Of a stretch of DNA of 64,000 bases, positions 1-64,000 are shown piece by piece. The stretch covers positions 75,778 through 139,777 of the forward strand of contig JACOZV010000001.1 of NCBI GenBank assembly GCA_016181175.1, written 5' to 3'. Below the pieces are notes generated by a model. It searched no databases, was not told the origin of the DNA, and saw only the letters and a program-made list of their open reading frames with translations. How positions within the stretch are numbered: position 1 is the stretch's first letter; each line of letters opens with the position of its first letter. Source of the stretch: Candidatus Yanofskybacteria bacterium (lineage in GTDB: Bacteria; Patescibacteriota; Minisyncoccia; 2-02-FULL-40-12; IGHO2-01-FULL-4-A). The translations under genes and the position numbers were made by a program.

Positions 1-40
1 CACAAAACCCTCGCGTTTGCGCGAGGGTTTTGTGTTTTAA
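1..40. terminator. GC-rich hairpin plus T-run, a possible intrinsic terminator
   Basis: Palindrome CACAAAACCCTCGCG-TTTG-CGCGAGGGTTTTGTG followed by TTTT. Confidence 0.4.
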
Positions 41-127
41 CCCCTTAGATTTTTCTTGTTATTCAGATTGCTAAAGTCAGAAAAAATAGGTAAAATAATT
101 ACAAGCTTATCTTGAATAACAAGCGGT

Positions 128-211
128 GCCGCTGTGGCGAAATTGGCAGACGCGCTAGGTTTAGGACCTAGTGGAAGCAATTCCGTGTCGGTTCAAATCC
201 GACCAGCGGCA
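128..211 (+). tRNA. tRNA-Leu(TAG), class II with long variable arm; no encoded CCA
   Basis: Acceptor GCCGCTG/CAGCGGC, anticodon loop TTTAGGA, variable-arm hairpin GGAAGCAATTCC, T-loop TTCAAAT. Confidence 0.8.
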
Positions 212-217
212 CATTTT

Positions 218-1375
218 TTATTCCAACGGATTTCTAACTACCGGAAAGGAGCCGGGTGCTTTGTAAGACGATTCAAAGACGTCTTTTTTTTCGCTTCCAT
301 CGGGGTAGAGAACGGTTCTGGTCAAAGTTGTCTTAAGCGAACCGTTAGATTTTATGTCATATTGGTTGGGGCCGTCAATTGTTGTTTTGCGTCCGTCGTT
401 TGTCCCGTAAATTTCAAAATTCATTTGATCACCCACAACTTCTGCCTGGATTAAAATATAGCCAGGCGTGTCATTTTTAAACCTCAAGTCGGAAACCCCC
501 GGATAAATAGTGGCATCAAAACCCTGCGGGTTGTAGTAACGAACAGGCAGTGAATGCGGATGGCGTTCCAATATTGACAGTCCCGCCAGTGTTGCGGCGC
601 GGAACAATGTCGTTGAAACCTGACAAAGACCGCCTCCGTATTCCGGGATCAAAGCGCCTTTTTTAATAACCAATTCCGGCAGATAACCGCTTGAAGCATC
701 CACTGAACCCAGCAATTTGTTAAATGAAAATTCTTCGCCGGATTTAACTACAATGCCCGTGAATTTTTTTGAACCTACGGTAATATTATGAACCCTGGAT
801 TTAGGCGAACCGGCGAAATTTGATTCTCCGCGAGCAAGCAATGTGTTGATACCGAGATTGTTTAACTTGTCTAGCGTAACATCCGGCTGTTTTTCATCAA
901 TTACCAATTCTATGCTTAAAATTTCTTCGGAGTTGCTGTTTTTGTTGTTGCCATGTGCCAAAGCGGTGGTAATTTTGTTGGCAGTAGCGGGAATATCAAG
1001 CATCCTGCCGGATTGGGGCGGTTCAAATTCAGTAACCCCGTCATCGTTGATAACTAATTTAGCGTTTTGGGGCTGAATGTTTATTTCCTGTGAAATTTTT
1101 TCCAGATAAGCTAATATTTTATTTGTATTAATCCGCAATTCTTTTTTGCCGGTATAGTTGCGAATATAACTTTCTATCCAGGTTTTAGACTCATTTGAAT
1201 TAACCGACACCTCATTATCTTGGTATCTAAATATGAATTTTTGTTGCGAGGTGTTAGTTAAACTTGCAGTCAGTTTGCTGGTGGTCGCAAGCGGAGTATC
1301 GCGAATTGTGGCATTTACCATTTTGTTATAGTAAAAAATTTGGCCAAAAATAAAAACCGATATCAAAACTACCAT
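218..1375 (-). CDS. VanW-family protein with N-terminal TM anchor
   Basis: 385-aa ORF; conserved VanW-like core YGGGLCQVSTTLFRAA; N-terminal hydrophobic helix. Confidence 0.75.
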   Translation of the reverse strand: MVVLISVFIFGQIFYYNKMVNATIRDTPLATTSKLTASLTNTSQQKFIFRYQDNEVSVNSNESKTWIESYIRNYTGKKELRINTNKILAYLEKISQEINIQPQNAKLVINDDGVTEFEPPQSGRMLDIPATANKITTALAHGNNKNSNSEEILSIELVIDEKQPDVTLDKLNNLGINTLLARGESNFAGSPKSRVHNITVGSKKFTGIVVKSGEEFSFNKLLGSVDASSGYLPELVIKKGALIPEYGGGLCQVSTTLFRAATLAGLSILERHPHSLPVRYYNPQGFDATIYPGVSDLRFKNDTPGYILIQAEVVGDQMNFEIYGTNDGRKTTIDGPNQYDIKSNGSLKTTLTRTVLYPDGSEKKDVFESSYKAPGSFPVVRNPLE

Positions 1376-1462
1376 GAATAGTAATAAAAATACGATTTTT
1401 TTATAATCTTGTTCTATGGCTTAATTATAGCACGGAGTTTAATTTTCTTCTGTCCAAAACAA

Positions 1463-1513
1463 AACAACCACCCGACGGCCGACTAATAAGCCGGCCGACG
1501 GGTGGTTGTTTTT
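1463..1513. terminator. Rho-independent terminator, bidirectional hairpin
   Basis: AACAACCACCCGACGGCCG ... CGGCCGACGGGTGGTTGTT followed by TTT; lies just downstream of the hsp20 stop. Confidence 0.7.
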
Positions 1514-1523
1514 CCCGAGCACT

Positions 1524-2003
1524 CTAAGACGCGATTCTGACCCTTTTTACTCTGTTTTTTGCCAGTTTCGGCAAGCGCAATGTTAAAATGCCGTTTTTCA
1601 TTGTCGCCTTTGCCTTATCGGCGTCTATTTCTTCCGGTAAAATTATAGAACGAGAGAAAGCTCCCCAATATAGCTCCTGATAGTAGTAATCAGATTCTTT
1701 TACTTTTTCCTCTGAACTGCGGTTGCCTTTGATGGTAACCATATCATTAGTAATAGAGACATCAATATCGTCTGCTGTTACGCCGGCAATGGTGGATTTT
1801 ATGATAATGTCGTTTTCAGTTTGATAAACGTCAACTGTTAACTGACCCTCCTCGGATCGGTTTGTTTTGATTGAGTTTTTGGATGCGATTAAACCAGCCT
1901 CGCCAGATTCTGCCACATTTGCTTCAGTTCCGAATTGTTCCGTGAAAAAATCGTTAGTCATCCCGTTAGAGGTAATCCCGCCAAGGTCTTTTGGGCTCGC
2001 CAA
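1524..2003 (-). CDS. Hsp20/alpha-crystallin small heat-shock protein
   Basis: 159 aa; C-terminal alpha-crystallin-type domain (…VTIKGN…GILTLRLPK…). Confidence 0.85.
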   Translation of the reverse strand: MASPKDLGGITSNGMTNDFFTEQFGTEANVAESGEAGLIASKNSIKTNRSEEGQLTVDVYQTENDIIIKSTIAGVTADDIDVSITNDMVTIKGNRSSEEKVKESDYYYQELYWGAFSRSIILPEEIDADKAKATMKNGILTLRLPKLAKNRVKRVRIAS

Positions 2004-2101
2004 GTCAGACTTGGCGAGCGGGACCTCTAATGGGACACGTCCTTTTAATTATAACACCTATTTTATTGATACAAATCCAGTCAAGTTGATAATTTGATAT
2101 T

Positions 2102-2836
2102 TTATCTGGAAGGATTTGATGTTTTTGCGGCAAGTTGCAACGCGTTTTTAAATTTGGTAAAAAATGCCGAAATTATTACAGCTATAAATATCAAAAATAT
2201 TGTTGAATAAATAAGACCTTCTGGTTTTCCGCCTGCACTTAGAATAATCATGTTAAAAATTAGATGTAAAAGTGTGGCCAGTGCAATGCCAAGGGTTATT
2301 AGCTTTTTGCAATGATGGCTGTAAAACCATGCCAGAGCCAAAAAGTAACCCACCATTGCAGAGGCGACAGCATGGAGCAGTGTGGCGCCGGCAAAGCGCA
2401 GGAGCCAGATTTGGAGAGCGGCATTTGTCCCATTGGGTATCGCCTGAAAAAGCACCAGAATATTTTCAATTGCCGCAAAACCAAGCGCTGCTGAAATCAT
2501 GTAGATCATCGCGTCGGTTGGTTCATCAAATTCAGGATCGTGAAGAACTACGAACTTTACAACAAGGAATTTTACGATTTCCTCAATCGCCGCTGCCCAC
2601 AAAAAAAACCAAACCGAAACTTGAATCAAATATCCCGGCTGGAAGTGAAGGACGGCTTCGCGGAATCCCCATTGTGCCGCTATGGCAAGCGGCGCCATAA
2701 CGATACCCAGTAAAAAAGTTTTTGAGACTAGATATTTGGGCTCGGGGTACGGATCTTTTTTAAGATAAAATAAAAGCCAGCTTAAACTGGGCACAAATCC
2801 CAAAACTACCAGCAAAATAATAGTGGAAGTAGCCAC
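2102..2836 (-). CDS. PrsW-like intramembrane metalloprotease
   Basis: Polytopic membrane protein with EEIVK (EExxK), FAAIE (FxxxE) and HLIFN (HxxxN) motifs. Confidence 0.7.
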   Translation of the reverse strand: MATSTIILLVVLGFVPSLSWLLFYLKKDPYPEPKYLVSKTFLLGIVMAPLAIAAQWGFREAVLHFQPGYLIQVSVWFFLWAAAIEEIVKFLVVKFVVLHDPEFDEPTDAMIYMISAALGFAAIENILVLFQAIPNGTNAALQIWLLRFAGATLLHAVASAMVGYFLALAWFYSHHCKKLITLGIALATLLHLIFNMIILSAGGKPEGLIYSTIFLIFIAVIISAFFTKFKNALQLAAKTSNPSR

Positions 2837-2854
2837 ACACTAATTTTAACACAA

Positions 2855-5074
2855 CTATACTGGCCAATCTTCCACAAGCAGAAGTTTTTTGTTGGAAACC
2901 GGCAGTTTAGACCAGATTTCTTCAGTAACGAAGGGCATAAAAGGGTGTAGAAGCTTGAGCGAATTGATAAGGATATAGGCAAGTGTATTTTTGGTTTCTT
3001 GATCTTCGTGGTCCTTGCTTTCTTCGATGTATTTATCGGCAAATTCATGCCAGATGAATTTGTACAAACTGTCGGCAGCTTCGGCAAAATCGTACTTTTC
3101 AATTTGTTGAGTGACGTAAATAGCGACAGCATCCATCTTTACGGTTATTTCGTTTTTGATATCTTGCGGCGATTTTAATATTTTCCATTCATAATCACTG
3201 CCCAGCTTCATTGTTGTATACCTGGCGATGTTCCAAACCTTATTTGCGAATTTTTTGCCCATAACCATCAAGTTTTCGCCGAATTTTAAGTCCTGCAATC
3301 TGGTTGCTTGTGATGCCAAGCCAAAACGCAAAGCATCTGTGCCGTATTTTTCAATCAACTCAAGCGGATTAATGCCGGTACCCAACGACTTAGACATCCT
3401 TTTACCGTCTTTAGTCAAAATCGTAGCGTGGATATAGACGTCCTTAAACGGCGCTTTACCGGTAAATTCCAAACCTGAAAAAATCATTCTTGCTTGCCAC
3501 AAAAATAAAATGCCGCGATCGGAAGTTATGAAATCCGTCGAATAATATTCATTGAAGTCTTCGGATTTTTTGTCGGGCCAGCCCAGTGTGGCAAACGGCC
3601 AAAGCGCCGAAGAAAACCAGGTGTCCAGAACGTCCTCCGACTGTTCATATTTGGCATCGCAGTATTCACAAAGCGGTTTTTCGGCGGAAATTTTAATTTC
3701 CTCGCATTTGTCTATGTCTTTTTCGTGGCCGGGTCGTGGAATGCATTTGGATTCGTGATGCCAGACGGGTAACTGGTGTCCCCACCAAAGTTGTCTGGAA
3801 ATGTTCCAGTCGCGAATATTTGAAGAATCCAGCCAGTTTTCAAGCGCTACTTGCCATCGGTTTGGGTGCAGGTTTACTTTGTTGCCGCGTATTGCTTCCG
3901 AGGCTCTCTCGGCTAGTTCTTTCATTTTTAAAAACCATTGCTTGCTTGGTAATGGTTCAATGACCGAGTTGCATCTGTCACAGCGCGCTATATTGTGGTC
4001 ATAGTCTTCAATTTTTTCCATTAGGCCGATAGCCTCCAAGTCTTTGACTATTTGTTCACGAGCTTCGGTGGTTTTCATACCTTGGTAGCGAATGCCAGCA
4101 TTTTCGTTCATGCGCCCATGCTTATCAATTATTGTAAGTGACGGTAAATTTTGGCGTTGGGCGATTTCAAAGTCAGTTAAATCGTGCGCCGGTGTAACCT
4201 TTATGATACCAGTGCCGAACCCCATGTCTACTGCCTGATCGGCAACTACTTTTATTGTCATTTTTTTGGTTTTTGCAGGTTCACTGGCCGGCACGCCGTT
4301 GTCTATAGATTCTATTTCTAAATTTTTTCCGACATAATCTTTGTAACGCGCGTCTTTGGGGTGTACGGCCAAAGCGGTGTCGCCAAGCTTGGTTTCCGGT
4401 CTGACGGTCGCTAAAGTAAAAGCCCCATATTTTATAAAGTAAAGTTTTGCTTTTTCGGGTAGATAGTTGACCTCCAGATCAGATATTGACGTTCCGCACC
4501 TGACGCACCAGTTTATTACTCTTTCGCCGCGATAAATCCATCCCTTTTTATGATAGTGGATGAATGCTTCTTGCACCGCTTTTTGGTAATCGGGGTCCAT
4601 GGTGAATCTTAACCTGGACCAGTCAGCCGACACCCCTAACTTTTTAAGCTGTTTCAAAATCGTGTTGCCATATTGATCACGCCATTTCCACATGCGTTCA
4701 AGAAACATCTCTCGGCCCAATTTGTGGCGACTTGTTCCTTCCTTGGCCAGTTGTTTTTCAACCGCATTTTGAGCGGCAATGCCGGCATGATCTGTCCCCG
4801 GTAACCACAAAGTCTTATATCCCTGCATTCTCTTGGTTCTTACTACGATGTCTTGCAATGTGTATTCAAGTGCGTGTCCCATGTGTAATTCGCCGGTAAT
4901 ATTTGGTGGAGCGATACAAGTTACAAAGGGCTTAGTTTCTTCGTGCTTGCCCTCCTTCGCCAAGGCTACGGAGGGTAGCCCTTCCGGGCTAAAAAATCCT
5001 GACTCCAGCCAGAGTTTGTAAGTTCTATCTTCAGTTGACTTAGGGTCGTAAGTTTTTGAAAACTCATCAGACAT
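2855..5074 (-). CDS. valS: Valyl-tRNA synthetase, short form lacking C-terminal coiled coil
   Basis: HMGH-type motif (TGELHMGHALEY) and KMSKS (KMSKSLGTG); class I editing aminoacyl-tRNA synthetase architecture. Confidence 0.9.
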   Translation of the reverse strand: MSDEFSKTYDPKSTEDRTYKLWLESGFFSPEGLPSVALAKEGKHEETKPFVTCIAPPNITGELHMGHALEYTLQDIVVRTKRMQGYKTLWLPGTDHAGIAAQNAVEKQLAKEGTSRHKLGREMFLERMWKWRDQYGNTILKQLKKLGVSADWSRLRFTMDPDYQKAVQEAFIHYHKKGWIYRGERVINWCVRCGTSISDLEVNYLPEKAKLYFIKYGAFTLATVRPETKLGDTALAVHPKDARYKDYVGKNLEIESIDNGVPASEPAKTKKMTIKVVADQAVDMGFGTGIIKVTPAHDLTDFEIAQRQNLPSLTIIDKHGRMNENAGIRYQGMKTTEAREQIVKDLEAIGLMEKIEDYDHNIARCDRCNSVIEPLPSKQWFLKMKELAERASEAIRGNKVNLHPNRWQVALENWLDSSNIRDWNISRQLWWGHQLPVWHHESKCIPRPGHEKDIDKCEEIKISAEKPLCEYCDAKYEQSEDVLDTWFSSALWPFATLGWPDKKSEDFNEYYSTDFITSDRGILFLWQARMIFSGLEFTGKAPFKDVYIHATILTKDGKRMSKSLGTGINPLELIEKYGTDALRFGLASQATRLQDLKFGENLMVMGKKFANKVWNIARYTTMKLGSDYEWKILKSPQDIKNEITVKMDAVAIYVTQQIEKYDFAEAADSLYKFIWHEFADKYIEESKDHEDQETKNTLAYILINSLKLLHPFMPFVTEEIWSKLPVSNKKLLLVEDWPV

Positions 5075-5086
5075 GCTTATCTAAAT

Positions 5087-6181
5087 TTAACCCAGTTTTA
5101 GGTTAGCGTCCACCTTGATTGATTTTTCGGTTACCTTTTTGTTTTTTTGATAATTTAAAAAACCGGCCAAGGCGATCATGGCCGCGTTGTCAGTGGTGTA
5201 TTCCAGTTCCGGCCGGTAAAATTTAAGACCTGTTTTTTCAGCGGCAGTTTTAAGTTCTTGGCGGAGCAGTTTGTTGGCCGAGACACCGCCAGATAGCATT
5301 ATTGATTTGGTTTTGTACTCGCGTGCCGCATTAACAGTTTTTGTGACAAGCACATCAACGATAGCTTGTTGAGCTTCTTGTGCGACCGCAGTTCTTATTT
5401 TTGACAAGGCATAGGTTTTGGTTAAATCGCGGACGAGATACAAAACAGCGGTTTTAAGTCCGGCAAAAGAGAAATCCAGATTTTTTGTTTTTAACATGGG
5501 CCTGGGTAATTTGATTTTGAGTCGTAACTTTTTATTTAGAACTTTGGCAGCTTCTTTTTCAATGGCCGGCCCGCCTGGGTAACCAAGTCCGAGTATGCGG
5601 GCAATCTTATCAAATGCTTCGCCGGCGGCATCATCCAGAGTTTGGCCGATTACCTTATACTTGCCAATGTCATTTATCAGTATCAATTCAGTATGCCCGC
5701 CGGAGACAATTAGACAGAGGGCGGGAAGTAGTGAGTAGTGAGTAGTGAGTAGTGAGTAGTTTTTTTGACTTTTTAAATTTTGAATTTTGAGTTTTAAGTT
5801 TTGAGATGGAAGCCAGTTGCTAGCAATATGGCCTTCAAGATGGTTGACTCCGATAATCGGTTTTTTATATTTCCAAGCCAATGCTTGAGCAAATGTTGTG
5901 CCAACCAATAAAGAAGAAACTAATCCTGGTCCGCGAGTTACGGCAACCAGATCAACATTTTCCAATTTATAGTTTCCTATTTTCAGAGCGAGTTTGAGTA
6001 CTTTGGGAAGATTTTTGACATGTTCACGGGCGGCTAGCGAAGGAACCACGCCCCCATAGGGAGCGTGGAGTTTAACTTGAGAAGATATGACGTTTGAAAG
6101 AATCTTGATTTTGTTGTTTTTCACCTCAAGCAACGAAGCCGCCGTCTCATCGCAAGATGTTTCAATACCAAGGATCTTCAT
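5087..6181 (-). CDS. tsaD: tRNA N6-adenosine threonylcarbamoyltransferase TsaD (Kae1/Gcp), with an in-frame low-complexity insertion
   Basis: MKILGIETSCDETAASLL…, HLEGH and VSGGHTELI motifs; about 25 extra residues between the two metal-binding motifs. Confidence 0.9.
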   Translation of the reverse strand: MKILGIETSCDETAASLLEVKNNKIKILSNVISSQVKLHAPYGGVVPSLAAREHVKNLPKVLKLALKIGNYKLENVDLVAVTRGPGLVSSLLVGTTFAQALAWKYKKPIIGVNHLEGHIASNWLPSQNLKLKIQNLKSQKNYSLLTTHYSLLPALCLIVSGGHTELILINDIGKYKVIGQTLDDAAGEAFDKIARILGLGYPGGPAIEKEAAKVLNKKLRLKIKLPRPMLKTKNLDFSFAGLKTAVLYLVRDLTKTYALSKIRTAVAQEAQQAIVDVLVTKTVNAAREYKTKSIMLSGGVSANKLLRQELKTAAEKTGLKFYRPELEYTTDNAAMIALAGFLNYQKNKKVTEKSIKVDANLKLG

Positions 6182-6275
6182 GGTTTAAAATTTTAACACA
6201 CCGGGTATATTTATCAACACACTCTTGCTTGAACTAGCGATACAGGATATGCTACAATAAACCCGTAGTACTAAT

Positions 6276-6350
6276 GGCCCTATCGTCTAATGGTTAGGAC
6301 GGCTTTCTTTCAAGAAGCAAATAGGAGTTCGATTCTCCTTGGGGCTGCCA
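6276..6350 (+). tRNA. tRNA-Glu(TTC) with encoded CCA
   Basis: D-arm TCGTCTAATGGTTAGGAC typical of tRNA-Glu; anticodon loop CTTTCAA; T-loop TTCGATT; ends GCCA. Confidence 0.75.
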
Positions 6351-7036
6351 TGGAATCAAGAAGAGATTATCAAGCAGCACTCGCTCTTAGACTTGAAGGA
6401 AAAACCTACGGAGAAATTAGGAAAAGTTTTCAAATACCAAAATCCACCCTTAGCACATGGTTTTCGAGTTTAAAGATAGATAGTGAGGCTAAAAAAGTTT
6501 TAGAATCTAAGAAAAAAAATGGTTATTACAAACTAGTTGAGTTTAATAAGATAAGGACCCTAAATATAAAGAAGGAAAACGAAAATATTAGAGGGGAGTA
6601 TGAATCTAAGATCGGTAGATTAAATAATCGTGAGTTGATGGTTCTGGGAGCTGCTCTTTACTGGGGAGAGGGCTACAAAAACTTCGGTCTTAAAAATGGC
6701 GGGTATCCATATATGTGTTTGGGTAATTCAGATCCCTCAATGATCAAAGTTTTCGTTATATTTTTGTATAAGTTTTTGAAAATTACCAAGGACAGGATCA
6801 AATGTCAGATAATGATCTATCCTAGCATAAACCCTCAAAAGGCAATTCAATATTGGCAAAATATTACGCAAATTCCAAGTAAAAACTTTCGTACTCAGCT
6901 AGCAGTGAGTCGTGCTAGTCAAGGTAAAAGGCCCAGCAATTTATTACCCTACGGAACACTTCAATTACGGGTTAATAACCGACAGGAGTTTTTCAAAATT
7001 AAAGGATTAATTGATGGTATCACTCAAACTATTTAA
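6351..7036 (+). CDS. HTH-domain plus LAGLIDADG-like endonuclease-like protein (paralog A); its ATG follows the tRNA-Glu CCA directly
   Basis: N-terminal HTH-like LRLEGKTYGEIRKSFQIPKSTLSTWF; LGAALYWGEG resembles the LAGLIDADG motif; paralogous to 8478..9110. Confidence 0.5.
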
Positions 7037-7124
7037 TCTATGCTAATTTTGCTGGGCATTACAAATTAGTCGAGCGATGGTGAGGCAAGAAGTGAAGCCG
7101 ACTCTCCGTGTTGCTAATTTAGTA

Positions 7125-7160
7125 AAATAAACGGCTCATCTGGATGAGCCGTTTATTTTA
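7125..7160. terminator. Bidirectional rho-independent terminator
   Basis: AAATAAACGGCTCATC-TGG-ATGAGCCGTTTATTTT, between convergent genes. Confidence 0.75.
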
Positions 7161-7509
7161 TTGCATTTTGTGATATTTCAACTATTTTTTTAAAAATTCC
7201 AGGTTCGTGTTGGGCTAGGTCGGATAGAATCTTACGGTCTAGCTCTATGTTGGATTTTTTGAGTCCGTTGATAAATTTGTTGTAGGGGAGACCATCAAGC
7301 CGCGTGGCGGCTCCAATCTGAATTTGCCATAATCGGCGGGCGTAACCTTTCTTTTTGCGGCGGTCGTTGAACTGAAATGTCCAGGCATGCAAAAGACGCT
7401 CTTTGGCCTGACGATATTTGGTACTCCCGCCCCACATAAAACCCTTTGCATGTTTCAGCAAATTTTTACGTCGTTTGTTTGCAGTTGTTCCTCGTTTTAC
7501 TCTGGGCAT
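7153..7509 (-). CDS. rplT: 50S ribosomal protein L20
   Basis: MPRVKRGTTANKRRKNLLKHAKGF… canonical L20. Confidence 0.95.
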   Translation of the reverse strand: MPRVKRGTTANKRRKNLLKHAKGFMWGGSTKYRQAKERLLHAWTFQFNDRRKKKGYARRLWQIQIGAATRLDGLPYNKFINGLKKSNIELDRKILSDLAQHEPGIFKKIVEISQNAIK

Positions 7510-7515
7510 GTTTTA

Positions 7516-7719
7516 TTAAACGTAAGGCATCAAATTCCTAATATCTTTTTTATTAGGCTTGGCAAGCACATCCTGACCCCTGTTATTCCTTCTTGCGCTT
7601 CCATCTTGTCTAGCGTTGAAGTGATTAATGCGTGAATGGCGATGCTGTTTCTTGCCGCTAGACGAAATCTTAAAACGTTTTAAGGCAGACTTAGAACTTT
7701 TTAACTTTAGTTTTGGCAT
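7516..7719 (-). CDS. rpmI: 50S ribosomal protein L35
   Basis: MPKLKLKSSKSALKRFKISSSGK… canonical L35. Confidence 0.9.
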   Translation of the reverse strand: MPKLKLKSSKSALKRFKISSSGKKQHRHSRINHFNARQDGSARRNNRGQDVLAKPNKKDIRNLMPYV

Positions 7720-7736
7720 ATTAGAAATATTTACTT

Positions 7737-8267
7737 TTATTTTTTATGTTCCGGTCTTATTAACACGCCGAAACCTACTGGTGATCTTTTGGCTGGTTCT
7801 TCCAGTACGAACGGTTCGGAAACCATTTTGATAAGTGATTCAAGCTTGCTTCGGCCAATGTCGGCCATGCTTTTTTCGCGTCCCCGCAGAGTCAGCTCCA
7901 GTCTAACGCGGTGTCCTTTTTGCAAAAATTTATCTGCTTGTCCGGCTCTAACCATTAAGTCGTGAGTCCCGGTTCTAAAACCGATTCTTACGGTTTTAAT
8001 TTCTTGGCTGGGGACTTTGGTTGTTTTTCCGCCCTTTTCTCGTTTTTCCTTCTGGTACATATATTTACCATAATCCATGATTTTAGCAATAGGCGGATTG
8101 GCCATCGGTCCCACTTCTACCAAATCAAGACCGCGTTCATTGGCCAATCTCAAAGCTTCATGTGTGGGTATGGTGCCAAGCTGTTTGCCGTCGGCGTCAA
8201 TGACCTGAATTTGCGATTCCCTGATTTGGTTATTTAACCGCACTCTTTTATTGAAGTTTTTTTGCAT
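7737..8267 (-). CDS. infC: Translation initiation factor IF-3
   Basis: IF-3 N- and C-domains (…IDADGKQLGTIPTHEALRLANERGLDLVEV…); infC-rpmI-rplT operon order. Confidence 0.9.
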   Translation of the reverse strand: MQKNFNKRVRLNNQIRESQIQVIDADGKQLGTIPTHEALRLANERGLDLVEVGPMANPPIAKIMDYGKYMYQKEKREKGGKTTKVPSQEIKTVRIGFRTGTHDLMVRAGQADKFLQKGHRVRLELTLRGREKSMADIGRSKLESLIKMVSEPFVLEEPAKRSPVGFGVLIRPEHKK

Positions 8268-8337
8268 ATATTTATTTATATAAGTTTAACACGCAGTCTT
8301 TGTTTTTTACCATGTTGGGTGTTTGCAAAGTATCTTA

Positions 8338-8411
8338 TGGTGGACCCACGGGGAGTCGAACCCCGGACTCGATCATGCCATGATCGCGTGTTACCGCTAT
8401 ACTATGGGCCC
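8338..8411 (-). tRNA. tRNA-Ala(GGC) with G3:U70 and encoded CCA
   Basis: Reverse complement gives GGGCCCA…TGGGTCCACCA; anticodon loop ATGGCAT; G3:U70 alanine identity pair; one D-stem mismatch. Confidence 0.7.
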
Positions 8412-8477
8412 CCTTAGACAGGATACTTATAAACTAGTGCTATGTTATAAGTTCGGGTACTATGTTATAATTGTAGC

Positions 8478-9110
8478 ATGCATATTCATAGCGATCAAAT
8501 CATAAATAACCTCAAATTATTGCGCAAAAAGGGGTACAGCATACATGAGTTAATGGACAAATTTTCTTTACCGAAAACAACAATATGGCACCATGTTCAT
8601 AAAATAAAATTACCGCCAGAAATTATATTACGACTTAGGACTGCTGGAGGTAGAACTAGTAGTGCTCGTAAAAAACTGGCTTTAGAAAAAGCAGAAAAAG
8701 AAGCATCAGAAATCATTAATAGCAATCTAAAGTATCATGTGAGTATTTTGGCAATGCTCTATTGGGCAGAAGGTGATAACAAAAATAATTTTTCCTTCGT
8801 CAATACCAATGCTGGCATGATTAAACTCGTAATACACATACTGGATAAATGTTTGGGTGTGAAAAGAAATCAATTATTAATAACGGTTCGATACTTTACA
8901 GGCATGGATCAAAATAAGTGTCTGGAGCATTGGTCAAAAGTTACAGGAGTTTCCAAAAATCGTATTAGAATGTATTATAACGATGGTTATCACAGGGGAA
9001 GAACAGAATTTGGAATGTGTCGGATTGGAGTAAAAAAAAGTAGCTATCTTTTTAAATTGGTCCGATCATTAATTAACGGCTTAGTTAACGAAATAATTTT
9101 GCCCCGGTAG
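8478..9110 (+). CDS. HTH-domain plus LAGLIDADG-like endonuclease-like protein (paralog B); its stop codon overlaps the tRNA-Arg 5' end
   Basis: HTH-like NNLKLLRKKGYSIHELMDKFSLPKTTIWHH; LAMLYWAEGD matches LAGLIDADG at 6 of 9 positions; shares motif blocks with 6351..7036. Confidence 0.5.
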   Translation: MHIHSDQIINNLKLLRKKGYSIHELMDKFSLPKTTIWHHVHKIKLPPEIILRLRTAGGRTSSARKKLALEKAEKEASEIINSNLKYHVSILAMLYWAEGDNKNNFSFVNTNAGMIKLVIHILDKCLGVKRNQLLITVRYFTGMDQNKCLEHWSKVTGVSKNRIRMYYNDGYHRGRTEFGMCRIGVKKSSYLFKLVRSLINGLVNEIILPR

Positions 9111-9173
9111 CTCAATTGGAAGAGCGGTCCCGTCCTAAGGGAAAGGTTGTGGGTTCAAATCCTGCCCGGGGTA
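9101..9173 (+). tRNA. tRNA-Arg(CCT); no encoded CCA
   Basis: GCCCCGG acceptor, D-arm GCTCAATTGGAAGAGC, anticodon loop GTCCTAA, T-loop TTCAAAT; one anticodon-stem mismatch. Confidence 0.7.
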
Positions 9174-9180
9174 CTTATTA

Positions 9181-10659
9181 GTGCAAAAATCAAAAAGTAA
9201 AAATCAAAGTTACGAAATTCCTAAAGAAGTTAGGGAGGTTTTGAATAAACTTGAGAGCACGGACTACGAAGCCCATATTGTCGGCGGGAGCGTGAGACAC
9301 TTGATAATGGGCGAACAGCCGAATGACTGGGATATAACCACCAACGCTAAACCCGAAGAAATACAACAACTTTTTCCCGATAGTTTTTACGAAAACAAAT
9401 TCGGAACTGTTGGTATTAAAACCCGTAGCGACGATTCGGTTTTGCAAGTAGTGGAGGTTACGACTTATCGCATTGAGTCTAAATATACCGACAAAAGGCA
9501 TCCCGATGAAATTAAGTATGCCGATAAAATTGAAGACGACCTGAAAAGGAGGGATTTTACAATTAATGCCCTCGCAATGAACAGCAGCGGAGAAATTATT
9601 GACTTATTTGGCGGTCGTGAGGATATAAAAAATAAGATTATTCGCGCAGTCGGTAATCCCGGTGAAAGATTCAGCGAAGACGCTTTGCGTATGATGCGAG
9701 CGGTTAGGTTTGTGGCCCAGCTTGGTTTTGAAATTGAACACGACACCCTTGAAGCAGCCAGGGAAAATAACGGACTTATGGCGGCTGTATCCAAGGAGCG
9801 CATTCGCGATGAGTTTGTTGGAGTAATCAACTCACAGGATGCTTACAAAGGCGTAGACATGCTTCGCGAAACAGGATTGCTGAAATTTGTTTTGCCGGAA
9901 CTGTTGGAAGGTGTAGGCGTCGGTCAAAACAAACACCACATTTATAATGTTTGGGAGCACAATCTGCTAGCTCTCAAATATGCTTGTGACAAAAACTATT
10001 CGTTTGAAGTTCGTATGGCCTCATTGCTTCATGACGTCGGTAAACCCAGGAGTAAAAGAGGGGAGGGACCAGATTCTACTTTTTATGGTCATGAGGTAAT
10101 CGGTGCGTTCATGGCCGCACAGATTATGGATCGTCTTAAATTTTCCAAGGAGCAAGCCGATAAAATTATTAAATTGGTGCGTTATCATCTTTTTTACTAC
10201 AATGTTGGCGAGGTTACGGAATCGTCGGTCAGGCGTCTTGTCGCGAATATTGGCAAAGAAAATGTTGAAGATTTGATAAAAGTGCGTGAAGCCGATAGAA
10301 TCGGTTCGGGTGTGCCTAAGGCTAAGCCATACAAGTTGCGCCATCTGCAGTTTATGATAGACAAGGTGGCGCGGGATCCTATTTCTCCCAAGATGCTCAA
10401 GATAAATGGAAATGACATAATGGAATTGCTGGGCATTAAGCCGGGTGTAAAGGTTGGCATGATTGTACATGCACTTATGAATGAAGTGCTGGACAAACCA
10501 AGTAAAAATACCAGAGAATCTCTTGAAGCAAGAGCCAGAGAATTAAATCAACTTTCAGAAACTGAACTTGCTGAATTCGGCAAAAAAGGTAAACAAAAAG
10601 CTTTAACCGAAGAAGAAAAAGAAATAGAAAAAATTAAAGCGAAATATTATGTGGAATAA
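9181..10659 (+). CDS. cca: CCA-adding enzyme (tRNA nucleotidyltransferase, PolyA-polymerase head plus HD domain), GTG start
   Basis: GGSVRHLIMG…DWDI…RRDFTINALA nucleotidyltransferase motifs, then an HD domain (LLHDVGK). Confidence 0.85.
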   Translation: MQKSKSKNQSYEIPKEVREVLNKLESTDYEAHIVGGSVRHLIMGEQPNDWDITTNAKPEEIQQLFPDSFYENKFGTVGIKTRSDDSVLQVVEVTTYRIESKYTDKRHPDEIKYADKIEDDLKRRDFTINALAMNSSGEIIDLFGGREDIKNKIIRAVGNPGERFSEDALRMMRAVRFVAQLGFEIEHDTLEAARENNGLMAAVSKERIRDEFVGVINSQDAYKGVDMLRETGLLKFVLPELLEGVGVGQNKHHIYNVWEHNLLALKYACDKNYSFEVRMASLLHDVGKPRSKRGEGPDSTFYGHEVIGAFMAAQIMDRLKFSKEQADKIIKLVRYHLFYYNVGEVTESSVRRLVANIGKENVEDLIKVREADRIGSGVPKAKPYKLRHLQFMIDKVARDPISPKMLKINGNDIMELLGIKPGVKVGMIVHALMNEVLDKPSKNTRESLEARARELNQLSETELAEFGKKGKQKALTEEEKEIEKIKAKYYVE

Positions 10660-10666
10660 TCTTACT

Positions 10667-10738
10667 CGGGGATTAGTGTAGCGGCAACACGCATCGTTCG
10701 GGACGATGAGATGGTGGGTTCGACTCCCACATCCCCGA
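10667..10738 (+). tRNA. tRNA-Pro(CGG); no encoded CCA
   Basis: Perfect acceptor CGGGGAT/ATCCCCG, anticodon stem CATCG/CGATG, loop TTCGGGA, T-arm GTGGGTTCGACTCCCAC. Confidence 0.85.
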
Positions 10739-10768
10739 CAATAGATTTAATTTATTTCGTCATTAGTT

Positions 10769-11452
10769 ATGCTTTTATCAAGAGACCAAATTTTAAAACA
10801 CCTGCGTCGTGGCACGATTGTAATCGAGCCGTTTAATCAGCGCCAGTTAAAAACGACCAGTTATGATGTAACGCTTGGCGAGTGGTTTTGGCGCGAGGGT
10901 CATCCGTCTGGAAGGGCGACCATACACAATGTTTACGATGCCAACTCAACAAGCAATGTTTGGCAGGGGCCGTTTCGCGCCGAGTCGGCCGGTGCCATAC
11001 GCAAATGTCTTTCCGCAGAATTTAAAAATATTTCCGAAAAAGCGCGATTAATTCTTCTTGCTCCCGGCGAGACCATTTTGGCGCACACGCAGGAATTTAT
11101 AGGCGGACGCGAAATTTGCGTGGCCAAGATGTATGCCCGTTCTTCTTTGGGCCGTAATTTTGTTGAAGTATGCAAAGACGCCGGTTGGGGCGATGTCGGG
11201 TACTTTAACCGTTGGACAATGGAAGTAACAAATAATTCCAAACACTATACAATTCCTCTTGTGGTTGGTCGGCGCATAGCCCAAATGGTATTCTATGAAG
11301 TTGCTCCGTTAGCAACGAAAAAAATTGATTATGTTGGTGAGGGTGGGAAATACCAACTCTCGCAAGATATTAAAAAGCTGAAGAAAATGTGGCAGCCCGA
11401 AGTAATGCTTCCCAAGATGCATTTGGATTATGAGGTAAGAAAGCTGAAATAG
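10769..11452 (+). CDS. dcd: dCTP deaminase / dUTPase-fold family protein
   Basis: Blocks align to dCTP deaminase (…TIVIEPF…SYDVTLG…LAPGETILAHT…ARSSLGRNF…GWGDVG…). Confidence 0.7.
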   Translation: MLLSRDQILKHLRRGTIVIEPFNQRQLKTTSYDVTLGEWFWREGHPSGRATIHNVYDANSTSNVWQGPFRAESAGAIRKCLSAEFKNISEKARLILLAPGETILAHTQEFIGGREICVAKMYARSSLGRNFVEVCKDAGWGDVGYFNRWTMEVTNNSKHYTIPLVVGRRIAQMVFYEVAPLATKKIDYVGEGGKYQLSQDIKKLKKMWQPEVMLPKMHLDYEVRKLK

Positions 11453-11494
11453 CGGAACCTTAAAAATTAAAGTAACAAATGAAAGGAGGAAAAA

Positions 11495-12190
11495 ATGAGG
11501 CTAATAATATTGGCATTTTTTTTATGTTTAATAGCAACAAACGCAAACGGACAGCGTCGTCCGGCCGAACTTCGCGGTTCCAGAGAACAACGAATTGAGC
11601 AAAACACTAAAGCTATAGGTTTGGGTTTTGAACAAATAACTACCGATCAAGAGTTGCTTAAAATGGTAACCAATAATTTGCTGGTAGAGCTAAAGGATGC
11701 AGAGTATTATTTTGTTGATAGGGGAGTTACACCGCTCAAAAAAAAGCGCAACGGCAAAAAAATAATTACTTGTCCGCCAAAAGAGAATAAAGTTTTCGTT
11801 CTTGATTTTACGGCCGCCTATGTTGAATTGCTGGCTCGTGATTTTTTTCTGGAGTTTGGCAAGAAATTAAAAGTAACATCAGGCGCGCGAAGTCTTGAAG
11901 AACAACTTCTCATGAGAACCGAGGGATCGTGTTATTACACCTCTTATGCCGCTGAAGTAAAAAATTATCTTGAGGAGTCACTTCACGTGAGAGGCAACAC
12001 GATTGATATTTCGCGCAAGGTGATCACGATTGTCCGCGGCCGGCGTAAAGAGATATCCATGTCGTCCAGAGAAGTTAAGTGGATGCGGGATCGTTTAATC
12101 GCCGATAAGCTAAAAGGAATTGAGTTTGAAACCGAACCGATAGAAGAAAACATTTGTTACCACGTAGTAGTGTTCCCGAAAATAAATTAA
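11495..12190 (+). CDS. Secreted peptidase M15 / LAS-family-like protein
   Basis: Signal peptide MRLIILAFFLCLIATNANG; TSGARSLEEQ and SLHVRGNTIDIS (SxHxxGxAxD-like zinc site). Confidence 0.5.
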   Translation: MRLIILAFFLCLIATNANGQRRPAELRGSREQRIEQNTKAIGLGFEQITTDQELLKMVTNNLLVELKDAEYYFVDRGVTPLKKKRNGKKIITCPPKENKVFVLDFTAAYVELLARDFFLEFGKKLKVTSGARSLEEQLLMRTEGSCYYTSYAAEVKNYLEESLHVRGNTIDISRKVITIVRGRRKEISMSSREVKWMRDRLIADKLKGIEFETEPIEENICYHVVVFPKIN

Positions 12191-12214
12191 TCCGCTCAAA
12201 ACGCGGATTTTTAG
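12189..12214 (+). terminator. Intrinsic terminator
   Basis: AATCCGC-TCAAAAC-GCGGATT followed by TTTTAG. Confidence 0.6.
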
Positions 12215-12216
12215 TT

Positions 12217-12245
12217 TTGCCATTTCAAGGCTAAAAATGTAGAAT
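12217..12245 (+). promoter_or_regulatory. Sigma70-like promoter for tRNA-Ala(CGC)
   Basis: TTGCCA-17 nt-TAGAAT, about 20 nt upstream of the tRNA 5' end. Confidence 0.5.
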
Positions 12246-12264
12246 AGCAAAGATGTGTGTCAAT

Positions 12265-12335
12265 GGGCCCGTCGTAAAATGGTATTATACGGCATTCGCA
12301 TTGCCGGGTCGGGAGTTCGATTCTCCCCGGGTCCA
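12265..12335 (+). tRNA. tRNA-Ala(CGC) with G3:U70; no encoded CCA
   Basis: Acceptor GGGCCCG/CGGGTCC with G3:T70 wobble, perfect anticodon stem CGGCA/TGCCG, loop TTCGCAT, T-loop TTCGATT. Confidence 0.85.
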
Positions 12336-12719
12336 CAGTTAATTTGAAAAAATAGGGATATGTTTGATGTACATGAAATATCGTGGCAATAGAATGTTTT
12401 TAATTATTTATGGAAGTTTAGTAAGCTTTTAATTTTGGTTATCGTGATATCAATTTCAAAATATAAAATATTTTTAAACCTCTTTAAATTTAACCGTGTA
12501 TGTAAGCATATGCGGTATATATTAAATTCATAGAAGACTTTTGTTAATCTCTAACAGCAACAAACTGTTTTAAAATTACAGTGAGAAATTGGGCATGAAG
12601 ACCATTCCGGGTAAGTTTTTCTTTGCCGTTTAGCGTATTTATCAGTAAAGTAAAAAATACCCTTATTCTACTTAATTTTTAAGGATTTGTTTGGATACCG
12701 TGATTTTGTTTGCTGTGGA

Positions 12720-12755
12720 TAAGTTTTTTCTTGATTTTAAAATGCGTGGTATAAT
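12720..12755 (+). promoter_or_regulatory. Candidate promoter with extended -10 (TGgTATAAT) for the giant surface-protein locus
   Basis: TTCTTG-16 nt-TGGTATAAT about 70 nt upstream of the GTG at 12824, within a 480-bp AT-rich intergenic region. Confidence 0.35.
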
Positions 12756-12823
12756 TAAAAATATCAAACATAACTTTTAATTTACGAGTATGTTTGATAA
12801 GGCGAAATTAGTGAGTACTCTCT

Positions 12824-15800
12824 GTGTCTTTTATTACTTTGTTTGAGACGCAGGAACAATTAGAAAAATCATTGGAATCAATCGATTATTCGTCGGTTAA
12901 TTTTTTTGTTAAAGACGGAAAAAGATTTATTGAGGCGTCTTTTCTCGCCAAAGAGTTTGGCTACGAACCGGGTCATGTTGCAAGATTGGCTAGACAAAAT
13001 AAGATTGATTCTTTTTACGACCAGCCATCAAGGCGCTGGTACGTTACTAAGGAATCTTTGGCAAAATATCAGGAGCAGGCGCACTTGAATAAAAAACTCG
13101 CCGGTTTAAAAAGCGCCAATTTAGTCAAACCAATTATTCAGCAAACCACAATTGCCCCCCAGGAAAAAGCAATTTCTGTTGAAACAGATTTGGAAGCGGG
13201 TCAGTTGCGGCTTGCCGAAACAGGCCGTACAGTTCTTTCAGAGGAATCTGCTGACATCTCAATTGATAACGATGCAGTTTCTTCACCAGTTCTTTCTGAA
13301 TCAGTTCTTTCTAATTTTCATACTCACAGTCAGTATTCAGCTAGTTCTCGCCTTAAGGCCGCTGTTACGGCAATGTTTGCAACAGCGGCCTTTATATTTT
13401 TGTTAATTTTTGGAATGACAGTTTTGCCTAAGGATTTAAGTTTGGTTAAGGATCTTACAAGCAAACTTTCGGCTGTCCCGACATTTTTTCTGGAGAATCA
13501 TGGGACTGTTTCCAGACCTGCGTTTTTGCCGGTAAAACCAACCGGTCAGTATCTTAATCTTGCCGTCGTTTTTTACCAGGATTTTATTGAAGAACCAATT
13601 GAAAAATTTTTTGATTTTTATGAAAACGGACCGGTTCTGTCGCCGTTGGTAGCTCCCAAAGATTTTTACCTGACAGTGGTTCCGCAACCCAAGCCGAAAA
13701 TTAATTTTTCATTTTTATACAATTTTAAAAATTTATTTTTTGCTCCAGTCGAAAAACTCGCTGATTCCAGTGTTGGTTTTACCGAACAAATTTTAATCAT
13801 TTGGGGCAAAATGAGCCAAATAGAGATACTGCCGGCAGAGACAAAATCAGTACCTCTTTTTTCACAAGTAAAAATAACTAGTCCGAATTTTGCTTCTATC
13901 GCAGATTCTATTGCAGATCAAAGTTTTATTAAAAATTTTAAGCAAGTTTTAAATAACGAAAAGTTGGCGCTGCCGTCGCTTAATCTCATTTCAACTCAAG
14001 GTTTGGCAGGTGGTTTGAACAAAGGTTTTGCGGACTTGTCCCAAGCCGCAGACACTTTTTCGTTCTTGCCGAAATTGCCTGACAGAGTAACTGGTTTTTT
14101 CTCGGATCTTAAAGAAATTATCCTGTCTCCGCTCAAAGATATTGCCAACTACGGTGACAATTTAACAGAGCAGTCACCAACCTTTCCTGATCAAATAAGT
14201 CAGCCAGAATCATCGCCAGCAGGAGTCAAGCCGCCGACTACTTTTTCTCCGGCAAAGTCATCCGGTCCAGTATATGTTGCCACCCCGATTGATCAGAGTT
14301 TCATCAAAAAATTGGTAAAGCAATTTTTTGATGAAGAAAAATCTGCGCTTACCCCTCTAAATCTTATTTCAGTCCAAGGTTCCGTTGATGACTTAAATCA
14401 AAAACTTGCTGATCTGGTTTCGCGTGTCAATCAAATTCCGCCTCCACTCCAATACATAGGTGGTGGCGGTGGTGGTAGTACAACCACGGTTGGTGGGGGC
14501 GACGCCCAAGTTGCCGGTTCTAAATTAACGGTTGGCGTCACAGTGGTTAATAGCGGTTCAATTGGTACGACATCCGGTAATTTTTCTATTGATTCCGGCG
14601 GTGGCACAACGACTATTTCAGACAACCTAACCGTAACGGGCTTACTCTCTGCTTCCACCGCATCGTCACACTCTTTTATTGGTGATTTATCAATTAGTGA
14701 CGATATTGAGTTAACCGGTGATGCTTCCGCTTCCGCTTTTTTCGGTGCCGGGCTTAACGCCATGACCGGCACAACTGGTTGTTCTGGTGCTTCTGCTGAC
14801 AAACTTCTATACAATGCCACCACTGGCAAGTTTTCCTGCGGTTCTGATCAAAATAGTGGCGGTGGTGGCGGCGCTCCATTAGGCATTGAGATAGTAAATT
14901 CCGGAGCTGCCTTTGGCACCCATTACGGTTCAATATCTTTTGACGCCAGCCATTTTACAGTATCTCTTGCCGACCTAAGCGCCTCTTCTTCATATGTCCG
15001 TCTTGACTGGGGAGCCGGCGGTCCCGCTTCCTTATCACAGGATGAGACTGTAGCCGGCAAATGGCTCTTCAACTCTGCCTCCACCCAATTCAATAACCTA
15101 CTAGAATTAAACGGCACCGCTTCAGTATCCGTAGCCAACACCAATTTCAACATCAATCTAAATGGAACAGGTGACTTTGTTATCCAAGATGCCGGTTCAA
15201 CAGTATTCACAGTTACTGATACAGATACCATAACCCTAAACAACGGATCTGCTGACCTAGTTAGTATTACTGGCAATGCATCAATCTCCTCCAATCTAGA
15301 ACTCACCGGTACCGGCTTCGCCTCCGCCTCCTACTTCTATGCCCAACCAGGGACAGCTGCTTTACCTGCTTTCGCTTTCGGTAATGATACAGATACAGGA
15401 ATATTCAGGTCAGCCGCAAATCAATTGGGTCTTGCCACCAATGGTGTAGAAAGATTGACCATTGATCCTTCTGGTTATGTTGGTATTGGTACAACCAGTC
15501 CAACTACAAAATTTGAAGTCCAAGGTACTGCTTCAGCATCTAATTTCTTAACCGTTGGTGCGATTCAAGTTGCCGGCGGAGTCTCAAAGACATTTTCCAG
15601 ATTCGGACTGGATGACACCGGCCACAATTTAATAGCCGCCTCTGATTTGCTTGTAAGCGGAATGTTGGAAATTAATAGCAACACCTTCTTTGATGCCAGT
15701 GCAAGTGTTGCAGTTAATTTTGATGTAGGAAGCGGAGCAAACGTAATTAAGATTAGGCCTAACGCTGGCAACAATTCTGGTTTTCGCTTGGAAGGTAATG

Positions 15801-16276
15801 CGAGAAATATTAAAAGATTTACAATGTGGCCTGAATTTGCCGGAGCAGTAATGACTGGCAATACGACAAATAGTGTTGGAACTATGACTTCTGATAATGA
15901 GTCTTCGTCTTCATTCAGGAGTTATTACCAATGGACTGCGACATCAGCTACAACACAGGAATACAAAATATTTGTGAAGGTTCCAGTACCCAACGATTTC
16001 AGTGCATTTAATACTGGAGTAAAGGTCGGTGCCTATAAGAGTAATGCTAATGAGAGGATTTTGTTTAGCATAAGGGATACGGCTAACGCCATTTCTAATA
16101 TTGCCAGTGTTAGCGTGGCGACCTCGGCTGAAAACTGGACACTAACCACATCTTCAACACCAACAGGTACTTATGCTTCGGGCAGCGATATGATTTTCAT
16201 ATTTGAAATGCTTTCTAGCTCTAGCCAGAGGGTACGGCTAGGTTCAATAAGTTTTGATTATTACAGTAAGTTTTAA
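12824..16276 (+). CDS. Giant membrane-anchored surface protein 1 (1150 aa): cytoplasmic N-terminal domain, one TM helix, Gly/Ser/Thr-rich extracellular region
   Basis: TM segment AAVTAMFATAAFIFLLIFGMTVL near residue 185; poly-G runs; Thr/Ser/Asn/Gly-rich beta-rich C-terminal two-thirds; GTG start. Confidence 0.7.
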   Translation: MSFITLFETQEQLEKSLESIDYSSVNFFVKDGKRFIEASFLAKEFGYEPGHVARLARQNKIDSFYDQPSRRWYVTKESLAKYQEQAHLNKKLAGLKSANLVKPIIQQTTIAPQEKAISVETDLEAGQLRLAETGRTVLSEESADISIDNDAVSSPVLSESVLSNFHTHSQYSASSRLKAAVTAMFATAAFIFLLIFGMTVLPKDLSLVKDLTSKLSAVPTFFLENHGTVSRPAFLPVKPTGQYLNLAVVFYQDFIEEPIEKFFDFYENGPVLSPLVAPKDFYLTVVPQPKPKINFSFLYNFKNLFFAPVEKLADSSVGFTEQILIIWGKMSQIEILPAETKSVPLFSQVKITSPNFASIADSIADQSFIKNFKQVLNNEKLALPSLNLISTQGLAGGLNKGFADLSQAADTFSFLPKLPDRVTGFFSDLKEIILSPLKDIANYGDNLTEQSPTFPDQISQPESSPAGVKPPTTFSPAKSSGPVYVATPIDQSFIKKLVKQFFDEEKSALTPLNLISVQGSVDDLNQKLADLVSRVNQIPPPLQYIGGGGGGSTTTVGGGDAQVAGSKLTVGVTVVNSGSIGTTSGNFSIDSGGGTTTISDNLTVTGLLSASTASSHSFIGDLSISDDIELTGDASASAFFGAGLNAMTGTTGCSGASADKLLYNATTGKFSCGSDQNSGGGGGAPLGIEIVNSGAAFGTHYGSISFDASHFTVSLADLSASSSYVRLDWGAGGPASLSQDETVAGKWLFNSASTQFNNLLELNGTASVSVANTNFNINLNGTGDFVIQDAGSTVFTVTDTDTITLNNGSADLVSITGNASISSNLELTGTGFASASYFYAQPGTAALPAFAFGNDTDTGIFRSAANQLGLATNGVERLTIDPSGYVGIGTTSPTTKFEVQGTASASNFLTVGAIQVAGGVSKTFSRFGLDDTGHNLIAASDLLVSGMLEINSNTFFDASASVAVNFDVGSGANVIKIRPNAGNNSGFRLEGNARNIKRFTMWPEFAGAVMTGNTTNSVGTMTSDNESSSSFRSYYQWTATSATTQEYKIFVKVPVPNDFSAFNTGVKVGAYKSNANERILFSIRDTANAISNIASVSVATSAENWTLTTSSTPTGTYASGSDMIFIFEMLSSSSQRVRLGSISFDYYSKF

Positions 16277-16293
16277 AAAATAATTTTTTAACT

Positions 16294-19200
16294 GTGTCCA
16301 AACATCTAAAAATCATAATATTCTCACTTTTCTTGGTCGCTGGCTTTACTATGAAGTCAGATTTTGCTTCTGCTGCATCCCGTTATTGGGTAGGCGGGGG
16401 ATCATCAACAAACTGGAATGCTACCGGCCCCACTAATTGGTCAGCCACATCAGGAGGAACTAATAATGACACAGTTCCCAATTCTACTGATGATGTTTTT
16501 TTCAATTCCAGTTCCGGTACCGGTAATTCCGTAATTTCTGCATCTATTACCATCAACTCTTTTGATGCTACTGGATATACTGGAACCCTGACCCACAATG
16601 CCAGTGTTACCCTGACGATTTCTGGGAGCGGGGTAGTTTTCAAACTAGCATCGGGGATGACATATACAAAAGGAGGTAATACGAGTTCTGCCCTTTCCTT
16701 TACCGGCACATCGGGTACTACGATGATAACAACAGCAGGGAAGACTATCGGTAAGATAACTTTTAATGGCGTGGGAGGATCATGGCAATTACAGGATGCC
16801 TTAAATGCTGCAGGTACCGCTTCGCAAATTATTTTAACTAGTGGTAACTTTGATTCCAATAATTTTAATGTGACAATGGGATCTTTTGTTTCCAGTAATT
16901 CCAATACTCGTACGCTGACAATGGGATCTAGTACTTGGAAGCTTCAAGATGGCGGAACTATCGTTTGGAATCTCGCAACCGTCACGGGTCTTAGTTTGAA
17001 TGCGGGTACCTCTACGATTGTGATTTCTAGTACGAACGGTAGCGGAAAAACATTCGCTGGTGGGGGACAAACATATTATAATGTTGTTTTTTCGGGGGAC
17101 AATATCAACATTTCGGATTCCAATACTTTTAATAATTTTGCTATTAATAATGCTGGCCTGACAAATGGGTTAGCCTTGGGGGTAGGGAAGACACAGACTA
17201 TTATGGGATCATTTACGACTAATGGATCTGCGGGAAGTTTAGCGATTCTTAAAACTACTACATCGGGTAGTACTGCAACTTTGTCAAAAGCGTCGGGAAC
17301 AGTTTGCGTTGACTACATGAGTATTAAAGACTCAACCGTTAGCGGTGGCGCCTCTTGGTATGCCGGAGCCAACTCCACGAATGTGTCAGGCAATACAGGT
17401 TGGACATTCTCTGCTTGCCCCGGTGGAGACACCACCCCTCCCACAGTTTCAATATCTTCCCCAACAGCAGGATTAACAGTTTCAGGCAATACCACGGTTT
17501 CAGCCACCGCCTCTGATAATGTAGGAGTATCTGGCGTCCAATTCAAATTAGATGGAGTAAATCTTGGAGTAGAAGATATTGACTCCCCATATTCAATAAC
17601 CTGGGATACAACCGCTACTACCGATGGCTCTCATGATCTTACCGCTACCGCTCGTGATGCATCAGGCAATCAAACTACTTCATCTGCCGTGACGGTTACA
17701 GTAAGCAATCCCACCCCTACCCCCACCCCCACCCCCACCCCCACCCCTACCCCCACCCCTACACCTTTGCCGGCAACTGGTATTCCCGTTATTTTCTTTA
17801 CCGATCTTGAGTCGGGTCCCAACACAGGCGGAGAGAACAACAATGGCGCCTTTGTCACAATTTACGGCAAAAACCTTTCCGGCAGTACTGTTACAGTGGG
17901 AGGAGGATCAGCAATTATTAAACTAACCTCAACCCCATATCTCTGGTATGAAAAAATGGCAATTCAATTAGGAGCGAGTACTAATTCTGGCAATATCATA
18001 GTTACTAATGCATATGGCTCATCCAATAACTTACCATTTACTGTGAGAGCGGGTAATGTTTATTGCGTTTCAATGACTGGTGCAGACTCCAATAATGGAA
18101 AATTTACTACCGAAACACCGCCATCAGCTGGCGTACAAGGATGTTGGCTAAATGTATACAAGGCAAAAAATACAATTGCCGCAGGTGACATCGCCTATAT
18201 CCTGGATGGTGCGAACCAGACAACCCCTGAACCAGGAACGGGAGTAGCACTTCAAATTTCTAACGGTGGAAATTTGGGGAATCCGAAGGCTTTGATTGTC
18301 TACCCAGGTGGCACTTCTGTTTTAGGTGCCATAGGTAGCGGCGACTGGGTGGGTTCTGTGGGCGGTATTAAGGTACTGGGGAGTGCCAGCAATGCAGACT
18401 ATATTACCATCGCCGGGTTTACATTCAAAACTTTTAGTAGTGCGCTCTCAATTTCTGGTAACACATATCCCAGCGCACAACACTGGAGATTTATCGGCAA
18501 TTATCTGACCTGTCCCGGGGGTGATGGGCAGTCCGCTTGTGCCTCCCCGGGTTCCATGGAATACCTGGAGTTTTTAGGAAACGAGATTACGGATGCTGGC
18601 TGCAAAGAAGGGGGAACGCAGAATTGTAAACTCATTAGCCCCGCAAACACAATCACGACAGTTGGCACAACACTGACGCTGAGTGGTTTTACTTCTGGCG
18701 TGAATCTCGGTGCTAGAATCTGCGTAACGACCTGCGCATCAGGGCAAGTTCGTCATATCGTAGCGGCTGGACCAAATAACCTAAACTGGATACTCGATAG
18801 CGCATTCACGTCTGATGTTACGGATTCGACATTTCAGTTTCGTTACGGATTAACATCGAAGCAGTACCACTCTGTTTATGTGGATAACAGTGATCACATC
18901 GAAATTGGGTGGAGCTACATCCACAACAATAACTCCTGTCGTGGGATTTTGACCAACTCGACCGGTACAACCGGTGGGCACCAACAGCACGATCTCTCTT
19001 ACCACGACAACATCATTCATCATCAAACCTGTGCCGGAATCGACCTCAACACCGTGGACCCCAATACTGGGCCAGTCGAGGTCTACAACAATTTGATCTA
19101 CCATGTCGGGACAGGGCCAACTCCACATGATGGCATCGGTAATCTTGCGTGCATTTATTCTGGTGATAATAATCGAAGCTCTCCAGGGGCTGGAACAATT

Positions 19201-22200
19201 GAAGTCTACAATAACACACTCTACGATTGCGGTTCCTATAACCCAACTTCAGGCGACAGCGGGGCGATCAATAAGTCTGGTCAAAATGAGAATATTATAA
19301 TAAACCTCCGCAACAATATTATTTTGCAAAATTCAGGAGAGGTTTATATTAAGTCTTCTGGTAACAACAATATCAACGCCCAAGTTACGGGTAGTAAAAA
19401 CCTATTTGCTATGGTTTCTGGTTCGGCTCAAGATTTATCGGGATTTACTGGTCTAACCCCCTACCTCACCCTCGACCCCCTCTTCATCAGCACAACTACC
19501 CCGGATTTCCACCTCCAATCCACCTCTCCCGCCAAAGATGCCGGTGTATTCACCACCGCCCTCTTTGACATTGATGGTATCTCTCGTCCACAAGGAGCAT
19601 CTTTTGATATTGGCGCCTATGAGTATCCATCAGGCGCAGTAGCAGACACAACCTCTCCCACAGTTTCAATAACTTCTCCAACCGACGGCTCAACCCTTTC
19701 CGGCGCTGCCAATACAATAACTGCCAATGCCTCAGATAATATCGGGGTAGTCGGCGTCCAATTCAAAATAGACGGAATCAATCTAGGTTCCGAAGATACA
19801 TCATCCCCATACTCTATTAACTGGGACACCACCACATATACCAACGGCTCTCATACCATAACCGCCGTAGCCAGAGATCCATCCAGCAATACAACAACTT
19901 CTTCAGGAGTCAGCGTAAACGTAAATAATGAAGTGGCTCCAACTCCTCCGGTCATATCTAATGTAACTGCCTCATCTATCACTACTACCGGCGCTACCAT
20001 CACCTGGACTACTGATAAATCATCAGATTCACAGGTGGAATACGGCTTAACCACCAGCTACGGTTCATCTACAACTCTTGATTCAACATTGGTTACCAAC
20101 CACTCAGTTCTATTATCAGGCCTAACATCACAAACAACCTATCATTACAGGGTTAAATCACAGGATACCCCGGGCAACCTAGCCACCTCAGGAGATTTTA
20201 CCTTTACCACCGCCACACCCCCTCCGGTAATCTCAAACGTCCAAGCTACCAATATCACCGCTACCTCTGTAACTATTACCTGGGCTACTGATCGAGCCAC
20301 GACCAGCAAGGTTAACTATGGTTTGACTTCCAGCTATACCAATTCCACGGTTAAAGACACGACTCTGGTAACCAGCCACTCCGTATCCATAGGCGGCCTG
20401 TCTGCTTCTACTCTCTACCACTACCAGGTTGAATCATCGGATTCAGGCAATTTAACTTCCGTTTCTTCCGATGCCACCTTTACCACGGCCGCCTCGGCTT
20501 TACCCGTCATCTCCAATATCCAAGCCACCAACATTACTACAAGCGGAGTCACCATAACCTGGACGACTGACATATCCTCTGATTCGCAGGTAGAATATGG
20601 TACCACCACGGCTTATGGCTCATCCACAACTCTTGACTCCACTCTTGTTACCAGTCACAGCGTTGCCCTAACCGGCCTTTCCGCCGGCACTATATATAAT
20701 TACCGGGTCAAATCCAGCGGAGCGGTTTCAACCAACAAAACCTTTTCAACAACATCGGCTTCCGATACCACCGCCCCCGCCGCGGTTACCAATCTGGCCA
20801 GCACCGGCACAACCAGAACATCCGTTGACTTATCCTGGACTGCTCCAGGCGATGACGGTAATACCGGCACCGCTACTTCCTATGATATGCGCTGGCTGAC
20901 CGTCCCTATAACTGACTCCAACTGGAGTTCCGCCAATATTCTTACCGGTTTGCCTGCGCCAAAAACGGCCGGCACAACCCAGACATATACGGCCATTGGC
21001 TTAACGGCTAACATCACTTACTACTTTGCTTTAAAAACAAAAGATGAAAGCAATAATGTTTCAGCGTTATCAAATGTGATAAGCGCTAAGACCAAAACCG
21101 ATACCGCCACTGGCGGCGGAGGCGGCGGAGCTTCTTCTTTTGACGCCTCGCCCGGGCCGGTTAAGATTTCCAGAATTGGCGAAGCCGACAGTCAGATTCT
21201 GTTAGAATGGCGTAATCCAACCGATGAGGACTTTGTCCGCGTACAAATTGTTGTTAACGAAAACCGCCAACCGTTAAATCAGGATGACGGCAGGATAATA
21301 CTGGAAGAAAACACTACCAAATTCCTCCATGTCAATCTGCGAAACGGCAAAACCTACTATTTTAATATCTACGCCTTGGACTTGGCCAAAAACTTTTCCG
21401 AACCGGTTAAGCTCAAAGCTGTCCCCCAAGAAGGAGTATTATCTTTCGCCGAAAACATAGAGCCGCTTGATGTCGCCCAAACAACCCAATACATTGCCCC
21501 GAAGATAATAACCGAAGAAGACTTCTCCGTTTTCAGGCCAAGGATATTCCCCAAAGCTGTTTTAATCAGATACGCCTTTGATAAGAACGTCTATTACATA
21601 GAAAACGGCAAGAGAAGACTGGTACCCAATTATGCCACCCTCCTTAAACTGACCAATAACAATCCAAACAAGGTTTTAACGGTATTGGATAAAGAACTGA
21701 TAGACGGTTATTCATCTGCCGCTCCTCTTGAAGAAAAAGACATCACCTCTTTATCAAAAGAAATTACCGCCCAATCAGCTTTGGTTAAAACCAAAGACAA
21801 ACCGACTGTCTACCTGGTAAATACAATAGACAAGACCAAACAAACCATTCCCACGCTTGCGGTATTCTATTCCTACGGCTTTTCATTCAAAAACGTATCT
21901 GAAACCAAACAGGAAGACGTGGATGCCCTAACTGAAGCAGGAGAATTAACTCTTAAAACATTTCCAAATGGTTTTCTCATGAAATCTCCCGACAGTTACA
22001 AGGTTTACATAATCCAAGATGGCCAAAAGAGATGGATCAAAACCCTCAAGCTCTTCCTGGGCTTCAAATACATTGATAAAGACGTAACTACCCTGCCTAA
22101 AGAATTAATAGAAGCCTACCCAACAGGATCAGATATTGAAAAGCAGGATGAAACATTACCCAGCAAATTACAAATCAAAGTTCCGGCTACCATCCATGCT

Positions 22201-22437
22201 GACGGCACCCTGGTTAAATTAAAAGATAACTACAAGGTTTACCTTGTAGACAAAACCCAGCTTAAATGGATTGAAACCCAGGAAGAGTTTAAGACCAAGA
22301 AATATAAATTAAAAGACGTGATTGCTATTACCAAGGACGAGTTTGAGTTGTATGGGATGGGGGAGGAAGAACCCATCGAAGAGATAACCACGGGGATAGA
22401 GATGGGAATAATCCCCTCGTCAAGTGAGGGGCAGTAA
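16294..22437 (+). CDS. Giant secreted multidomain surface protein 2 (2047 aa): Ig-like domains, (PT)n linker, parallel beta-helix region, 3x FN3-like domains, 4x C-terminal repeats of about 55 aa
   Basis: Signal peptide MSKHLKIIIFSLFLVAGFTMKSDFASAAS; Ig-like GVSGVQFKLDGVNLG…; PTPTPTPTPTPTPTPTP; three VISN…ITWTTD…YHYRVKS FN3 repeats; C-terminal YKVY…GYxxxxVxx…EL repeats. Confidence 0.75.
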   Translation: MSKHLKIIIFSLFLVAGFTMKSDFASAASRYWVGGGSSTNWNATGPTNWSATSGGTNNDTVPNSTDDVFFNSSSGTGNSVISASITINSFDATGYTGTLTHNASVTLTISGSGVVFKLASGMTYTKGGNTSSALSFTGTSGTTMITTAGKTIGKITFNGVGGSWQLQDALNAAGTASQIILTSGNFDSNNFNVTMGSFVSSNSNTRTLTMGSSTWKLQDGGTIVWNLATVTGLSLNAGTSTIVISSTNGSGKTFAGGGQTYYNVVFSGDNINISDSNTFNNFAINNAGLTNGLALGVGKTQTIMGSFTTNGSAGSLAILKTTTSGSTATLSKASGTVCVDYMSIKDSTVSGGASWYAGANSTNVSGNTGWTFSACPGGDTTPPTVSISSPTAGLTVSGNTTVSATASDNVGVSGVQFKLDGVNLGVEDIDSPYSITWDTTATTDGSHDLTATARDASGNQTTSSAVTVTVSNPTPTPTPTPTPTPTPTPTPLPATGIPVIFFTDLESGPNTGGENNNGAFVTIYGKNLSGSTVTVGGGSAIIKLTSTPYLWYEKMAIQLGASTNSGNIIVTNAYGSSNNLPFTVRAGNVYCVSMTGADSNNGKFTTETPPSAGVQGCWLNVYKAKNTIAAGDIAYILDGANQTTPEPGTGVALQISNGGNLGNPKALIVYPGGTSVLGAIGSGDWVGSVGGIKVLGSASNADYITIAGFTFKTFSSALSISGNTYPSAQHWRFIGNYLTCPGGDGQSACASPGSMEYLEFLGNEITDAGCKEGGTQNCKLISPANTITTVGTTLTLSGFTSGVNLGARICVTTCASGQVRHIVAAGPNNLNWILDSAFTSDVTDSTFQFRYGLTSKQYHSVYVDNSDHIEIGWSYIHNNNSCRGILTNSTGTTGGHQQHDLSYHDNIIHHQTCAGIDLNTVDPNTGPVEVYNNLIYHVGTGPTPHDGIGNLACIYSGDNNRSSPGAGTIEVYNNTLYDCGSYNPTSGDSGAINKSGQNENIIINLRNNIILQNSGEVYIKSSGNNNINAQVTGSKNLFAMVSGSAQDLSGFTGLTPYLTLDPLFISTTTPDFHLQSTSPAKDAGVFTTALFDIDGISRPQGASFDIGAYEYPSGAVADTTSPTVSITSPTDGSTLSGAANTITANASDNIGVVGVQFKIDGINLGSEDTSSPYSINWDTTTYTNGSHTITAVARDPSSNTTTSSGVSVNVNNEVAPTPPVISNVTASSITTTGATITWTTDKSSDSQVEYGLTTSYGSSTTLDSTLVTNHSVLLSGLTSQTTYHYRVKSQDTPGNLATSGDFTFTTATPPPVISNVQATNITATSVTITWATDRATTSKVNYGLTSSYTNSTVKDTTLVTSHSVSIGGLSASTLYHYQVESSDSGNLTSVSSDATFTTAASALPVISNIQATNITTSGVTITWTTDISSDSQVEYGTTTAYGSSTTLDSTLVTSHSVALTGLSAGTIYNYRVKSSGAVSTNKTFSTTSASDTTAPAAVTNLASTGTTRTSVDLSWTAPGDDGNTGTATSYDMRWLTVPITDSNWSSANILTGLPAPKTAGTTQTYTAIGLTANITYYFALKTKDESNNVSALSNVISAKTKTDTATGGGGGGASSFDASPGPVKISRIGEADSQILLEWRNPTDEDFVRVQIVVNENRQPLNQDDGRIILEENTTKFLHVNLRNGKTYYFNIYALDLAKNFSEPVKLKAVPQEGVLSFAENIEPLDVAQTTQYIAPKIITEEDFSVFRPRIFPKAVLIRYAFDKNVYYIENGKRRLVPNYATLLKLTNNNPNKVLTVLDKELIDGYSSAAPLEEKDITSLSKEITAQSALVKTKDKPTVYLVNTIDKTKQTIPTLAVFYSYGFSFKNVSETKQEDVDALTEAGELTLKTFPNGFLMKSPDSYKVYIIQDGQKRWIKTLKLFLGFKYIDKDVTTLPKELIEAYPTGSDIEKQDETLPSKLQIKVPATIHADGTLVKLKDNYKVYLVDKTQLKWIETQEEFKTKKYKLKDVIAITKDEFELYGMGEEEPIEEITTGIEMGIIPSSSEGQ

Positions 22438-22445
22438 GATGACAA

Positions 22446-25400
22446 ATGTTAAATCTAATTTTCCAAAAACTGCTCAAAAAGAAAACGATTGACCGCTTGA
22501 TTCTAGCGGTCAAAAAGTTTATAGCCGGCACGACGATTTTAATGTCGGTGTTTTACGGCACTCTTTATTATGCCCTAGTCACATTAGCTAGCGAAAACGA
22601 ACAAGTTCCCAAACCACTTGTCAGTCAGACAGGAGATCCGACCAGTAATCCCGGCAGATATTATTTAGAGTCTCTTAAAAACAGAGCTGATGAAATTGTC
22701 GGTCTTACCTTTACAAGCCACGATAATTACCAAGAATTTGTTTTCGCTGGCAATAAAATTATTGAGCCAGCATCAATTACTATAAACGACAAACCATACG
22801 TGCCATTCAGATTGCTTTTGTCTTCAAGCAGTAAGGACTACGAAGTTGAACTCAAATCCAAGAAAGGGACGCAAATAATTTCTTTAGCCGGAGATCGTTT
22901 CGAGTATTCTATTTTTGAAAAACAACAAAAAGGTTTTTTGAAATTGGCTTCCGTTAATCCGAAATTTCAAATAAAAAATTGGGGGACCGTGGAAGAACCT
23001 CAGTCAACACCCAGCTGGCAAGATATTATTTTTACAAATCCAGTATCAACCAGTTGGTCAGTATATGACAATTACATAGAAATCAAACAAAATAGCAATT
23101 TTATTACAGGAGAAAAAAATTACAACGCTTGGTTAAAGGTAAAACTTGGTTTTGATAGTTCAGATTATATTAACTCCTGGAATTTCGGCGTATCAGGCCA
23201 GGAAAATATTACACCCGCAGATGAATTTAGAATTAGACTGCAGACTGTGCTTGCGGGTAAAATCAAACATCAGACAAATGATAGCGGTAACTTGGAAGTT
23301 GGTATAGAGAATCCAAAAAGTAATACAGCTGAGGATGTCATAGATTTGGACAATTTATTTCTAAATCCAACGGCTTCGGTATCTCAAACGCCGAGTATAT
23401 TACCAGAAGCTACGGTCGGTTCGATACCAGTGGAACCAGAAGTAACTCAATTACCAAGCGCCACCACAGAACCTTCGCTGATTTCGACACCCGAGCCGTC
23501 TCTTACTCCGGCTGCATCTGTGTCAGAATCGGGCAATGAAGCAAGCCCTTTGTCTGAAGAACAAGAGACGATCCCGACTCCGCATTTTGAGATTACTTCA
23601 ACCCCATCCAGCGAGAGTCCAGCCCTAGAATCAATACCGGAGCAGACGCCGGAGCCGATTACTACGTCCCTGCCGGAAACTACTGGCAATCAAGACGAAA
23701 CCACGCCTGAACCAAGCCCCACCTCGCTATTAAATAAATTCTTTGGAATCAATATTGTAAATGCAGAAGAAGTGACAGAGCAACCAGTAGAAGCAAGCAT
23801 AGACCCGGTCATTATACCAGAAAATACAACTAATCCAGTCTCCGAAATACAAGAGCCTACTTTGTCGGAAACTGATACCGATGAAACTGCGAATTCTATT
23901 ATAGCGGAACCGATACTCCAACCACTGATTGAGGGTGCTTCAAGTATTATTAATCAAGTTACCGATAGTTTAACTAATTTTGCAGAAAGTCCGAGTATAT
24001 CATTGCCGACTTTGGAACCGGAGACAGTTTCTAACAGCGAGCCGGTAACTATTTTTGAAGAACCTATTGTTGCAAGCTCAGATCTTTCGGAGCCCCCCCA
24101 AAAGCCGCAATCAATTCCAGCCCAAATTGCAAACGTATTAAATAGTTTGAATCTTTTTTCTGTTACTCAAACCACCATTTCTGAATTAAATTTTGGTTTA
24201 GGAGACGAGGGTGGGAGCAATCTCCAGATAGATGAGAATAATAACATCCTAACAACAGAGGTAAGTTTGAATTCCAGCAACAACGGGGTTTCAGTTATAC
24301 TTTCAGATATCGGTGTGGCCGTTTATAACACCGGTATCTGGATAGCTTCGGGCGATGGCAGTAAATCAACAGATTTCAAACTTCACTTCAATTCCAGCTA
24401 CGGCGGCGCGATTGATGAGTTGTATCTTGGCACCGACTTTCATACCAACAAAGTGGCGACTCCGCAGGCAGGATCGGGGGGGCTGACATTGATTGAGCAG
24501 GATCATTTTTCCCAAGCGGAAACCAGAAGTTCAACCCTGGAAGTGATTGAGCAATCCAAGGTCAGGATAGTCATAGACAACACCTTTAGACTTGGCCCGG
24601 AGGCTGGCATAGCCGAAAAGTGGTCAATTTATGCCACCGGCCGGATAATAAAACAAACGATTTTTGATAAATATAAAACTGGCGAGGAAAGGTGGTATCT
24701 CAATGCTGCCAAAACCGGTTTTGATTTATCAGCGGGTTATAACTACAATCAGCTGATTTTAAACACCAAACTGGAACCCAATTCCAAAGACCTGATGTTG
24801 GTTTGGCAAAATCCAAGTTTGTTGACCTCTTCTTCTTTTGAGGCAGGCGAAACGGATAGTTCATATACAACCGTTGCGAAATTAAACCGTCAGCCGTGGA
24901 CCTATACTGAATACCAAATGATTGATTTGATGCAAGAGGATTTGAGCATGATTGATAAAACCTCAATAGATGAAAGAGCGAATGATTATCGCAATCCCGA
25001 CAATCCAGAATTCACGGTCGGCAGTTTCAGAAAGGTCAATCAGCAATATTTTTCTTATGAAATGGATTCGGCCGGCAGTAAAAATCATGTAGTATTCAAA
25101 ATGGACGGTTCACAAATCGCAAGATTCCATCCGGTATTTGAAATTCACGAATGGAACAACCCAGACCTTAGCGCAATCAGATCATACATGAACCAGAAAA
25201 ATATGGTTGAGAATCGTGACTATATTGTTGATTTCAGGAATAGTGATCCCGGCACTGGTATTTTGATATTCCACTTTCTTGGCACAGTACGCACCAATTC
25301 AGAATTAAGCGCTGACGGGTTTGTAACTTTTGATATTGATCCGGAGGTTACTCCGGGTTCGGGGATACTGGCTTATGGAGGAGGGAATATGCAGACAAGT

Positions 25401-27908
25401 TTTGTGACTACCGATGCTACAGGAAATAACTTGGGAGCTTTTGCCAGCGTTTCAGCGAGCACATTTAATCCGTTTTGGGTGGTTAATCGTGCCAGTCCGG
25501 TTGGCGGTAGTCAGGCCTCCGGTTCGGACAATGAACACTTGGTAGGCGACCTTAACGGCACTGGCAATCTTGAGATGCTGCGCTGGAACGGTACCGCTTG
25601 GGCGTTGGATTGGACGGAAAACAATGTTGGTTCACAATCGCTTGATGTAAGAGCGTATGATATTGCTTATGAAAATAGCGGTGAAGCGGTGGCGGCTTGG
25701 TCCCAAACTAACGATACAACTGGTCTTATTGAATACAGAGTTTGGAATGGGATTAGTTGGGGAGCGTCAACAAGCTTCACCGTGCCGACCACAAACAAGA
25801 TTGCTTGGATTGAAATGGCATCACACCCAGCCAGCGGTTCAAATCAAAATGATATTGGACTCTGCTATGTTACCGGCGGATTGAACGAAACCGGTTGTGC
25901 AGTCTGGAATGGGACTACAAATACCTGGGGCAATGCGGTGCTTAGAGAAAGCGATTCATTAAATAATAGAAAATCCGTTTCAGTATTTTACGAGCAAAGC
26001 TCTGGAGATCTTATAGAAATTTCGGGTATAGAACATACCACAAATGGTGGTGGTGTGGTTTTGACCTATTCAAGTTGGGATGGCTCAAGTTGGACGGCAA
26101 CATCCTCTTTCAGTAGCGGCAGCGGAACGGGGGATAGTGCCAATGATCTTAGTTGCGCTCCAGCTCCTTTTTCGCTCAACGGCACGACTACGAAGAATAA
26201 GGCGGTATGCCTTGCTTATGATGGTTTTGCAGATGACGTGTGGTCGTTTATATGGGACGGTTCGGCGCCTAACAACGAGAATTCAAATACTACAACAAGT
26301 ACTGTTGCCGCCGGTTTACTTATTTCTGGCGGAGTCAATTGGATTATTGATACGAGAGCTATGGGGCTAATTATTATCAATGTTAGTGCGGGCAGCAACC
26401 AAGTTGATTATGAGTACTGGGATGATACTGCTGGCGCTTGGACGCTAAATCAGACATTTACGCATACCACTGGTACTAAAAGAAGTTTTCAGGTTGAACC
26501 AAATCCAAACCAGAAAAACACGGCAACAGTTCTTATAAGTGACAATAATACCAATCTCTTTGCTTATGAAGCCAGTGTCAGCGAAACCACAGTTACTTTT
26601 AATAACTTGAATAATGGTAATGCAATAACTCAAGATTTAACGAATGTTGGCAAAAACCAAGCATTTATGATGGCCTACGACCTATTCCCCAACCCTACCC
26701 AGACGCATTTCCAATGGTTGAATGACGATGCGGGGTTGAACTCTGGGACTGCGGCTGCCGCCCAGGATGCGACATTAACGGGATTAACAAACGGTTCAGT
26801 TAAGAGATTGAGGGTTGAGATTTCAAACGAAGGCGCAGGGAGCAAAAGCAGTAATTTCCAGCTGGAGTTTGCCAAAAAAGGTTCTGGTTGCACTCAAGCT
26901 ACGCTTTCCGCCGGTTGGAATTACAGGGAGATACATACTGATTCGGTAACTGCTTCAGACGCTTTTGATATACAAGATTCAACCAACTTCAGCAATGGGG
27001 CGGCGACAACAGCATCATTGAGTGCCAGCGACCCTACCTTTGTAGCGGGTCAAGGCATAGATTCCGCATCATCCACCAGCGCCATTGCTTTGAATGGCAA
27101 TAACTATACCGAGATTGAATATGCTTTGCAGGCGAATACCAACGCCCAGTCCACGACTACCTATTGTTTCCGCTTGACTGATGGCGGGGCGAGTACTTCG
27201 TTCACTTATCAGAGATATGCGGAGGTTCAGACGGGGACGATTGGAGTTTCCGTTCCAACCTATACCGAAGATTTCTTCAGGTTCTATATAAATGTTGACA
27301 ATATTTCTCCAACCGATCCTTGGCCAACTAGCTCTAATGATTTAGCCGAAAACGCCACAATGTCAGCGCATTTTGCAAGCATTGCCAGCGGCAGTATTAT
27401 GCGTTTGCGAACCAACATGTTAGTGGGAACGGCTACTCTAAATGCCGCCTCGCAAACATTCCAACTGCAATATGCGGAAGGATTCAACTGCGGAGCATTA
27501 TCCGGTGGCAGTTGGGCTTCAGTAGGGGCGTCTACAAGTAATACAATCTGGCGATTTGGATCTAATGGAAGCGTAACTGACGGCACGGCCCTATCAAGCG
27601 GCGGCACCCTTTTATCCAATTCTGATAATGGCGCGCGAGCTACCTACGAAGAGGGCAATCCATCAGCAGTCAATCCCAATGCCGTAACCAGCGGCCAGCG
27701 CATGGAACACGACTGGTCTGTTCAAAATAATGGTGCCGTATCCGGCGCGGCATATTGTTTTCGTATTATCCGTAATTCCGGTACAACCCTCGAAACCTAT
27801 AACAGGTATCCTCAAGTAATACTAGGCCCGTCAACCGACCAGATTTTACGCCACGGTGCTTTCTTCAGCGAAGGAGTTGAGCAAGGGTATTACTGGTCAG
27901 GAATTTAG
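22446..27908 (+). CDS. Giant membrane-anchored surface protein 3 (1820 aa): mucin-like S/T/P/E-rich stalk and C-terminal repeated jelly-roll-like modules
   Basis: N-terminal TM helix FIAGTTILMSVFYGTLYYALVTL; about 150-aa low-complexity TEPS region; repeated C-terminal modules ending …YCFRL…YQRY / …YCFRII…YNRY. Confidence 0.7.
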   Translation: MLNLIFQKLLKKKTIDRLILAVKKFIAGTTILMSVFYGTLYYALVTLASENEQVPKPLVSQTGDPTSNPGRYYLESLKNRADEIVGLTFTSHDNYQEFVFAGNKIIEPASITINDKPYVPFRLLLSSSSKDYEVELKSKKGTQIISLAGDRFEYSIFEKQQKGFLKLASVNPKFQIKNWGTVEEPQSTPSWQDIIFTNPVSTSWSVYDNYIEIKQNSNFITGEKNYNAWLKVKLGFDSSDYINSWNFGVSGQENITPADEFRIRLQTVLAGKIKHQTNDSGNLEVGIENPKSNTAEDVIDLDNLFLNPTASVSQTPSILPEATVGSIPVEPEVTQLPSATTEPSLISTPEPSLTPAASVSESGNEASPLSEEQETIPTPHFEITSTPSSESPALESIPEQTPEPITTSLPETTGNQDETTPEPSPTSLLNKFFGINIVNAEEVTEQPVEASIDPVIIPENTTNPVSEIQEPTLSETDTDETANSIIAEPILQPLIEGASSIINQVTDSLTNFAESPSISLPTLEPETVSNSEPVTIFEEPIVASSDLSEPPQKPQSIPAQIANVLNSLNLFSVTQTTISELNFGLGDEGGSNLQIDENNNILTTEVSLNSSNNGVSVILSDIGVAVYNTGIWIASGDGSKSTDFKLHFNSSYGGAIDELYLGTDFHTNKVATPQAGSGGLTLIEQDHFSQAETRSSTLEVIEQSKVRIVIDNTFRLGPEAGIAEKWSIYATGRIIKQTIFDKYKTGEERWYLNAAKTGFDLSAGYNYNQLILNTKLEPNSKDLMLVWQNPSLLTSSSFEAGETDSSYTTVAKLNRQPWTYTEYQMIDLMQEDLSMIDKTSIDERANDYRNPDNPEFTVGSFRKVNQQYFSYEMDSAGSKNHVVFKMDGSQIARFHPVFEIHEWNNPDLSAIRSYMNQKNMVENRDYIVDFRNSDPGTGILIFHFLGTVRTNSELSADGFVTFDIDPEVTPGSGILAYGGGNMQTSFVTTDATGNNLGAFASVSASTFNPFWVVNRASPVGGSQASGSDNEHLVGDLNGTGNLEMLRWNGTAWALDWTENNVGSQSLDVRAYDIAYENSGEAVAAWSQTNDTTGLIEYRVWNGISWGASTSFTVPTTNKIAWIEMASHPASGSNQNDIGLCYVTGGLNETGCAVWNGTTNTWGNAVLRESDSLNNRKSVSVFYEQSSGDLIEISGIEHTTNGGGVVLTYSSWDGSSWTATSSFSSGSGTGDSANDLSCAPAPFSLNGTTTKNKAVCLAYDGFADDVWSFIWDGSAPNNENSNTTTSTVAAGLLISGGVNWIIDTRAMGLIIINVSAGSNQVDYEYWDDTAGAWTLNQTFTHTTGTKRSFQVEPNPNQKNTATVLISDNNTNLFAYEASVSETTVTFNNLNNGNAITQDLTNVGKNQAFMMAYDLFPNPTQTHFQWLNDDAGLNSGTAAAAQDATLTGLTNGSVKRLRVEISNEGAGSKSSNFQLEFAKKGSGCTQATLSAGWNYREIHTDSVTASDAFDIQDSTNFSNGAATTASLSASDPTFVAGQGIDSASSTSAIALNGNNYTEIEYALQANTNAQSTTTYCFRLTDGGASTSFTYQRYAEVQTGTIGVSVPTYTEDFFRFYINVDNISPTDPWPTSSNDLAENATMSAHFASIASGSIMRLRTNMLVGTATLNAASQTFQLQYAEGFNCGALSGGSWASVGASTSNTIWRFGSNGSVTDGTALSSGGTLLSNSDNGARATYEEGNPSAVNPNAVTSGQRMEHDWSVQNNGAVSGAAYCFRIIRNSGTTLETYNRYPQVILGPSTDQILRHGAFFSEGVEQGYYWSGI

Positions 27909-27930
27909 AAAAAATTAATTTTTTATAAAA

Positions 27931-28653
27931 CTAAATTTTAATTTCTGCCAGTAATTTTTGATTTATCTGGTCCAACTCTTTTAGCACCTGCTCATATAAA
28001 GGCCGGAGATCGGATTGCAGTTGTTTGATGTTTTGAATGTATTTAAGGCGGAGTTGATTACTGGTTCTAAACTGGTCTCTGTTGGTTGCCTCAACCAGCT
28101 TATCTACTAAATCAATAATGGGTTGGAAATGGGCAGTTATTTTTTTTGTGTAGTTGGCTAGTTCTGGAGTGTCGTCATATTTTTTAAGCCGGATCGTTAT
28201 TTGTTTGAGGGCATATTGAGTGAGGGAAAGGCGGTACATGAAGTCGCCCTTATTTTCTGATACCGAACGGCTGTTCAAGTCATTTTCAGGATTATATTCT
28301 AAAATTTTAGGTAGCAAGTCGCCAAACTCCTGGCGGTAGTTATAATATTGACTCAACGATTCCAAAGCAAGATAACTTTTTTCGTATGACAAAACATCTA
28401 ACGATAGACGCCGAGAGTTTTTGGTAATATCGGCTAATATTTTTTTAGTTTCAGAAATTTTCTTGATTTTTGCCGTCCCTTCGGTGCTGAGCTTCTGTAA
28501 GTTATAAATTTGCGCCCGTAAATTTTGTGCCAACTCTTTTTGGCGGATACGATAGTATATTGGCCCTAGCAACTGAAAAGCACCAAAAAATACAAGTCCA
28601 GCAATAGCCGAATAAATTAAACGCCTATATTTGAATAATTTGTCGTACCACAT
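27931..28653 (-). CDS. Hypothetical membrane-anchored coiled-coil protein
   Basis: 240 aa; N-terminal TM helix, then a helical/coiled-coil-rich region; no recognisable motif. Confidence 0.5.
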   Translation of the reverse strand: MWYDKLFKYRRLIYSAIAGLVFFGAFQLLGPIYYRIRQKELAQNLRAQIYNLQKLSTEGTAKIKKISETKKILADITKNSRRLSLDVLSYEKSYLALESLSQYYNYRQEFGDLLPKILEYNPENDLNSRSVSENKGDFMYRLSLTQYALKQITIRLKKYDDTPELANYTKKITAHFQPIIDLVDKLVEATNRDQFRTSNQLRLKYIQNIKQLQSDLRPLYEQVLKELDQINQKLLAEIKI

Positions 28654-28702
28654 TGTTTTTATTTTATCATTCTCCGCTCTGGGTTGAAAGCCAAGAGTTT
28701 TT

Positions 28703-29254
28703 TTGCTAAGTTTATACTCTATGCAGGAAATAAAAGAAAAAGCAGGTAATTCCTATCAGCAGGAATTTTTTATAAGTCCCTCGCGCGGTCAACGCGAATT
28801 TTTGGATATAATAAGCGATATAACCGATTTTGTTAATGAAGATCCGTTGAGCAAATACGTTGTTGTCGTTGGCACCGACTCTGAGGAAACGATAACGCCC
28901 AACGGGCATGCCGGCCTTGCCAATTTTGTCAGCGTGATTACTGTTCATCGCGTGGGCAGGCACGGCAGATATTTTTGGAAAAAAATCTCTGATGTTAAAA
29001 CATTTGATAGGCACGATAGGATGCTGAAGGAGGCGTATTATTCATTGGAACTTGCGCAAAGAGTTGTTGCTCATTTGCGCGAAAAACTAAATGATCGATT
29101 GTACGATTTTGAAATCCATCTTGATATCGGCAATAACGGCCCGACCAAAACTATGATTCAGGAAATAGTCGGCATGATTACAGGTAATGGCTTCACGGCT
29201 CGTATCAAACCCGATTCATATGCGGCGAATAAGGTTGCGGACCGGCATGTGTAG
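28703..29254 (+). CDS. Hypothetical protein, possibly a DUF458 / YkuK-like RNase H-fold protein
   Basis: 183 aa; blocks VVVGTDSEE and GLANFVSVITVHRVG; assignment by memory only. Confidence 0.35.
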   Translation: MLSLYSMQEIKEKAGNSYQQEFFISPSRGQREFLDIISDITDFVNEDPLSKYVVVVGTDSEETITPNGHAGLANFVSVITVHRVGRHGRYFWKKISDVKTFDRHDRMLKEAYYSLELAQRVVAHLREKLNDRLYDFEIHLDIGNNGPTKTMIQEIVGMITGNGFTARIKPDSYAANKVADRHV

Positions 29255-29308
29255 TAATTTTTAATTTTTAATTTTTTAATTTTATAAATAAACTCTAAAT
29301 CTAAAACA
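29254..29308. repeat. Left arm of the AT-rich palindromic hairpin repeat (family A), interrupted by the 4HB gene
   Basis: AATTTTTAATTTTTAATTTTTTAATTTTATAAATAA matches the 5' arm of copies at 37306, 55441 (inverted) and 62394. Confidence 0.7.
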
Positions 29309-29644
29309 ATGAAATATGATCTTGAAGAAAGGTGTGCGAAATTTGGTGAAAATATAATTTTATTTTTGAGTGGTTTAAAAAAAGATGAAATTAATCGGCC
29401 GCTTGTTGGCCAACTGATCAGATCGGCTACAAGTATCGGTGCCAATTACATGGAAGCAAATCAGGCTGCATCCAAAAAAGATTTTATTAATAAAACAAGA
29501 AATAGCCAAAAAGAAGCTAATGAGAGCAAGCATTGGCTAAGAATGATTGCTGTTGCTTCGCCGAATCACAAAGAAAGTTGTAGAAAACATTGGCAAGAGG
29601 CCCATGAGTTGACGTTAATTTTTGCCAAAATTAGCAAGAGTTAG
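29309..29644 (+). CDS. Four-helix-bundle protein of the 23S rRNA intervening-sequence protein family (TIGR02436-like; Avd-like fold)
   Basis: 111 aa; DLEERCAKFGENIILF…VGQLIRSATSIGANYMEANQAASKKDFINK…ESKHWLRM matches the S23p/4HB family consensus. Confidence 0.8.
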   Translation: MKYDLEERCAKFGENIILFLSGLKKDEINRPLVGQLIRSATSIGANYMEANQAASKKDFINKTRNSQKEANESKHWLRMIAVASPNHKESCRKHWQEAHELTLIFAKISKS

Positions 29645-29654
29645 TTTTTGAACC

Positions 29655-29707
29655 CTTTTAAACATTAAGATTTATTTAAAAATTATAAAATTACAAAATT
29701 AAAAATT
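29655..29707. repeat. Right arm of the AT-rich palindromic hairpin repeat (family A)
   Basis: AAACATTAAGATTTATTTAAAAATTATAAAATTACAAAATTAAAAATT matches the 3' half of the 37306..37410 copy. Confidence 0.7.
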
Positions 29708-30754
29708 ATGGTCAACGCAATTTATATTTTTGCTAGTTTAATCGTTGGCGCCCTATTTGTTCTAGTCGTTTTTAAGTCGAGTAAGCATTCAAAGGATGAT
29801 CAAGGTTTACAGACGATCAATCAGCGTTTAGACACTCTTAGTGTTTCAATGAATCAAGCTTTACGGGACACGGTGAAAATGGTGGCCGATCAGCTCAAAG
29901 ATAGCCGCGAGTCGGTGGAGAGGTCATCGCTGGCAGTCAATCAACAGGTGCAGGGGTTTACTACGGGTCTGACGCAGTTGAGTGAAAATCTTAAAAGCGT
30001 GCACGAGAGCGTGAAAAACGTTTCCTCTTTTCAAGATATTTTCAAAGCGCCCAAACTTCGCGGTATTTGGGGTGAAGCATCGCTTGAAGCATCGCTGGCG
30101 CAGTATTTTCCCAAGGATCGCTATGAAATTCAGCATTACTTCAAATCGGGTGAAGCCGTGGATGCTGTTTTGAGACTGCCTAACGATTTAATTTTGCCGA
30201 TTGACTCCAAATTCAACTGGGAAAATTTTGAGAAGATGGTAAATTCCGATAATGATATCGCGCGCGAACAATACAAAAAAACATTTTTGTCTGATGTGAA
30301 GAAAAAAATTGACGAGATCGCATCCAAGTATCTTTTGCCGTCAGAGGGCACGACTGATTTTGCCTTGATGTATGTGCCGGCAGAAACGGTTTATTATGAG
30401 GTTGTAAATAATATCAAAGATGTTGATTTGCCGGCTTATGCTTTGAGCAAAAAAGTTTTTTTGGTTTCACCTAATACGTTTATGTTGTCGGTTTCGGCGA
30501 TCGGGCACTGGCTCAAAGATGTCCAGCTCAATAAGCAGACCAAAGATATAATGAAGCGGTTGGAGCGCATAGCTCTTGATGGTCGCAAGTTGGGTGATGA
30601 CTTCAAACGGCTGGGAAAACACTTATCTGACGCTCGCGGATCTTATGATGATTCGGAAAAGCGGCTTACACTCATGGTAGATCGCGTGCAGAATGTGGTT
30701 GAGCTTGAGGATGGCAAGGGGGATGGCAAAAATGAGGGGAATCTGTTAAATTAA
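29708..30754 (+). CDS. rmuC: DNA recombination protein RmuC
   Basis: N-terminal TM, coiled coil, conserved RmuC C-terminal block (…FALMYVPAETVYYEV…VSPNTFM…). Confidence 0.8.
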   Translation: MVNAIYIFASLIVGALFVLVVFKSSKHSKDDQGLQTINQRLDTLSVSMNQALRDTVKMVADQLKDSRESVERSSLAVNQQVQGFTTGLTQLSENLKSVHESVKNVSSFQDIFKAPKLRGIWGEASLEASLAQYFPKDRYEIQHYFKSGEAVDAVLRLPNDLILPIDSKFNWENFEKMVNSDNDIAREQYKKTFLSDVKKKIDEIASKYLLPSEGTTDFALMYVPAETVYYEVVNNIKDVDLPAYALSKKVFLVSPNTFMLSVSAIGHWLKDVQLNKQTKDIMKRLERIALDGRKLGDDFKRLGKHLSDARGSYDDSEKRLTLMVDRVQNVVELEDGKGDGKNEGNLLN

Positions 30755-30769
30755 TTTTTTAATAAAAAT

Positions 30770-32818
30770 ATGATTACTGTAATTTTTGCGATAAGTATTT
30801 TGGGGATAGGGGTGGCTTTTTGGTTGGCGCGACATGTTTTGAGTCAGGATACTGGAACGGATAAAATGCGCGAGGTTGCCAGAGCTATTCAGGAAGGAGC
30901 ACAGGCGTTTTTGAAGCGGCAGTATACGACTATTGCTATTTTATCGGCAGTTTTGACTGTTGTTATTTTTGTTCTATATTTGCTAGCCGGTAAAACCGAT
31001 TTGGGTTTGAAAACCGCCCTGGCATTCGCGCTTGGTGCAGTTGCTTCTGGTGCGGCTGGATTTATTGGGATGTATATTTCGGTGAGAGTTAATCTTCGCG
31101 TTGCTGCAGCCGCTGGTGCAAGTTTAAACAAAGCACTGAGGACCGCCATCCGCGGTGGAGCCGTATCCGGTATTTTAGTGGTATCGCTTTCGCTTTTGGG
31201 TGTTGCCGGACTTTTTGTTTTATTCGGCGGCCTTAAGAACCCACTTCTTGTTCCTCTTGAGATCGTAGGTTTTGGTTTTGGTGCTAGTTTTGTGGCTCTT
31301 TTTGCGCAACTTGGCGGAGGCATTTATACAAAAGCAGCAGATGTAGGAGCTGATTTAGTGGGCAAGGTGGAGGCTGGTATACCCGAAGATGACCCGCGCA
31401 ACCCGGCGGTTATCGCCGATTTGGTTGGCGATAATGTTGGTGACTGTGCCGGGCGCGGTGCTGATCTGTTTGAGTCCACTGCGGCTGAAAATATCGGTGC
31501 TATGATTTTGGGTATCATCTTGTTTCCAGTTTTCGGCGTAAGCGGTATTATTTTCCCTTTGGTTGCCAGAGCATTTGGGCTCATCGCATCAATGATCGGC
31601 ATTATTTCCGTCAAATCAAAAGAAAACGAAGATCCGATGCACGCCTTGAATCGCGGTTATTATCTGACAACCGCGCTTGCCGCTGTCGGTTTGTTTGTCG
31701 CGACGTATTATCTTTTGCACGAACATTGGTTATGGTTATTTTTGGCCGGTATAGTCGGGATTGTTACCAGCCAGATTTTTGTTCATCTGACGCAATATTA
31801 TACAGAATATAAATATAGGCCTGTAAAAGAAATCGCTGAAGCATCGCAAACCGGTCCGGCGACTAACATTATCACTGGTTTTGCCGTAGGCCTTGAGTCG
31901 GCCGCCTTGCCTGTGGTTGTAATTTCCGCGGCACTTGCCGGCTCTTATTTTCTGGGATTAAAGACTGGCGTTGCGGGCGGAGGACTGTATGGGACCGCTG
32001 TGGCGACGATGGGAATGCTGGCAACTGCCGCGTATATTCTTGCAATGGATACATTTGGTCCGATCACGGACAATGCCGGAGGCATAGTTGAGATGTCGCA
32101 AGCGCCGGAAGAAGTCCGCCGCAAGACTGACAGATTGGATGCAGTTGGCAACACAACCAAGGCTCTGACTAAAGGATATGCCGTTGGTTCCGCGGCGCTG
32201 GCGGCGTTTCTCCTATTTTCGGCTTATTTGCAGGACGCCCATCTTTCTGCGGTTGACTTGGCCAAGCCGCTGGTGTTTATCGGAGGACTAATTGGAGCCA
32301 TGTTGGTATTTTTATTCTCGGCTCTTGCAATACGCGCAGTAGGCAAAGCGGCTTACTACATTATTAATGATGTTAGGGCGCAATTCCGTGAAAATCCAGG
32401 AATTATGCAGGGAACTTCAAAGCCTGACTATGCACGTTCGGTTGATATTGCCACCCGCGGCGCGCTTAAAGAAATGGTCGCGCCTGGTCTTGTTGCGGTA
32501 TTGGTACCAACTAGTGTTGGATTCATACTTGGTCCGGAAGCGGTTGGCGCAACTTTAATGGTTGGTACGATTGCGGGTGTGATTTTGGCGCTGGTGCTTA
32601 ATACTGGGGGCGGAGCATGGGATAATGCAAAAAAATGGATTGAAACTGGCGAGTTTGGCGGCAAAGGTTCCGATGCGCACAAAGCGGCAGTAGTTGGCGA
32701 TACGGTTGGCGATCCGTTCAAAGATACCGCCGGTCCCTCGCTTCACGTTTTAATTAAATTACTCTCAACCCTGACTCTTGTTCTCGCGCCGATGTTTTTG
32801 GCTCGGCATTTGTTCTAA
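30770..32818 (+). CDS. hppA: Membrane-bound proton/sodium-translocating pyrophosphatase
   Basis: 682 aa polytopic; signature GGIYTKAADVGADLVGKVE and DNVGDCAGRGADLFES. Confidence 0.9.
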   Translation: MITVIFAISILGIGVAFWLARHVLSQDTGTDKMREVARAIQEGAQAFLKRQYTTIAILSAVLTVVIFVLYLLAGKTDLGLKTALAFALGAVASGAAGFIGMYISVRVNLRVAAAAGASLNKALRTAIRGGAVSGILVVSLSLLGVAGLFVLFGGLKNPLLVPLEIVGFGFGASFVALFAQLGGGIYTKAADVGADLVGKVEAGIPEDDPRNPAVIADLVGDNVGDCAGRGADLFESTAAENIGAMILGIILFPVFGVSGIIFPLVARAFGLIASMIGIISVKSKENEDPMHALNRGYYLTTALAAVGLFVATYYLLHEHWLWLFLAGIVGIVTSQIFVHLTQYYTEYKYRPVKEIAEASQTGPATNIITGFAVGLESAALPVVVISAALAGSYFLGLKTGVAGGGLYGTAVATMGMLATAAYILAMDTFGPITDNAGGIVEMSQAPEEVRRKTDRLDAVGNTTKALTKGYAVGSAALAAFLLFSAYLQDAHLSAVDLAKPLVFIGGLIGAMLVFLFSALAIRAVGKAAYYIINDVRAQFRENPGIMQGTSKPDYARSVDIATRGALKEMVAPGLVAVLVPTSVGFILGPEAVGATLMVGTIAGVILALVLNTGGGAWDNAKKWIETGEFGGKGSDAHKAAVVGDTVGDPFKDTAGPSLHVLIKLLSTLTLVLAPMFLARHLF

Positions 32819-32904
32819 AAGCAAAAGTAATTTTACCGTTGCGCAACAGTTATTTTTTTGTTAAGTTTAGTTTGTGTTTTTTTTAAAATTATGGAGCATG
32901 AGAA

Positions 32905-33141
32905 GTGTCCAAACAGCAATCAGAAAAACTTTTAAAAAAGGAAACAGAAGAAAGATCCGGCAGAAAATGTCATTGCGGCGGCGATGTCATAAGAATAAAA
33001 TTTTGGAGAGTATATATTCCGCCAAGCTTGCGTGATTTTGTAATGGGAGTTATAGAAGAAACACAATACGTGGAAGATTTTACACCGTTTCATTGCAAAA
33101 AATGCGGTATCCAGTATTTTAAACTGCCAGAGAAAAGGTAA
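32905..33141 (+). CDS. Small zinc-ribbon protein (CxCGG … CKKCG)
   Basis: 78 aa with CHCGG and CKKCG cysteine pairs. Confidence 0.4.
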   Translation: MSKQQSEKLLKKETEERSGRKCHCGGDVIRIKFWRVYIPPSLRDFVMGVIEETQYVEDFTPFHCKKCGIQYFKLPEKR

Positions 33142-33311
33142 ACAGGGCTTGACTTCATATTTCGGATTTGCTATACTCGTAATCATAAACCTGGGGTTAA
33201 TTTTACGAATCAAACCTCAACCAATTGGTCGTCCTCGGACGGCCTTTTTTTGCAAATAATCAGTCTACTCAAATTTTTGGATTAGAAATAAAAAGAACAT
33301 CTCTCGATGTT

Positions 33312-33584
33312 CTAAACACGATTTTTGAGATTCGTGGGGTGTGACGTGAAGTAGATATAAATGCACAATGTAAATAGTCCAAAAATTATCGATCCAACAG
33401 GACTGAAATGCAACACATGGAATGCTATCAAGATAGTTAGAGGAATAATTACAATACCACCCCAACTTTTTATAACCTCTCGAAGCGTTGTTTTTTTATT
33501 TCGTATTTCACGAATATCAACAACAATCTTAAATAACAATATAATAAAAACCAAGAACCAAATCAGCCACTGCATGGTTATCAC
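33312..33584 (-). CDS. Small hypothetical membrane protein (2-3 TM helices)
   Basis: 90 aa, hydrophobic helices; no homology recognised. Confidence 0.4.
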   Translation of the reverse strand: MITMQWLIWFLVFIILLFKIVVDIREIRNKKTTLREVIKSWGGIVIIPLTILIAFHVLHFSPVGSIIFGLFTLCIYIYFTSHPTNLKNRV

Positions 33585-33799
33585 TCCATTTTAAAGAACA
33601 AGCCGCACGAAAAGCATAAACCCTGTATGCCAGTTTGTCAATAGTCAAAAAACTTGAGTATAATATTGGAGCGAGGTTTGTGGATAACTAACTTATCTTG
33701 TTTCTTAATAAAATGTTAAAATTTACCTGTATTACTTAATTTTTTATTAAGCCCCTCCTTTGCTAAAGCTTCGGAGGGCGAAGGAAGGGAGGTGTTTGT

Positions 33800-34483
33800 A
33801 TGTTAGAAGTTACAGCAGCATCAGATGTGGTGAGGGCGTCCTTGTTGACCCTTTGGGGCAACGTCGCGGGATTTTTACCGCGCTTGGTTGCCGCCATTGT
33901 GGTCTTTTTAGTTGGTTGGCTCGTGGCGATTCTTATCGCCAAACTGGTTTGGCACATTGTTAGATTGATAAGATTGGATCGCGCGCTTGAAGGTGTCGGT
34001 TTCAGAAGAGTCTGGGAGCGAAGCGGTTACAAATTGAACAGCCCGCTTTTCTTTTATGAACTCGTAAAGTGGTTTTTCATAGTTGTATTTTTGATGGCCG
34101 CAACCGATATTCTTGGTTTGGGTCAGGTAGCAGGATTTTTGCGCAGTGTTGTGAATTATTTGCCAAACGTTTTCGTCGCGGCATTTGTCCTGTTAATCGG
34201 TGTTTTGGTCGCAAAGTTTTTGGAGGGAGTGGTTAGAGGTTCAGTCAAGGCAGCGCAATTGGCATCGGCTAATTTTCTCGGTTCATTGGCCAAGTGGGCA
34301 GTGATTATCTTTTCATTGCTAGTAGCTTTGAGCCAATTAATGGTGGCCGAAGAGATTATCAGGATTGTTGTTATGGGAGTAGTTGCCGGTGGCGCGTTAG
34401 CTTTCGGTTTGGCTTTTGGTTTGGGCGGACGAGCGCATGCCGATGAATGGATAGGAAAAATGAGAAGGCATATTGGAGAATAA
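33800..34483 (+). CDS. Membrane protein with three tandem 'conserved TM helix' repeats (MscS N-terminal-like)
   Basis: Three repeats of about 55 aa (…NVAGFLPRLVAAIVVFLVGWLVA… / …VAGFLRSVVNYLPNVFVAAFVLLIGVLVA… / …ANFLGSLAKWAVIIFSLLVA…); SD-like GGGAGG upstream. Confidence 0.55.
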   Translation: MLEVTAASDVVRASLLTLWGNVAGFLPRLVAAIVVFLVGWLVAILIAKLVWHIVRLIRLDRALEGVGFRRVWERSGYKLNSPLFFYELVKWFFIVVFLMAATDILGLGQVAGFLRSVVNYLPNVFVAAFVLLIGVLVAKFLEGVVRGSVKAAQLASANFLGSLAKWAVIIFSLLVALSQLMVAEEIIRIVVMGVVAGGALAFGLAFGLGGRAHADEWIGKMRRHIGE

Positions 34484-34525
34484 AAGAAACCAGAGTTAAG
34501 TGACTATAGACTATAGCCATTTGAA

Positions 34526-34560
34526 AACAACACCCGCTAAAGCGGGTGTTGTGATTTTTA
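34526..34560 (+). terminator. Rho-independent terminator
   Basis: AACAACACCCGC-TAAA-GCGGGTGTTGT followed by GATTTTTAT. Confidence 0.75.
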
Positions 34561-34583
34561 TCAACAAGCTATCCCATGACTAG

Positions 34584-34612
34584 TTGACGCTGTTTTTTTG
34601 TTTTGCTACAAT
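34584..34612 (+). promoter_or_regulatory. rRNA operon promoter (sigma70 consensus-like)
   Basis: TTGACG-17 nt-TACAAT; downstream leader contains several hairpins and the 5' half of the 23S processing stem. Confidence 0.65.
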
Positions 34613-35151
34613 GGCCATAATCAAATATATGAATAAATTCCACAATAATTTCATAACAAAAAGCGGCTGAAGCCAAGTTCTTAATTTGCGTTTACAAGCA
34701 GCCGCGTAAATCGCGGATTTTTTATCAAAATTGAATATATTAGAGCCATTATTGGCTGTCGTCGGGCATCTCCTTACGGAGGTGCCCGACGGAAGCTAAC
34801 ACTAAACCGATTGAATAGATTGCAATTTAAAAAATAAATAGTTAGCGGGTATCCCGGTTAGAGCTTGCGATTGCCACAAGTGGCAATCCACCTCTAACGG
34901 GATTAAAAAATTGCATTTCTGCATTTAGAAATGAGTTCCAAAATGCAGAATAAGTAGATTGAATTCGATCTATCAATAGAGATCGAGGATTTAATCTTGT
35001 AAGGAATTATTAAGGGCGTATGGAGGATGCCTTGACACCAAAAGGCGACGAAGGACGTGGCGTGACGACGATATGCTTCGGGGAGCCGTCTAGCGGGCTT
35101 TGATCCGGAACATCTCAGTAGCCAGAGGAAAATAAAACAAACCCCGCACCT

Positions 35152-35273
35152 TTTGAGCACAAGATTTTATTTGGCATCCGCATTGTGATGCGTGGCTGAC
35201 GGATATTAATTATTTGTTGTTTGCGCACTACATTTCGGAATCTAATTGACACTAGTGCTTAAAAGGTGCGGGG
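35152..35273 (+). repeat. Hairpin insertion in the 23S 5' domain, flanked by 13-bp inverted repeat CCCCGCACCTTTT / AAAAGGTGCGGGG (family B)
   Basis: Inserted between GAGGAAAATAAAACAAA and AACATTTCCTAAGTAGCGGCGAGCGAA; same IR termini as 57160..57227 and 42283..42458. Confidence 0.65.
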
Positions 35274-35652
35274 AACATTTCCTAAGTAGCGGCGAGCGAA
35301 AGGGAAACAGTCTAAACTCTTGTTTATTAAGTTTACTTAGTGAGTGGGAGTGTTGTAGGAAGGATTTTTTTCTAAACACTGGACATCTGCATATACTCTT
35401 GTGCGGATATCCAGGAAATTAGGATTGAGTTACAAAGTTAGATGTTAGCTGAACGGTCCTGGAAAGGCCGACCAAAGAGGGTGATAGTCCCGTAAACCAA
35501 AACCTCTAATCTCAATCAACCGAGCACATAACTTTTAGGAGTTATGAGCTCGGTTGGAAAATCCTCTCCTGAGTACCCATGGAGCAGACTATCCGTGGCG
35601 AAGCCGGGCCTACTACGGTCCAAGACTAAATACTTTTGGTGATCGATAGTGA

Positions 35653-35686
<34 letters not shown>

Positions 35687-35799
35687 GGTTAGGGGAGTGA
35701 AATAGAACTGAAACCATATGCCTACAAAGAGCCGAAGCCCTTCCCGTCGCAAGACGGTCAGGGTGACGGTGTGCCTATTGAAGAATGATCCAACGAGTT

Positions 35800-36128
35800 T
35801 TTACAAGTGGTTTATCCAGCTTCACTTTTGGTTTATGATGACTTTATGTGGATAGTTTATATTATTCAGAACAATCTAACTGAAAAAATATATATTGGCT
35901 GTACAAATGATCTCAAGAAACGAGTCGAAAAGCATAACAGCCAAACAAATAAAGGTTATACAAGACGACTTATCGGTCAATGGATTTTGATATACGCGGA
36001 AGCTTATAGAAGCAAAGAAGATGCTTTTCGACGGGAGTCAAAACTCAAAGACCACGGTAGTTCTAAACATGAATTGAAGAAGAGAATCAGCAATTCATTG
36101 TTAAAACCAAAAGTGAGGCTGGATTAAG
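35800..36128 (+). mobile_element. Stem-bounded intervening sequence in the 23S helix-25 region carrying a GIY-YIG ORF
   Basis: 19-bp stem CCAGCTTCACTTTTGGTTT (35816-35834) / AAACCAAAAGTGAGGCTGG (36104-36122) enclosing the ORF; inserted between …GAATGATCCAACGAG and GGATAAGCCCGTATAGGG…GGAAACCGAGTG. Confidence 0.65.
35846..36127 (+). CDS. GIY-YIG nuclease-family protein (YhbQ/UPF0213-like) encoded inside the 23S IVS
   Basis: WIVYIIQNNLTEKIYIGCTNDLKKRVEKHN…YTRR…WILIYAEAYRSKEDAFRRESKLK is a GIY-YIG motif set; an alternative GTG start lies at 35807. Confidence 0.7.
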   Translation: MWIVYIIQNNLTEKIYIGCTNDLKKRVEKHNSQTNKGYTRRLIGQWILIYAEAYRSKEDAFRRESKLKDHGSSKHELKKRISNSLLKPKVRLD

Positions 36129-36582
36129 GATAAGCCCGTATAGGGTGCATCCGTAGGGAAACCGAGTGTTAAAAGCGCGACTTAATCGCTTGTAAAAGAC
36201 CCGAAGCCAGGTGAGCTACCCATGGCCAGGATGAAGTTTGTCGAAAGACAAATGGAGGTCCGAACTAGTTGATAGCGCAATATCATTGGATGAGCTGTGG
36301 GTCGGAGTGAAAAGCTTATCGAACCTGGTAATAGCTGGTTCTCCCCGAAATGCCTTTAGGGGCAGCGCCGGTGAGTAGTCGCGGGGGTAGAGCTCTGAAT
36401 GGTTTGCCGTGCCAGCAATGGTAGGCTTACCAAACAAACTACGAATACCGCGGTGTAATCGCCGGTAGTGAGACTGTGAGGGCAAAGCTTCATAGTCGCG
36501 ACGGGATTAGCCGTTTGACCACCGCTTAAGGTCCCTAAATCTATGCTAAGTGTTAAAGGAAGTCATTTTCCTTAGACAGGTA

Positions 36583-36624
<42 letters not shown>

Positions 36625-37305
36625 CAGCTTACTGCTCGAATTCTAATTTCGGTTAGACGAGGAAAGTGGCGCCGAAGATTCAACGGGGCTAAGCATAGTA
36701 CCGAATGCGTGGACCGTCCCGATTTATCGGGATGAGTGGTAGGGGAGCACTTCAAGCCGCTGCGAAGGTGTGTCGTGAGGCATGCTGGAGCGCTTGGAGG
36801 AGAGAATGTTGGAATGAGTAACCACAAGCGAGGTGAGAACCCTCGCCGCCGTAAGCCTAAGGTTTCCTCCGCAATGTCAATCACCGGAGGGTTAGGCGAC
36901 GCTAAGGATAACCGTGCCTACGGGCATGGGAAGCCGATGCTAAGCCGGTTAATATTCCGGCCCTTCCATATGTATTGATGGAGCGACGGAGGATATAAGC
37001 TGGAGCAGATTATTGGATTTCTGTTTTTGGATTCCAGGATTGTCGTTTGGAAAATCCGGCGACTGACTTTAATGTCAAAATACGAATTTGAAGAAATCAC
37101 GGGTAACCGTGGGATTCCAGTGAAGAGCCTTCCAAGAAAAACTTCTAAAATTATGCATATGGGAAACGTACTTAAAACCGACACAGGTGGGCTAGTGTAA
37201 GTGCACTAAGGCGAACGGGTGATTATTGGCTAAGGAACTCGGCAAAAAAGTGGCCGTACCTTCGGTATAAGGCCTACCTGACCGTGCCTCACTGCGTTCG
37301 GCACG

Positions 37306-37410
37306 AATTTTTAAATTTTTAATTTTATAATTTTAATAAATAATTTCTAATGTTTAAAAATTAAAAACATTAAGATTTATTTAAAAATTAAAAATTGGAA
37401 ATTAAAAATT
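37306..37410. repeat. AT-rich palindromic hairpin repeat (family A), full ORF-less copy inserted in a variable 23S helix near the helix-63 region
   Basis: AATTTTTAAATTTTTAATTTTATAATTTTAATAAATAATTTCTAATGTTTAAAAATTAAAAACATTAAGATTTATTTAAAAATTAAAAATTGGAAATTAAAAATT; arms are mutual reverse complements; central mini-hairpin TAATGTTT/AAACATTA; flanked by 23S exon sequence. Confidence 0.75.
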
Positions 37411-37632
37411 CTAACAAGCCGAGCATAGCGAGGCGCGGTTGGGTCGCAGCTAACGAACCCCTGGCGACTGTTTATCTAAAACACAACTCTGTGCTAAGCC
37501 GAAAGGCGCTGTATACAGGGTGACGCTTGTCCAGTGCTGGAACGTTAACGGTGGAGGTGGTATGCAGCAATGTGTATTGCCAACGCCCGAAGCGCCAGTG
37601 AACGACGGCGATAACTATAATCGTCCAAAGGT

Positions 37633-38949
37633 TTTGAGAATTTGTCAGATGGCAAGTTCTCAAAAGGACTTGGCCGATTGTAGTGAATTTATATTGATAA
37701 ACAAAAGTAGCTGCCTATCGCGTGACGAAAGTTTTACGCGATGTCTTAAAATATATTCGATCATATGCTGGAAAGTCTGAGTATCCACAACTACTATGGT
37801 ATGATGTTACCTTTGGTGATAAAATATATCTATGCCAAGTAAAAATGTTAGTGGTGCAGACGATCAGCAGGAAAGTCTGAAAATGATGGGTTGGATAACA
37901 GGTTTTGTTGATGGGGAAGGATGTTTTACTGTCAGTATATTCAAGAATTACAAAGCTCAACGCAAGCTCGGATGGCAAGTATTCCCTGAGTTTGTAGTTT
38001 CCCAAGGAGAGAAGAGCTTGAGCGTTCTCGAACTGATCAAGAACTACTTCAACTGTGGTTATATAATAAAAAATAAAAGGAACGATAACCACCACGAAGA
38101 TATGTTCAAATACTGTGTGAGATCTTTGTCGGATCTAGAAACCAAAATTGTGCCATTCTTTACCCAAAACAAACTCCTAACCGCAAAGCGAAGAGATTTT
38201 ATAATCTTTAAGGAAATCCTAAAAATGATGGGTCGCAAGGACCACCTTAACCTTAAAGGACTTAGAAAAATTGCCTCTCTAGCTTTGCAGATGAATCGTA
38301 AAAAAAGACCCAAGTTTTCAGAAATCCTCAGAGACTAAACGTCGAACCCGCTCAAATTTTTGGACTTAAATAAAAAAAACCTCAACTGAGGTTTCGATGA
38401 ATTTGCTATTAATAATCAATTATAGGAGCTTGTTCGTGCCGCTTATCTATACCTTTAAATCTACTGTCGGTACGGATTTTCCTAATGGTATTTCGTGGTA
38501 ATTCACATTGAATCAGCATAATATCATTGTTTCTGAGTTTAACATTAAATTCTACTATGCCATATTCTATAAAATATATAATAAGAGATGCTACCCAGCG
38601 TACATGAACACGAAGAGTTAATTTTTCCATGAATTTTCCACCTTTCTTTTGTGATTTAAAATGAACTTTGAAATGCAACACCAATAAACTAAATGTTTAC
38701 TGGTTTGCCCTACTCGCCCTGATTTGTAAAAGGATGAGGAAAATAAGGATAACCCTTTACTTTACTCGTCTTTTAGCTGATTTTTATTGTAAAATAAGGA
38801 CAAATCAGATGTTGCACTTCGGGGGTAAATGCGAGCGAAGAAACCCAGTGGTAAGTATAAATCAATTAAAATTTAGTGTCAATAGTCCAAAAATTTGAGC
38901 GGGAAGATATAGTCCGAACTGCATGGCGACATGCAGAGTAACATACTTA
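37633..38949 (+). mobile_element. Intron in 23S at the E. coli ~1917 site (CCAAAGGT | AGCGAAATTCC) carrying a LAGLIDADG homing-endonuclease gene
   Basis: Exon junction reconstitutes AAGGTAGCGAAATTCC; 1317-nt insert; internal 19-bp long-range pairing CCCGCTCAAATTTTTGGAC / GTCCAAAAATTTGAGCGGG; 3' motif GAACTGCATGGCGACATGCAGAG shared with the insert at 39499. Confidence 0.7.
37832..38338 (+). CDS. LAGLIDADG homing endonuclease (single-motif, I-CreI-like), intron-encoded
   Basis: 168 aa; MMGWITGFVDGEGCF LAGLIDADG motif. Confidence 0.8.
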   Translation: MPSKNVSGADDQQESLKMMGWITGFVDGEGCFTVSIFKNYKAQRKLGWQVFPEFVVSQGEKSLSVLELIKNYFNCGYIIKNKRNDNHHEDMFKYCVRSLSDLETKIVPFFTQNKLLTAKRRDFIIFKEILKMMGRKDHLNLKGLRKIASLALQMNRKKRPKFSEILRD

Positions 38950-39169
38950 AGCGAAATTCCTTGTGGGGTAAGTTCCCACGCGCATGAATAGCGGAACGAC
39001 TGGGGGACTGTCTCAGCCAATAGCCCGGTGAAAATGCAATGTCAGTAAACGAGTTTTTATGCGTAGTGTAGTGGCGAGCCTTTGAAGTCATGTTCTTGGA
39101 TGTGATGGAGGCGACAATGAAACAGCCATCTTAAAGACTTGTAATTCTAACTGGTGTAACCCTAGGAGG

Positions 39170-39441
39170 TAAAATATGTTTTCTGATAAAAAACCAATAG
39201 AATATTGGATGCAAGAACTAATGAATCTAAAACATGAATGTGATCTGATGACAGAAAGGATAAGGAGTACCAGAGCGAACATTGAATATCTAATAGATTC
39301 AATCAAAGACAGAAGTCCAAAAGGAGTTGACCCAGAAAAATGGAAAAAGTTTTTAGCAGAATGGAATTCGTTTCAAATTGAATATAGTAACTTCCAATTT
39401 TAGTTTAAGTCGCCCTATTTTTAGGCAAGTTTTATTTGCCT
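39170..39441 (+). mobile_element. Stem-bounded IVS in the 23S domain V (helix-79-equivalent) region with a 75-aa ORF preceded by a perfect SD
   Basis: 14-bp stem GTAACCCTAGGAGG / CTTCCTAGGGTTAC encloses the insert; AGGAGGTAAAATATG gives SD spacing of 6 nt. Confidence 0.6.
39176..39403 (+). CDS. Small helical hypothetical protein encoded in the 23S IVS
   Basis: 75 aa (MFSDKKPIEYWMQELMNLKHECDLMTERIRS…); strong SD; no recognised family. Confidence 0.45.
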   Translation: MFSDKKPIEYWMQELMNLKHECDLMTERIRSTRANIEYLIDSIKDRSPKGVDPEKWKKFLAEWNSFQIEYSNFQF

Positions 39442-39498
39442 CTTCCTAGGGTTACATCAAGACAGTGCCTGGTGGGTAGTTTAACTGGGGCTGTTGCC

Positions 39499-39995
39499 TT
39501 AACGCGGTATTCGTTACACCGCATGGGGCCTACTGAAAGTAATTTCAGTATGCAAATTCGACTATATGCTGGAACCCCCGCGCATATCTGAATACTCTAC
39601 TTAGTAGCTGAGCTACTAAGTAAGTGAAAATTTTGGATCGATGCGGACAATCAGCAGGGAAGTTCTTCAATTAAATTCAGGACCCCTCAACGACTGTACG
39701 TCGAGTGCCGCGAAGCGGCAATGATACAGTCTGAACTGCATGGCGACATGCAGAGCTGGGCAGAAATGACCCGGCCGCCTATAAAATTTGGTTTTTTAAG
39801 GCCATGTTTTATGGGAAGGGTTTAGCGAATAATGCCTTATAGCACCGTTGAAGCTGTGCGATTGCACGGTTTGCGAGCAGTATAATTTTTCACTGCGAGT
39901 AAAATCCACAGATTCAACGGAGCGTAGCAACCTCGCTGGGGTTGCAAGCGGTGATAGAAGGTATTATTCGCTAAACCTGCAAAGTAACACAATTG
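39499..39995 (+). other. ORF-less structured insertion (intron or IVS) in 23S between GGGGCTGTTGCC and CCTAAAGAGTAACGGAGG
   Basis: About 497 nt with no ORF of 60 aa or more; contains GTCTGAACTGCATGGCGACATGCAGAG, near-identical to the 3' motif of the 37633..38949 intron, and a 20-bp internal stem GGTTTAGCGAATAATGCCTT / AAGGTATTATTCGCTAAACC. Confidence 0.5.
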
Positions 39996-40250
39996 CCTAA
40001 AGAGTAACGGAGGCGTTCATTAAGGTCGGCTAGCTGCGGATGGAAATCGCAGCGATAGTGTAAAGGCAAAAGCCGGCTTAACTGCGAGACGGATGTGTCG
40101 AGCAGGTGCGAAAGCAGGACTTAGTGAACCGACCGTTGGTCGTAGGACCGCGGAAGATCATCAGACAAAAGCTACTCCGGGGATAACAGGCTGGTACTGC
40201 CCGAGCGTCCCTAGCGACGGCAGTGTTCGGCACCTCGATGTCGGCTCGGC

Positions 40251-40769
40251 TTTTAATCGACTTTTTAACTGTTTGAGCCCGAGGAAAAGACATCAAAATA
40301 TAAATCACGGCGCAATAATATAGGAATATATTATTGACTGCTAACTTATATCGGTAAAACCCATTCGGTAAACTCGGGGTAATACCGAGAGAAGTTATTT
40401 GTTCAAATTTTTGGAAAAATAAAAAAGACCCTATTGGGTCATGTAAAATATGGCAAATGGTAAGGTAATGGCTAAAACAAATTGAAAGCGACAGAGACCA
40501 TCAGTATAGATTTTTTTGAAAGATCCAAGGGCTATAAGAGAGTTAAAAATCCAGAAAATAAGCATTAAAACCAGAGATATTAGCAGTTGTTGGGAGTTCA
40601 TTATTGCCTCCTAAATTAAATATAATTGATTATTAAATTATTGTCAATACCCAATTAATTTGACTCCAAAAATTTGAACAAATAACACTCGTAGAGACTA
40701 AATGTTAGCCATCCAATCTGCCAATCAGTGGAGGATGAAGTTATGGTCCAATGCACATAGTAATATGTG
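40251..40769 (+). other. ORF-less insertion in 23S after CACCTCGATGTCGGCTCGGC (E. coli ~2510 region); boundaries unresolved
   Basis: About 500 nt without an ORF; internal long-range pairing TTGTTCAAATTTTTGGAAAAAT / GACTCCAAAAATTTGAACAA resembles the module in the 37633..38949 intron; exon resumes near GAAACATGCGTGAGACAGGTTGGTCC. Confidence 0.4.
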
Positions 40770-40840
40770 GAAACATGCGTGAGACAGGTTGGTCCTTATC
40801 TGGTGCGGGCGTTGAAGTTTGAGGGGGGTTGTCCCTAGTA

Positions 40841-41614
40841 AGAAATTGCTACTTCACGCAGTAATGCGTGATGACAACTCGGCTAATAACGGTGAAATCT
40901 TATTATTTTTGTGTTCGTTGATAACTACAATTGTCGCGGTCCGACAATTATAGTACAATTTACTTGAGGACCAGAAATAATTAAGACGATACCGTGGGAA
41001 GTCAATCTAAAATTGATTTAGCATATATTGCAGGTTTTCTTGATGGTGACGGAAGCTTGATGTTACAAATCAAGAGACGCAAAGATGGAACCAAAAAGTT
41101 TCGCTTTATGTCTACAATTTGTTTTTATCAGGATAGTAACCACGAAGAATTTCTGCATTGGATAAAAAATATTCTTGGAATTGGTTATTTGACTCAAAGA
41201 GATGATGGCATGAGTGAACTAAGAATTAATGGATTTAAACAAGTTAAAGATATAATAAAAAACTTATTGCCATTTATTAAATTCAAGAAAAATCAAGCCA
41301 ATGCTATTTATGAAGCAACTAGCATGATGAGCAGTAAGATTCTAAGCCGTTTAACCAAGCAGGAATTGTTAAAAATCGTAGATTTAATGCTTATAATTCA
41401 AAAGCATAATTATAAATCTAGAAGCAAGAAAACCAAAAAAGAACTCATTCAATTATTAGATTTGACCCCGTAACGACTTGTCGAGTTTAGCTCGACGGAT
41501 GATTAGCGATGAGATTGCATCAATGGTTAATCATAACATGCCGATTCCCTGAATCCGCTTTTTGCGGGAGGGAAAAGATATAGTCTACACTTATAGTGAT
41601 ATAAGATTTTGTGA
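40841..41614 (+). mobile_element. Intron in the 23S sarcin-ricin loop (CCCTAGTA | CGAGAGGACCGG) carrying a LAGLIDADG homing-endonuclease gene
   Basis: Flanking exons reconstitute CCTAGTACGAGAGGACCGG exactly; 774-nt insert. Confidence 0.7.
40994..41473 (+). CDS. LAGLIDADG homing endonuclease, intron-encoded
   Basis: 159 aa; LAYIAGFLDGDGSL LAGLIDADG motif. Confidence 0.8.
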   Translation: MGSQSKIDLAYIAGFLDGDGSLMLQIKRRKDGTKKFRFMSTICFYQDSNHEEFLHWIKNILGIGYLTQRDDGMSELRINGFKQVKDIIKNLLPFIKFKKNQANAIYEATSMMSSKILSRLTKQELLKIVDLMLIIQKHNYKSRSKKTKKELIQLLDLTP

Positions 41615-42282
41615 CGAGAGGACCGGGATGAACGAACCTCTGGTCTACCAATTGTTTTGCCAAAAGCAGCGTTGGGTAGCTATGTTCGGTTCCGATAAGC
41701 GCTGAAAGAGATTTGAGGCGAGGCGAAGCAAAAACAACGAGGCATGGCTTGTGCCATGTCAAGGAGTTTTTGTGAAGCCGCAGCTCAAATATATAAATTG
41801 CAGCAGAAATGATTATTAAGTCGGAGGCACAAAGATTCGTGAGAGATTATCACGTTGATAGGGCGCAGGTGTAAGCGCGGTAACGCGTTCAGCCGAGCGC
41901 TACTAATAAATCATCAATTCCTTACAAGATTAAGTCCTTATGACCTTCGCGCTTAAACTGCGGAGCCCCCAAAATCTAAGGGGCTGGCCGCAGTTAAGCC
42001 GCAAGGATTTGCCCAATTTCTTCGTTAAGCACTCCGGTGCTCCCTCGCCATACCTCTAGTATGGCTCGGTTCACTCCTCGTGCTTGCCTCGAACTTGGCC
42101 AAACGCGAAGGTCAAAAATGCAAAAACACCCCTTTAACTATAAAAACTAAAAACCATTTGCTTGGTGGTTATACCGGAAGTGTCCCACCCGATCCTCCCG
42201 CCCATGTACACATAGGCGGGATTGCGATTTGCAGTTGTGCTCGTTACACTGTGCGCAAGCAAATCGGTAACATTCAGACTTG

Positions 42283-42458
42283 CCCCGCACCAAAATTAAA
42301 AATTAAAGCCAGCAAGTTGGTGACTATACTGTGAGTGCTCCACCTGTTCCCATTCCGAACACAGAAGTGAAATCTCGCAAGGCCCATGATAGTACAGTGC
42401 TTAGCATTGTGCGAAAGTAGGTAGTCGCCAGCTTGCTGGTTTTAATTTTGGTGCGGGG
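42283..42458. repeat. Family-B inverted repeat (CCCCGCACCAAAATTAAAA … TTTTAATTTTGGTGCGGGG) enclosing the 5S gene as an extended processing-stem/hairpin
   Basis: Left arm 42283-42307, right arm 42440-42458, 19 bp perfectly complementary. Confidence 0.6.
42308..42439 (+). rRNA. rrf: 5S rRNA with a 16-bp extended terminal helix
   Basis: GGTGACTATACTGTGAGTGCTCCACCTGTTCCCATTCCGAACACAGAAGTGAAATCTCGCAAGGCCCATGATAGTACAGTGCTTAGCATTGTGCGAAAGTAGGTAGTCGCCAGC; ends GCCAGCAAGTTGG / CCAGCTTGCTGG pair. Confidence 0.8.
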
Positions 42459-42587
42459 ACTCGGTAGTGAAATCTTCCAGGGCCTATGATAGTATCGTGC
42501 TTAGCATGATACGAAAGTGGGTCACCGCCAGACAAATGGTTTTTAGTTTACTTTTATTTTAGTAGTGATCCAGCTATAATTAATCTA

Positions 42588-43367
42588 ATGAACGACTCTC
42601 AACGACTGCAAAAACAGATAATGGTTGCTATAATTTTCTTTTTGGTTGTGGGTGGTATTGGTTTCGGAATTTATCGTGGCGTTGCGCCAGTTTCTCCAAC
42701 CCCCACACCTAATCCGACAATTAACTTGGCACCGATTCGGGTTCTGGATTCTAAATTTTTGAATATTGAAAATAATGACTATGATTTTTTAGCTAAAGTG
42801 AACAATAGCAACACGGAATACGGTTCACCTAATGTTGAATATGAAATTAAATTTTATAATTATGCTGGACAACAGATTTCAAATAAAATCGGACGATTTT
42901 ACATTCTACCAGGGCAGACGAAATACATTATTGAGCCTTTGCTTAAATTTCAAACACCGATCAGTCGAGCTGATATTAAAATCACAAGCGTAGATTGGCA
43001 GAAACTTCAAACTCTAGCTACCGCGGGCGCTACTTTGCTAGTTAAAAATGTTTCGTATCTGCAGAATTCACAGGCTGGTGTTTTTGCAAAAGTAGGTGGG
43101 GAGATTTTAAATAATTCCGACTTAGATCTTAATACGATTGATGTTGTTGTTGTTGTTTTAGATGCAAGCCAAGAGCCGATTGCCATTAATAGAACAAACA
43201 TATTTACGTTCCTTGCCCGTACTACTAGAGGATTTGAAGTCCAATGGTTTACGCCGTTTATCGGGCAAATGAATCGCGTAGATGCCGAGGCTAATGCGAA
43301 TGTTTTTGAGAACTCAAACTTCTTGCGTACCTATGGCGGACAGGAAAGATTTAAGCAATTCTATTGA
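42588..43367 (+). CDS. Hypothetical membrane-anchored extracytoplasmic protein
   Basis: 259 aa; N-terminal TM helix VAIIFFLVVGGIGFGIY, PTPTPNPT linker, beta-rich remainder. Confidence 0.5.
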   Translation: MNDSQRLQKQIMVAIIFFLVVGGIGFGIYRGVAPVSPTPTPNPTINLAPIRVLDSKFLNIENNDYDFLAKVNNSNTEYGSPNVEYEIKFYNYAGQQISNKIGRFYILPGQTKYIIEPLLKFQTPISRADIKITSVDWQKLQTLATAGATLLVKNVSYLQNSQAGVFAKVGGEILNNSDLDLNTIDVVVVVLDASQEPIAINRTNIFTFLARTTRGFEVQWFTPFIGQMNRVDAEANANVFENSNFLRTYGGQERFKQFY

Positions 43368-43392
43368 ACTATCAGAAAACAAAAAATAGGAA

Positions 43393-44478
43393 CTAGTTTC
43401 TGGTACTGATACGGATATTCTGTATTATCCCCAGTCCGATCATGAGCGTAACCAGATGACTGCCGCCGTAACTCAAAAAAGAAAAAGGAATACCAGTAAT
43501 AGGCAGTAGACCTAGATTAAAACCGGCGTTGATGGAAACGTGGGCAAAAATTAAAGTTAAAAACCCTAAAGAGAAAAGCTTGGCAAAATTATTATCAGTC
43601 CTGGATGCGATAGAGCCAATGCGGAACATTAAAGATAAGAAAAATATAACTAGTACAATTATTCCTGCAAAACCGAATTTTCTGGCATAATTTGCAAAAG
43701 CAAAGTCATTATATGGTTCTGGAACAAGCGCCCGCTGGGTCGCTTTTTTGTCAAAAGCTGTGCCAAACCATTGCCCCGATCCTAAGGTTGTTTTGGCCTG
43801 TAAAATATTGTAGCCGCTTCCTTGCGGGTCAAGGTAAGGATTGATAAAAGAAGCGAGCCGATCTTTTTGGTATGGTTTAAGAATTGCGAACCAACCTATG
43901 GTTGCGATTATTACTCCAATCATCAAAATTGTTAAAAGATGATTTCTTTTTATTCCAGAAAAAAGGAGCATGGCCAACCAAATAAGGGCCAGTACTATTA
44001 CCGAACCTAAATCTGGCTGGCTGAACATAAGAGCGGCTGGAATAAATGCATATACGGCCGAAGCCAGTATGTGGCGTGCATGATAAATTTCCACATGTTT
44101 TTGTGAAAAATATTTAGCCAGCAATACCACAAGAGAAAGTTTGGCCAGTTCGGACGGCTCAAAAGTGAAATTTTTAAAAATAATCCAGGAACTAACGCCT
44201 CGTATTTCCCGGGAAGTCAGGGCAATAAGTAAAAGGACGATTGCGACCAGATAAAGCACGATTGATGCCGAGGACATATTTTTGAAAATCCGATAATCAA
44301 AAAAAGATACCGCTAACATGATGGCCATGCCGATTATCAAAAATACAGCTTGCCTTTTTATAAAATCAGGAGATCTTGGTCCGATATTATAAAAACTGGC
44401 GATACCAAGCCCTACAGTCAGTACGACAATTACAACTAACCACAAATCCATTTTCCTTATATGAGATAGGAAAGACAT
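43393..44478 (-). CDS. SEDS-family peptidoglycan glycosyltransferase (FtsW/RodA), immediately downstream of rpoC on the same strand
   Basis: 361 aa polytopic; conserved PEPYNDFAFA and GSGYNILQAKTTLGSGQWFGTG blocks. Confidence 0.8.
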   Translation of the reverse strand: MSFLSHIRKMDLWLVVIVVLTVGLGIASFYNIGPRSPDFIKRQAVFLIIGMAIMLAVSFFDYRIFKNMSSASIVLYLVAIVLLLIALTSREIRGVSSWIIFKNFTFEPSELAKLSLVVLLAKYFSQKHVEIYHARHILASAVYAFIPAALMFSQPDLGSVIVLALIWLAMLLFSGIKRNHLLTILMIGVIIATIGWFAILKPYQKDRLASFINPYLDPQGSGYNILQAKTTLGSGQWFGTAFDKKATQRALVPEPYNDFAFANYARKFGFAGIIVLVIFFLSLMFRIGSIASRTDNNFAKLFSLGFLTLIFAHVSINAGFNLGLLPITGIPFSFLSYGGSHLVTLMIGLGIIQNIRISTRN

Positions 44479-44493
44479 GTACTCTTTTTTCTT

Positions 44494-47400
44494 TTACTCT
44501 TCTTCGGGTGCTGGCTTAGCCACATATTGGTAACCGGTACCGGCTGGTATGAGACGGCCGATGATGACGTTTTCTTTTAGCCCGCGCAAAGTATCTTCTT
44601 TGCCGGCAACAGCTGCATCAATCAATATACGTGCTGTTTCTTGGAATGATGCTGCCGATAAGAAGCTTTCGGTTGAAAGCGAAACCTTTGTAATACCCAA
44701 TAGCAATTGTTCAAAAGTAGCTGGTTTGCCATTGTGATTTTGCACGTCTTCATTTGCTTCCAAAACTGTACGTTTTTCCACAACATCGCCTGGCAATAAC
44801 TCTGTATCACCCTGATCAAGAATCTTGACCCTAGAGAACATTTGTCTGACTACCAACTCAACGTGTTTATCATTAATGCCTTCACCAGTGGCAAAATAGA
44901 TACTTTGTACTTCGCGGATTACATAACGAGCAACATCTTGAACATTTCCTGTTGTGTGTAAAAGTTCTCTCAAGTCAATGTGACCATCTGAAAGTTGTTG
45001 GCCGGCCGTTACCAAGTCGCCAGCTCTAACCGATGATGTCACTCCCGGCATTGTTAGGTATTCACGCTCCTCGCCCTTATCAGACATTATTTTAATAAAT
45101 GTTTGATTGCCTTTTTCTTCAACGCTTATTACTTTGCCGTCAATTTCAGATATCAGTGCTTTTCCAGATGGTGGCCTGACCTCAAAAATTTCTTGGACAC
45201 GCGGCAGACCCATGGTAATGTCACCAACACTGGCGACACCTCCAGTATGAAAAGTTCTCATTGTAAGCTGAGTGCCCGGTTCTCCGATTGCTTGTGCGGT
45301 AACTATACCCACCGCTTCGCCTATTGCTACTAATTTATTTTTAGATAAGTCGTAACCATAGCAAACACGGCAAATGCCATCTTTGGCTTTGCAGGTTATA
45401 AGTGATCTGATTTTCACTTTTTCTGGTTTAGCTTGGTCAATTTTAACGGATGTTTCCTTGTCTATCAATTGGTTTTTTTTAGCAATAATATTGCCCTCAG
45501 TGTCTTTTATTTCTTCCATAACAGCGCGACCCAGCAAACGTTTTCCTATGCTATCTCCACCTATCGATTTGCCATCAGACGTATGTAGGGTATAACCCTC
45601 CTTGTCCTTACAATCTTCTTGTTGTACAACAACGTCTTGCGCCACATCAACCAAGCGTCGTGTCAGATAACCAGCCGTGGCAGTACGTAGGGCGGTGTCA
45701 ACCAGTCCCTTTCTTGCGCCATGGGTAGAAATAAAGTATTCCAAAACATTTAATCCTTGCTTGAATGAGCTTTTTACTGGCAACTCAATTAATTCTCCGT
45801 CTGGTTTGACCATTAAGCCACGCATACCAGCGAGCTGGTTGACAGTACCCCAGTTACCTCTGGCTTTTGAGTCAACCATCATGAAAACGGCATCATCTTC
45901 TTTAAATTGATTGCTGACCATTTTTTCTAGTTTTGACTTGGTGACTGTCCAGATTTCAATAGCTTTTGATTTGCGTTCATATTCGGTCAGTAACCCCTGT
46001 GCATAAAGAGACTGATTTTCTTCTATAGTATTTTCTGCTTCGGTCATTATTTCTGTTTTTTCCTTGGGTACTCTAAGGTCGTCCATGCCCCAAGAGACAC
46101 CGGAAACTGTTGCATAGTGAAAACCATATTCTCGCACTGCGTCCATAAACTCAACAACTATGTCTTCTCCATAATCATGCAGAATTTCGGCTTCAAGATT
46201 GCGAAGGTCGGTTTGGTTGAATGTTTTATTCACAAAGGCATGATCTTTTGGTAATGCATGGTGGAATATTATTCGGCCAATTGAGGTTTCAATCAACTTT
46301 GGCGAAGAATCTAAAACATCTTTTGGCAAGTAGACTTTTATTTTACTTCTTAGATCTATTATCCCGTGCTCAAGAGCTAACATTGCCTCTGACTCTGACG
46401 AAAAAATCTTTCCCTCGCCGATTAAACTAGTGCCAATGCTTGTGAGGTAGTAACAGCCAAAAGTGATATCTCTGGTTGCAATCGCGACCGGTTCACCCGT
46501 TGCTGGTTTTAATATTCCGTGTGTTGAGAGCATCAAGTCGCGCGCTTCTTTTTGAGCCTCTGCTGTTAAGGGTAAATGAACGGCCATTTGGTCACCATCA
46601 AAGTCAGCATTGAAAGCACGCGTTGGTAGGGCGGGAATTTTTATTGCCTTACCCTCAATTAATACTGGTTTAAAAGCCTGCACTGACAATCTGTGCAGAG
46701 TGGGGGCGCGGTTTAACAAAACCAGCCTGTCTTTAATGGCAAATTCCAATGCTTCCCAAACTTCAGGAACCTCTTGTTCTATAAGATGACTCGCAGAGCG
46801 AATATTGTGAGCCAACCCTTTGGTTTTAAGATAATTTATTATAAATGGCTTAAATAATTCTAGAGCCATAAATTTAGGTAAACCGCACTCGCTGATCTTT
46901 AAATTTGGGCCGATAACAATTACGCTTCTGCCGGAATAATCTACGCGTTTGCCGAGTAGGTTTTGCCTGAATCTACCCTGCTTTCCCTTAAGCATATCCG
47001 CAAGAGACTTGAGGGCTCTTTTTTGGCCAGTGGAAGCTGAAACAAGCGTTTGCCCCCGCCTCATAGAATTATCTATAAGTGCATCAACGGCTTCCTGGAG
47101 CATCCTTTTTTCATTTTTTGTGATAACCTCTGGTGCTTTAAGCTCAACCAAATGTTTCAAGCGGTTATTTCTATTTATGACGCGTCGGTAAAGATCATTT
47201 AGATCCGATGTGGCATAACGGCCGCCGTCTAATTGAACCATTGGGCGAAGTAGCGGTGGAATAATTGGCAGGACTTCAAGAATCATCCACTCCGGGCGTA
47301 TATTATTTCTTAGCATTTTCTTGAGTATTTTAAGGCGGCGCATCCACTTTTTTTGTATAGTTGGATTATCAATTTCTTTTAAACCATTTTCTGCTTTCGT

Positions 47401-48075
47401 TATTTCTTCTTGCAGATCCATCTCTTCCATAAGTTTTCTTATTGCTTCAGCGCCTATGCTTGCTTCAAAAACTTCACCATATTTGAGTGATAAATCTCTG
47501 AATTCGAGTTCCGAGAGTATCTGGTATTTTTTTAAGCTTTTGAGATTACCTTTTTCTTCTTCACGCCGTTCTTTAATTCTTTCCTGTTCGCTTTTCTGCG
47601 GAGCGTTTTTAATAAGAGATCGGAAACCGGTTTCCATTTTTTTCATGGCCTCGGTTTTTAGGTCTTCGTTTACCCTCGTTACAATGTAAGCCGCAAAATA
47701 TATTACCCTTTCAAGGTCTGGCAATGAAACATCCAATACTGTGGCAATGCGCGAAGGCATTCCGCGTAAAAACCAAATATGCGCAACAGGGCTAGCTAAC
47801 TTAATGTGACCCATACGTTCGCGCCTGACGATAGATCTTGTCACCTCAACGCCGCAACGATCGCAGATAATTCCTTTGTAGCGTATCCTTCTATATTTTC
47901 CACAATAACATTCCCAGTCTTTTGTCGGTCCGAAAATAGACTCTGAAAATAGACCTTCTTTTTCAGGTTTTTGTGTGCGGTAATTTATCGTTTCCGGTTT
48001 AGTTACTTCGCCATAAGACCACTGAAGTATTTCTTCAGGCGAAGCGACTCGGAGTTTTAAGGCAGAAAAGTCCAT
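44494..48075 (-). CDS. rpoC: DNA-directed RNA polymerase subunit beta' (1193 aa)
   Basis: NADFDGDQMAVHLP catalytic motif, zinc finger CxxC…CxxC at N-terminus. Confidence 0.95.
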   Translation of the reverse strand: MDFSALKLRVASPEEILQWSYGEVTKPETINYRTQKPEKEGLFSESIFGPTKDWECYCGKYRRIRYKGIICDRCGVEVTRSIVRRERMGHIKLASPVAHIWFLRGMPSRIATVLDVSLPDLERVIYFAAYIVTRVNEDLKTEAMKKMETGFRSLIKNAPQKSEQERIKERREEEKGNLKSLKKYQILSELEFRDLSLKYGEVFEASIGAEAIRKLMEEMDLQEEITKAENGLKEIDNPTIQKKWMRRLKILKKMLRNNIRPEWMILEVLPIIPPLLRPMVQLDGGRYATSDLNDLYRRVINRNNRLKHLVELKAPEVITKNEKRMLQEAVDALIDNSMRRGQTLVSASTGQKRALKSLADMLKGKQGRFRQNLLGKRVDYSGRSVIVIGPNLKISECGLPKFMALELFKPFIINYLKTKGLAHNIRSASHLIEQEVPEVWEALEFAIKDRLVLLNRAPTLHRLSVQAFKPVLIEGKAIKIPALPTRAFNADFDGDQMAVHLPLTAEAQKEARDLMLSTHGILKPATGEPVAIATRDITFGCYYLTSIGTSLIGEGKIFSSESEAMLALEHGIIDLRSKIKVYLPKDVLDSSPKLIETSIGRIIFHHALPKDHAFVNKTFNQTDLRNLEAEILHDYGEDIVVEFMDAVREYGFHYATVSGVSWGMDDLRVPKEKTEIMTEAENTIEENQSLYAQGLLTEYERKSKAIEIWTVTKSKLEKMVSNQFKEDDAVFMMVDSKARGNWGTVNQLAGMRGLMVKPDGELIELPVKSSFKQGLNVLEYFISTHGARKGLVDTALRTATAGYLTRRLVDVAQDVVVQQEDCKDKEGYTLHTSDGKSIGGDSIGKRLLGRAVMEEIKDTEGNIIAKKNQLIDKETSVKIDQAKPEKVKIRSLITCKAKDGICRVCYGYDLSKNKLVAIGEAVGIVTAQAIGEPGTQLTMRTFHTGGVASVGDITMGLPRVQEIFEVRPPSGKALISEIDGKVISVEEKGNQTFIKIMSDKGEEREYLTMPGVTSSVRAGDLVTAGQQLSDGHIDLRELLHTTGNVQDVARYVIREVQSIYFATGEGINDKHVELVVRQMFSRVKILDQGDTELLPGDVVEKRTVLEANEDVQNHNGKPATFEQLLLGITKVSLSTESFLSAASFQETARILIDAAVAGKEDTLRGLKENVIIGRLIPAGTGYQYVAKPAPEEE

Positions 48076-48078
48076 ATT

Positions 48079-51000
48079 TTAAATCTCTTTTAACTCTATA
48101 TTCAACCCCAATCCTTTTATTTCTGACAGCAGCACCTTAAATGATTCTGGTAGGTGCGGAGCCCTGATTTCTTCTCCCTCAACTATTGCTTCGTATGTTT
48201 TTGCACGTCCTTGAACATCATCGGATTTGATGGTTAGCATTTCTTGCAATGTGTGAGCTGCTCCATAACCTTCAAGTGCCCAGACCTCCATTTCTCCAAA
48301 TCTTTGACCGCCAAATTGAGCTTTGCCGCCCAATGGCTGCTGTGTGATCAATGAATACGGGCCGATAGAACGCATGTGCATCTTGTCTTCTACCATGTGC
48401 ATCAGTTTCATGAAGTAGATAACCCCGACAGTGGTTTTCTGGTGGAATTTTTCTCCAGTGCGGCCATCATAAACGTATATTTTGCCATCTTCGGGCAATC
48501 CGGCTAATCTTAGCTCTTCCTTTATCATGCTTTCTGTTGCACCGCCCATCGCTGGAACCGCGGCTTTGTAGTCTAATTTAGATGCCGCCCAACCAAGATG
48601 GGTTTCTAAAACTTGGCCGATATTCATACGCGAGATTATACCAAGGGGGGATAAGATCATATCGACTGGATGTCCATCTGGTAGATAAGGCATGTCCTCT
48701 TCTGGTAGTATGGTGGATATAACGCCTTTATTTCCATGTCTTCCGGCCAACTTATCTCCGACTTGGACTTTTCTCATTTGTGCGACTGAAACCTGGACAG
48801 TTTTAATAACTCCCGCCTGAAGTTTGTCGCCCTGGTCTCTGGAAAATATTCTTACTCCAACGACGCGCCCAACCTTTCCATAATCTAGAGTTAAAGAGGT
48901 GTCTTTTACGTCTTGTGATTTTTCTCCGAATATTGCTCGCAGCAGTCTTTCTTCGGCGGTCAAATCGCTTTCACCTTTTGGTGAAATTTTACCGACTAAA
49001 ATATCTTGAGAACGTACTTCGGCTCCGATGCGCACAACACCATCCGGATCAAGGTTTTTAAGTTTTTCTTCAGAACGGTTAGGAATATCATAGGTAGTAA
49101 CTTCTGGTCCCAGCTTGGTTTCTCGTACATCTATGGAGTAATCTTCAATGTGGATAGAAGTGAACATGTCCTCCTTGACCAGCTTTTCCGAAAGTACTAC
49201 AGCGTCTTCAAAGTTGGATCCTTCAAATGACATGAAAGCAACGACTAAATTGCGTCCCAAAGCTAATTCCCCATTTCTAGTTGCTGGGCCATCTGCTAAA
49301 ACATCCCCCTTTTTTACCTTCTGGCCTGGTTTTACAATCGGGCGCTGGTTAATTGCAGTGAAGCTGTTTGATTTATTAAATTTCAATAAATTATAATTTA
49401 ATTCCCCTCCTTTATTGGTGCGCAATATAATTTTGGAGCTATCTATTTTTTCAATAGTGCCCGCGTCATCTGCGATTATCATCATGCCCGAATCTCTGGC
49501 AACTCTTTCTTCAAGTCCAGTACCAACGATCGGTTCTTCAGGAGATACAATTGGTACTGCTTGTCGTTGCATGTTGGAACCCATTAGGGCGCGGTTAGCA
49601 TCATCGTTCTCGAGAAACGGAATAAGAGACGTGGCAACAGAAAATGGCTGTTTGGTTGAAACATCGATGTAATCAATTCTGTCGGGTGTAACCAAGTCAG
49701 GTTCACCTTTAACCCTTGACGGTATTTTGGCTTCTGTAAATTTGCCGTTAGAGTCTAATTTGGCGCCAGCATGAGCAATGATAAACCGTTCTTCTTCGGT
49801 AGCATCAAAGTAATCAATTTGTTCTGTAACTTTGCCCTTAGACACCTTGCGATATGGCGAGAGTATGAAACCCAGTGGTGATACTTTGGCATGTAATGAT
49901 AGATGACCAACCAATCCGATGTTCGGACCTTCTGGAGTTTGAATTGGGCAAATTCTTCCATAATGTGAAGGGTGAACGTCGCGTACTTCAAAACTTGCTC
50001 TTTCACGAGTGAGTCCGCCGGGACCGAGTGCCGACAACCTACGTTTGTGTTCCAGCTCTGCAAGCGGGTTAACCTGGTCCATGAATTGAGAGAGCTGACC
50101 AGATGAAAAAAATTCTTTGACTGCAGCAACAAATGGTCGCGAATTTATAAGTTGGCCCGGAACAATAGTCGCTATATCCAAAGTGCTCATGCGGTCTTTT
50201 ATGATTCTTTCCATTCTGGCAAAGGACAGCCTTAATTTATCTTGTAATAATTCCCCGAGAGTTTTTACTCGACGGTTGCCAAGGTGGTCAATGTTATCAG
50301 GTTGGGCAGTGGGATCATTGTTCAAGTGTATCAGCTCCCTCATTATATCTATGATATCTTCCACCTTTAGCACCCTATTCTTCTCGTCTAGTGGATAGTT
50401 CTTTTGAAAACGTTGGTTCATTCGGTAACGTCCCACACGCGAAAGGTCATATCTGGAAAAGTTGAAAAACATGTTGTTGATCATCTGCCTGGCGTTGTCA
50501 ACGGTTGCAGGATCACCCGGCCGAATACGCTTATACATTTCTATTAAACCCTCATCCTGATTTGAGGCGGCGTCGGCAACTATAGTAGAAACGATGTATT
50601 TCATTTCTGGATCGGTATCTACATCTTCAAAAAGTTTTTTAATTTCTTCATCTTTACCTATACCAAAAGCTCTCAAAATAGAAGTTGCCGGAATTTTTCT
50701 TTTGCGGTCGATACGTACAGATATTACACCGCTTGATTCTGTTTCAAATTCAAGCCAGGCTCCCCGAGAGGGTATGATTTTTGCACTAAAAAACCGTTTG
50801 AAACGGCTTAGGCGTGATAACGAAAAGAATGCGCCAGGGCTTCGAATAAGCTGTGAAATCACAACTCTTTCAACCCCGTTAATTACAAAAGTGCCGCGCG
50901 GAGTCATGATTGGAAAATCAGCCAAATAAATTTCCTGCTCATCCAACTTGCCGGTTTTTTTGTTTTTTAGAGATATTTTTACTCGCAGAGGGGCTTCATA

Positions 51001-51231
51001 GGTGATATTTTTTTCTCTGGCAACTTGTTCGCTGAATTTCGGTTCTTCCAATTTAAAATCCAAAAATCTTAGTTCTAAATCTTTGTTGGTCCAGTCTTCA
51101 ATAGGAGAAATATCATTGAGAAGTTCTTTTAAGCCAACATTTAAAAACCATTGATAAGAATCAAGTTGAACCTGAACCAGGTTCGGTGGCTCAAAAGTAT
51201 CCGGGGCGTATTTTGATAGTATTTTGCGCAT
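48079..51231 (-). CDS. rpoB: DNA-directed RNA polymerase subunit beta (1050 aa, compact)
   Basis: Canonical rpoB blocks (…GPNIGLVGHLS…, …RHGNKGVIS…, …GQRFGEMEVWALE…). Confidence 0.95.
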   Translation of the reverse strand: MRKILSKYAPDTFEPPNLVQVQLDSYQWFLNVGLKELLNDISPIEDWTNKDLELRFLDFKLEEPKFSEQVAREKNITYEAPLRVKISLKNKKTGKLDEQEIYLADFPIMTPRGTFVINGVERVVISQLIRSPGAFFSLSRLSRFKRFFSAKIIPSRGAWLEFETESSGVISVRIDRKRKIPATSILRAFGIGKDEEIKKLFEDVDTDPEMKYIVSTIVADAASNQDEGLIEMYKRIRPGDPATVDNARQMINNMFFNFSRYDLSRVGRYRMNQRFQKNYPLDEKNRVLKVEDIIDIMRELIHLNNDPTAQPDNIDHLGNRRVKTLGELLQDKLRLSFARMERIIKDRMSTLDIATIVPGQLINSRPFVAAVKEFFSSGQLSQFMDQVNPLAELEHKRRLSALGPGGLTRERASFEVRDVHPSHYGRICPIQTPEGPNIGLVGHLSLHAKVSPLGFILSPYRKVSKGKVTEQIDYFDATEEERFIIAHAGAKLDSNGKFTEAKIPSRVKGEPDLVTPDRIDYIDVSTKQPFSVATSLIPFLENDDANRALMGSNMQRQAVPIVSPEEPIVGTGLEERVARDSGMMIIADDAGTIEKIDSSKIILRTNKGGELNYNLLKFNKSNSFTAINQRPIVKPGQKVKKGDVLADGPATRNGELALGRNLVVAFMSFEGSNFEDAVVLSEKLVKEDMFTSIHIEDYSIDVRETKLGPEVTTYDIPNRSEEKLKNLDPDGVVRIGAEVRSQDILVGKISPKGESDLTAEERLLRAIFGEKSQDVKDTSLTLDYGKVGRVVGVRIFSRDQGDKLQAGVIKTVQVSVAQMRKVQVGDKLAGRHGNKGVISTILPEEDMPYLPDGHPVDMILSPLGIISRMNIGQVLETHLGWAASKLDYKAAVPAMGGATESMIKEELRLAGLPEDGKIYVYDGRTGEKFHQKTTVGVIYFMKLMHMVEDKMHMRSIGPYSLITQQPLGGKAQFGGQRFGEMEVWALEGYGAAHTLQEMLTIKSDDVQGRAKTYEAIVEGEEIRAPHLPESFKVLLSEIKGLGLNIELKEI

Positions 51232-51351
51232 CCCGTACGAGACAGGAAATGCTTAAGCATTTCCGTTGATTATAATTTATCCCTTAGAAACAGCTTTGAT
51301 TTTATTTATCCGCCAGGTTATCCAAAAAAGTTCTTGCTGTCTCGTTCGGGA
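51232..51351 (-). promoter_or_regulatory. rpoB 5' leader element: CCTGTCTCGTACGGG-ATG start module plus GGAAATGCTTAAGCATTTCC hairpin, with an inverted partner (CTGTCTCGTTCGGGA) about 100 nt upstream
   Basis: Minus-strand mRNA reads GGAAATGCTTAAGCATTTCCTGTCTCGTACGGGATGCGCAAA…; the same module recurs at ssb, rplD and 56825. Confidence 0.55.
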
Positions 51352-51485
51352 CGCATAAGAACACAAAAACACCTCAACCCCGCTTAGCGGGGACGAATTA
51401 AAAACCTGCTCTCTTTAATTTTGCGAGATATCAGTTTCCACCCTTAGATATACAAATCTGGTAACTAGCAATTAGCAACTGGCGA

Positions 51486-51746
51486 CTAGATTTGTATACC
51501 CGCAACGAAAGCGGCGATTATTTTGTAAGAAGTGCTGTCTTGGCCGAGATCGCTATGTATTTTATAGCTTTTTAATGACTTGACGTCAATGTTATTCCTT
51601 TTCAGAAGCTTGTCAAGATTAGTTATCAACACATCACTAAGATCATGATAATACTTTGCAGTTTGTAAGTCAAGCATGCGACCGTCTTGCTGAAGTTCTA
51701 ATCTAAAATCCTCGGCACGTAAAACTATGATTAGGTCTAATTTCAT
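51486..51746 (-). CDS. Hypothetical small protein, possibly a TsaB/YeaZ-like N-terminal fragment
   Basis: 86 aa; weak resemblance only (…YKIHSDLGQDSTSYKIIAAFVAGI). Confidence 0.3.
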   Translation of the reverse strand: MKLDLIIVLRAEDFRLELQQDGRMLDLQTAKYYHDLSDVLITNLDKLLKRNNIDVKSLKSYKIHSDLGQDSTSYKIIAAFVAGIQI

Positions 51747-51821
51747 TGGTAAGACTTTATCAAAAAATTCCCGTGTTTACAAGATTTTGCTTTTTATTTT
51801 TAGTTTTTATACAATTAGATT

Positions 51822-54098
51822 GTGAAGCGCAAACTCAAAAGCCCGAAAAGAGTTTTAAAAAAGTCGGTAGAAGCCCAGGAGGTTTTGGGGTTGTCGCAGG
51901 AGACCAAGAATGGCATCTGGGGCGTGGCATCTTTGGGGCTGGCCATAGTTAGCACTTTGGCCTTTTTTCATAAGGCAGGCAGTGCGGGTGAACTTTTTGC
52001 GTCAGCCGCCAAGTCGTTGTTTGGTTGGGGCATATTTTTGGTGCCGCTTGGTCTGGCCATGCTTGGCGTGGCATTTCTTAAATCAATTTCGCGCAAGATA
52101 TATTCAAGCGCTATTATTGGCACAGTGCTTTTTGTCTTGGGGTTTTTGGCAGTCTTTCATGTTTTAGGCAATGGAGATTTGGCGGTTCGCATGCATCAAG
52201 GCGGATATCTTGGTTTAATTATCGGTTTTCCCATATTAAAAGCAGTCGGCTTTACTTCTTCATTCGTGGTATTGCTGATTTTGCTTTTTGTTTCGGTTTT
52301 AATAGCACTCAACATTCCCGTCCATAAACTAATATTGCGCAAGAACGAGGGCACAGAAGAAAACGAAGAGGAACAAGTTTTGAAAGATAATGTGGTAATA
52401 AAAAGAGGAACTCAAATTGTAGATATAAAAGCGGAAGAAGCGGCCGCAGTCGCAAAGGCCAAGGCTCAAGCATCTGCCCCCAAGGCGCAAACAGTAGCCA
52501 AGCACGACGAGGAAGAAAGGGAATTTATCATCAAAACATCGCGATCAGGCAAGTGGATCCTACCGCCTATTGAAATTTTGAATTCGGACAAAGACCAGCC
52601 GCGTTCCGGTGACATAAACGCCAACGTTTCCATTATTAAACGCACTCTTGCCAACTTCGGTATTGATGTTGAGATGGGCGAAGTTTCTATCGGTCCGGCG
52701 GTGACCCAGTTTACCTTGCGTCCGGCAGTTGGTGTTAAACTTGCCAAGATTACCACCTTGAGAAATGACCTCGAGCTTGCTTTAGCGGCGCATCCGATTC
52801 GTATTGAAGCGCCGATTCCGGGCAAGGCGTTAGTCGGGGTTGAGGTGCCGAATAAAAAATCGGCAATAGTGGGGCTGCGCGACATGTTTGAGTCGGAAGA
52901 ATTCAAGAAAAGCAAATATTTTTTACCGATTGCGGTTGGGCGTGATGTTGCCGGTTTTCCTGTTTTTGCGGGACTCGAGAAGATGCCACACCTGTTGATT
53001 GCGGGAGCCACGGGTACCGGCAAGTCCGTTTCCATTAACACCCTTTTGCTCTCGCTTTTATACAAACATTCGCCGGACACTTTGAAATTCATAATGGTTG
53101 ACCCTAAACGCGTTGAACTCTCCCTTTATAATGGTATTCCTCATCTTATTACACCCGTTATTGTCGATTCTAAAAAAGTTGTAAACGCTTTACGCTGGGC
53201 TGTCAGAGAAATGGAAAAGCGCTATGAGCGGCTGTCCATGTCTGGTTCGCGCGATATATTTTCTTTCAACATAAGACAAGCCGCGGCTAAAGAAGATCTA
53301 ATGCCGGTTATTGTTATAGTCATTGATGAATTGGCTGATTTGATGGCGGCTCATGGTCGCGATGTTGAAGCGGCGATTGTCCGACTTGCCCAAATGGCTC
53401 GTGCTGTTGGCATACATTTGATCGTCTCAACTCAACGGCCTTCGGTTGAGGTAATAACCGGTTTAATCAAGGCCAATATTACGTCCCGCATCGGTTTGCA
53501 AGTTGCTTCACAAGTAGACTCACGTACTATTTTGGACATGTCTGGCGCGGAAAAATTGTTGGGTAACGGCGATATGCTATATCTTGCCGGCGACGTGTCA
53601 AAACCGCGTCGAATTCAGGGTTCATTTGTGAGCGAGAAAGAAGTAAAGGACGTGGTTAAGTTTATCAAGCAACAAGCGGAACAACTTGACGAGGAAATCG
53701 GGGAAGAAAAAGAGGAAGAACTGAAACTTGATCCCGATGAGGTCGTGACAAGCACGGCTGGCGTTGATGGCGGCAATATGGGCGATGATCTGTTTAATGA
53801 CGCCAAAGAAGTGGTGGCTCAAGCCGGTAAGGCCTCGGCATCTTTACTCCAGCGTCGGCTTCGCGTAGGGTACGCACGAGCGGCCCGACTTTTGGATCTG
53901 CTTGAAGAAAAAGGAATTATTGGTCCGGGCGAAGGCGCCAAACCAAGGGAAGTATATATTGGCCCTTCGGTGGGCTCAGGACTAGGAAAGGGCGGCGGCG
54001 TGCCTCCGACACAAGACAACTTTGTAGATGATGGTTCGGTGGCCGAAGTCGTATCGTCTGATTCAAAGCTAGACGATAAAATTGCGGTTGAAGAATAG
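51822..54098 (+). CDS. ftsK: DNA translocase FtsK/SpoIIIE
   Basis: N-terminal TM helices; Walker A GATGTGKS; FtsK motor blocks; C-terminal gamma (winged-helix) region. Confidence 0.9.
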   Translation: MKRKLKSPKRVLKKSVEAQEVLGLSQETKNGIWGVASLGLAIVSTLAFFHKAGSAGELFASAAKSLFGWGIFLVPLGLAMLGVAFLKSISRKIYSSAIIGTVLFVLGFLAVFHVLGNGDLAVRMHQGGYLGLIIGFPILKAVGFTSSFVVLLILLFVSVLIALNIPVHKLILRKNEGTEENEEEQVLKDNVVIKRGTQIVDIKAEEAAAVAKAKAQASAPKAQTVAKHDEEEREFIIKTSRSGKWILPPIEILNSDKDQPRSGDINANVSIIKRTLANFGIDVEMGEVSIGPAVTQFTLRPAVGVKLAKITTLRNDLELALAAHPIRIEAPIPGKALVGVEVPNKKSAIVGLRDMFESEEFKKSKYFLPIAVGRDVAGFPVFAGLEKMPHLLIAGATGTGKSVSINTLLLSLLYKHSPDTLKFIMVDPKRVELSLYNGIPHLITPVIVDSKKVVNALRWAVREMEKRYERLSMSGSRDIFSFNIRQAAAKEDLMPVIVIVIDELADLMAAHGRDVEAAIVRLAQMARAVGIHLIVSTQRPSVEVITGLIKANITSRIGLQVASQVDSRTILDMSGAEKLLGNGDMLYLAGDVSKPRRIQGSFVSEKEVKDVVKFIKQQAEQLDEEIGEEKEEELKLDPDEVVTSTAGVDGGNMGDDLFNDAKEVVAQAGKASASLLQRRLRVGYARAARLLDLLEEKGIIGPGEGAKPREVYIGPSVGSGLGKGGGVPPTQDNFVDDGSVAEVVSSDSKLDDKIAVEE

Positions 54099-54141
54099 CG
54101 TTAAATAAATACATCGTTGGGAGGCGATAGTATTTGTAGTT

Positions 54142-55176
54142 ATGGTAAAAGAAAAAGGTAAAAAGGAGGAAAAAACAGCAAGGACAGATGTTGCGAATCG
54201 CGGTGTTGATTTAGCCATTAAAGAGATACAGGAAAAATACGGCGATGGCTCAATTATGAAGTTGGGTGATGCACGCAAGGTTGATGTGGATGTGATACCT
54301 ACAGGTTCGATTTCGCTTGATCTTGCGCTTGGTGTCGGTGGTATACCGCGAGGCCGCGTTACTGAGGTCTACGGGCCCGAATCAAGCGGAAAAACTACAC
54401 TGGCCCTACATCTTGTTTCTGAAGTTCAGAAAATGGGTGGTGTGGCCGCTTATGTTGATGCCGAGCACGCGCTGGACCCGGACTATGCCAAAAAAATTGG
54501 TGTTAGGGTTAATGATCTTTTGATTTCCCAGCCCGATACCGGTGAACAGGCTCTTGAAATAGTCGAAACATTGGTGCGTTCGGGTGGTATACAGCTTGTC
54601 GTGGTGGATTCAGTCGCAGCGCTTACGCCGCGGGCCGAGATTGAAGGCGAAATGGACCAACAGCATATGGGTTTGCAGGCGCGGTTGATGTCTCACGCTT
54701 TGCGTAAACTGACGGGCATAGTATCTAAAACCAATACGGCGGTTTTATTTATAAATCAAATCAGACAAAAGATCGGAATTATGTTTGGCAATCCCGAGAC
54801 AACGCCAGGTGGTTTGGCGTTGAAATTCTATTCTTCTGTAAGAGTTGAAATCCGCCGCGCGGCGCAAATACAGTCAGCCGAGAAAATTATTGGCAATCGC
54901 GTTAAGGTTAAAATTGTAAAAAACAAAGTTGCCGCGCCGTTCAGGGTTGCCGAGTTCGACATACTTTATAATGAAGGTATCTCCCGCCATGCGGATCTGG
55001 TAAATACCGGCGTAGTGCTTGGCGTGGTTGCAAAAAGTGGTGCGTGGTACAACTTCGGCGAACAACGTCTTGGCCAGGGCATTGATGGCGCCCGACTGTT
55101 CCTGAAGGAAAACCCCAAAGTAGAAAAGGAAATTCTCGGAGCCGTTAAAAAGGCCGCGGCGGTCAAAGAAGCGTAG
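54142..55176 (+). CDS. recA: Recombinase RecA
   Basis: GPESSGKTT Walker A, canonical RecA blocks throughout. Confidence 0.95.
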
Positions 55177-55191
55177 TTCCATCAACAAAAT

Positions 55192-55226
55192 AAAATCTCC
55201 ACCGATCGGTGGAGATTTTATTTTTT
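55192..55226. terminator. Bidirectional rho-independent terminator between recA (+) and rpsR (-)
   Basis: AAAATCTCCACCGATCGGTGGAGATTTT followed by ATTTTTT. Confidence 0.8.
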
Positions 55227-55430
55227 AAGAGTTTGTAATTTTGTATATGGCATGAGTCCCATATATCTGGCATTTTTAACTGCGTTGGCTACCATGCGCT
55301 GGTGCTTCTGGCACAAGCCGGTGCGGACCGAAGAAGAAATCTTAAACTGGCCCGAAACAAATTTGCGGAGTATATCCGTGTTTTTATAATCAACATAATT
55401 AATTTTTTCCTGACAAGCGGAACAAACCAT
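55218..55430 (-). CDS. rpsR: 30S ribosomal protein S18
   Basis: 70 aa; …YKNTDILRKFVSGQFKI…RMVANAVKNARYMGLMPY. Confidence 0.9.
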   Translation of the reverse strand: MVCSACQEKINYVDYKNTDILRKFVSGQFKISSSVRTGLCQKHQRMVANAVKNARYMGLMPYTKLQTLKK

Positions 55431-55440
55431 GCTTGGGTGA

Positions 55441-55540
55441 ATTTTTAATTTCCAATTTTTAATTTTTAAATAAATCTTAATGTTTTAATTTTTAAACATT
55501 AGAAATTATTTATAAAATTATAAAATTAAAAATTATAAAA
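55441..55540. repeat. AT-rich palindromic hairpin repeat (family A), inverted copy between ssb and rpsR
   Basis: Reverse complement is about 95 percent identical to 37306..37410. Confidence 0.75.
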
Positions 55541-56060
55541 TCTCTTTTTCTTCAATATCGCTATCAGAAATTATCGGGTCACTGGTAATGGGTGCATCCT
55601 CATTTATAACAGGTATGTCTTCTTCTTTCACTCCATTAGAAATTGCGCCCGCGCTTTGCGCGCCCGAAGGGCCTTTGGGCGGGCTATTTCTAACGGGGTT
55701 CACCTCATTGTTATATGAGCCCGTTCCCATTGCCTTGGGTCCCAACTGCATGCCATCAGCAACAATCTCCGTTCGATATCTTTTTACTCCATCTTGGCCT
55801 TGCCAAGTTCTTGTTTGGAGACGCCCCTCAAAAAGCGCCAACTGTCCCTTGCGCAAGTATTTTGAAATTACGTCGGCAAGTCCACCCCAAGCTGTTACGG
55901 TGTGAAATTCAACCTGTTCTTGTTTTTCACCTGTTGCGCGGTTGTTCCAGACACGATTTGTAGCCAATCTAACAGTGACAACCATTTGTCCCGATTGTGT
56001 TGTCCTTGATTCCGGGTCAGCCGCTAACCTGCCGATTAAAAATACTTTGTTCAGATTCAT
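55533..56060 (-). CDS. ssb: Single-stranded DNA-binding protein; true start MNLNKV…, since the upstream in-frame extension is encoded by the repeat module
   Basis: OB-fold MNLNKVFLIGRLAADPESRTTQSGQMVVTVRLATNRVWNN…, Gly/Pro-rich linker, acidic C-terminal tail DSDIEEKEIL. Confidence 0.9.
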   Translation of the reverse strand: MNLNKVFLIGRLAADPESRTTQSGQMVVTVRLATNRVWNNRATGEKQEQVEFHTVTAWGGLADVISKYLRKGQLALFEGRLQTRTWQGQDGVKRYRTEIVADGMQLGPKAMGTGSYNNEVNPVRNSPPKGPSGAQSAGAISNGVKEEDIPVINEDAPITSDPIISDSDIEEKEIL

Positions 56061-56106
56061 CCCGTACGAGACAGGAAATGATTTATCTGAGTAAATCATT
56101 TCCGTG
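56061..56106 (-). promoter_or_regulatory. ssb translation-initiation module: GGAAATGATTTA-loop-TAAATCATTTCC hairpin plus CCTGTCTCGTACGGG-ATG
   Basis: Minus-strand RNA reads CACGGAAATGATTTACTCAGATAAATCATTTCCTGTCTCGTACGGGATGAATCTG. Confidence 0.55.
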
Positions 56107-56134
56107 CCCATTTAATCTACTTTATTAATCCCGC

Positions 56135-56638
56135 CTAGATAACCATCGTAACCATTTCTTGTTCAAGTTGCTGTTTTTCCGCTTCGGTTTTTTCTTTGGC
56201 TGGTTTTTTGGCTATTTCCGCTGTGGCCGGTTCATGTGTTTTTATTCTTGGCCTGGATCGGTATTGTCCCAAAATTCTTAATTCCTTACCCTCGTCCGGC
56301 TTTTTAAGAAGCAGATATCTCAATATGCCGCCCTGCAATTTTATTTGAGAATTTATTTTTTCTATTGTTTCAGTCGGTGCTGAAAAATCCAATATGCCAA
56401 AGTTGGCATATTGTTTGTTTTTTATCATATATGACAGATGCACGCGTTGGGGAACTTTAGAAGTTAAAATTGAACCGCCGGCCTGTGTTACTAAGGCAGA
56501 AAGTTCCTGTGTTTGCGCCTTAATATCAATCTCTTCGAGATCAGGACCTAAGTGATAAGCAAGCTCATAGGTTTTCGGTTGTATATCAGCTTCCGTCATC
56601 TTGGGAAAAAGGTTAGCAGAATTTATCGTTAGAGTCAA
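56135..56638 (-). CDS. rpsF: 30S ribosomal protein S6 (rpsF-ssb-rpsR operon)
   Basis: …KTYELAYHLGPDLEE…QRVHLSYMIKNKQYANFGILDF… S6 fold; operon context; start codon uncertain (M1 or M14). Confidence 0.75.
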   Translation of the reverse strand: MTLTINSANLFPKMTEADIQPKTYELAYHLGPDLEEIDIKAQTQELSALVTQAGGSILTSKVPQRVHLSYMIKNKQYANFGILDFSAPTETIEKINSQIKLQGGILRYLLLKKPDEGKELRILGQYRSRPRIKTHEPATAEIAKKPAKEKTEAEKQQLEQEMVTMVI

Positions 56639-56692
56639 ATTTTTGCGGGGGTTGAATTAGTTTTGCTGGTTTGATATAAATAAAAGTAATGA

Positions 56693-56824
56693 ATCCCGAA
56701 CGAGACAGCCCTTGTCAACGGCATGGAAAGGTTGCGGCGGCTATCTAATTGGTGATTTATAAAGTTAATTTAAATAGACACGGAAATGATTTACTCAGAT
56801 AAAACATTTCCTGTCTCGTACGGG
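56693..56824 (+). promoter_or_regulatory. Leader of gene 56825: inverted partner ATCCCGAACGAGACAGC (56693-56709), hairpin GGAAATGATTTACTCAGATAAAACATTTCC, then CCTGTCTCGTACGGG-ATG
   Basis: Same module architecture as at rpoB, ssb and rplD. Confidence 0.5.
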
Positions 56825-57181
56825 ATGAATTTTAATCGATTAAAAGAATTAGTTGGTAAATTGGGCGGGCTTTTGGTGTTGGACGGTGATAAGCCTGAGT
56901 TGGTGGTATTGACATACAAAAAATATCAAGAAATTGAAACCGGAGAGGAAGTGGCCATTTCTAATCCTAATCGGAATGGAGCAGACGAAGGAAGTATTTT
57001 GAGCGGCGAAGGCGGCGAAGATGGTAGTGACGACGACAGAAAAACTCTTGATCAGTTAAACCAAGAGATACTTGCATTAAAAGAAGAGATAAGACAAAAA
57101 GAGGAGGCTGAATTGATTGGAAATGGACAAGTGACGGAACCGATAGCCGAAATTGTTGACCCCGCACCTTTTTTGGACTAG
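56825..57181 (+). CDS. Hypothetical protein with a Phd/YefM-antitoxin-like N-terminal fold and an acidic coiled-coil C-terminus
   Basis: MNFNRLKELVGKLGGLLVLDGDKPELVVLTYKKYQEIE resembles Phd/YefM; start set at the module ATG rather than the upstream in-frame extension MIYSDKTFPVSYG. Confidence 0.45.
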   Translation: MNFNRLKELVGKLGGLLVLDGDKPELVVLTYKKYQEIETGEEVAISNPNRNGADEGSILSGEGGEDGSDDDRKTLDQLNQEILALKEEIRQKEEAELIGNGQVTEPIAEIVDPAPFLD

Positions 57182-57227
57182 CGCTCCGCGCCAAAATTTA
57201 AAAAAGTTGTCCACAAAAGGTGCGGGG
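57160..57227 (+). repeat. Family-B hairpin (CCCCGCACCTTTTTT … AAAAGGTGCGGGG) overlapping the stop of the upstream gene and abutting the tuf promoter -35
   Basis: 13-bp inverted-repeat termini identical to the 23S insert at 35152..35273; interior begins TTGGACTAGCGC (compare TTGACACTAGTGC in the 23S copy). Confidence 0.6.
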
Positions 57228-57256
57228 TTGACTTTGATTAGGCCTTGTTCTATAAT
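57228..57256 (+). promoter_or_regulatory. Consensus sigma70 promoter upstream of tuf
   Basis: TTGACT-17 nt-TATAAT (perfect -35 and -10 hexamers). Confidence 0.7.
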
Positions 57257-57369
57257 GGTTTTACTTGTCTTTTTTTAATAATAAGAAGGTTACAGGTAGC
57301 GGTTCCAGGTGTCAGTAAAGTTAATTGACTGAAAACTGCAAACTCTTCTCTGTAAACTAAAGAACGCAA

Positions 57370-58572
57370 ATGGCAGGAAAATTTGAGAGATCAAAGCCGC
57401 ACTTGAATGTCGGCACAATTGGTCACGTTGACCATGGTAAAACCACCTTGACGGCGGCTATTTTACACACGCTAGATCTTTTTAAAGATGAGGGCTATGG
57501 TGCTCGCGTTGAAAAAGTTGATCAGATTGATAATGCCCCTGAAGAAAAAGCTCGCGGTATTACTATCGCATTGCATCATTCAGAGTATGAAACACCGAAA
57601 CGTCACTATGCTCACGTTGATGCTCCTGGTCACCAGGATTATATCAAGAACATGATTACGGGCGCTGCCCAAATGGACGGTGCGGTTTTAGTTGTGGCTG
57701 CAACAGACGGTCCGATGCCGCAAACCCGTGAACACATTTTGCTTGCTAGACAAGTTGGCGTGCCTTACGTAATGGTCTTTTTAAATAAGGTAGATCAGGT
57801 TGACGATCCAGAAATGCTTGATCTGGTTGAAGCTGAAATACGTGAGCTTCTGAACAAATATCAATTTCCCGGAGATAAAACGCCCATAGTCAGGGGTTCG
57901 GCTCTGAAGGCTCTTGATGCCAAGAGCAAAGACGATCCGTCTCTCAAATCAATCAAGGAACTTATTGATACGCTTGATTCATATATTCCTGATCCAGTTA
58001 GAGAAATAGAAAAACCGTTCCTGATGCCTGTGGAAGACATCTTTTCTATAGAAGGTCGTGGCACTGTTGTTACTGGTCGTATTGAGCGTGGAAAAGTTAA
58101 GGTTAACGAAGAAATTGAAGTGGTTGGTATTACTCCTACTCAGAAAACCGTAGTAACTGGTATAGAAATGTTCAACAAACAGTTAGATGAAGGAATGGCA
58201 GGGGATAATGCTGGCATACTGTTAAGGGGTCTTAAAAAAGAAGATGTGTCCCGTGGCCAGGTACTCTCTAAACCAGGTTCAATAACCCCGCATACAGAAT
58301 TTGATGCGGAGGTTTATGTTTTGTCTAAAGAAGAAGGTGGCAGGCATACGCCGTTTTTCAAGGGTTACAAACCGCAATTTTACTTTAGAACAACCGATGT
58401 TACAGGGGATGTTACTTTGCCTGAGGGAACAGAAATGGTTATGCCTGGAGATACAGTTAACTTGAAAATTAAACTTATTGCCCCGATTGCTATGGAAGAA
58501 AAGCAACGCTTTGCTATTAGAGAAGGGGGAAAGACAGTAGGTGCAGGCGTTGTCACAAGAGTTATAGTATAA
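57370..58572 (+). CDS. tuf: Elongation factor Tu
   Basis: [23 protein letters not shown]-motifs; 400 aa. Confidence 0.97.
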
Positions 58573-58574
58573 AA

Positions 58575-58618
58575 ATAACCACGCCCTTGAGCTTATGGCT
58601 CAAGGGCGTGGTTATTTG
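58575..58618 (+). terminator. Hairpin terminator/attenuator between tuf and rpsJ
   Basis: ATAACCACGCCCTTGAGC-TTATG-GCTCAAGGGCGTGGTTAT followed by TTG. Confidence 0.65.
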
Positions 58619-58640
58619 AAGTTCTTTTTGTACCATTAAA

Positions 58641-58979
58641 ATGCCAAGCAAAAAAGACAAAACACCAGAAGTAGCCCAACAACGAATTAGAATCAAATTG
58701 AGGGCTTATGATAATAAGATTATTGATAAGTCTGCCAAGCAGATCGTTGAAACGATTGAAAGAAACGGTGGCAAGGTTATTGGCCCAGTGCCATTACCGA
58801 CAGAGATCCGCAAGTATACAGTCAATCGCTCCGCTTTTATAGATAAAAATTCCCGTGAACAATTTGAAATGCGTGTTCACAAAAGATTAATAGATATTTT
58901 CGGTCCCAATTCCAAAATTATAGATTCCCTAATGAATCTTAACCTACCAGCCGGTGTAGATATTGAATTGAAAATGTAA
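58641..58979 (+). CDS. rpsJ: 30S ribosomal protein S10
   Basis: …[27 protein letters not shown]…[10 protein letters not shown]…. Confidence 0.95.
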
Positions 58980-59147
58980 TTTTCAATTCAATATCTACAC
59001 CGCAACGAAGGGGTCGGGAAACAATGATGGTTTCCCGATGAGGAAGTTGGAAACCGCTTGGTTTCCAAGAGTGGGAGCGGTGCCCTAGCGAGCGAAGCGA
59101 GCGGTGGAGGGGCCCACGATGGAATAGATATTGAACTTAAGATGTAG
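58953..59147 (+). other. Perfect 22-bp hairpin spanning the rpsJ stop codon, plus an inserted structured segment of about 140 nt ending in a duplicate of the last 27 nt of rpsJ
   Basis: GGTGTAGATATTGAATTGAAAA-TGTAA-TTTTCAATTCAATATCTACACC (58953-59001); duplicate GGAATAGATATTGAACTTAAGATGTAG (59121-59147) encodes GIDIELKM*, matching the rpsJ C-terminus GVDIELKM*. Confidence 0.55.
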
Positions 59148-59326
59148 TTAAGACATAATCGGATTCAATGGTGCCAGATGTCGTTATCGTTTATCGATGC
59201 CGACATTTGTTACTTTCTGTGAAGTAACAATATAACTTAATGGTTTTAATTTTTAATAAAACCTAATTCGCACAAACTGATTTAGCTTTTGGTTATTTTG
59301 CCCAGCTAGATCTGGGTTTTTGTTTT

Positions 59327-59926
59327 ATGTCATTTATCCTTGGTAAAAAAATTGGAATGACCCAAATTTTTCAGGAAGATGGAACCGTAACTCCCGTAAC
59401 TTTGGTTGAAGCCGGTCCAGTTACTGTTACGCAGGTAAGGGTTAAAGACAAAGATGGCTACGAAGCGGTGCAGGTCGGTTACGGTAATGACAAAAAACTT
59501 AATAAACCCAAGGGCGGACACTTAAAAGATCTCAAACCGCTCAAAGTATTAAGGGAAACAAAAGTACTGAATGATAAAAAAAGAGGTGACGAAATAGATG
59601 TTTCCGCATTTGGTATTGGTGACAAAGTAAAGGTAAGCGGTTTCTCTAAGGCCAGAGGATTTCAGGGTGTGGTCAAGAGACACGGTTTCCATGGAATGCC
59701 TGCCAGTCATGGCCATCATCACGTTTTACGCCATGGCGGTTCCATCGGCCAACGTTTTCCCCAGCATACTCTCAAGGGTATGCGCATGGCCGGACGCATG
59801 GGCGGCAAGAGAATAACAACGAGAGGATTAAAAATTTTAAATATTGATAAAGAAAATAATCTTTTGGCAATAAAGGGAGCAATTCCCGGCCGCCGAGGAA
59901 CATTATTAGAAATAACAAAAATATGA
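59327..59926 (+). CDS. rplC: 50S ribosomal protein L3
   Basis: 199 aa; canonical L3 blocks. Confidence 0.95.
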   Translation: MSFILGKKIGMTQIFQEDGTVTPVTLVEAGPVTVTQVRVKDKDGYEAVQVGYGNDKKLNKPKGGHLKDLKPLKVLRETKVLNDKKRGDEIDVSAFGIGDKVKVSGFSKARGFQGVVKRHGFHGMPASHGHHHVLRHGGSIGQRFPQHTLKGMRMAGRMGGKRITTRGLKILNIDKENNLLAIKGAIPGRRGTLLEITKI

Positions 59927-60050
59927 ATCCCGTACGAGACAGCTAGGTCTAAAGTTAAAGGTAAAAATAATAAAATTAGCACTAACTGTTTTGGCGGGAT
60001 AACTTAAAAGATATGGATTAGGTTTATAACCTAATCCTGTCTCGTACGGG
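59927..60050 (+). promoter_or_regulatory. rplC-rplD intercistronic element: ATCCCGTACGAGACAGC … hairpin GGATTAGGTTTATAACCTAATCC plus CCTGTCTCGTACGGG-ATG(rplD)
   Basis: 17-bp inverted termini (59927-59943 / 60036-60050) flank a 92-nt spacer; the module abuts the rplD start. Confidence 0.55.
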
Positions 60051-60716
60051 ATGAAAATAGAATTATACAATCAAGCTGGTGAAGTTGTTGGTACGGTTGA
60101 TCTGTCCGATAAGGTTTTTGGTTTAACTATGAATGGGGAGTTGGTAAAGCAAGTTGTTGATGCGCAGGTAGCCAATTCAAGACAAGTGATTGCTCATACA
60201 AAAGACCGCAGTGAAGTGCGAGGTGGCGGTCGCAAGCCGTGGCGGCAAAAGGGAACAGGCCGAGCCAGGCATGCTTCTATCAGATCGCCGATTTGGAAGG
60301 GCGGGGGTGTTGCGTTCGGTCCCACCAAAGAAAGGAATTTCGAGAAAAAAATAAATAAAAAAATGAAACGCAGGGCATTGTTTATGGCTTTATCAAGCAA
60401 GGCCAAAGACAAAGCATTATTATTATTAGATGACCTTAAATTAGAAACTCCAAAAACCAAACTAGGAGCCAATGTAATCAAAACCTTATCTTCCAAGATG
60501 GAAGGATATCGGGCATCCAAGCAAAAGATGGATTCGATTTTATTGATAACTTCTGATCAAAATCAAACCATTGTCCGCACTTTTAATAATTTACCGTTTG
60601 TTGGCATATTACCAGCCAAAAGTTTGAACGTTAGAGATGTCTTGAGTAAGAAGTATCTGATTTTGTTACAAAATGCGGTGCCGGTAATTGAGAAAACATT
60701 CAGAATTTCTAATTAA
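60051..60716 (+). CDS. rplD: 50S ribosomal protein L4
   Basis: 221 aa; …RGGGRKPWRQKGTGRARHASIRSPIWKGGGVAFGP…. Confidence 0.95.
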   Translation: MKIELYNQAGEVVGTVDLSDKVFGLTMNGELVKQVVDAQVANSRQVIAHTKDRSEVRGGGRKPWRQKGTGRARHASIRSPIWKGGGVAFGPTKERNFEKKINKKMKRRALFMALSSKAKDKALLLLDDLKLETPKTKLGANVIKTLSSKMEGYRASKQKMDSILLITSDQNQTIVRTFNNLPFVGILPAKSLNVRDVLSKKYLILLQNAVPVIEKTFRISN

Positions 60717-60817
60717 CCCAATTACTAATTGATCTAAACAAATCGCAATACCCAAAATCTAATTAGTCATTTGTTGTTATTTAGTAATTAGAGCAATTAA
60801 TAATTAGAAATATATTT

Positions 60818-61210
60818 ATGGCATTATTTAGTAAAAATAAAAAAGAAAAAAAAGAAAGCCGCAAAGAAGAAGGTCAAAAAAATGTTGAGCAAGTCTTGCC
60901 TGTTAGCCCGTCTTTGCCTAAGGGTGAAAATGCCCATTCTTACAGCGTCATACTATATCCGCACATAACCGAGAAGGGAGCATTATTGGGCCAGGACAAT
61001 AAATATTTGTTTAAGGTTGCTGTTGGTGCCGACAAAACGGAAATAAAAAAGGCAATTGAAAGTTTGTACAAAGTTGCAGTTCAAAAAATTAATGTTCTTT
61101 ATGCGCATTCTAAGCTCAGGCGAGTTGGAAGACACGAAGGACATAAACCAGGATTTAAAAAGGCAATAGTAACATTAAAAGAAGGGAGCAAAATAGATAT
61201 AGCGGCATAA
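60818..61210 (+). CDS. rplW: 50S ribosomal protein L23 with a Lys/Glu-rich N-terminal extension
   Basis: …ILYPHITEKGALL…YLFKVAVGADKTEIKKAIESLYKV…. Confidence 0.9.
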   Translation: MALFSKNKKEKKESRKEEGQKNVEQVLPVSPSLPKGENAHSYSVILYPHITEKGALLGQDNKYLFKVAVGADKTEIKKAIESLYKVAVQKINVLYAHSKLRRVGRHEGHKPGFKKAIVTLKEGSKIDIAA

Positions 61211-61219
61211 ATTTCTAAA

Positions 61220-62047
61220 ATGTCTAAAAAATACAAACCCACAACCCCGGGACGGCGACAAATGCTGGGATATGATTTCTCAAATTTGTCGCGCGTAGAA
61301 TCACTCAAGCCGTTGACGGCTGGTTTTAGGCGTGCGGTCGGCAGGAATAACCAGGGAAGAGTAACATCGCGTCACCGTGGAGCAGGGGTCAAGCGGTTAT
61401 ATCGAGTTATAGATTTTAAGCAGAATAAATTAAACGTACCGGCGAAAGTTTTTTCAATAGAATATGACCCCAATCGTACGGTAAGAATAGCGCGATTACA
61501 CTATATTGACGGAGAAAAACGTTATATATTAGCTCCGGGTGGTTTAGCTGCTGGCAAGCAAGTTGTTACTGCCGAAAAGACTGCACTTGAACCGGGAAAC
61601 AGAATGAAACTCAAAAATATTCCGCAGGGCACGATGATCCATAATATAGAATTACATCCAGGCAAGGGAGGTCAATTAATACGTTCAGCTGGATCTGGCG
61701 CGACTGTATTGGCCCACGAAGGTGAATATGTGCAAGTGGTTTTACCATCATCTGAAGTGCGAAGATTTCATGGTGAGGTTATGGCATCAATCGGCCAGTT
61801 ATCCAATTCCGAGCATAGCTCTATAGTGATTGGCAAGGCAGGCAGGTCAAGATATCTCGGAAGGCGGCCAAAGGTGCGGGGTACGGCAATGAATCCAGTG
61901 GATCATCCGCATGGTGGCGGAGAGGGCAGACAACCTATTGGTATGCCGCATCCCAAGACTCCGTGGGGCAAACCAGCACTGGGTGTTAAAACAAGGAACA
62001 AAAAAAAGAAATCAAGTAAATTTATAGTTAGACGTAGAAAGAAATAA
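61220..62047 (+). CDS. rplB: 50S ribosomal protein L2
   Basis: 275 aa; …[10 protein letters not shown]…. Confidence 0.97.
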
Positions 62048-62051
62048 ATTT

Positions 62052-62393
62052 ATGAGTCGAAGTATCAAAAAAGGCGTATATGTGGATGAGAAACTGATGA
62101 AAAAGGTCAGCAAACTTAGAGTTGGTGATAAAACAGTAATCAAGACGTGGGCAAGGGCTTCAACGATTGTGCCTGAAATGGTGGGTTTTACTTTCGGCGT
62201 GCATAATGGCAAGACACATTTACCGGTTTTGGTTACAGAAGATATGGTTGGACACAAACTTGGCGAGTTTTCACCGACGCGCAAGTTTAGCCGTCACGGT
62301 GGCAGAATGCAGCGTGAGATAGAAGCTGCGGCCAGACAAAAAGAAATAGAAGCGGCGCAGGCGGCAAAGGTGGAACCCGAAGCCAAGAAGTAA
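62052..62393 (+). CDS. rpsS: 30S ribosomal protein S19 with a C-terminal extension
   Basis: …[18 protein letters not shown]…. Confidence 0.95.
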
Positions 62394-62481
62394 TTTTTTA
62401 ATTTTATAATTTTATAAATAATTTCTTAATTTTTAAACATTAATATTTATTTAAAAATTAAAAATTGGAAATTAAAAATTT
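62394..62481. repeat. AT-rich palindromic hairpin repeat (family A) splitting rpsS and rplV inside the S10 operon
   Basis: TAATTTTTTAATTTTATAATTTTATAAATAATTTCTTAATTTTTAAACATTAATATTTATTTAAAAATTAAAAATTGGAAATTAAAAATT, similar to 37306..37410. Confidence 0.75.
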
Positions 62482-62487
62482 AAGGAT

Positions 62488-63027
62488 ATGGAAGTAATCG
62501 CAAAACTTAATAATTTACGAATTTCGCCTAGAAAAGTAAGACTTGTTGCCAAGGCGATTAAGGGGATGGATGCAATGTCGGCGAAGCATCACCTCGATTA
62601 TATTATAAAAAAATCAAGCAATCCGATTTCAAAATTGCTTAGTTCGGCAATGGCTAACGGACACAATGGTCTCGGTCTTGTTAAAGAAAATCTTTTTATT
62701 AAAGATATTGTGGTTAACGAAGGACCAAAATTAAAAAGAATTATACCAAAGGGATTTGGTATGGCTTCACCAATCGAAAAGAAAACTTCGCATATAAAAA
62801 TAATATTGGAAGAAAAAGTTCCCGGGTTAAAAAGAGAAGAGACAGTGGTTAAAAAACAAGAGTTAAAAGTTGCGGAGCAGGAAATCCAAGCTGAGTCGGG
62901 TGGAACGAAAGAAGGAAAAATGCAGATCAAATTAAAGCCGGATATTAAAAAAGAAATTGGCAAAAAGGGCGGGATATTCGGACAGTCCGGTAAAATTAAA
63001 AAGTTTTTCAGAAGAAAAACGATATAG
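62488..63027 (+). CDS. rplV: 50S ribosomal protein L22 with a long Lys-rich C-terminal extension
   Basis: …NLRISPRKVRLVAKAIKGMDAMSAKHHLDYI…. Confidence 0.9.
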   Translation: MEVIAKLNNLRISPRKVRLVAKAIKGMDAMSAKHHLDYIIKKSSNPISKLLSSAMANGHNGLGLVKENLFIKDIVVNEGPKLKRIIPKGFGMASPIEKKTSHIKIILEEKVPGLKREETVVKKQELKVAEQEIQAESGGTKEGKMQIKLKPDIKKEIGKKGGIFGQSGKIKKFFRRKTI

Positions 63028-63101
63028 ATAACAGCGATTCCAATGCAATGATGACGTCCCACTTCGTGGGTCCCCGCCATCACATTGGAACCTTCGATGA
63101 C

Positions 63102-63734
63102 GTGGGACAGAAAATTTCTCCAACATCAATGAGAATTTCGGTAAATAAGGATTGGCTATCCCGCTGGTTTAATGTTAAAAAATATCCTGAATTTTTAAAG
63201 GAAGATGTTGCTATCAGAGAATTTTTATCAAAAAAGTTAAAAAATATGAGCGTTGATAGGGTGGGGATTGAACGTAGCCCAGATGTTTTAGCGATTACCG
63301 TGCATACTGCACGTCCAGGATTAATCATTGGTCGTGGCGGAACGGGTATCGAGGATTTGAAGCGTGAACTTGTAAAAATAGTTAAGCGCAAGACGGCAAT
63401 TCGTTTGGATATCCAAGAATTTAAAAATCCGGAAACTTCAGCCAAAATTGTTGCTGAACAGATGGCTGAACAAATAGAAAAAAGAATCCCGTATAGGCGC
63501 GTGCTCAAACAATCGCTTGCCAGAATTTTGTCTAATCGTGATGTAAAAGGTGCCAAAGTTGCTCTCGGTGGACGTTTGGACGGTAACGATATAGCCAGAA
63601 CAGAACATCTTGAGCAGGGAAGTTTGCCATTGCAGACACTAAGAGCAGATATTGATTTTGCTAAATTTACGGCCCACACGACTTATGGGACTGTGGGTAT
63701 CAAGGTTTGGATTTATAAAGGACTAAAATTTTAA
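63102..63734 (+). CDS. rpsC: 30S ribosomal protein S3, probable GTG start
   Basis: VGQKISPTSMRISVNKDWLSRWF… KH and S3-C domains; the upstream part of the 63048 ORF looks non-coding. Confidence 0.85.
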   Translation: MGQKISPTSMRISVNKDWLSRWFNVKKYPEFLKEDVAIREFLSKKLKNMSVDRVGIERSPDVLAITVHTARPGLIIGRGGTGIEDLKRELVKIVKRKTAIRLDIQEFKNPETSAKIVAEQMAEQIEKRIPYRRVLKQSLARILSNRDVKGAKVALGGRLDGNDIARTEHLEQGSLPLQTLRADIDFAKFTAHTTYGTVGIKVWIYKGLKF

Positions 63735-63737
63735 TTT

Positions 63738-64000
63738 ATGTTACAACCAAAACGCATAAAGCACCGCAAGGTTCATAAGGGAAAATTGAAAAAAGTCGCA
63801 ACGCGCGGTCATTATTTAAGTTTTGGTAGTTTTGGATTGAAAGCCATGGAGTCAAGTTGGCTGAAGGCTAATCAACTAGAGTCGGCAAGGCGTGCAATCG
63901 CTCATTTCATCCAACGTGGTGGCAAAATTTGGATAAGAGTATTTCCAGACAAACCACGAACTCAAAAGGGCGCTGAAGTGGGAATGGGTGGTGGCGCAGG
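63738..64000 (+). CDS. rplP: 50S ribosomal protein L16, truncated at the window end
   Basis: [24 protein letters not shown]…. Confidence 0.9.

Follow-up and report, generated by a model that had tools for sequence, protein, structure and literature searches.

The question raised by this locus is why the gene for a housekeeping enzyme of tRNA modification should carry, inside its reading frame, two adjacent tandem arrays whose unit of seven nucleotides is not a multiple of three. Non-triplet repeats within genes are a classic means by which bacteria switch genes on and off at random, and to our knowledge such switching repeats have so far been tied to the surface and restriction-modification genes of pathogens. 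The arrays considered here lie in the tsaD gene of a Candidatus Yanofskybacteria contig, in a stretch of 64,000 nucleotides that is referred to below as the window.

Host gene and position of the arrays

The features on which the analysis is based, with their coordinates in the window, are as follows.

5087..6181, minus strand: tsaD coding sequence, 364 aa (ORF list, Pfam, PDB sequence hits, AlphaFold2, Foldseek)
5828..5842, minus strand: codons of the metal-binding motif HLEGH (H114-H118); H114 and H118 invariant in a 43-sequence alignment
5714..5827, minus strand: variable loop, codons 119-156, from the HLEGH helix to the strand leading into VSGGHT (loop extraction)
5813..5821, minus strand: codons of S121-N122-W123, AGC AAC TGG (hairpin search, alignment, pair counts)
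about 5763..5805, minus strand: degenerate A-rich array of about 6 units, (TTTTGAA)-type on the plus strand (Tandem Repeats Finder, lag-7 scan)
5760..5766, minus strand: A7 run in the sense strand (T7 on plus) joining both arrays, read as CAA AAA AAC (sequence)
5727..5760, minus strand: perfect array, (AGTAGTG)x4.9 on the plus strand, (TACTCAC)n in sense (Tandem Repeats Finder, 100% matches)
5690..5707, minus strand: codons of VSGGHT (V159-T164); V159, S160, G162 and H163 invariant in the 43-sequence alignment

Based on its sequence the open reading frame is identified as TsaD, and it is predicted to be a t6A transferase that works together with TsaB and TsaE. It matches Pfam PF00814 (TsaD/Kae1/Qri7) with E=3.6e-88 and 296 bits against a cut-off of 24.8, its sequence matches in the PDB are TsaD (1e-79), and the HxxxH motif, the SGGHT motif and the conserved Asp are all present, the C-terminal D331 being also invariant in the 43-sequence alignment. 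The AlphaFold2 model of the protein (pLDDT 86.5) superposes on solved TsaD structures, with Foldseek TM values of 0.85-0.92 for E. coli TsaD (4ydu, 3zet), and the predicted fold is the two-lobe ASKHA fold. The tsaD stop codon precedes the valS start (5074) by 12 nt, and due to this spacing the two genes probably form one operon.

The perfect array has a Tandem Repeats Finder score of 68, the second highest in the window. Its sense unit TACTCAC encodes NYSLLTTHYSLL, the array as a whole encodes N-YSLLTTH-YSLL, and none of its three sense frames contains a stop codon. The degenerate array is built from units of the type CTCAAAA/TTCAAAA (in the sense strand successively CTCAAAA, CTTAAAA, CTCAAAA, TTCAAAA, TTTAAAA and AGTCAAA); it encodes QNLKLKIQNLKSQK and hides a TAA in another frame. 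Tandem Repeats Finder reports it as (TTTTGAA)x4.9 with 85% matches at 5771-5804, or alternatively as a 21-nt period repeated 2.0 times at 5763-5804. The positions given for the two arrays in a first-pass annotation of this DNA (5728-5760 and 5770-5806) agree with these results within a few bases. Its identification of the gene as tsaD is borne out by the Pfam match and by the structural match to E. coli TsaD, and the in-frame insertion which it had described between HLEGH and VSGGHT is also confirmed, as both arrays lie inside one continuous reading frame. However, the insertion comprises 21 residues rather than the approximately 25 proposed there, as determined both from the alignment gap relative to T. 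maritima TsaD and from comparison with the shortest (17-aa) loops of the relatives. In the AlphaFold2 model, residues 128-143 have pLDDT values below 50 in contrast to above 90 for the core, and from this low confidence the inserted loop is predicted to be probably disordered.

The 7-nt periodicity of the window tsaD is real and beyond chance. Autocorrelation of the loop DNA is 0.64 at lag 7 versus about 0.3 at other lags, the 14-mer TACTCACTACTCAC occurs 4 times in the window, the expectation being 0.17 (at least 4 were obtained in 0 of 100 shuffles), and in a sliding lag-7 scan the tsaD loop arrays are the sole strong 7-nt-periodic segment of the 64 kb. A second copy of either array was not found elsewhere in the 64 kb, allowing 2-3 mismatches, and no promoter-like or terminator-like site was found at the arrays in the window.

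Distribution of the arrays in Patescibacteria

The insertion is not a peculiarity of one genome. Across Patescibacteria, the corresponding TsaD loop is hypervariable and has a 7-nt period, and the feature is lineage-wide. The alignment with orthologues which had been suggested as a check upholds the insertion itself, the loop length ranging from 17 to 69 residues across the best 120 homologues. In these homologues, the residue identity at lag 7 within the loop is 0.170, compared with 0.05-0.11 at other lags, and the rest of the protein gives 0.060 at lag 7. At the DNA level a 7-nt period was seen in the loop of each close relative that was read, with lag-7 autocorrelation of 0.48-0.56 in L085, L086, L087 and L090 versus about 0.3 at other lags, and A5-A9 runs similar to the A7 run of the window are present in or beside the arrays of L085, L087, L090, L093 and L097. 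Arrays are found in up to three loops of Patescibacteria TsaD, the two repeat-bearing loops beyond the first being seen in the relatives. Those at site 2 replace ancestral residues and are not simply added, those at site 3 directly follow helix alpha7, and some relatives have a minimal first loop of 17 aa. The tracts consist of 4.9 and about 6 units in the window and of 3-6 units in the relatives.

In 28 Patescibacteria (CPR-type) loci, 16 strong lag-7 arrays are present in 30 kb of tsaD versus 4 in 212 kb of flanking sequence, i.e. an approximately 28-fold higher density in tsaD, where the 16 arrays should not be counted as independent events, as they belong to one gene family and may share ancestry. 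Strong arrays at lags 5, 6, 8 and 9 numbered zero in the tsaD genes of the same 28 loci. Of 65 loci not labelled CPR, which were obtained by a contig scan with generic TsaD peptide patterns that returned mostly distant non-CPR loci, and which served as a negative control, two contain a tsaD array (one is a Saganbacteria MAG, the other an unclassified MAG); in 499 kb of their flanks no array was detected. A metagenome scan with the window protein alone returned 4 loci. Searches for such inserts in other protein families using the loop peptide, (YSLLTTH)x6 and (NSKFKIQ)x6 matched only short spurious ORFs, which overlie microsatellites of unrelated organisms. In the full-text literature there was no match for heptanucleotide repeat together with Candidate Phyla Radiation, nor for TsaD together with insertion and Patescibacteria, and CPR/Patescibacteria are absent from a 2022 review of t6A enzymes.

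Gain and loss of units and the reading frame

When slips of one or two units are simulated in the window gene, the result is a truncated protein of 133-166 aa, and a slip of -1 unit in its degenerate array leads to an immediate stop. Naturally occurring alleles of this kind are found in near-identical strains of two relatives. In the first of these cases, L093 contains (AAGTTCA)x4 and its gene is intact, whereas in L091 only three copies are present, and due to this loss of 7 nt the gene is split into parts of 141 and 213 aa; over 3158 nt, L091 and L092 show a difference of only 1 nt, and L092 contains at least 4 copies. In the second case, two (AAAACTA) units of L095 are absent from L094, and this 14-nt loss splits tsaD. 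Judging from these alleles, unit slippage in the tsaD arrays of two relatives is real, and together with the simulated truncations they support the earlier expectation that slippage would shift the frame of the gene. A third split tsaD allele was also considered as a slip, but this was ruled out, as the change is a GGA-to-TGA nonsense substitution.

The arrays also retain information regarding the history of the reading frame. A 37-nt segment, A7(CTACTCA)n, is identical in the window gene and in its closest orthologue (L085), in which it is read in a different frame, as cycles of frameshift plus compensation would leave it. The two tsaD genes are 71% identical, and at positions with identical residues the codon, too, is shared in only 48%. 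However, the loops of full-length members of 90% clusters are mostly identical, which indicates that slippage is not very frequent, unlike that in the hypermutable long tracts of classic contingency loci. An exact look-up of the window TsaD in the contig index gave no contig on record, and P0001 is a single-member cluster with one contig. As the window TsaD is known from this single contig, we infer the instability of its own arrays from the relatives.

A hairpin preceding the first-loop array

In approximately half of the close relatives, the array in the first loop is preceded by a perfect hairpin with compensatory changes, which is absent in the window. The codons for S121-N122-W123 form the 5' arm of this 9-15 bp hairpin in the relatives, and its 3' arm encodes P-[IV]-x. 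In the window the 3' arm is missing (TCTCAAAAC), and the window copy has thus lost an arm that the relatives possess. No RNA structure is predicted for the window loop (fold z = 0.0), in contrast to z values of -2.3 to -9.3 for the relatives, with two long hairpins predicted for L086 and L090 (z = -9.3 and -4.9). Covariation in the relatives includes 5 pairs that have changed on both sides and 17 such cells, and the observed value was reached in 0 of 500 shuffles; G.U pairs occupy 2 of 130 cells, the stems being otherwise almost purely Watson-Crick. The hairpin has also left an imprint on the protein, viz. W followed by P[IV] in 48 proteins and F followed by K[IV] in 6, and in 49 of 55 the residue that comes next is G, A, R or T. 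The near-identical proteins P0072 and P0279 differ by a swapped hairpin module and 14 extra residues, and the hairpin of P0279, for which L101 provided the DNA, is similar to the one in L090, a more distant relative, which suggests an exchange of cassettes.

Two other candidate functions were rejected. A programmed ribosomal frameshift site is ruled out by the continuous reading frame and the lack of predicted structure in the window loop. Sensing of t6A through frameshift-prone tandem ANN codons is not indicated either, since tandem ANN codons make up 10.5% in the loops versus 11.2% in the rest of the gene; single ANN codons are modestly enriched (41% vs 31%).

Interpretation and alternative explanations

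The explanation that we consider likely is that the tsaD arrays are genuine heptanucleotide microsatellites, which are translated within a permissive and probably disordered surface loop of TsaD. Such arrays would grow, shrink and stay homogeneous by replication slippage. As 7 and 3 share no common factor, successive units of an array fall into each of the three frames, and only those units that lack stop codons in every sense frame would be expected to survive. This fits with the bias for C over G in the sense strand of the arrays (C:G = 130:42, G being the rarest sense base) and with units of the A_mT_nC or CTAC type; of the 434 A/T heptamers containing a single C, 217 are stop-free in all frames, compared to 49 of 434 with a single G. 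As shown in silico here and in the DNA of the relatives, the enzyme stays intact, with an altered loop, when the net change is 21 nt (three units, 7 aa) or when a slip is compensated in a neighbouring array. If one or two units are gained or lost, the gene is frameshifted and the protein ends before the VSGGHT strand, so that the C-terminal domain is missing entirely. Since whole-unit slips break tsaD in the relatives, this is a housekeeping gene with built-in frameshift hot spots. Under pure neutrality it is not easy to see why very divergent classes of Patescibacteria should have kept arrays in the same loops, or why the 37-nt array is unchanged given the low codon identity at identical residues.

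Of the explanations that invoke selection, one regards the arrays as an adaptive contingency locus, maintained because reversible slips of one or two units switch tsaD and t6A in some cells as a form of bet-hedging in organisms with few regulators. A non-triplet unit inside a reading frame is the hallmark of slipped-strand phase variation, and the gene-breaking alleles at strain level, the persistence of arrays in the same loops of distant lineages and the conservation of the 37-nt array at the DNA level are all consistent with it, as is the dispensability of t6A genes in several bacteria (PMC12632869). However, the tsaD arrays have 3-6 units versus 13-38 in classic phase-variable heptamer tracts (PMC2651432), most near-identical full-length proteins have identical loops, and one broken allele arose by nonsense substitution; such breakage of tsaD without slippage suggests that selection is relaxed or that the assemblies have captured deleterious variants. 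We regard this explanation as unlikely, and doubtful also is its wider form, in which tsaD of Patescibacteria is a conserved contingency gene whose stop-free arrays in up to three loops switch or re-frame t6A synthesis, and which may include a self-correcting hairpin in the first loop and compensating slips in neighbouring arrays. It is similarly doubtful that the hairpin and arrays are selected as RNA or DNA (for processing, pausing or as a protein-binding site) with the peptide as a by-product. The covariation of the hairpin, its W-P[IV] and F-K[IV] imprint, the two-hairpin folds of L086 and L090, the frame-independent identity of the 37 nt, and the rRNA intervening sequence and intergenic palindromes built from 7-nt arrays in the same genome speak for such a role. 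However, the window copy has neither the hairpin nor a predicted structure, promoter-like and terminator-like sites are absent at the arrays, and the nearly pure Watson-Crick stems fit equally well with correction of quasi-palindromes by template switching. Further, the unit sequences diverge so widely between lineages that there is no conserved binding motif.

A role of the insertion in the protein, with the 7-residue periodic peptides forming an additional arm for contact with tRNA or a partner protein, is in our view quite improbable. The site 3 arrays of the relatives follow helix alpha7, which in T. maritima TsaD contacts the D-stem of tRNA (PMC13276492), the spacing of hydrophobic residues in YSLLTTH is heptad-like, and a helix is predicted for residues 147-151. 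Against this, the loop is of low model confidence, the lineages share no common peptide sequence, two orthologues translate an identical stretch of DNA in different frames, and some relatives manage with a loop of 17 aa. For a decayed mobile palindromic element inserted in frame, similar to the Rickettsia palindromic elements, one can cite the in-frame position in a surface loop, the palindromic architecture in the relatives, the swap of hairpin modules between P0072 and P0279 and the dispersed AT-rich palindromes of 7-nt arrays in the window. However, this origin is very unlikely, given that the 64 kb hold no further copy of the arrays, that these are confined to three fixed sites of one gene and not scattered, that the insert in the window is not palindromic, and that the site 2 arrays of the relatives replace ancestral residues. 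Lastly, the possibility of misassembly raised in the first-pass annotation, or of a sequencing artefact, could draw upon the fact that a single MAG contig represents the organism, but we judge it extremely improbable: the arrays of 34-43 nt are below read length, the reading frame is intact, the same A7(CTACTCA)n string is present in the closest orthologue from an independent study, and many independent assemblies contain analogous arrays at the same site.

Comparison with known systems and significance

Among the closest known counterparts of the translated microsatellites proposed here is the contingency locus based on simple sequence repeats (SSRs), e.g. hmw1A of H. influenzae, in which an intragenic heptanucleotide (AATTTTG)14 is associated with frameshift (PMC2651432). 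In both, a non-triplet tandem unit lies within a reading frame that is shifted by gain or loss of units, near-identical strains (here those of tsaD relatives) have alleles differing by whole units, and the tsaD unit TTTTGAA is a rotation of AATTTTG. However, tsaD encodes a housekeeping enzyme of tRNA modification and not a surface or restriction-modification function, its tracts are short (3-6 units, whereas more than 8-10 are typical for units of 4-7 nt), the arrays are translated as a part of the protein in the on state, and they are conserved throughout a superphylum, at the same loops. Heptameric SSRs are also known from cyanobacteria (tandemly repeated heptanucleotides), Xanthomonas (GGGAATC) and Nostoc (GGGGA(C/T)T) (PMC4692102). 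They resemble the tsaD arrays in their 7-nt unit, in the preference for about four units and in the ability of inverted array pairs to form stem-loops, but the STRR-type and GGGAATC-type repeats are intergenic and G-rich, whereas the tsaD arrays are coding, A/T/C-rich and stop-free in three frames.

The Rickettsia palindromic elements, reportedly described by Ogata and colleagues in 2000, are a selfish kind of palindromic DNA that has become inserted, in frame, within genes for proteins. As in tsaD, extra translated sequence is accommodated in tolerant surface loops of conserved proteins, and the tsaD relatives are palindromic. However, those elements are of 100-150 bp, while the tsaD insert is a tandem 7-nt periodic sequence which has no dispersed copies in 64 kb and is limited to one gene and three fixed sites. 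The correction of quasi-palindromes by template switching (Ripley; Lovett) is a mutational mechanism and not an element; it could explain how the hairpin arms in the relatives stay perfect while the constrained SNW codons drift, but it leaves the 7-nt arrays unexplained.

The differences from the known switching repeats are the universal housekeeping gene that hosts the arrays, their fixed loops and recurrence across the largest uncultivated radiation of bacteria, and the natural tsaD alleles in which whole-unit slips have broken the gene. Should the arrays be no more than tolerated, then they provide a clean natural system for studying the birth, stop-free upkeep and compensation of microsatellites that code in three frames. 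If they are selected, they would give stochastic control of tRNA modification to organisms with almost no transcriptional regulators. Should the contingency reading be true, it would be the first slipped-strand phase variation of a universal tRNA-modification enzyme, by which t6A, translational fidelity and growth state become switchable, offering ultra-small bacteria a regulator-free path to dormancy or heterogeneity. At a practical level, tsaD genes called as 'split' or 'pseudogene' are to be expected in the annotation of MAGs and in estimates of their completeness.

Palindromes with arms made of 7-nt arrays, (AATTTTT)n and (AAAAATT)n, also occur in the window genome, in a 23S rRNA match and between genes. 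One copy carries a PF05635 ORF, as in 23S rRNA intervening sequences with a PF05635 protein. These 23S rRNA intervening and intergenic palindromes are non-coding, with TAA in one frame, and show no sequence match to the tsaD arrays.

Heptanucleotide arrays within the tsaD gene

The first-pass annotation had described an in-frame insertion of about 25 residues, encoded by two adjacent heptanucleotide arrays, between the HLEGH and VSGGHT motifs of TsaD. The features concerned are as follows.

5087-6181, minus strand: tsaD ORF of 364 codons (Pfam PF00814 at 3.6e-88)
5727-5760: array 1, (AGTAGTG)x4.9, 100% matches (Tandem Repeats Finder)
5771-5804: array 2, (TTTTGAA)x4.9, 85% matches (Tandem Repeats Finder)
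5763-5804: array 2, alternative with a 21-nt period (Tandem Repeats Finder)

Solved TsaD chains are matched by this ORF at 1e-79 (phmmer), its AlphaFold2 model has a mean pLDDT of 86.5 and TM scores of 0.81-0.92 to the E. coli, Salmonella and Aquifex proteins, and valS (2855-5074) starts 12 nt downstream of the tsaD stop codon, a gene order also present in relatives. On the sense strand the units read (TACTCAC)n and then CTCAAAA/TTCAAAA, with an A7 run in between, and the two arrays together encode ...PSQNLKLKIQNLKSQKNYSLLTTHYSLLPA..., placed between H114-LEG-H118 and V159-SGGHT. The insertion is present, but in the alignment to T. maritima TsaD the gap, which falls precisely at the arrays, measures 21 residues and not about 25. 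The variable loop between the two motifs is 38 residues long in this protein versus 17 in the shortest relatives, and residues 128-143 have a pLDDT of <50. The two-unit 14-mer occurs 4 times versus 0.17 expected, and in a sliding scan of self-matches at a 7-position offset (lag-7) the tsaD arrays are the sole strongly 7-nt-periodic stretch of the 64-kb window. Misassembly, which had been considered in case orthologues proved repeat-free and of equal length, is contradicted by the best 120 homologues, in which the same loop varies from 17 to 69 residues and the gene is intact in every case (120/120). These arrays are genuine, and they are neither an artefact nor unique to this genome.

Distribution of the arrays in relatives

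The best 120 homologues are 55-72% identical to the window protein, some of them coming from MAGs named Candidatus Yanofskybacteria, and their loop peptides resemble translated 7-nt repeats (e.g. NSKFKIQNSK, ISNFQFLISK, FSILNFQFSKK, SDFGFRASDL and NYKLPTTNYKL). The pooled lag-7 residue identity of the 120 loops is 0.170, versus 0.05-0.11 at other lags and 0.060 at lag 7 outside the loop of the same proteins; for the loop DNA, the lag-7 autocorrelation is 0.64 in the window and 0.48-0.56 in the relatives for which DNA was analysed. Similar arrays are found in two more TsaD loops of relatives, one before LPRPM, e.g. (CAAACTA)n, (CAACTTT)n and (CAATTTT)n, and the other after the helix ending LRDL, e.g. 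(AAAACTA)x4. If a strong array is defined by at least 82% lag-7 matches over 28 nt, then 28 loci of the Candidate Phyla Radiation (CPR) type contain 16 of them in 30 kb of tsaD and 4 in 212 kb of flanks (0.53 versus 0.019 per kb), and the same test at lags 5, 6, 8 and 9 gives zero strong arrays in tsaD. The 65 genome-scan loci not labelled CPR (Firmicutes, Proteobacteria, Chloroflexi and others) have zero arrays in 499 kb of flanks and only two in tsaD, viz. in a Saganbacteria MAG and an unclassified MAG. Based on these results, the arrays are lineage-wide, concentrated in tsaD and specific to the 7-nt period. Three of the four arrays outside tsaD in the CPR-type loci are also in frame within genes. 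The in-frame arrays in other genes of further Patescibacteria, which by the look of the translation we take to be RecG (KSEIRNPKSE), TatD (ISNFKFQISN) and NadE (LRLTTYNLQL), are at the following positions, and the phenomenon thus reaches beyond tsaD.

L005, 2624-2669
L060, 6774-6820
L075, 627-665

No literature on repeats or inserts in the TsaD of Patescibacteria was found.

Copy-number alleles and reading frame

The expectation that copy-number slippage would frameshift tsaD is borne out by simulation and by natural alleles of relatives. In simulations on the window gene, altering either array by one or two units cuts the protein at 133-166 residues, ahead of VSGGHT and the entire C-terminal lobe; losing three units gives an in-frame protein of 357 aa. 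Among full-length members of clusters of 90% protein identity the loops are mostly identical, and a split tsaD (two ORFs on one contig) was found in three such clusters. One allele of this kind is that of locus L091, which with (AAGTTCA)x3 has lost exactly 7 nt relative to L093 (intact tsaD of 354 aa, (AAGTTCA)x4); its ORFs of 141 and 213 aa meet in the loop, and outside the deletion the L091-L093 alignment of 1065 columns has 15 substitutions. Contig L092 terminates within the array after at least 4 copies of the unit, and over 3158 nt downstream it differs from L091 at a single position (1 nt); both copy numbers are therefore present in essentially one strain. In L094, two (AAAACTA) units (14 nt) of L095 are missing, with 9 substitutions over 1077 columns in the rest of tsaD. 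The split tsaD of L096, an allele of a Yanofskybacteria relative, should not be interpreted as a slip, as it results from a GGA-to-TGA nonsense substitution; L096 (431-1666) and L097 (1501-2736) show only one other substitution in 1236 nt, and the identical, unbroken gene lies on three other contigs. Whole-unit indels thus arise at the strain level and break tsaD in relatives, and replication slippage would be the mechanism. The genes for t6A are dispensable in some bacteria (PMC12632869), and off alleles are therefore not necessarily lethal.

L085 (protein P0003), the closest of the orthologues analysed at DNA level, has 71% nucleotide identity to the window gene, and where the residue is identical the codon is also the same in only 48% of cases. 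The two genes share an identical 37-nt string, AAAAAAACTACTCACTACTCACTACTCACTACTCACT, the second-longest common string being 17 nt. This string is read in different frames, as KNYSLLTTHYSL in the window and KKTTHYSLLTTHS in L085, and, judging from this comparison, the reading frames at the arrays have evidently shifted during evolution. A difference of this kind is the expected leftover of cycles of frameshift and compensation between neighbouring arrays, and it shows that the preservation of this array is independent of the reading frame. Further, because 7 and 3 share no factor, an array of at least three units is read in all three frames, and it will be tolerated inside an ORF only if its unit is stop-free in every rotation. 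Among otherwise A/T heptamers, 217/434 with a single C are stop-free in all frames and 49/434 with a single G, and C:G on the sense strand of the arrays is 130:42. The bias and these counts fit a stop-free requirement, and we infer that the units are shaped by the avoidance of stop codons. TAA occurs in the non-coding 7-nt arrays of the window genome, (AATTTTT)n and (AAAAATT)n.

A hairpin at the start of the loop in relatives

In L083, L085-L087, L090, L093, L095 and L101 the loop opens with an inverted repeat of 9-15 bp, perfect except in L101 (one mismatch), in which the codons for (x)S-N-W pair with those for P-[IV]-x over a 4-6 nt loop. In a 10-sequence alignment, 5 of the 13 pairs are altered on both sides (17 cells), a covariation reached by 0/500 shuffles, with slid controls scoring much lower; G.U pairs account for 2/130 cells. 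The imprint on the protein is that P[IV] follows SNW in 48 proteins and K[IV] follows SNF in 6, the next residue being G, A, R or T (complements of Ser codons) in 49/55. Hairpins at the same position are present in a Spechtbacteria and a Moraniibacteriota MAG, and in L086 and L090 an A-rich array and its T-rich complement form a second long hairpin (z = -9.3 and -4.9). The window gene keeps only the 5' arm (AGC AAC TGG, 5813-5821), the 3' arm being absent, and no structure is predicted in its loop (z = 0.0). The near-pure Watson-Crick pairing fits quasi-palindrome mutational correction at least as well as selection on RNA.

Two proteins that are at least 90% identical, P0072 and P0279, differ in the loop by their hairpin module (KPIRG versus PPIAE) and by 14 extra residues. 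The DNA for P0279 (L101, 2001-3113) reads AGC...GCT at the place where L095, a related locus that is also KPIRG, shows TCG...CGA. This new module is similar to the one in L090, a more distant relative, and the similarity suggests an exchange of loop cassettes by recombination.

Interpretation of the arrays

The best-supported interpretation is that the arrays are heptanucleotide microsatellites, prone to slippage and translated as part of a permissive loop. Their persistence across distant classes and the conservation of the 37-nt string could reflect selection, with switchability, a nucleic-acid feature or the peptide as its possible target; a self-perpetuating mutational hot spot is the alternative. 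An element like the Rickettsia palindromic element is unsupported, as dispersed copies are absent within the window, and so is a t6A-sensing frameshift device, as tandem ANN codons show no enrichment. In H. influenzae, a heptanucleotide repeat with a frameshift is described within the hmw1A gene (PMC2651432), and the tsaD arrays would be alike in mechanism to simple-sequence contingency loci, although their tracts are shorter than is usual for such loci. Heptameric simple-sequence repeats are over-represented in bacteria, but the literature places them between genes and finds them depleted in coding regions (PMC4692102).

Other features of the window and neighbouring loci

A tRNA gene (6276-6347) lies directly upstream of tsaD on the opposite strand, and a 248-aa ORF (6290-7036), which lacks a Pfam match and has a GEGYK-type motif reminiscent of homing endonucleases, overlaps and extends past it. 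On three contigs of the P0056 lineage (L098-L100, 1-1419), tsaD is preceded, at a distance of 82 nt, by the end of a gene for a large serine recombinase with Resolvase, Recombinase and Zn_ribbon_recom domains.

An AT-rich palindromic family is present at 37306-37410, 62391-62480, 55440-55541 and 29255-29709, in which (AATTTTT/AATTTTA)n and (AAAAATT)n, both 7-nt arrays, form the arms on either side of a common centre. One of the four falls inside the 23S rRNA match and is therefore likely an intervening sequence; two are intergenic, and the arms of the fourth flank a 111-aa ORF (29309-29644) matching PF05635, the 23S rRNA intervening-sequence protein, at 7.7e-14. The rRNA region (35000-42433) is interrupted, with an LSU rRNA match (35000-37750) that yet covers the entire model, a group I intron (39472-39753) and 5S rRNA (42316-42433), a layout that suggests large insertions in the 23S gene.

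The top-scoring tandem repeat of the window is the hexanucleotide (CCCACC)x8.3 (17710-17759, TRF score 86). Perfect inverted repeats in long ORFs occur at 14300-14335, 1995-2019, 56074-56103, 56390-56413, 22489-22513 and 3040-3062, the most striking (14300-14335) having a 15-bp stem, TTCATCAAAAAATTG-gtaaag-CAATTTTTTGATGAA, inside a 1152-aa ORF without a Pfam match; the others are in HSP20, SSB, ribosomal protein S6, an 1820-aa ORF and valS. These repeats and the tsaD hairpin of relatives may be instances of one phenomenon. Between genes, long hairpins with perfect stems of 15-24 bp are found at 58573-58617, 58952-59002 (an unusually long 24-bp stem), 7123-7160, 55187-55224 and 1-34, and some of these, with A/T-rich flanks, are probably terminators.

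Follow-up and report, generated by a model that had tools for sequence, protein, structure and literature searches.

Genes A and B, located in a 64,000-nt stretch of Candidatus Yanofskybacteria DNA (the window), are paralogs whose coding sequences overlap tRNA genes, and they belong to a large protein family with tight genetic linkage to tRNAs. Tentatively, and with slightly less than even confidence, we interpret them as free-standing homing-endonuclease-like genes that reside at tRNA genes and would be expressed as leaderless mRNAs. Their products may be site-specific DNA binders that probably cleave DNA, with the abutted tRNA gene as their home and likely target. The relevant features are collected in Table 1.

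Table 1. Features of the gene A and gene B loci (positions in the window).
Feature	Positions	Strand	Description	Source
Promoter-like site	6229..6258	+	TTGAAC, 18 nt, TACAAT, with TG ahead of the second hexamer	Consensus scan, pattern match only
tRNA-Glu(UUC)	6276..6350	+	CCA encoded	ARAGORN, Rfam RF00005, sequence
Gene A	6350..7036	+	228 aa, Glu clade	ORF list
N-terminal HTH of gene A	6350..6469	+	Residues 1-40	Model, profile matches
C-terminal LAGLIDADG-like alpha/beta domain of gene A	6620..7033	+	Residues 91-228	
LYWGEG block of gene A	6656..6673	+	L103-G108	Alignments, model, sequence
Hairpin	7116..7167		25-nt arms, flanking T and A runs; putative bidirectional terminator, gene A and convergent rplT	
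tRNA-Ala(GGC)	8338..8411	-	CCA encoded, divergent from gene B	ARAGORN
Extended -10 element	8463..8471	+	TGtTATAAT, 6 nt ahead of the gene B ATG	Read from sequence
Gene B	8478..9110	+	210 aa, Arg(CCU) clade	ORF list, sequence
LYWAEG block of gene B	8757..8774	+	L94-G99	Sequence, alignment
tRNA-Arg(CCU)	9101..9174	+	CCA not encoded	ARAGORN, Rfam
CCA-adding enzyme gene (cca)	9181..10659	+		Pfam PF01743, PF12627, PF01966 (HD), PF13735

Junctions between family genes and tRNA genes

The earlier note had described the ATG of gene A as following the CCA of tRNA-Glu at position 6351 without a spacer. The two are indeed in contact, except that the ATG occupies positions 6350-6352 and its A doubles as the final A of the encoded CCA (GGGGCT-G-CCA, followed directly by TG), giving a 1-nt overlap. 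A longer gene A ORF, from an ATG at 6290 within tRNA-Glu, is the source of the 248-250-aa gene calls among homologs. Only one promoter-like site in the consensus scan could drive gene A. It is found upstream of tRNA-Glu, a region in which close orthologous loci have kept a TTGAAC..CGATA.. element. Because gene A has no room for its own promoter, it must be co-transcribed with tRNA-Glu, in agreement with what had been proposed. Lacking both promoter and leader, it would be transcribed from the tRNA-Glu promoter, and since it starts 0-3 nt past the 3' end of the tRNA, tRNA 3' processing would free a near-leaderless mRNA. The downstream hairpin is predicted to be a terminator serving both gene A and the convergent rplT gene.

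Gene B meets its tRNA at the opposite end. Its final 10 nt are positions 1-10 of tRNA-Arg, and its TAG lies inside the tRNA at 9108-9110, as previously noted, although these nucleotides are U8, A9 and G10 rather than the first bases. Gene B thereby takes its stop codon from the tRNA, and in 10/10 loci the Arg-clade ORF extends 10-39 nt into tRNA-Arg. The NCBI annotation of gene B is shorter (185 aa, MBI2062711.1). A leaderless mRNA is also predicted for gene B from the position of the -10 element, whose spacing to the ATG is equal in gene B orthologs and in Phe-clade genes. The promoter region (8425-8470) harbours a 14-nt tandem repeat and a palindrome, and the tRNA-Ala(GGC) partner is kept in the orthologous loci. 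Pfam matches confirmed that the tRNA cluster includes the gene for the CCA-adding enzyme, and only two of its six tRNAs, tRNA-Glu and tRNA-Ala(GGC), encode CCA, as had been remarked. The order gene B-tRNA-Arg-cca is conserved in four loci (L164, L168, L169 and L172) and loosely in L165; apart from this synteny, we found no functional link with CCA addition. Both cca and dcd are likewise squeezed between tRNAs in the window.

Linkage to tRNAs proved to hold for most of the family genes analysed. A same-strand tRNA gene is present ≤100 nt upstream or ≤30 nt downstream of 85/95 family genes, with one tRNA per clade: Glu-UUC, Arg-CCU, Phe-GAA, or Phe-GAA with a group I intron. The synteny suspected in the earlier note is thus borne out, and the converse possibility that it raised, homologs that are never tRNA-adjacent, is decisively contradicted. 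On the 3' side, a same-strand tRNA overlaps the stop codon or begins ≤30 nt past it in 60 of the 95 family ORFs (63%), versus 15 of 1,075 control ORFs (1.4%; ≥150 aa, from the same and other loci). In upstream-type members, tRNA promoters (TGnTATAAT) are located within or just past the 3' ends of the genes. The copy on a viral contig lies 40 nt after tRNA-Val, inside a tRNA array, and in Actinomadura a tRNA-Gln gene follows the family copy at a distance of 101 nt.

Members of a sister clade are found beside 31 tRNA genes that an RF00028 group I intron interrupts at 33/34 and that explicit exon reconstruction identified as tRNA-Phe(GAA). The introns span about 220-425 nt, most of them 220-300 nt, with no ORF inside. 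This large clade remains linked to the intron-containing tRNA-Phe even where the gene order is flipped; at 14 other loci, family members adjoin intron-less tRNA-Phe genes. ARAGORN and Rfam detected no intron in the tRNA-Glu and tRNA-Arg of genes A and B. The arrangement expected for collaborative homing is therefore absent at genes A and B and present in the 31 sister-clade loci. Upstream of Phe-clade genes, a gap of ~370 nt holds a conserved ORF for a small membrane protein (~95 aa); a decayed family copy or an RNA gene in this gap was rejected.

Protein architecture and the C-terminal domain

Genes A and B are free-standing paralogs with an N-terminal helix-turn-helix (HTH), as the earlier note had proposed: their products are 24% identical (~206-216 aa each, 220-column alignment, BLASTP E = 1e-10), and HTH_23 matches 81 of 117 family members, with a best E value of 1e-8. 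The gene A product is identical to the NCBI MAG protein HYT61_00480 (Candidatus Yanofskybacteria), and 346 homologs were retrieved for it. In its AF2 model (mean pLDDT 84.6), the HTH (helices 7-15, 20-27 and 31-37) leads into a long helix, and an alpha/beta domain makes up the C-terminal part. The same architecture characterizes the family, with a connecting helix of ~45 residues and a C-terminal domain of ~135 residues, and the HTH is corroborated by HTH_23, HTH_SB and HTH_28 matches across the family and by profile matches to HTH chains in the PDB. The first helix of the C-domain ends in the motif LYWxEGxK. L103, W105, E107, N126, W169 and G202 (gene A numbering) are invariant in an alignment of 57 sequences, whose conserved columns include the shared blocks named earlier; among 117 diverse family representatives, E107, G108, N126, W169 and G202 never vary, and K110 and D128 hardly do.

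The family comprises 6,663 clusters or representatives (50% identity clustering, E of 1e-3 or better). They are patchily distributed, mostly in ultrasmall Patescibacteria and with several paralogs per genome; Actinomadura has relatives with tandem domains, and a viral contig of 260 kb carries one copy. Two single-chain relatives, P0214 (Actinomadura flavalba) and P0219, have one HTH and two C-domains, and P0210 and P0233 contain more units. The family lacks a model in Pfam, NCBIfam, PHROG and PADLOC, scans of which returned HTH matches alone, and phmmer and hmmsearch searches of PDB sequences likewise yielded nothing but HTH matches. There were zero matches in 50,697 deposited phage genomes. 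A DDE transposase was rejected because a C-domain of this size falls short of one and is without a Pfam match.

The earlier note had called both genes LAGLIDADG-like, an assignment that we regard as weak. Profile searches with PF00961, PF03161 and PF14528, which the note had suggested, brought no LAGLIDADG family among the matches returned: none of the three was among the Pfam matches of genes A and B at E values up to 10, or among the 25 families most frequently matched by 117 members at E values up to 1. The genome's own two LAGLIDADG endonucleases, encoded in 23S rRNA insertions, match PF00961 at 1e-24 and 6e-10, and hhalign gave a probability of 1-2% when the family profile was compared with these proteins and their 120-sequence alignment. 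Foldseek found no PDB match below an E value of 0.01; the 50 best matches listed include no LAGLIDADG protein, the best being insignificant and OmpA-like. The AF2 model of the C-domain (pLDDT 89) has the DSSP order a-b-a-b-a-b-b-a, in which the b1-b2 hairpin of the canonical a-b-b-a-b-b-a fold anticipated by the note is missing. What speaks for the assignment is the Glu that closes the first helix: E107 (E98 in gene B), invariant in both alignments, is the residue with which helix 93-107 of the model ends, and LAGLIDADG proteins have their conserved acidic metal ligand where the interface helix ends C-terminally. Genes A and B have no Pfam match to WhiA (DUF199) and do not qualify as members of that family.

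If the proteins are nucleases, their C-domains may pair via the motif helix, as suggested by the single-chain relatives carrying two C-domains. The paired invariant Glu residues would then hold the catalytic metal, and the HTH would supply extra contacts to flanking DNA. Cleavage of a gene-less allele and its repair from an occupied allele would copy the gene to the same tRNA boundary.

Mobility, inheritance and rival explanations

Several observations hint that the genes are mobile or dispensable. At least six valS-tsaD/tRNA-Glu sites (L084-L086, L092, L093 and L126) are empty of the family gene; the matches listed in our TsaD-based metagenome scan came mostly from unrelated bacteria. In L093, an unrelated 520-aa ORF begins at the identical CCATG junction of tRNA-Glu. 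The insert at each site is a single gene of 0.6-0.7 kb, and an integrase-type island was rejected, with neither an integrase nor att-like or tRNA-derived direct repeats flanking either gene. No other gene in the neighbourhood has GC and GC3 contents as low as those of genes A and B (34-35% versus 42.5 +/- 3.6%), whose values are close to the GC content of LAGL2 (30%), one of the genome's two LAGLIDADG genes, the other being at 38%. GC3 is thus not equilibrated with that of the host. AT-richness is retained by gene A orthologs in 12/15 hosts. At protein identities of 75% and below, synonymous sites have reached saturation.

Other observations point to stable inheritance. Within the Glu clade, gene A shows identities that are correlated with those of valS and tsaD (Spearman 0.67 and 0.78, respectively), and among close relatives its conservation exceeds that of tsaD. 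The divergence ratio shifts mildly, from 0.77 within the close subclade to 1.25 between subclades. Pseudogenes are nearly absent, the only interrupted copy seen being in L017. In these respects, gene A looks more like a useful, vertically inherited gene than like a cycling parasite, and in the two clades of the window the genes appear to be long-term residents, broadly co-diverging with their neighbours. The tRNA-Glu sequence does not differ systematically between occupied and empty loci, and immunity via tRNA-Glu sequence variants was rejected on this basis.

Vertical inheritance also suits the main rival explanation, unlikely in our opinion, namely a domesticated WhiA-like regulator whose ex-endonuclease scaffold and HTH bind the promoter or operator of the adjoining tRNA unit. 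Such a regulator would tune the expression of the tRNA and its own, each paralog being kept beside its target. Conserved synteny, the co-divergence of gene A with valS and tsaD, its conservation above tsaD in close relatives and the scarcity of pseudogenes all fit, as does the fact that the HTH is the only domain detectable from sequence; so do the TGnTATAAT promoters at the 3' ends of upstream-type members and the repeat and palindrome ahead of gene B. However, the acidic residue and several surrounding polar residues are invariant in 117 distant members, whereas the WhiA family has lost them. Moreover, some genomes that share the tRNA-Glu synteny lack the genes, the AT-richness at synonymous sites is similar to that in the homing endonuclease gene LAGL2, copies occur at other tRNAs on the viral contig and in Actinomadura, and no operator motif common to the loci was found. 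Some LAGLIDADG proteins function as group I intron maturases, and a protein that binds the adjoining tRNA precursor or the tRNA-Phe intron might act as a maturase, a processing helper or a sensor of RNase P/Z processing, the latter because its own mRNA ends are tRNA-defined. The enduring link of a large clade to intron-containing tRNA-Phe, the predicted dependence of the gene A 5' end and the gene B stop codon on tRNA processing, and the synteny of gene B with cca would agree with this RNA-level role. It is nevertheless improbable, as there is no intron near the two clades of the window or at 14 Phe-clade loci, HTH_23 and resolvase-type HTHs are DNA binders, domain scans of genes A and B and of family members detected no RNA-binding domain, and patescibacterial tRNA introns self-splice in vitro (PMC13011429). 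Very improbable, finally, is an incidental contact resulting from genome compaction, with a C-domain of unrelated small alpha/beta fold and other function. The 520-aa ORF of L093 shows that other genes also begin at a tRNA end, cca and dcd are wedged between tRNAs as well, and the insignificant Foldseek matches prefer OmpA-like folds. The present data strongly oppose this explanation, given the 3' adjacency far above that of controls, its specificity for clade and tRNA species, and its recurrence in the non-compact genome of Actinomadura and on a viral contig.

We retain homing-endonuclease-like genes resident at tRNAs as our preferred reading. The empty sites, the low GC and GC3, the viral and Actinomadura copies and the ORF-less tRNA-Phe introns count for homing, and the lack of an occupied/empty difference in tRNA-Glu and the 14 loci with intron-less tRNA-Phe count against it. 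LAGLIDADG membership is weakened by the missing profile link, the solely OmpA-like Foldseek matches and the absent b1-b2 hairpin, and recent mobility by the tracking of valS and tsaD, the conservation above tsaD and the single interrupted copy.

Significance and comparison with known systems

A family of several thousand sequence clusters is described here for which our literature search found no paper or name and which has no domain model; to our knowledge, its gene-tRNA linkage is among the tightest known. A broader proposal, which we deem quite unlikely, is that of a novel gene class in which each paralog is hard-wired to one tRNA species, mRNA ends are set by tRNA processing, active nucleases stay at tRNA boundaries and the Phe clade mobilises endonuclease-less introns. 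If the proteins are nucleases, they would form a new branch of LAGLIDADG-like enzymes, compact and assisted by an HTH, whose natural targets are universally conserved tRNA genes, of relevance to mobile-element biology and meganuclease engineering. Mobilisation by the Phe clade, if true, would explain the spread of endonuclease-less patescibacterial tRNA introns, and the protein output of tRNA-bounded genes would be a read-out of RNase P/Z activity. The homologs in cultivable Actinomadura, such as WP_018653366.1 of Actinomadura flavalba, make experiments feasible.

Among known systems, single-motif LAGLIDADG enzymes (I-CreI and I-CeuI type, PF00961) share with the family a small size, an AT-rich composition and, at the end of the first helix, a motif rich in small residues in which an invariant acidic residue precedes Gly. 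The modelled alpha/beta sandwich with a four-stranded sheet is also similar, and the two-domain single-chain relatives mirror the evolution from homodimer to pseudo-dimer. Unlike those enzymes, the family shows no profile-level similarity, lacks the b1-b2 hairpin, adds an N-terminal HTH and a long connector helix, and has genes at the edge of tRNA genes, never within an intron or intein. WhiA (DUF199), a transcription factor with two degenerate LAGLIDADG domains and a C-terminal HTH, likewise combines a LAGLIDADG-type scaffold with an HTH and is encoded by a chromosomal, vertically inherited gene, whereas the family has a single domain, an N-terminal HTH, an invariant acidic residue, a patchy distribution and several paralogs per genome.

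The known free-standing cases, T4 SegB in a phage tRNA cluster and F-CphI beside the intron-containing psbA, are GIY-YIG or HNH type enzymes in phages. Like them, family genes are free-standing, intergenic and nuclease-like, lie beside a conserved gene, occur within tRNA arrays, in one case on a viral contig, and have a modular organization with an HTH DNA-binding module and a catalytic-type module. The sister clade beside tRNA-Phe genes with an endonuclease-less group I intron is reminiscent of the collaborative homing of F-CphI. By contrast, the hosts here belong to cellular lineages, and the genes seem to have been passed on vertically and stably across deep divergences. Lastly, as in mitochondrial tRNA punctuation and in the tRNA-mRNA operon of E. 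coli tufB, the mRNA boundaries are predicted to be tRNA ends, leaderless mRNAs are expected and the coding end would depend on events at the tRNA boundary; here this is a property, known at the sequence level, of one bacterial gene family rather than of a whole genome. A start at the end of one tRNA and a stop within another would be a bacterial analogue of mitochondrial punctuation, with the stop codon inside the tRNA instead of being completed by polyadenylation.

Clade-specific adjacency to tRNA genes

Linkage to tRNA genes is the strongest result of the analysis. ARAGORN predicts six tRNAs within the window, two of which are in contact with gene A (6350-7036, 228 aa) and gene B (8478-9110, 210 aa), respectively. 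The earlier note had placed the ATG of gene A directly after the CCA of tRNA-Glu; the contact is genuine, but the codon lies at 6350-6352, one base away from the proposed position, and the two genes overlap by 1 nt because the final base of the encoded CCA is the A of the ATG. The TAG stop of gene B (9108-9110) does lie inside tRNA-Arg, at positions 8-10 of the tRNA and not at its first bases as had been claimed, with an overlap of 10 nt. The identity of the cca gene in the cluster was borne out, as were the presence of an encoded CCA in only two of the six tRNAs and the paralogy of genes A and B (E 1e-10, 24% identity), and the sequence blocks that the two proteins had been said to share correspond to conserved columns of the family alignment.

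A word-indexed search identified 346 homologs of gene A and 62 of gene B; among 1.84 billion representatives, a profile search yielded 6,663 clusters at E <=1e-3 and 3,824 at E <=1e-10. A hypothetical protein from a Candidatus Yanofskybacteria MAG is identical to gene A. The NCBI version of gene B has 185 aa (MBI2062711.1), with a start 25 codons downstream (window 8478-8552); homologs conserve the longer, 210-aa form. For many homologs of gene A, the annotated protein has 20 aa too many, as the predicted start falls within tRNA-Glu.

We pooled the tRNA calls of 80 genomic loci, a few loci from look-ups and the window. The adjacency noticed for genes A and B extends to their homologs, with a same-strand tRNA <=100 nt upstream or <=30 nt downstream in 85 of 95 family ORFs. 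The other ten mostly correspond to contig ends, opposite-strand tRNAs or tRNAs slightly farther off. The tRNA species matches the clade in a neighbour-joining tree, in which clade proportions are biased because the 80 loci were picked by similarity to gene A. Members of the gene A clade are always downstream of tRNA-Glu(UUC), with the start codon 0-3 nt past the tRNA end in 15 of 21 loci, and gene B clade ORFs always extend 10-39 nt into tRNA-Arg(CCU). A third clade is found upstream of intron-less tRNA-Phe(GAA), and a large fourth one is linked to tRNA-Phe(GAA) split by a group I intron. At the metagenomic locus L093, an unrelated ORF for a 520-aa membrane protein (1836-3395, minus strand) begins at the ..GCCATG junction of tRNA-Glu (3365-3442), and thus a gene start on a tRNA 3' end is not confined to the family in Patescibacteria.

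Relatives were also found outside Patescibacteria. In IMG/VR, a 260-kb putative viral contig (L082:2570-3684; see also L083) encodes a distant homolog (26% identity) within a tRNA array, where it comes after tRNA-Gln and tRNA-Val, 40 nt downstream of the latter. The cultured actinomycetes Actinomadura flavalba and A. parmotrematis both encode tandem-domain members, flanked by a fatty-acid desaturase/TetR pair on one side and glmU-prs on the other. In A. flavalba, ARAGORN predicts tRNA-Gln 101 nt downstream of the family gene; in A. parmotrematis the genes come in the same order, a gap lies at that place, and an ADP-ribosylglycohydrolase gene is additionally interposed beside the desaturase/TetR pair.

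Coordinates of the main features (window positions unless a locus is named)
Feature	Position	Remark
tRNA-Glu(ttc)	6276-6350	ARAGORN
tRNA-Arg(cct)	9101-9174	ARAGORN
Promoter-like site, sole one for the gene A unit	6229-6258	upstream of tRNA-Glu; putative
Strong hairpin closing the gene A unit	7116-7167	predicted
TGtTATAAT upstream of gene B	8463-8471	6 nt ahead of ATG
LSU rRNA match	35000-37750	Rfam
LAGLIDADG_1 endonuclease ORF, canonical single-motif	37832-38338	E 1e-24
Group I intron match	39472-39753	between LSU match and 5S
LAGLIDADG_1 endonuclease ORF, canonical single-motif	40994-41473	E 6e-10
5S rRNA	42316-42433	
Tandem-domain family gene, Actinomadura flavalba	L173:3001-4448	
Tandem-domain family gene, A. 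parmotrematis	L175:3001-4599	

Intron-split tRNA-Phe genes

The 350-500-nt 'gaps' left by ARAGORN beside many family members are group I introns according to Rfam, and reconstruction of the exons gave perfect tRNA-Phe(GAA) genes interrupted after U33. A tRNA intron at the same site has already been reported in one patescibacterial genome (PMC13011429). Among the loci collected by similarity to gene A, at least 32 patescibacterial ones (L019-L076; e.g. L042:4699-5010 and L061:3653-3946) harbour such split genes, all missed by ARAGORN, and 31 of them directly adjoin a family member on either side, a link that persists even though gene order flips between sister sequences. The introns span ~220-425 nt in Rfam matches, mostly 220-300 nt, with no ORF inside, and by analogy the adjoining free-standing family gene is a candidate partner for them. 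This link is seen outside the window; no intron was found near genes A and B.

At several loci (L031:1452-1818, L032, L043, L048, L052, L026 and L064), tRNA-Arg(CCU) is separated from the Phe-clade gene by a small conserved ORF (~95 aa). Its product reads MDPELK..EEIHALAKDNHRMLRAIRR.., followed by a single hydrophobic helix and ..YLYQQYLQPIV, and the ORF precedes a conserved promoter region, TCCACAA...TCGTACCAGYGAG..TATAAT.

Predicted structure and expression layout

The N-terminus is a helix-turn-helix (HTH) domain, with HTH_23 matching 81 of 117 diverse members (best E 1e-8); for the remaining C-terminal two thirds, scans of Pfam, NCBIfam, PHROGs and PADLOC found no model. The structural features described here are those of predicted models. 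AlphaFold modelled gene A with a pLDDT of 84.6 for the whole protein, and of 89 for residues 91-228 (pTM 0.82); the predicted architecture consists of the HTH, a ~45-residue helix and an alpha/beta domain (C-domain), whose first helix would terminate at E107. Residues E107, G108, N126, W169 and G202 are invariant in the 117 members, and L103, Y104, W105, K110 and D128 nearly so.

Some results speak against the LAGLIDADG resemblance proposed earlier. The predicted order is a-b-a-b-a-b-b-a versus the canonical a-b-b-a-b-b-a, a Foldseek search of the PDB gave no significant match, and profile comparison with this genome's own two PF00961 endonucleases was negative. We therefore term the C-domain LAGLIDADG-like, as a possible member of the family. 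The two endonuclease ORFs, together with one group I intron match, occupy the 4.5 kb separating the LSU match from the 5S gene in a heavily interrupted rRNA operon (35000-42433).

The expression layout was read from the DNA sequence, and the functions proposed for its elements are putative. Gene A has no room for a leader or promoter of its own. Most orthologs adjoin a tRNA without CCA, and the junction there reads ..G-C-ATG; in the window, an additional C in tRNA-Glu yields the CCA that overlaps the ATG. Cleavage of the tRNA 3' end would generate a gene A mRNA with a 0-3-nt leader, and translation might thus be leaderless once the tRNA is processed. The box-to-ATG spacing of gene B recurs in its orthologs and in Phe-clade genes, which predicts leaderless mRNAs. 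Members located upstream of tRNAs take two forms: the stop codon is 0-25 nt short of the tRNA, often with the TGnTATAAT box of the tRNA in between, or the ORF continues into the tRNA to the first stop, often the conserved U8-A9-G10. RNase P cutting of a read-through transcript would remove the stop codon of gene B. The divergent promoter region between gene B and tRNA-Ala (8425-8470) harbours a tandem 14-nt repeat, GTRCTATGTTATAA, at 8437-8450 and 8457-8470 (20-nt spacing), overlapped by a palindrome (8425-8437/8440-8452); together they form a possible operator.

Residence, mobility and possible functions

Several observations argue for long-term residence. The order valS-tsaD/tRNA-Glu-gene A/rplT-rpmI-infC is retained as gene A identity falls from 77% to 40%, the identity values of gene A correlate with those of valS (rho 0.67) and tsaD (rho 0.78), and close relatives conserve gene A more than tsaD. 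Only one of the 95 copies is interrupted (L017:3953-4663, Glu clade, in-frame stop at 4193-4195), through pseudogenisation or an error of assembly. Other observations, in contrast, speak for mobility or dispensability. At least six metagenomic loci with valS-tsaD and a nearby tRNA-Glu have other genes after the tRNA (L084, L085, L086, L092, L093 and L126; at L084 the tRNA is 734 nt away from tsaD, not immediately adjacent). Paralogs occupy equivalent sites beside different tRNAs in one genome, two in the window and three within 8.6 kb at L062. Within their neighbourhood, GC and GC3 are lowest in genes A and B (~34% and 31-32%, versus 42.5% and 40% in the window's long ORFs), values similar to those of one of this genome's true LAGLIDADG genes, and the shift is seen again in 12 of 15 orthologous loci (gene A orthologs ~30-36% GC, hosts 38-47%). 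The ratio of gene to host divergence is 0.77 inside a close subclade and 1.25 between subclades, a weak indication of mobility. Neither att-like repeats nor an integrase were found at genes A and B.

The reading that we tentatively favour, at slightly less than an even chance, is that each family member is a free-standing gene of the homing-endonuclease type that has its home, and probably also its target, in the tRNA gene beside it, with the Glu and Arg clades now settled as long-term residents. Their products would dimerise by way of the motif helix, the invariant Glu may bind a metal, and DNA cleavage would be followed by homing. The main rival, that the proteins are domesticated WhiA-like regulators of tRNA units, is unlikely but weightier than the others. 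A role at the RNA level appears improbable, and it is most doubtful that genome compaction alone accounts for the tRNA contacts, 3' adjacency being found for 60 of the 95 family ORFs versus 15 of 1,075 control ORFs.

The homing-type reading has counterparts in known systems. In collaborative homing, a free-standing gene lies beside its intron partner, an arrangement that the tRNA-Phe clade may parallel. LAGLIDADG enzymes include homodimers turned into monomers by joining two domains in one chain; the single-chain relatives with one HTH and two C-domains (Actinomadura flavalba WP_018653366.1, P0219) parallel this change and, by analogy, offer a supporting structural clue to LAGLIDADG kinship.

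Follow-up and report, generated by a model that had tools for sequence, protein, structure and literature searches.

Do three consecutive genes for giant surface proteins in a Candidatus Yanofskybacteria genome encode an apparatus with which one cell holds on to another, or do they serve the envelope of the cell itself, sense contact, degrade polymers or derive from a phage? The question is important, as the means by which CPR bacteria recognise and hold their partners are largely unknown beyond type IV pili. The locus provides concrete, clonable candidates from a lineage with a known partner, given that Yanofskybacteria have been shown to attach to Methanothrix (PMC9600506, PMC10936435). Here we analyse a 64-kb stretch of DNA (64,000 nucleotides, hereafter the window) from a Candidatus Yanofskybacteria MAG (CPR), and conclude that the locus is a good, if unproven, candidate for attaching one cell to another, with host attachment as a possible function.

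A variable slot behind a tRNA gene

Three co-oriented open reading frames, P1, P2 and P3, lie exactly where a sequence-only reading of the window had placed them, all on the + strand and with the same lengths. They are separated by gaps of only 17 bp (P1-P2) and 8 bp (P2-P3) and together cover 23.6% of the window (~15 kb), close to the quarter estimated previously. P1 and P3 are identical to the NCBI proteins HYT61_00540 and HYT61_00550, respectively, of a Candidatus Yanofskybacteria MAG. The region is laid out as follows:

12265..12336, + strand: tRNA-Ala(cgc), conserved left border of the variable slot (ARAGORN and Rfam)
12337..12823, + strand: AT-rich non-coding spacer of 487 bp, probable promoter region, 27.1% GC
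12824-16276, + strand: P1 open reading frame, GTG start, 1150 aa
16294-22437, + strand: P2 open reading frame, GTG start, 2047 aa
22446-27908, + strand: P3 open reading frame, ATG start, 1820 aa

The AT-rich upstream region, put at ~480 bp before, follows directly on the tRNA gene; its GC content compares with 42.3% for the window as a whole, and promoter-like hexamers (a consensus match only) are present at 12716-12743. In the closest relative (L006; RmuC 89% identical) a dCache gene occupies the corresponding place. The possibility that the spacer is a decayed copy of that gene was rejected, since no dCache remnant was detected in the 487 bp.

Genes for a CCA-adding enzyme, a dCTP deaminase, DUF5715, an RNaseH-like protein, RmuC and an H+-PPase flank the locus. 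What lies within the slot differs between genomes, although the flanking RmuC is 82-89% identical. In L006, the slot consists of DUF5715, the same tRNA-Ala, a dCache_1 sensor gene, directly downstream of this a 1663-aa P1 orthologue, and the RNaseH-like gene; P2 and P3 are absent, and the C-terminal head of P1 (see below) is replaced by an unrelated ~650-aa C-terminus. Another relative (L010) has a different fibre of at least 2033 aa in the slot. A comparison with related genomes, proposed earlier as a check for hypervariability, therefore shows variable slot content, with the closest relative keeping only a re-tipped P1. As relatives do not keep the locus in syntenic form, as they would a housekeeping or S-layer set, the adhesin-type reading stands. 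Tip swapping, as well as gain or loss of P2 and P3 in near relatives, fits the rapid turnover that is expected of specificity determinants.

These data bear on the possibility that P1-P3 are structural proteins of a general envelope or S-layer type, or matrix/particle adhesins, which would serve cell integrity, abiotic surfaces or biofilm and not partner recognition. Large Ig/FN3-rich surface proteins also occur in free-living bacteria, P3-type modules are also found in Chloroflexota proteins (P0005 has 13 of them behind an N_methyl, i.e. prepilin-type, N-terminus), and the fold matches described below are generic. However, a core component of the envelope would not be expected to vary in this way at RmuC identities of 82-89%, the fibres that P1 resembles are those with which phages and a bacterial predator bind receptors, and orthologues exchange their tips, making an envelope role unlikely in our view.

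The location immediately 3' of a tRNA gene, the AT-rich border, the tail-fibre- and tailspike-like features and the variable content in relatives could also be explained by the insertion of a prophage or other mobile island at tRNA-Ala, of which these genes would be the remnant. Against this, the locus has no integrase, capsid or terminase gene, and the genes around it are housekeeping genes, with no phage structural genes among them. The 3' end of the tRNA is not repeated downstream, no long repeats bound the locus, and a structural search against viral proteins gave nothing. The TM and signal anchors of the proteins fit the surface of a cell rather than a virion, and the slot is likely ancestral, since the P1 orthologue of L006 sits at the same tRNA. 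A tRNA-integrated genomic island was rejected because neither an integrase nor a second, directly repeated copy of the tRNA 3' end is present, and we consider a phage or mobile origin of the 15 kb extremely improbable. A search for a diversity-generating retroelement gave no TR/VR pair, the sole direct repeat in 12000-34000 being a duplication within P2, and no reverse transcriptase among the scanned flanking ORFs. At 29309-29644 lies an Avd-like 23S_rRNA_IVP ORF.

Architecture of the three proteins

All three proteins are extracytoplasmic, modular and of adhesin type, and their surface location is well supported. Their internal repeats were found by fragment BLAST, as whole-protein self-BLAST hides them. 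For full-length P1 and P3, a word-indexed homologue search returned almost nothing, and an exhaustive profile search found more. P1 comprises the following parts:

12824..13348, + strand: N-terminal domain, ~175 aa, probably cytoplasmic, possible winged HTH (no signal peptide; R/K before the TM helix)
13361..13438, + strand: transmembrane helix, aa ~180-205 (Kyte-Doolittle mean 2.37 over 19 residues)
13727..14416, + strand: internal duplication, aa 302-405 and 430-531 (self-BLAST 40% identity, E 1.5e-13)
14459..15778, + strand: fibre shaft rich in G/S/T, carrying the capping-loop repeat 'VGIGTTSPTTKFEV' of tail fibres (PDB and PHROG matches)
15779..16273, + strand: C-terminal head, aa ~986-1150, 165 aa (alignment A10; head HMM)

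The TM anchor ascribed to P1 is present, but it is internal and preceded by the ~175-aa domain. The duplication ends in a short coiled-coil-like stretch, for which Matrilin_ccoil (E 0.15) is a hint only, followed by a G-rich hinge. The Gly/Ser/Thr-rich, fibre-like character recognised earlier is borne out by phmmer matches of the shaft to Bdellovibrio MAT fibre structures (8ond, i.e. Bd2133, E 2e-8; 8ojn, E 5.6e-6; also 8on4 and 8oml) and by a match to phrog_28766, 'tail fiber protein' (E 3.9e-7). The capping-loop alignment to the PDB fibres lies on YVGIGTTSPTTKFEV, and the motif V-G-G/N-pi-x-x-P-x-x-x-L is present. Among the 46 fibre homologues of P1 in Patescibacteria, one carries Peptidase_S74; Pfam detects no such domain in P1 itself. 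The shaft is probably trimeric. The head has the motif ...PE(F/Y)xGAxxTG...GTMTSD...YYxW...(D/E)Y.I...VP.(D/N)F...Y..(K/S)F, and its profile found no relative in PDB, Pfam or NCBIfam.

P2 is built differently:

16294..16374, + strand: signal peptide, aa 1-27, ...SDFASA/AS cleavage (hydrophobic aa 7-25 followed by ASA, read from the sequence)
16375..17427, + strand: N-terminal domain beginning RYWVGGGSSTNWNATGPTNW, a family without database match
17428..17703, + strand: Big_7 Ig-like domain 1 (Pfam Big_7)
17710..17763, + strand: (PT)9 linker, aa 473-490 (sequence)
17764..19644, + strand: core, probable right-handed beta-helix with a choice-of-anchor-Q end
19645..19923, + strand: Big_7 Ig-like domain 2 (Pfam best stretch aa 1122-1191; PDB 9kvu, E 1.3e-5)
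19945..21438, + strand: FN3 array of three near-identical units, a fourth and a divergent fifth (Pfam fn3 and self-BLAST)
21544..22374, + strand: four C-terminal repeats of ~62 aa, aa ~1751-2027 (alignment A4)

The signal-peptide-like N-terminus agrees with the proposed secretion of P2, and the two Big_7 domains (whole protein E 4e-36, 123.9 bits, 2 stretches, above the gathering score) account for the Ig-like domains seen before; the DNA repeat 17427-17494/19644-19711 corresponds to their duplication. For the N-terminal domain there is no match in Pfam, NCBIfam or PDB. Other details had to be revised: the PT linker has nine instead of eight repeats, and in place of three FN3 domains there are four clear ones (fn3 E 6e-27, 94.1 bits, 4 stretches, above the gathering score; Pur_ac_phosph_N also matched) plus the divergent fifth (fn3 E 1.9e-4), with units that are 48-79% identical by self-BLAST. 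The C-terminal repeats do number four, at ~62 instead of ~55 aa each. Their assignment as wall-binding modules found no backing, since no Pfam or NCBIfam match to SLH, LysM, SH3b, CW_binding or PG_binding was obtained at E<=5, and the repeat profile gave chance-level matches only in the PDB. A repeat HMM recovers the 4 copies in P2, 2 in P0036 and 1 in a gene fragment upstream of P0002, and phrog_9616 (function unknown) matches the repeats with E 4e-4.

With regard to the P2 core, NF041518 (choice_anch_Q) matches at aa 1068-1111 (E 1.9e-11), DUF5123 matches below threshold (E 2e-4), and the sequence itself shows PbH1-like 'NN.I' repeats. Both choice_anch_Q and DUF5123 usually come after beta-helices. 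As Pfam gave no Beta_helix match (nor Pectate_lyase or NosD, even at E<=5) and the PDB gave none to the core, we infer the right-handed beta-helix, a probable fold, from these features. A probable beta-helix core with choice_anch_Q and DUF5123-like ends is typical of pectate-lyase-type enzymes and phage depolymerases, and could point to a mainly degradative role for P2, and perhaps for the whole locus: a beta-helix polysaccharide lyase or hydrolase, spaced by FN3/Ig domains, might open the sheath or wall of the partner for nutrients. A weak NCBIfam exoglucanase match, confined to the FN3 region, and a reported link between wall degradation and the giant proteins of predatory Omnitrophota (bioRxiv 10.1101/2023.11.21.568195) would be in line with such a role. 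On the other hand, no catalytic family in Pfam, NCBIfam or PDB matched P2, and P2 is absent from a locus in another relative (L002) in which P1-like and P3-like genes are directly adjacent, so that degradation as the main function seems very unlikely.

P3 is divided as follows:

22497..22586, + strand: signal-anchor, aa ~18-47, after a K/R-rich N-terminus (nearly invariant in three orthologues)
22593..23345, + strand: juxtamembrane domain, aa ~50-300, conserved in alignment A1 (no Pfam match)
23346..24125, + strand: P/S/E/T-rich stalk, aa 301-560, length-variable (composition)
24153..25445, + strand: domain A, aa ~570-1000 (AF2 pLDDT below 50)
25473..26687, + strand: domain B, 7-bladed beta-propeller with W(N/D)GxxW blades (fold match)
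26706..27260, + strand: module C1, ~190-aa Ig-like beta-sandwich
27261..27830, + strand: module C2, ~190-aa Ig-like beta-sandwich, paralogue of C1
27831..27905, + strand: C-terminal 'RHG' tail, PSTDQILRHGAFFSEGVEQGYYWSGI, 25 aa (family consensus PGxxxLMRHGNFFxxxxExGFFWxD)

Here, the predicted anchor and mucin-like stalk are both present. The N-terminal hydrophobic segment may alternatively be a long signal peptide cleaved at TLA/SE, and the stalk (P 15%, S 14%, E 14%, T 12%) has large indels among orthologues. Likewise, the repeated modules ending YCFR...Y(N/Q)RY are found as two paralogous C-terminal copies; they had been taken for lectin/jelly-roll domains, but match neither a jelly-roll lectin nor a CBM in structure and are Ig-like sandwiches. 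The propeller had gone unnoticed in the sequence-only reading. The folds matched by the modules and the propeller are generic ones that point to no particular ligand, and TM-scores of the C-modules against a viral structure library (0.2-0.3) are not meaningful. The C-module family is large, with 2034 representatives at E<=1e-3 and up to 21 copies per protein, and homologues of domain A are limited to P0002, P0003, P0013 (Taylorbacteria) and P0021. Only two close P3 orthologues were found, both on short contigs; a scan of GTDB representative genome contigs, which do not include this species, for P3 patterns gave no relative. In 37 of the 41 matches listed, the RHG tail ends the protein or lies no more than a few residues before its C-terminus; the tail has no match in NCBIfam, Pfam or PDB.

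A conserved cassette of fibre, module and propeller genes

The termini of P1 and P3 link the locus to a strongly conserved cassette, for which we define three families: the fibre head, the ~190-aa module with RHG tail and a small propeller. In this cassette, co-oriented genes follow each other in the order head-fibre, module/RHG-tail protein and small propeller, the last being a secreted TolB-like propeller protein of ~240-300 aa. A search with the head gave 3 loci, each with a module/tail gene and the third gene downstream. A search with the tail gave 29 metagenome loci, considered informative when at least 500 bp were available upstream (15 loci) or downstream (28 loci); a same-strand head gene lies upstream of the tail gene in 14 of the 15, usually 0-1 kb away, and the third gene lies downstream in 23 of the 28. 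The cassette families have no relative in Pfam, NCBIfam or PDB.

The heads of the cassette fibres can be aligned with P1 aa 986-1150, and the end of P3, with its C-module and ...RHG.FF....E.G..W tail, fits the second gene. P1 and P3 are a widely conserved gene pair in many uncultivated microbes, and P2, which separates them here, is a lineage-specific insert. The window's cassette is atypical or incomplete, because the third gene is absent from the 64 kb by tblastn and HMM search. The cassette of P1 head and P3 module/tail is a new result of this analysis and has been unnamed so far; with its definition, thousands of giant proteins annotated as 'hypothetical' become a system that can be tested.

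The cassette also helps to assess whether P1 might be a contact sensor, i.e. a membrane-tethered transcription factor in the manner of ToxR or CadC, in which touch by the fibre would control a wHTH, with P2 and P3 as cargo under common regulation. The ~175-aa domain before the TM helix has a match to HTH_17, a MerR/excisionase-type wHTH family (E 4e-4, 21 bits), and is conserved in the L006 orthologue (35% identity), where the dCache_1 sensor gene lies directly upstream. Moreover, a cassette in L004 is adjacent to a gene for an HTH_17-TM-dCache_1 fusion protein, which shows that these organisms do have proteins of HTH-TM-ectodomain design. However, the HTH_17 score is below the Pfam cut-off of 27, and HTH_17 is not detected in the L006 orthologue. 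In addition, the P1 domain does not align with the bona fide HTH_17 of L004, its profile has no PDB match, and the head-fibres of other cassettes have plain N-terminal anchors without such a domain. A sensor role for P1 is therefore distinctly unlikely.

A proposed attachment apparatus and its known counterparts

We think the balance tips modestly towards the reading that the locus is probably one operon, encoding an apparatus for attachment at the cell surface that is made of mosaic, exchangeable parts. In such an apparatus, P1 would sit in the membrane via its one TM helix and project its tail-fibre-like shaft outward, with the conserved head at the end. P3 would be held by its signal-anchor and pass through the wall via the PSET-rich stalk, displaying domain A, the propeller, the two Ig-like modules and the RHG tail. 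P1- and P3-type proteins most likely act together on the surface, given that head-fibre, module/tail and small propeller genes are consecutive across organisms. The RHG tail might dock on the head, or a third protein might handle both, and the variable parts would provide binding specificity; head-tail contact and ligand binding are both conjectural. Since P1 and P3 each have their own membrane anchor, a head-tail complex would not be needed for retention. P2 would be a later insert, secreted and Ig/FN3-decorated, of the tailspike or polysaccharide-binding/-cleaving type, and probably kept at the cell by its four C-terminal repeats. The splitting of the P1-P3 pair by P2 counts against the attachment reading, as do the missing third gene and the generic nature of the P3 fold matches.

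More speculatively, and quite doubtful at present, the head, the RHG tail and the small propeller could be the docking parts of a modular surface system, not described before, in very small microbes that live in association with other cells (CPR, possibly DPANN). A membrane-anchored shaft would then carry an exchangeable binding protein via head-tail contact, as the cellular counterpart of a phage fibre and its tip adhesin, and the shaft of Yanofskybacteria would also connect to a DNA-binding domain in the cytoplasm, through which contact could be signalled inward.

How does the attachment apparatus proposed for P1-P3 compare with known systems? The established host-binding device of CPR bacteria is the type IV pilus of Saccharibacteria (PMC11623550). 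The biological role proposed for P1-P3 is the same, but none of the three has a prepilin motif and the locus contains no pilus assembly genes. Domain B of P3 shares the seven-bladed fold of PLL-family propeller lectins (PDB 5c9o, 6gxs, 6gxr), with ~10% identity and no Pfam match. Tandem giant extracellular proteins have been described in Apilactobacillus kunkeei (Giant1-5; PMC12863079) and Omnitrophota (bioRxiv 10.1101/2023.11.21.568195). The present locus resembles these in having consecutive, very large surface proteins with Ig-like/beta-rich modules that take up a sizeable share of a small genome, whereas P1-P3 are smaller (1.1-2.0 k aa), use other domain families and include a defined conserved pair with distinctive termini.

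Closer parallels are found among fibres. Phage long tail fibres may have a separate tip adhesin or assembly protein, as in T4 gp37/gp38 and the Tfa type of Mu/P2. As in those systems, the partner gene in the cassette directly follows the fibre gene, and conservation is seen at the junction elements, with variation elsewhere; P1 also matches a tail-fibre PHROG, phrog_28766. The differences are that there is no virion context, that P1 and P3 are membrane-anchored, and that the partner, P3, is not a small chaperone but a very large protein of several domains, with a P1-P3 contact that is hypothesised.

Finally, the mosaic adhesive trimer (MAT) fibres of Bdellovibrio bacteriovorus, e.g. Bd2133 and Bd3182 (PMC10769870; PDB 8ond, 8ojn, 8on4, 8oml), start with a signal peptide and, after it, a conserved beta-rich base of ~130 aa. 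In P1, a hydrophilic, probably cytoplasmic domain of ~175 aa and a single TM helix take that place, without an N-terminal signal peptide; unlike MAT proteins, P1 also has a head without solved relative and a conserved P3-type partner gene, accompanied elsewhere by a third gene. The similarities are nevertheless considerable: P1 has the repeated beta-helix capping-loop motif VGIGTTSPTxKxxV (E 2e-8) and a long G/S/T-rich shaft whose tip is exchanged between orthologues, resembles the NS74 subgroup of MAT proteins in lacking S74 and in the tip swap of the L006 orthologue, and, like the MAT fibres, belongs to a bacterium that lives on other cells.

Locus and genomic setting

The three giant ORFs, encoding the surface proteins P1, P2 and P3, lie exactly where the sequence-only reading had placed them, separated by 17 bp (P1–P2) and 8 bp (P2–P3) and together accounting for 23.6% of the window. 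The NCBI entries HYT61_00540 and HYT61_00550, from a Candidatus Yanofskybacteria MAG (374,535-bp contig), are identical to P1 and P3. Features of the locus and of the 23S rRNA region are:

12265–12336, tRNA-Ala(cgc), upstream of P1
12824–16276, plus strand, P1 ORF, GTG start, 1150 aa
16294–22437, plus strand, P2 ORF, GTG start, 2047 aa
22446–27908, plus strand, P3 ORF, ATG start, 1820 aa
37832–38338 and 40994–41473, two LAGLIDADG endonuclease ORFs, 23S rRNA region
39472–39753, group I intron, 23S rRNA region
42316–42433, 5S rRNA, 23S rRNA region

The setting is chromosomal, among housekeeping genes. On the P1 side are genes for CCA-adding enzyme, dCTP deaminase and a DUF5715 protein, then tRNA-Ala(cgc) and a 487-bp spacer with a GC content of 27.1%, compared with 42.3% across the window; on the P3 side are a convergent 240-aa ORF and genes for an RNaseH-like protein, a 23S_rRNA_IVP protein, RmuC and H+-PPase. 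In the convergent ORF (27931–28653, minus strand), a TM segment at the N-terminus is followed by a long sequence of coiled-coil-like character; Pfam gives no match for this ORF, and L006, the locus of the nearest relative, lacks a counterpart at the corresponding site. Small RpoB and RpoC genes, together with a 23S rRNA that bears an intron, are consistent with a CPR genome. This 23S rRNA region (35000–42433) is interrupted, with an Rfam LSU match at 35000–37750 that scores low for a full model, and no adjoining 16S gene was seen in the window. No integrase, att repeat or DGR repeat pair was found at the locus, and its origin as a prophage remnant is unlikely.

Architecture of the three proteins

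All three proteins show extracytoplasmic topology signals, as judged by sequence. P1 has no signal peptide at its N-terminus and starts with a hydrophilic N-domain of ~175 aa that ends in R/K residues and is followed by one strong TM helix (aa ~180–205), so that the N-terminus should be cytoplasmic. The N-domain is 35% identical to that of the L006 orthologue and has no PDB relative; its HTH_17 match is sub-threshold (21 bits, cut-off 27) and Pfam does not recognise HTH_17 in the L006 orthologue either, leaving a putative HTH unproven. The extracellular part comprises:

aa 302–405 and 430–531, internal duplication
GGGGGG hinge, then a G/S/T-rich shaft

The shaft repeat YVGIGTTSPTTKFEV can be aligned to the capping loops repeated in solved tips of Bdellovibrio MAT fibres (PDB 8ond, E 2e-8; further 8ojn, 8on4 and 8oml) and also matches a phage tail-fibre PHROG (E 3.9e-7), which at the level of sequence shows a shaft of the tail-fibre/MAT type. 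MAT fibres are intertwined, trimeric and beta-helical, and their tips, which can be exchanged, bind glycans of the prey (PMC10769870). P1 probably trimerises. The final ~165 aa form a head with conserved motifs of its own in the alignment and no relative in Pfam or PDB.

P3 has a K/R-rich N-terminus followed by a long hydrophobic segment (aa ~18–47), a predicted signal-anchor, the alternative being cleavage after TLA. A conserved juxtamembrane domain and a P/S/E/T-rich stalk (aa 301–560), the length of which differs among orthologues, precede a well-conserved block of 1250 aa. Sequence searches of Pfam, NCBIfam and PDB with P3 gave zero matches. An exhaustive search with a profile of aa 642–1820 found, at E<=1e-3, 2034 cluster representatives (325 with E below 1e-30) and splits the block into mobile units:

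aa ~570–1000, domain A, rare among homologues
aa ~1010–1414, domain B, up to 11 copies, in proteins of 6719 and 7926 aa
C1 and C2, paralogous ~190-aa modules, up to 21 copies per homologous protein
tail, ~25 aa, family consensus PGxxxLMRHGNFFxxxxExGFFWxD

Among the matches listed, the RHG tail is C-terminal, or a few residues short of it, in 37 of 41. Three Chloroflexota-type homologues (P0005, P0006 and P0007; 2050–2536 aa) have 10–13 copies each of the C-module; P0005 matches Pfam N_methyl (prepilin) and the N-termini of the other two look prepilin-like, so that these would be giant pilin-like proteins.

P2 is a common type of modular secreted protein. A signal-peptide-like N-terminus is followed by a 350-aa domain without assignment, a Big_7 domain, a (PT)9 linker, a core of ~630 aa, a second Big_7 domain, an FN3 array and four C-terminal repeats. 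P3 includes propeller and Ig-like modules, and P2 supplies Ig and FN3 content. The three FN3-like domains originally proposed for P2 are present but undercounted, since the array has five units, three of them near-identical and the fifth divergent; the four C-terminal repeats stand in number, but measure ~62 rather than ~55 aa, and their wall-binding label is not borne out, as they match no known wall-binding family in Pfam, NCBIfam or PDB. P0036, a further giant surface protein, ends in the same repeats, and they are also present in a P2-orthologue fragment (L001), a recurrence that fits a putative role in retention. At its end the core carries a choice-of-anchor-Q domain (E 1.9e-11) and a sub-threshold DUF5123 match, and it has PbH1-like repeats on visual inspection. 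As it matches no beta-helix profile or solved structure, we infer, rather than assign, a beta-helix like that of tailspikes or depolymerases, with P2 retained through the C-terminal repeats; a rival reading makes P2 degradative.

A variable slot and a conserved cassette

With RmuC as synteny anchor, we compared the slot beside tRNA-Ala(cgc) among relatives. The nearest GTDB genome (L006, a Yanofskybacteria MAG, RmuC 89% identical) has the order DUF5715, tRNA-Ala(cgc), a 339-aa dCache_1 gene, a 1663-aa P1 orthologue, RNaseH-like and RmuC, and lacks P2 and P3 genes in the slot. The orthologue has the N-domain, TM helix and shaft base in common with P1 (53% identity over P1 521–792), and its final ~650 aa are unrelated. 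The dCache_1 gene (2831–3850) encodes a TM-anchored sensor without output domain; no remnant of it was found in the window, where the AT-rich spacer alone occupies that place. In L010, a related Paceibacteria MAG (RmuC 82% identical), the slot holds a different fibre (1–6099; at least 2033 aa) with ~20 LVIVD-like repeats (SVFVSGRYAYV...VVDISNPxxP) and an L006-type C-terminus; the C-terminal region common to both fibres contains the motif GFVPVALAGRVPVKVSTENG. Remoter relatives have ordinary genes in the slot. The locus therefore turns over rapidly between close relatives, in line with the hypervariability that the sequence-only reading had proposed looking for. With a shared fibre but differing tips and accessory genes, the tRNA-Ala site is an ancestral fibre locus that exchanges its tip and its accessory genes.

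P3 has only two close orthologues, each on a short Logan contig. The first (77% identity) has the end of a P2-like gene upstream; the second (51%) has the end of a P1-like gene upstream (70% identity across the final 266 aa), without an intervening P2. Searching with the P1 C-terminus gave 46 Patescibacteria fibre proteins, 7 of them with the head. At all three head loci on long contigs (L003, L004 and L005), a gene whose product ends in a C-module and the RHG tail lies 0.2–3.4 kb 3' of the head gene on the same strand, followed by a third gene for a conserved secreted protein of ~240–290 aa with TolB/PD40-like propeller repeats. In the reverse test, a metagenome scan seeded with the tail alone, 29 loci were usable, including cross-sample duplicates (L031 equals L032; L046 and L047 closely resemble L003). 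Where 500 bp or more of upstream sequence was available (15 loci), 14 carry a head-bearing ORF there on the same strand, generally 0–1 kb away; where 500 bp or more was available downstream (28 loci), 23 carry the third gene. Even allowing for duplicates, the adjacency of head and tail genes is far from chance, and the head-fibre/tail-protein/propeller cassette is strongly conserved. The conserved pair is thus P1 and P3, and P2 is an insert. The 64-kb window contains no homologue of the third gene. Fibres of the cassettes, with lengths up to 2800 aa or more, carry N-terminal anchors of an ordinary type.

A full cassette on L056 (NCBI JAWCQU010000027.1, 9170 bp), assigned by binning only to the DPANN archaeon Candidatus Anstonellales, reflects either cross-domain sharing among ultra-small symbionts or a binning error. 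Near the L004 cassette, a 627-aa protein (888–2771) opens with an unambiguous HTH_17 (E 8e-10), and an extracellular dCache_1 domain comes after it, the layout of a membrane-tethered one-component regulator. A 23S_rRNA_IVP-family (Avd-like four-helix-bundle) ORF lies ~1.4 kb 3' of P3 (29309–29644), and others lie beside or within two further cassettes (L003, 8060–8422; L056, 8033–8425); the window yielded neither a reverse transcriptase nor a TR/VR repeat. The P3 modules, head, tail and third protein are absent from Pfam, NCBIfam and PDB though numerous in metagenomes, and we found no paper describing the cassette, which is weak evidence given incomplete literature coverage. The cassette is the part of the locus most worth pursuing.

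Possible function and relation to known fibre systems

Within the cassette, the conserved head would contact the conserved tail, or the third protein would serve both. As a set, P1, P2 and P3 would mediate attachment to a partner cell, a reasonable reading because Yanofskybacteria sit on Methanothrix filaments (PMC9600506, PMC10936435). One rival is a general envelope or matrix role. Another is that P1 is a contact sensor acting via its cytoplasmic domain, suggested by the dCache gene neighbouring its L006 orthologue and by the HTH_17–dCache fusion in L004. P1 would work in like manner to MAT and phage fibres. One feature that defines MAT fibres, however, is a signal peptide with a conserved N-terminal base, which P1 lacks, and it is therefore not classed with the MAT family. 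The locus belongs with the fibre-type surface adhesin systems, of which it is a variant.
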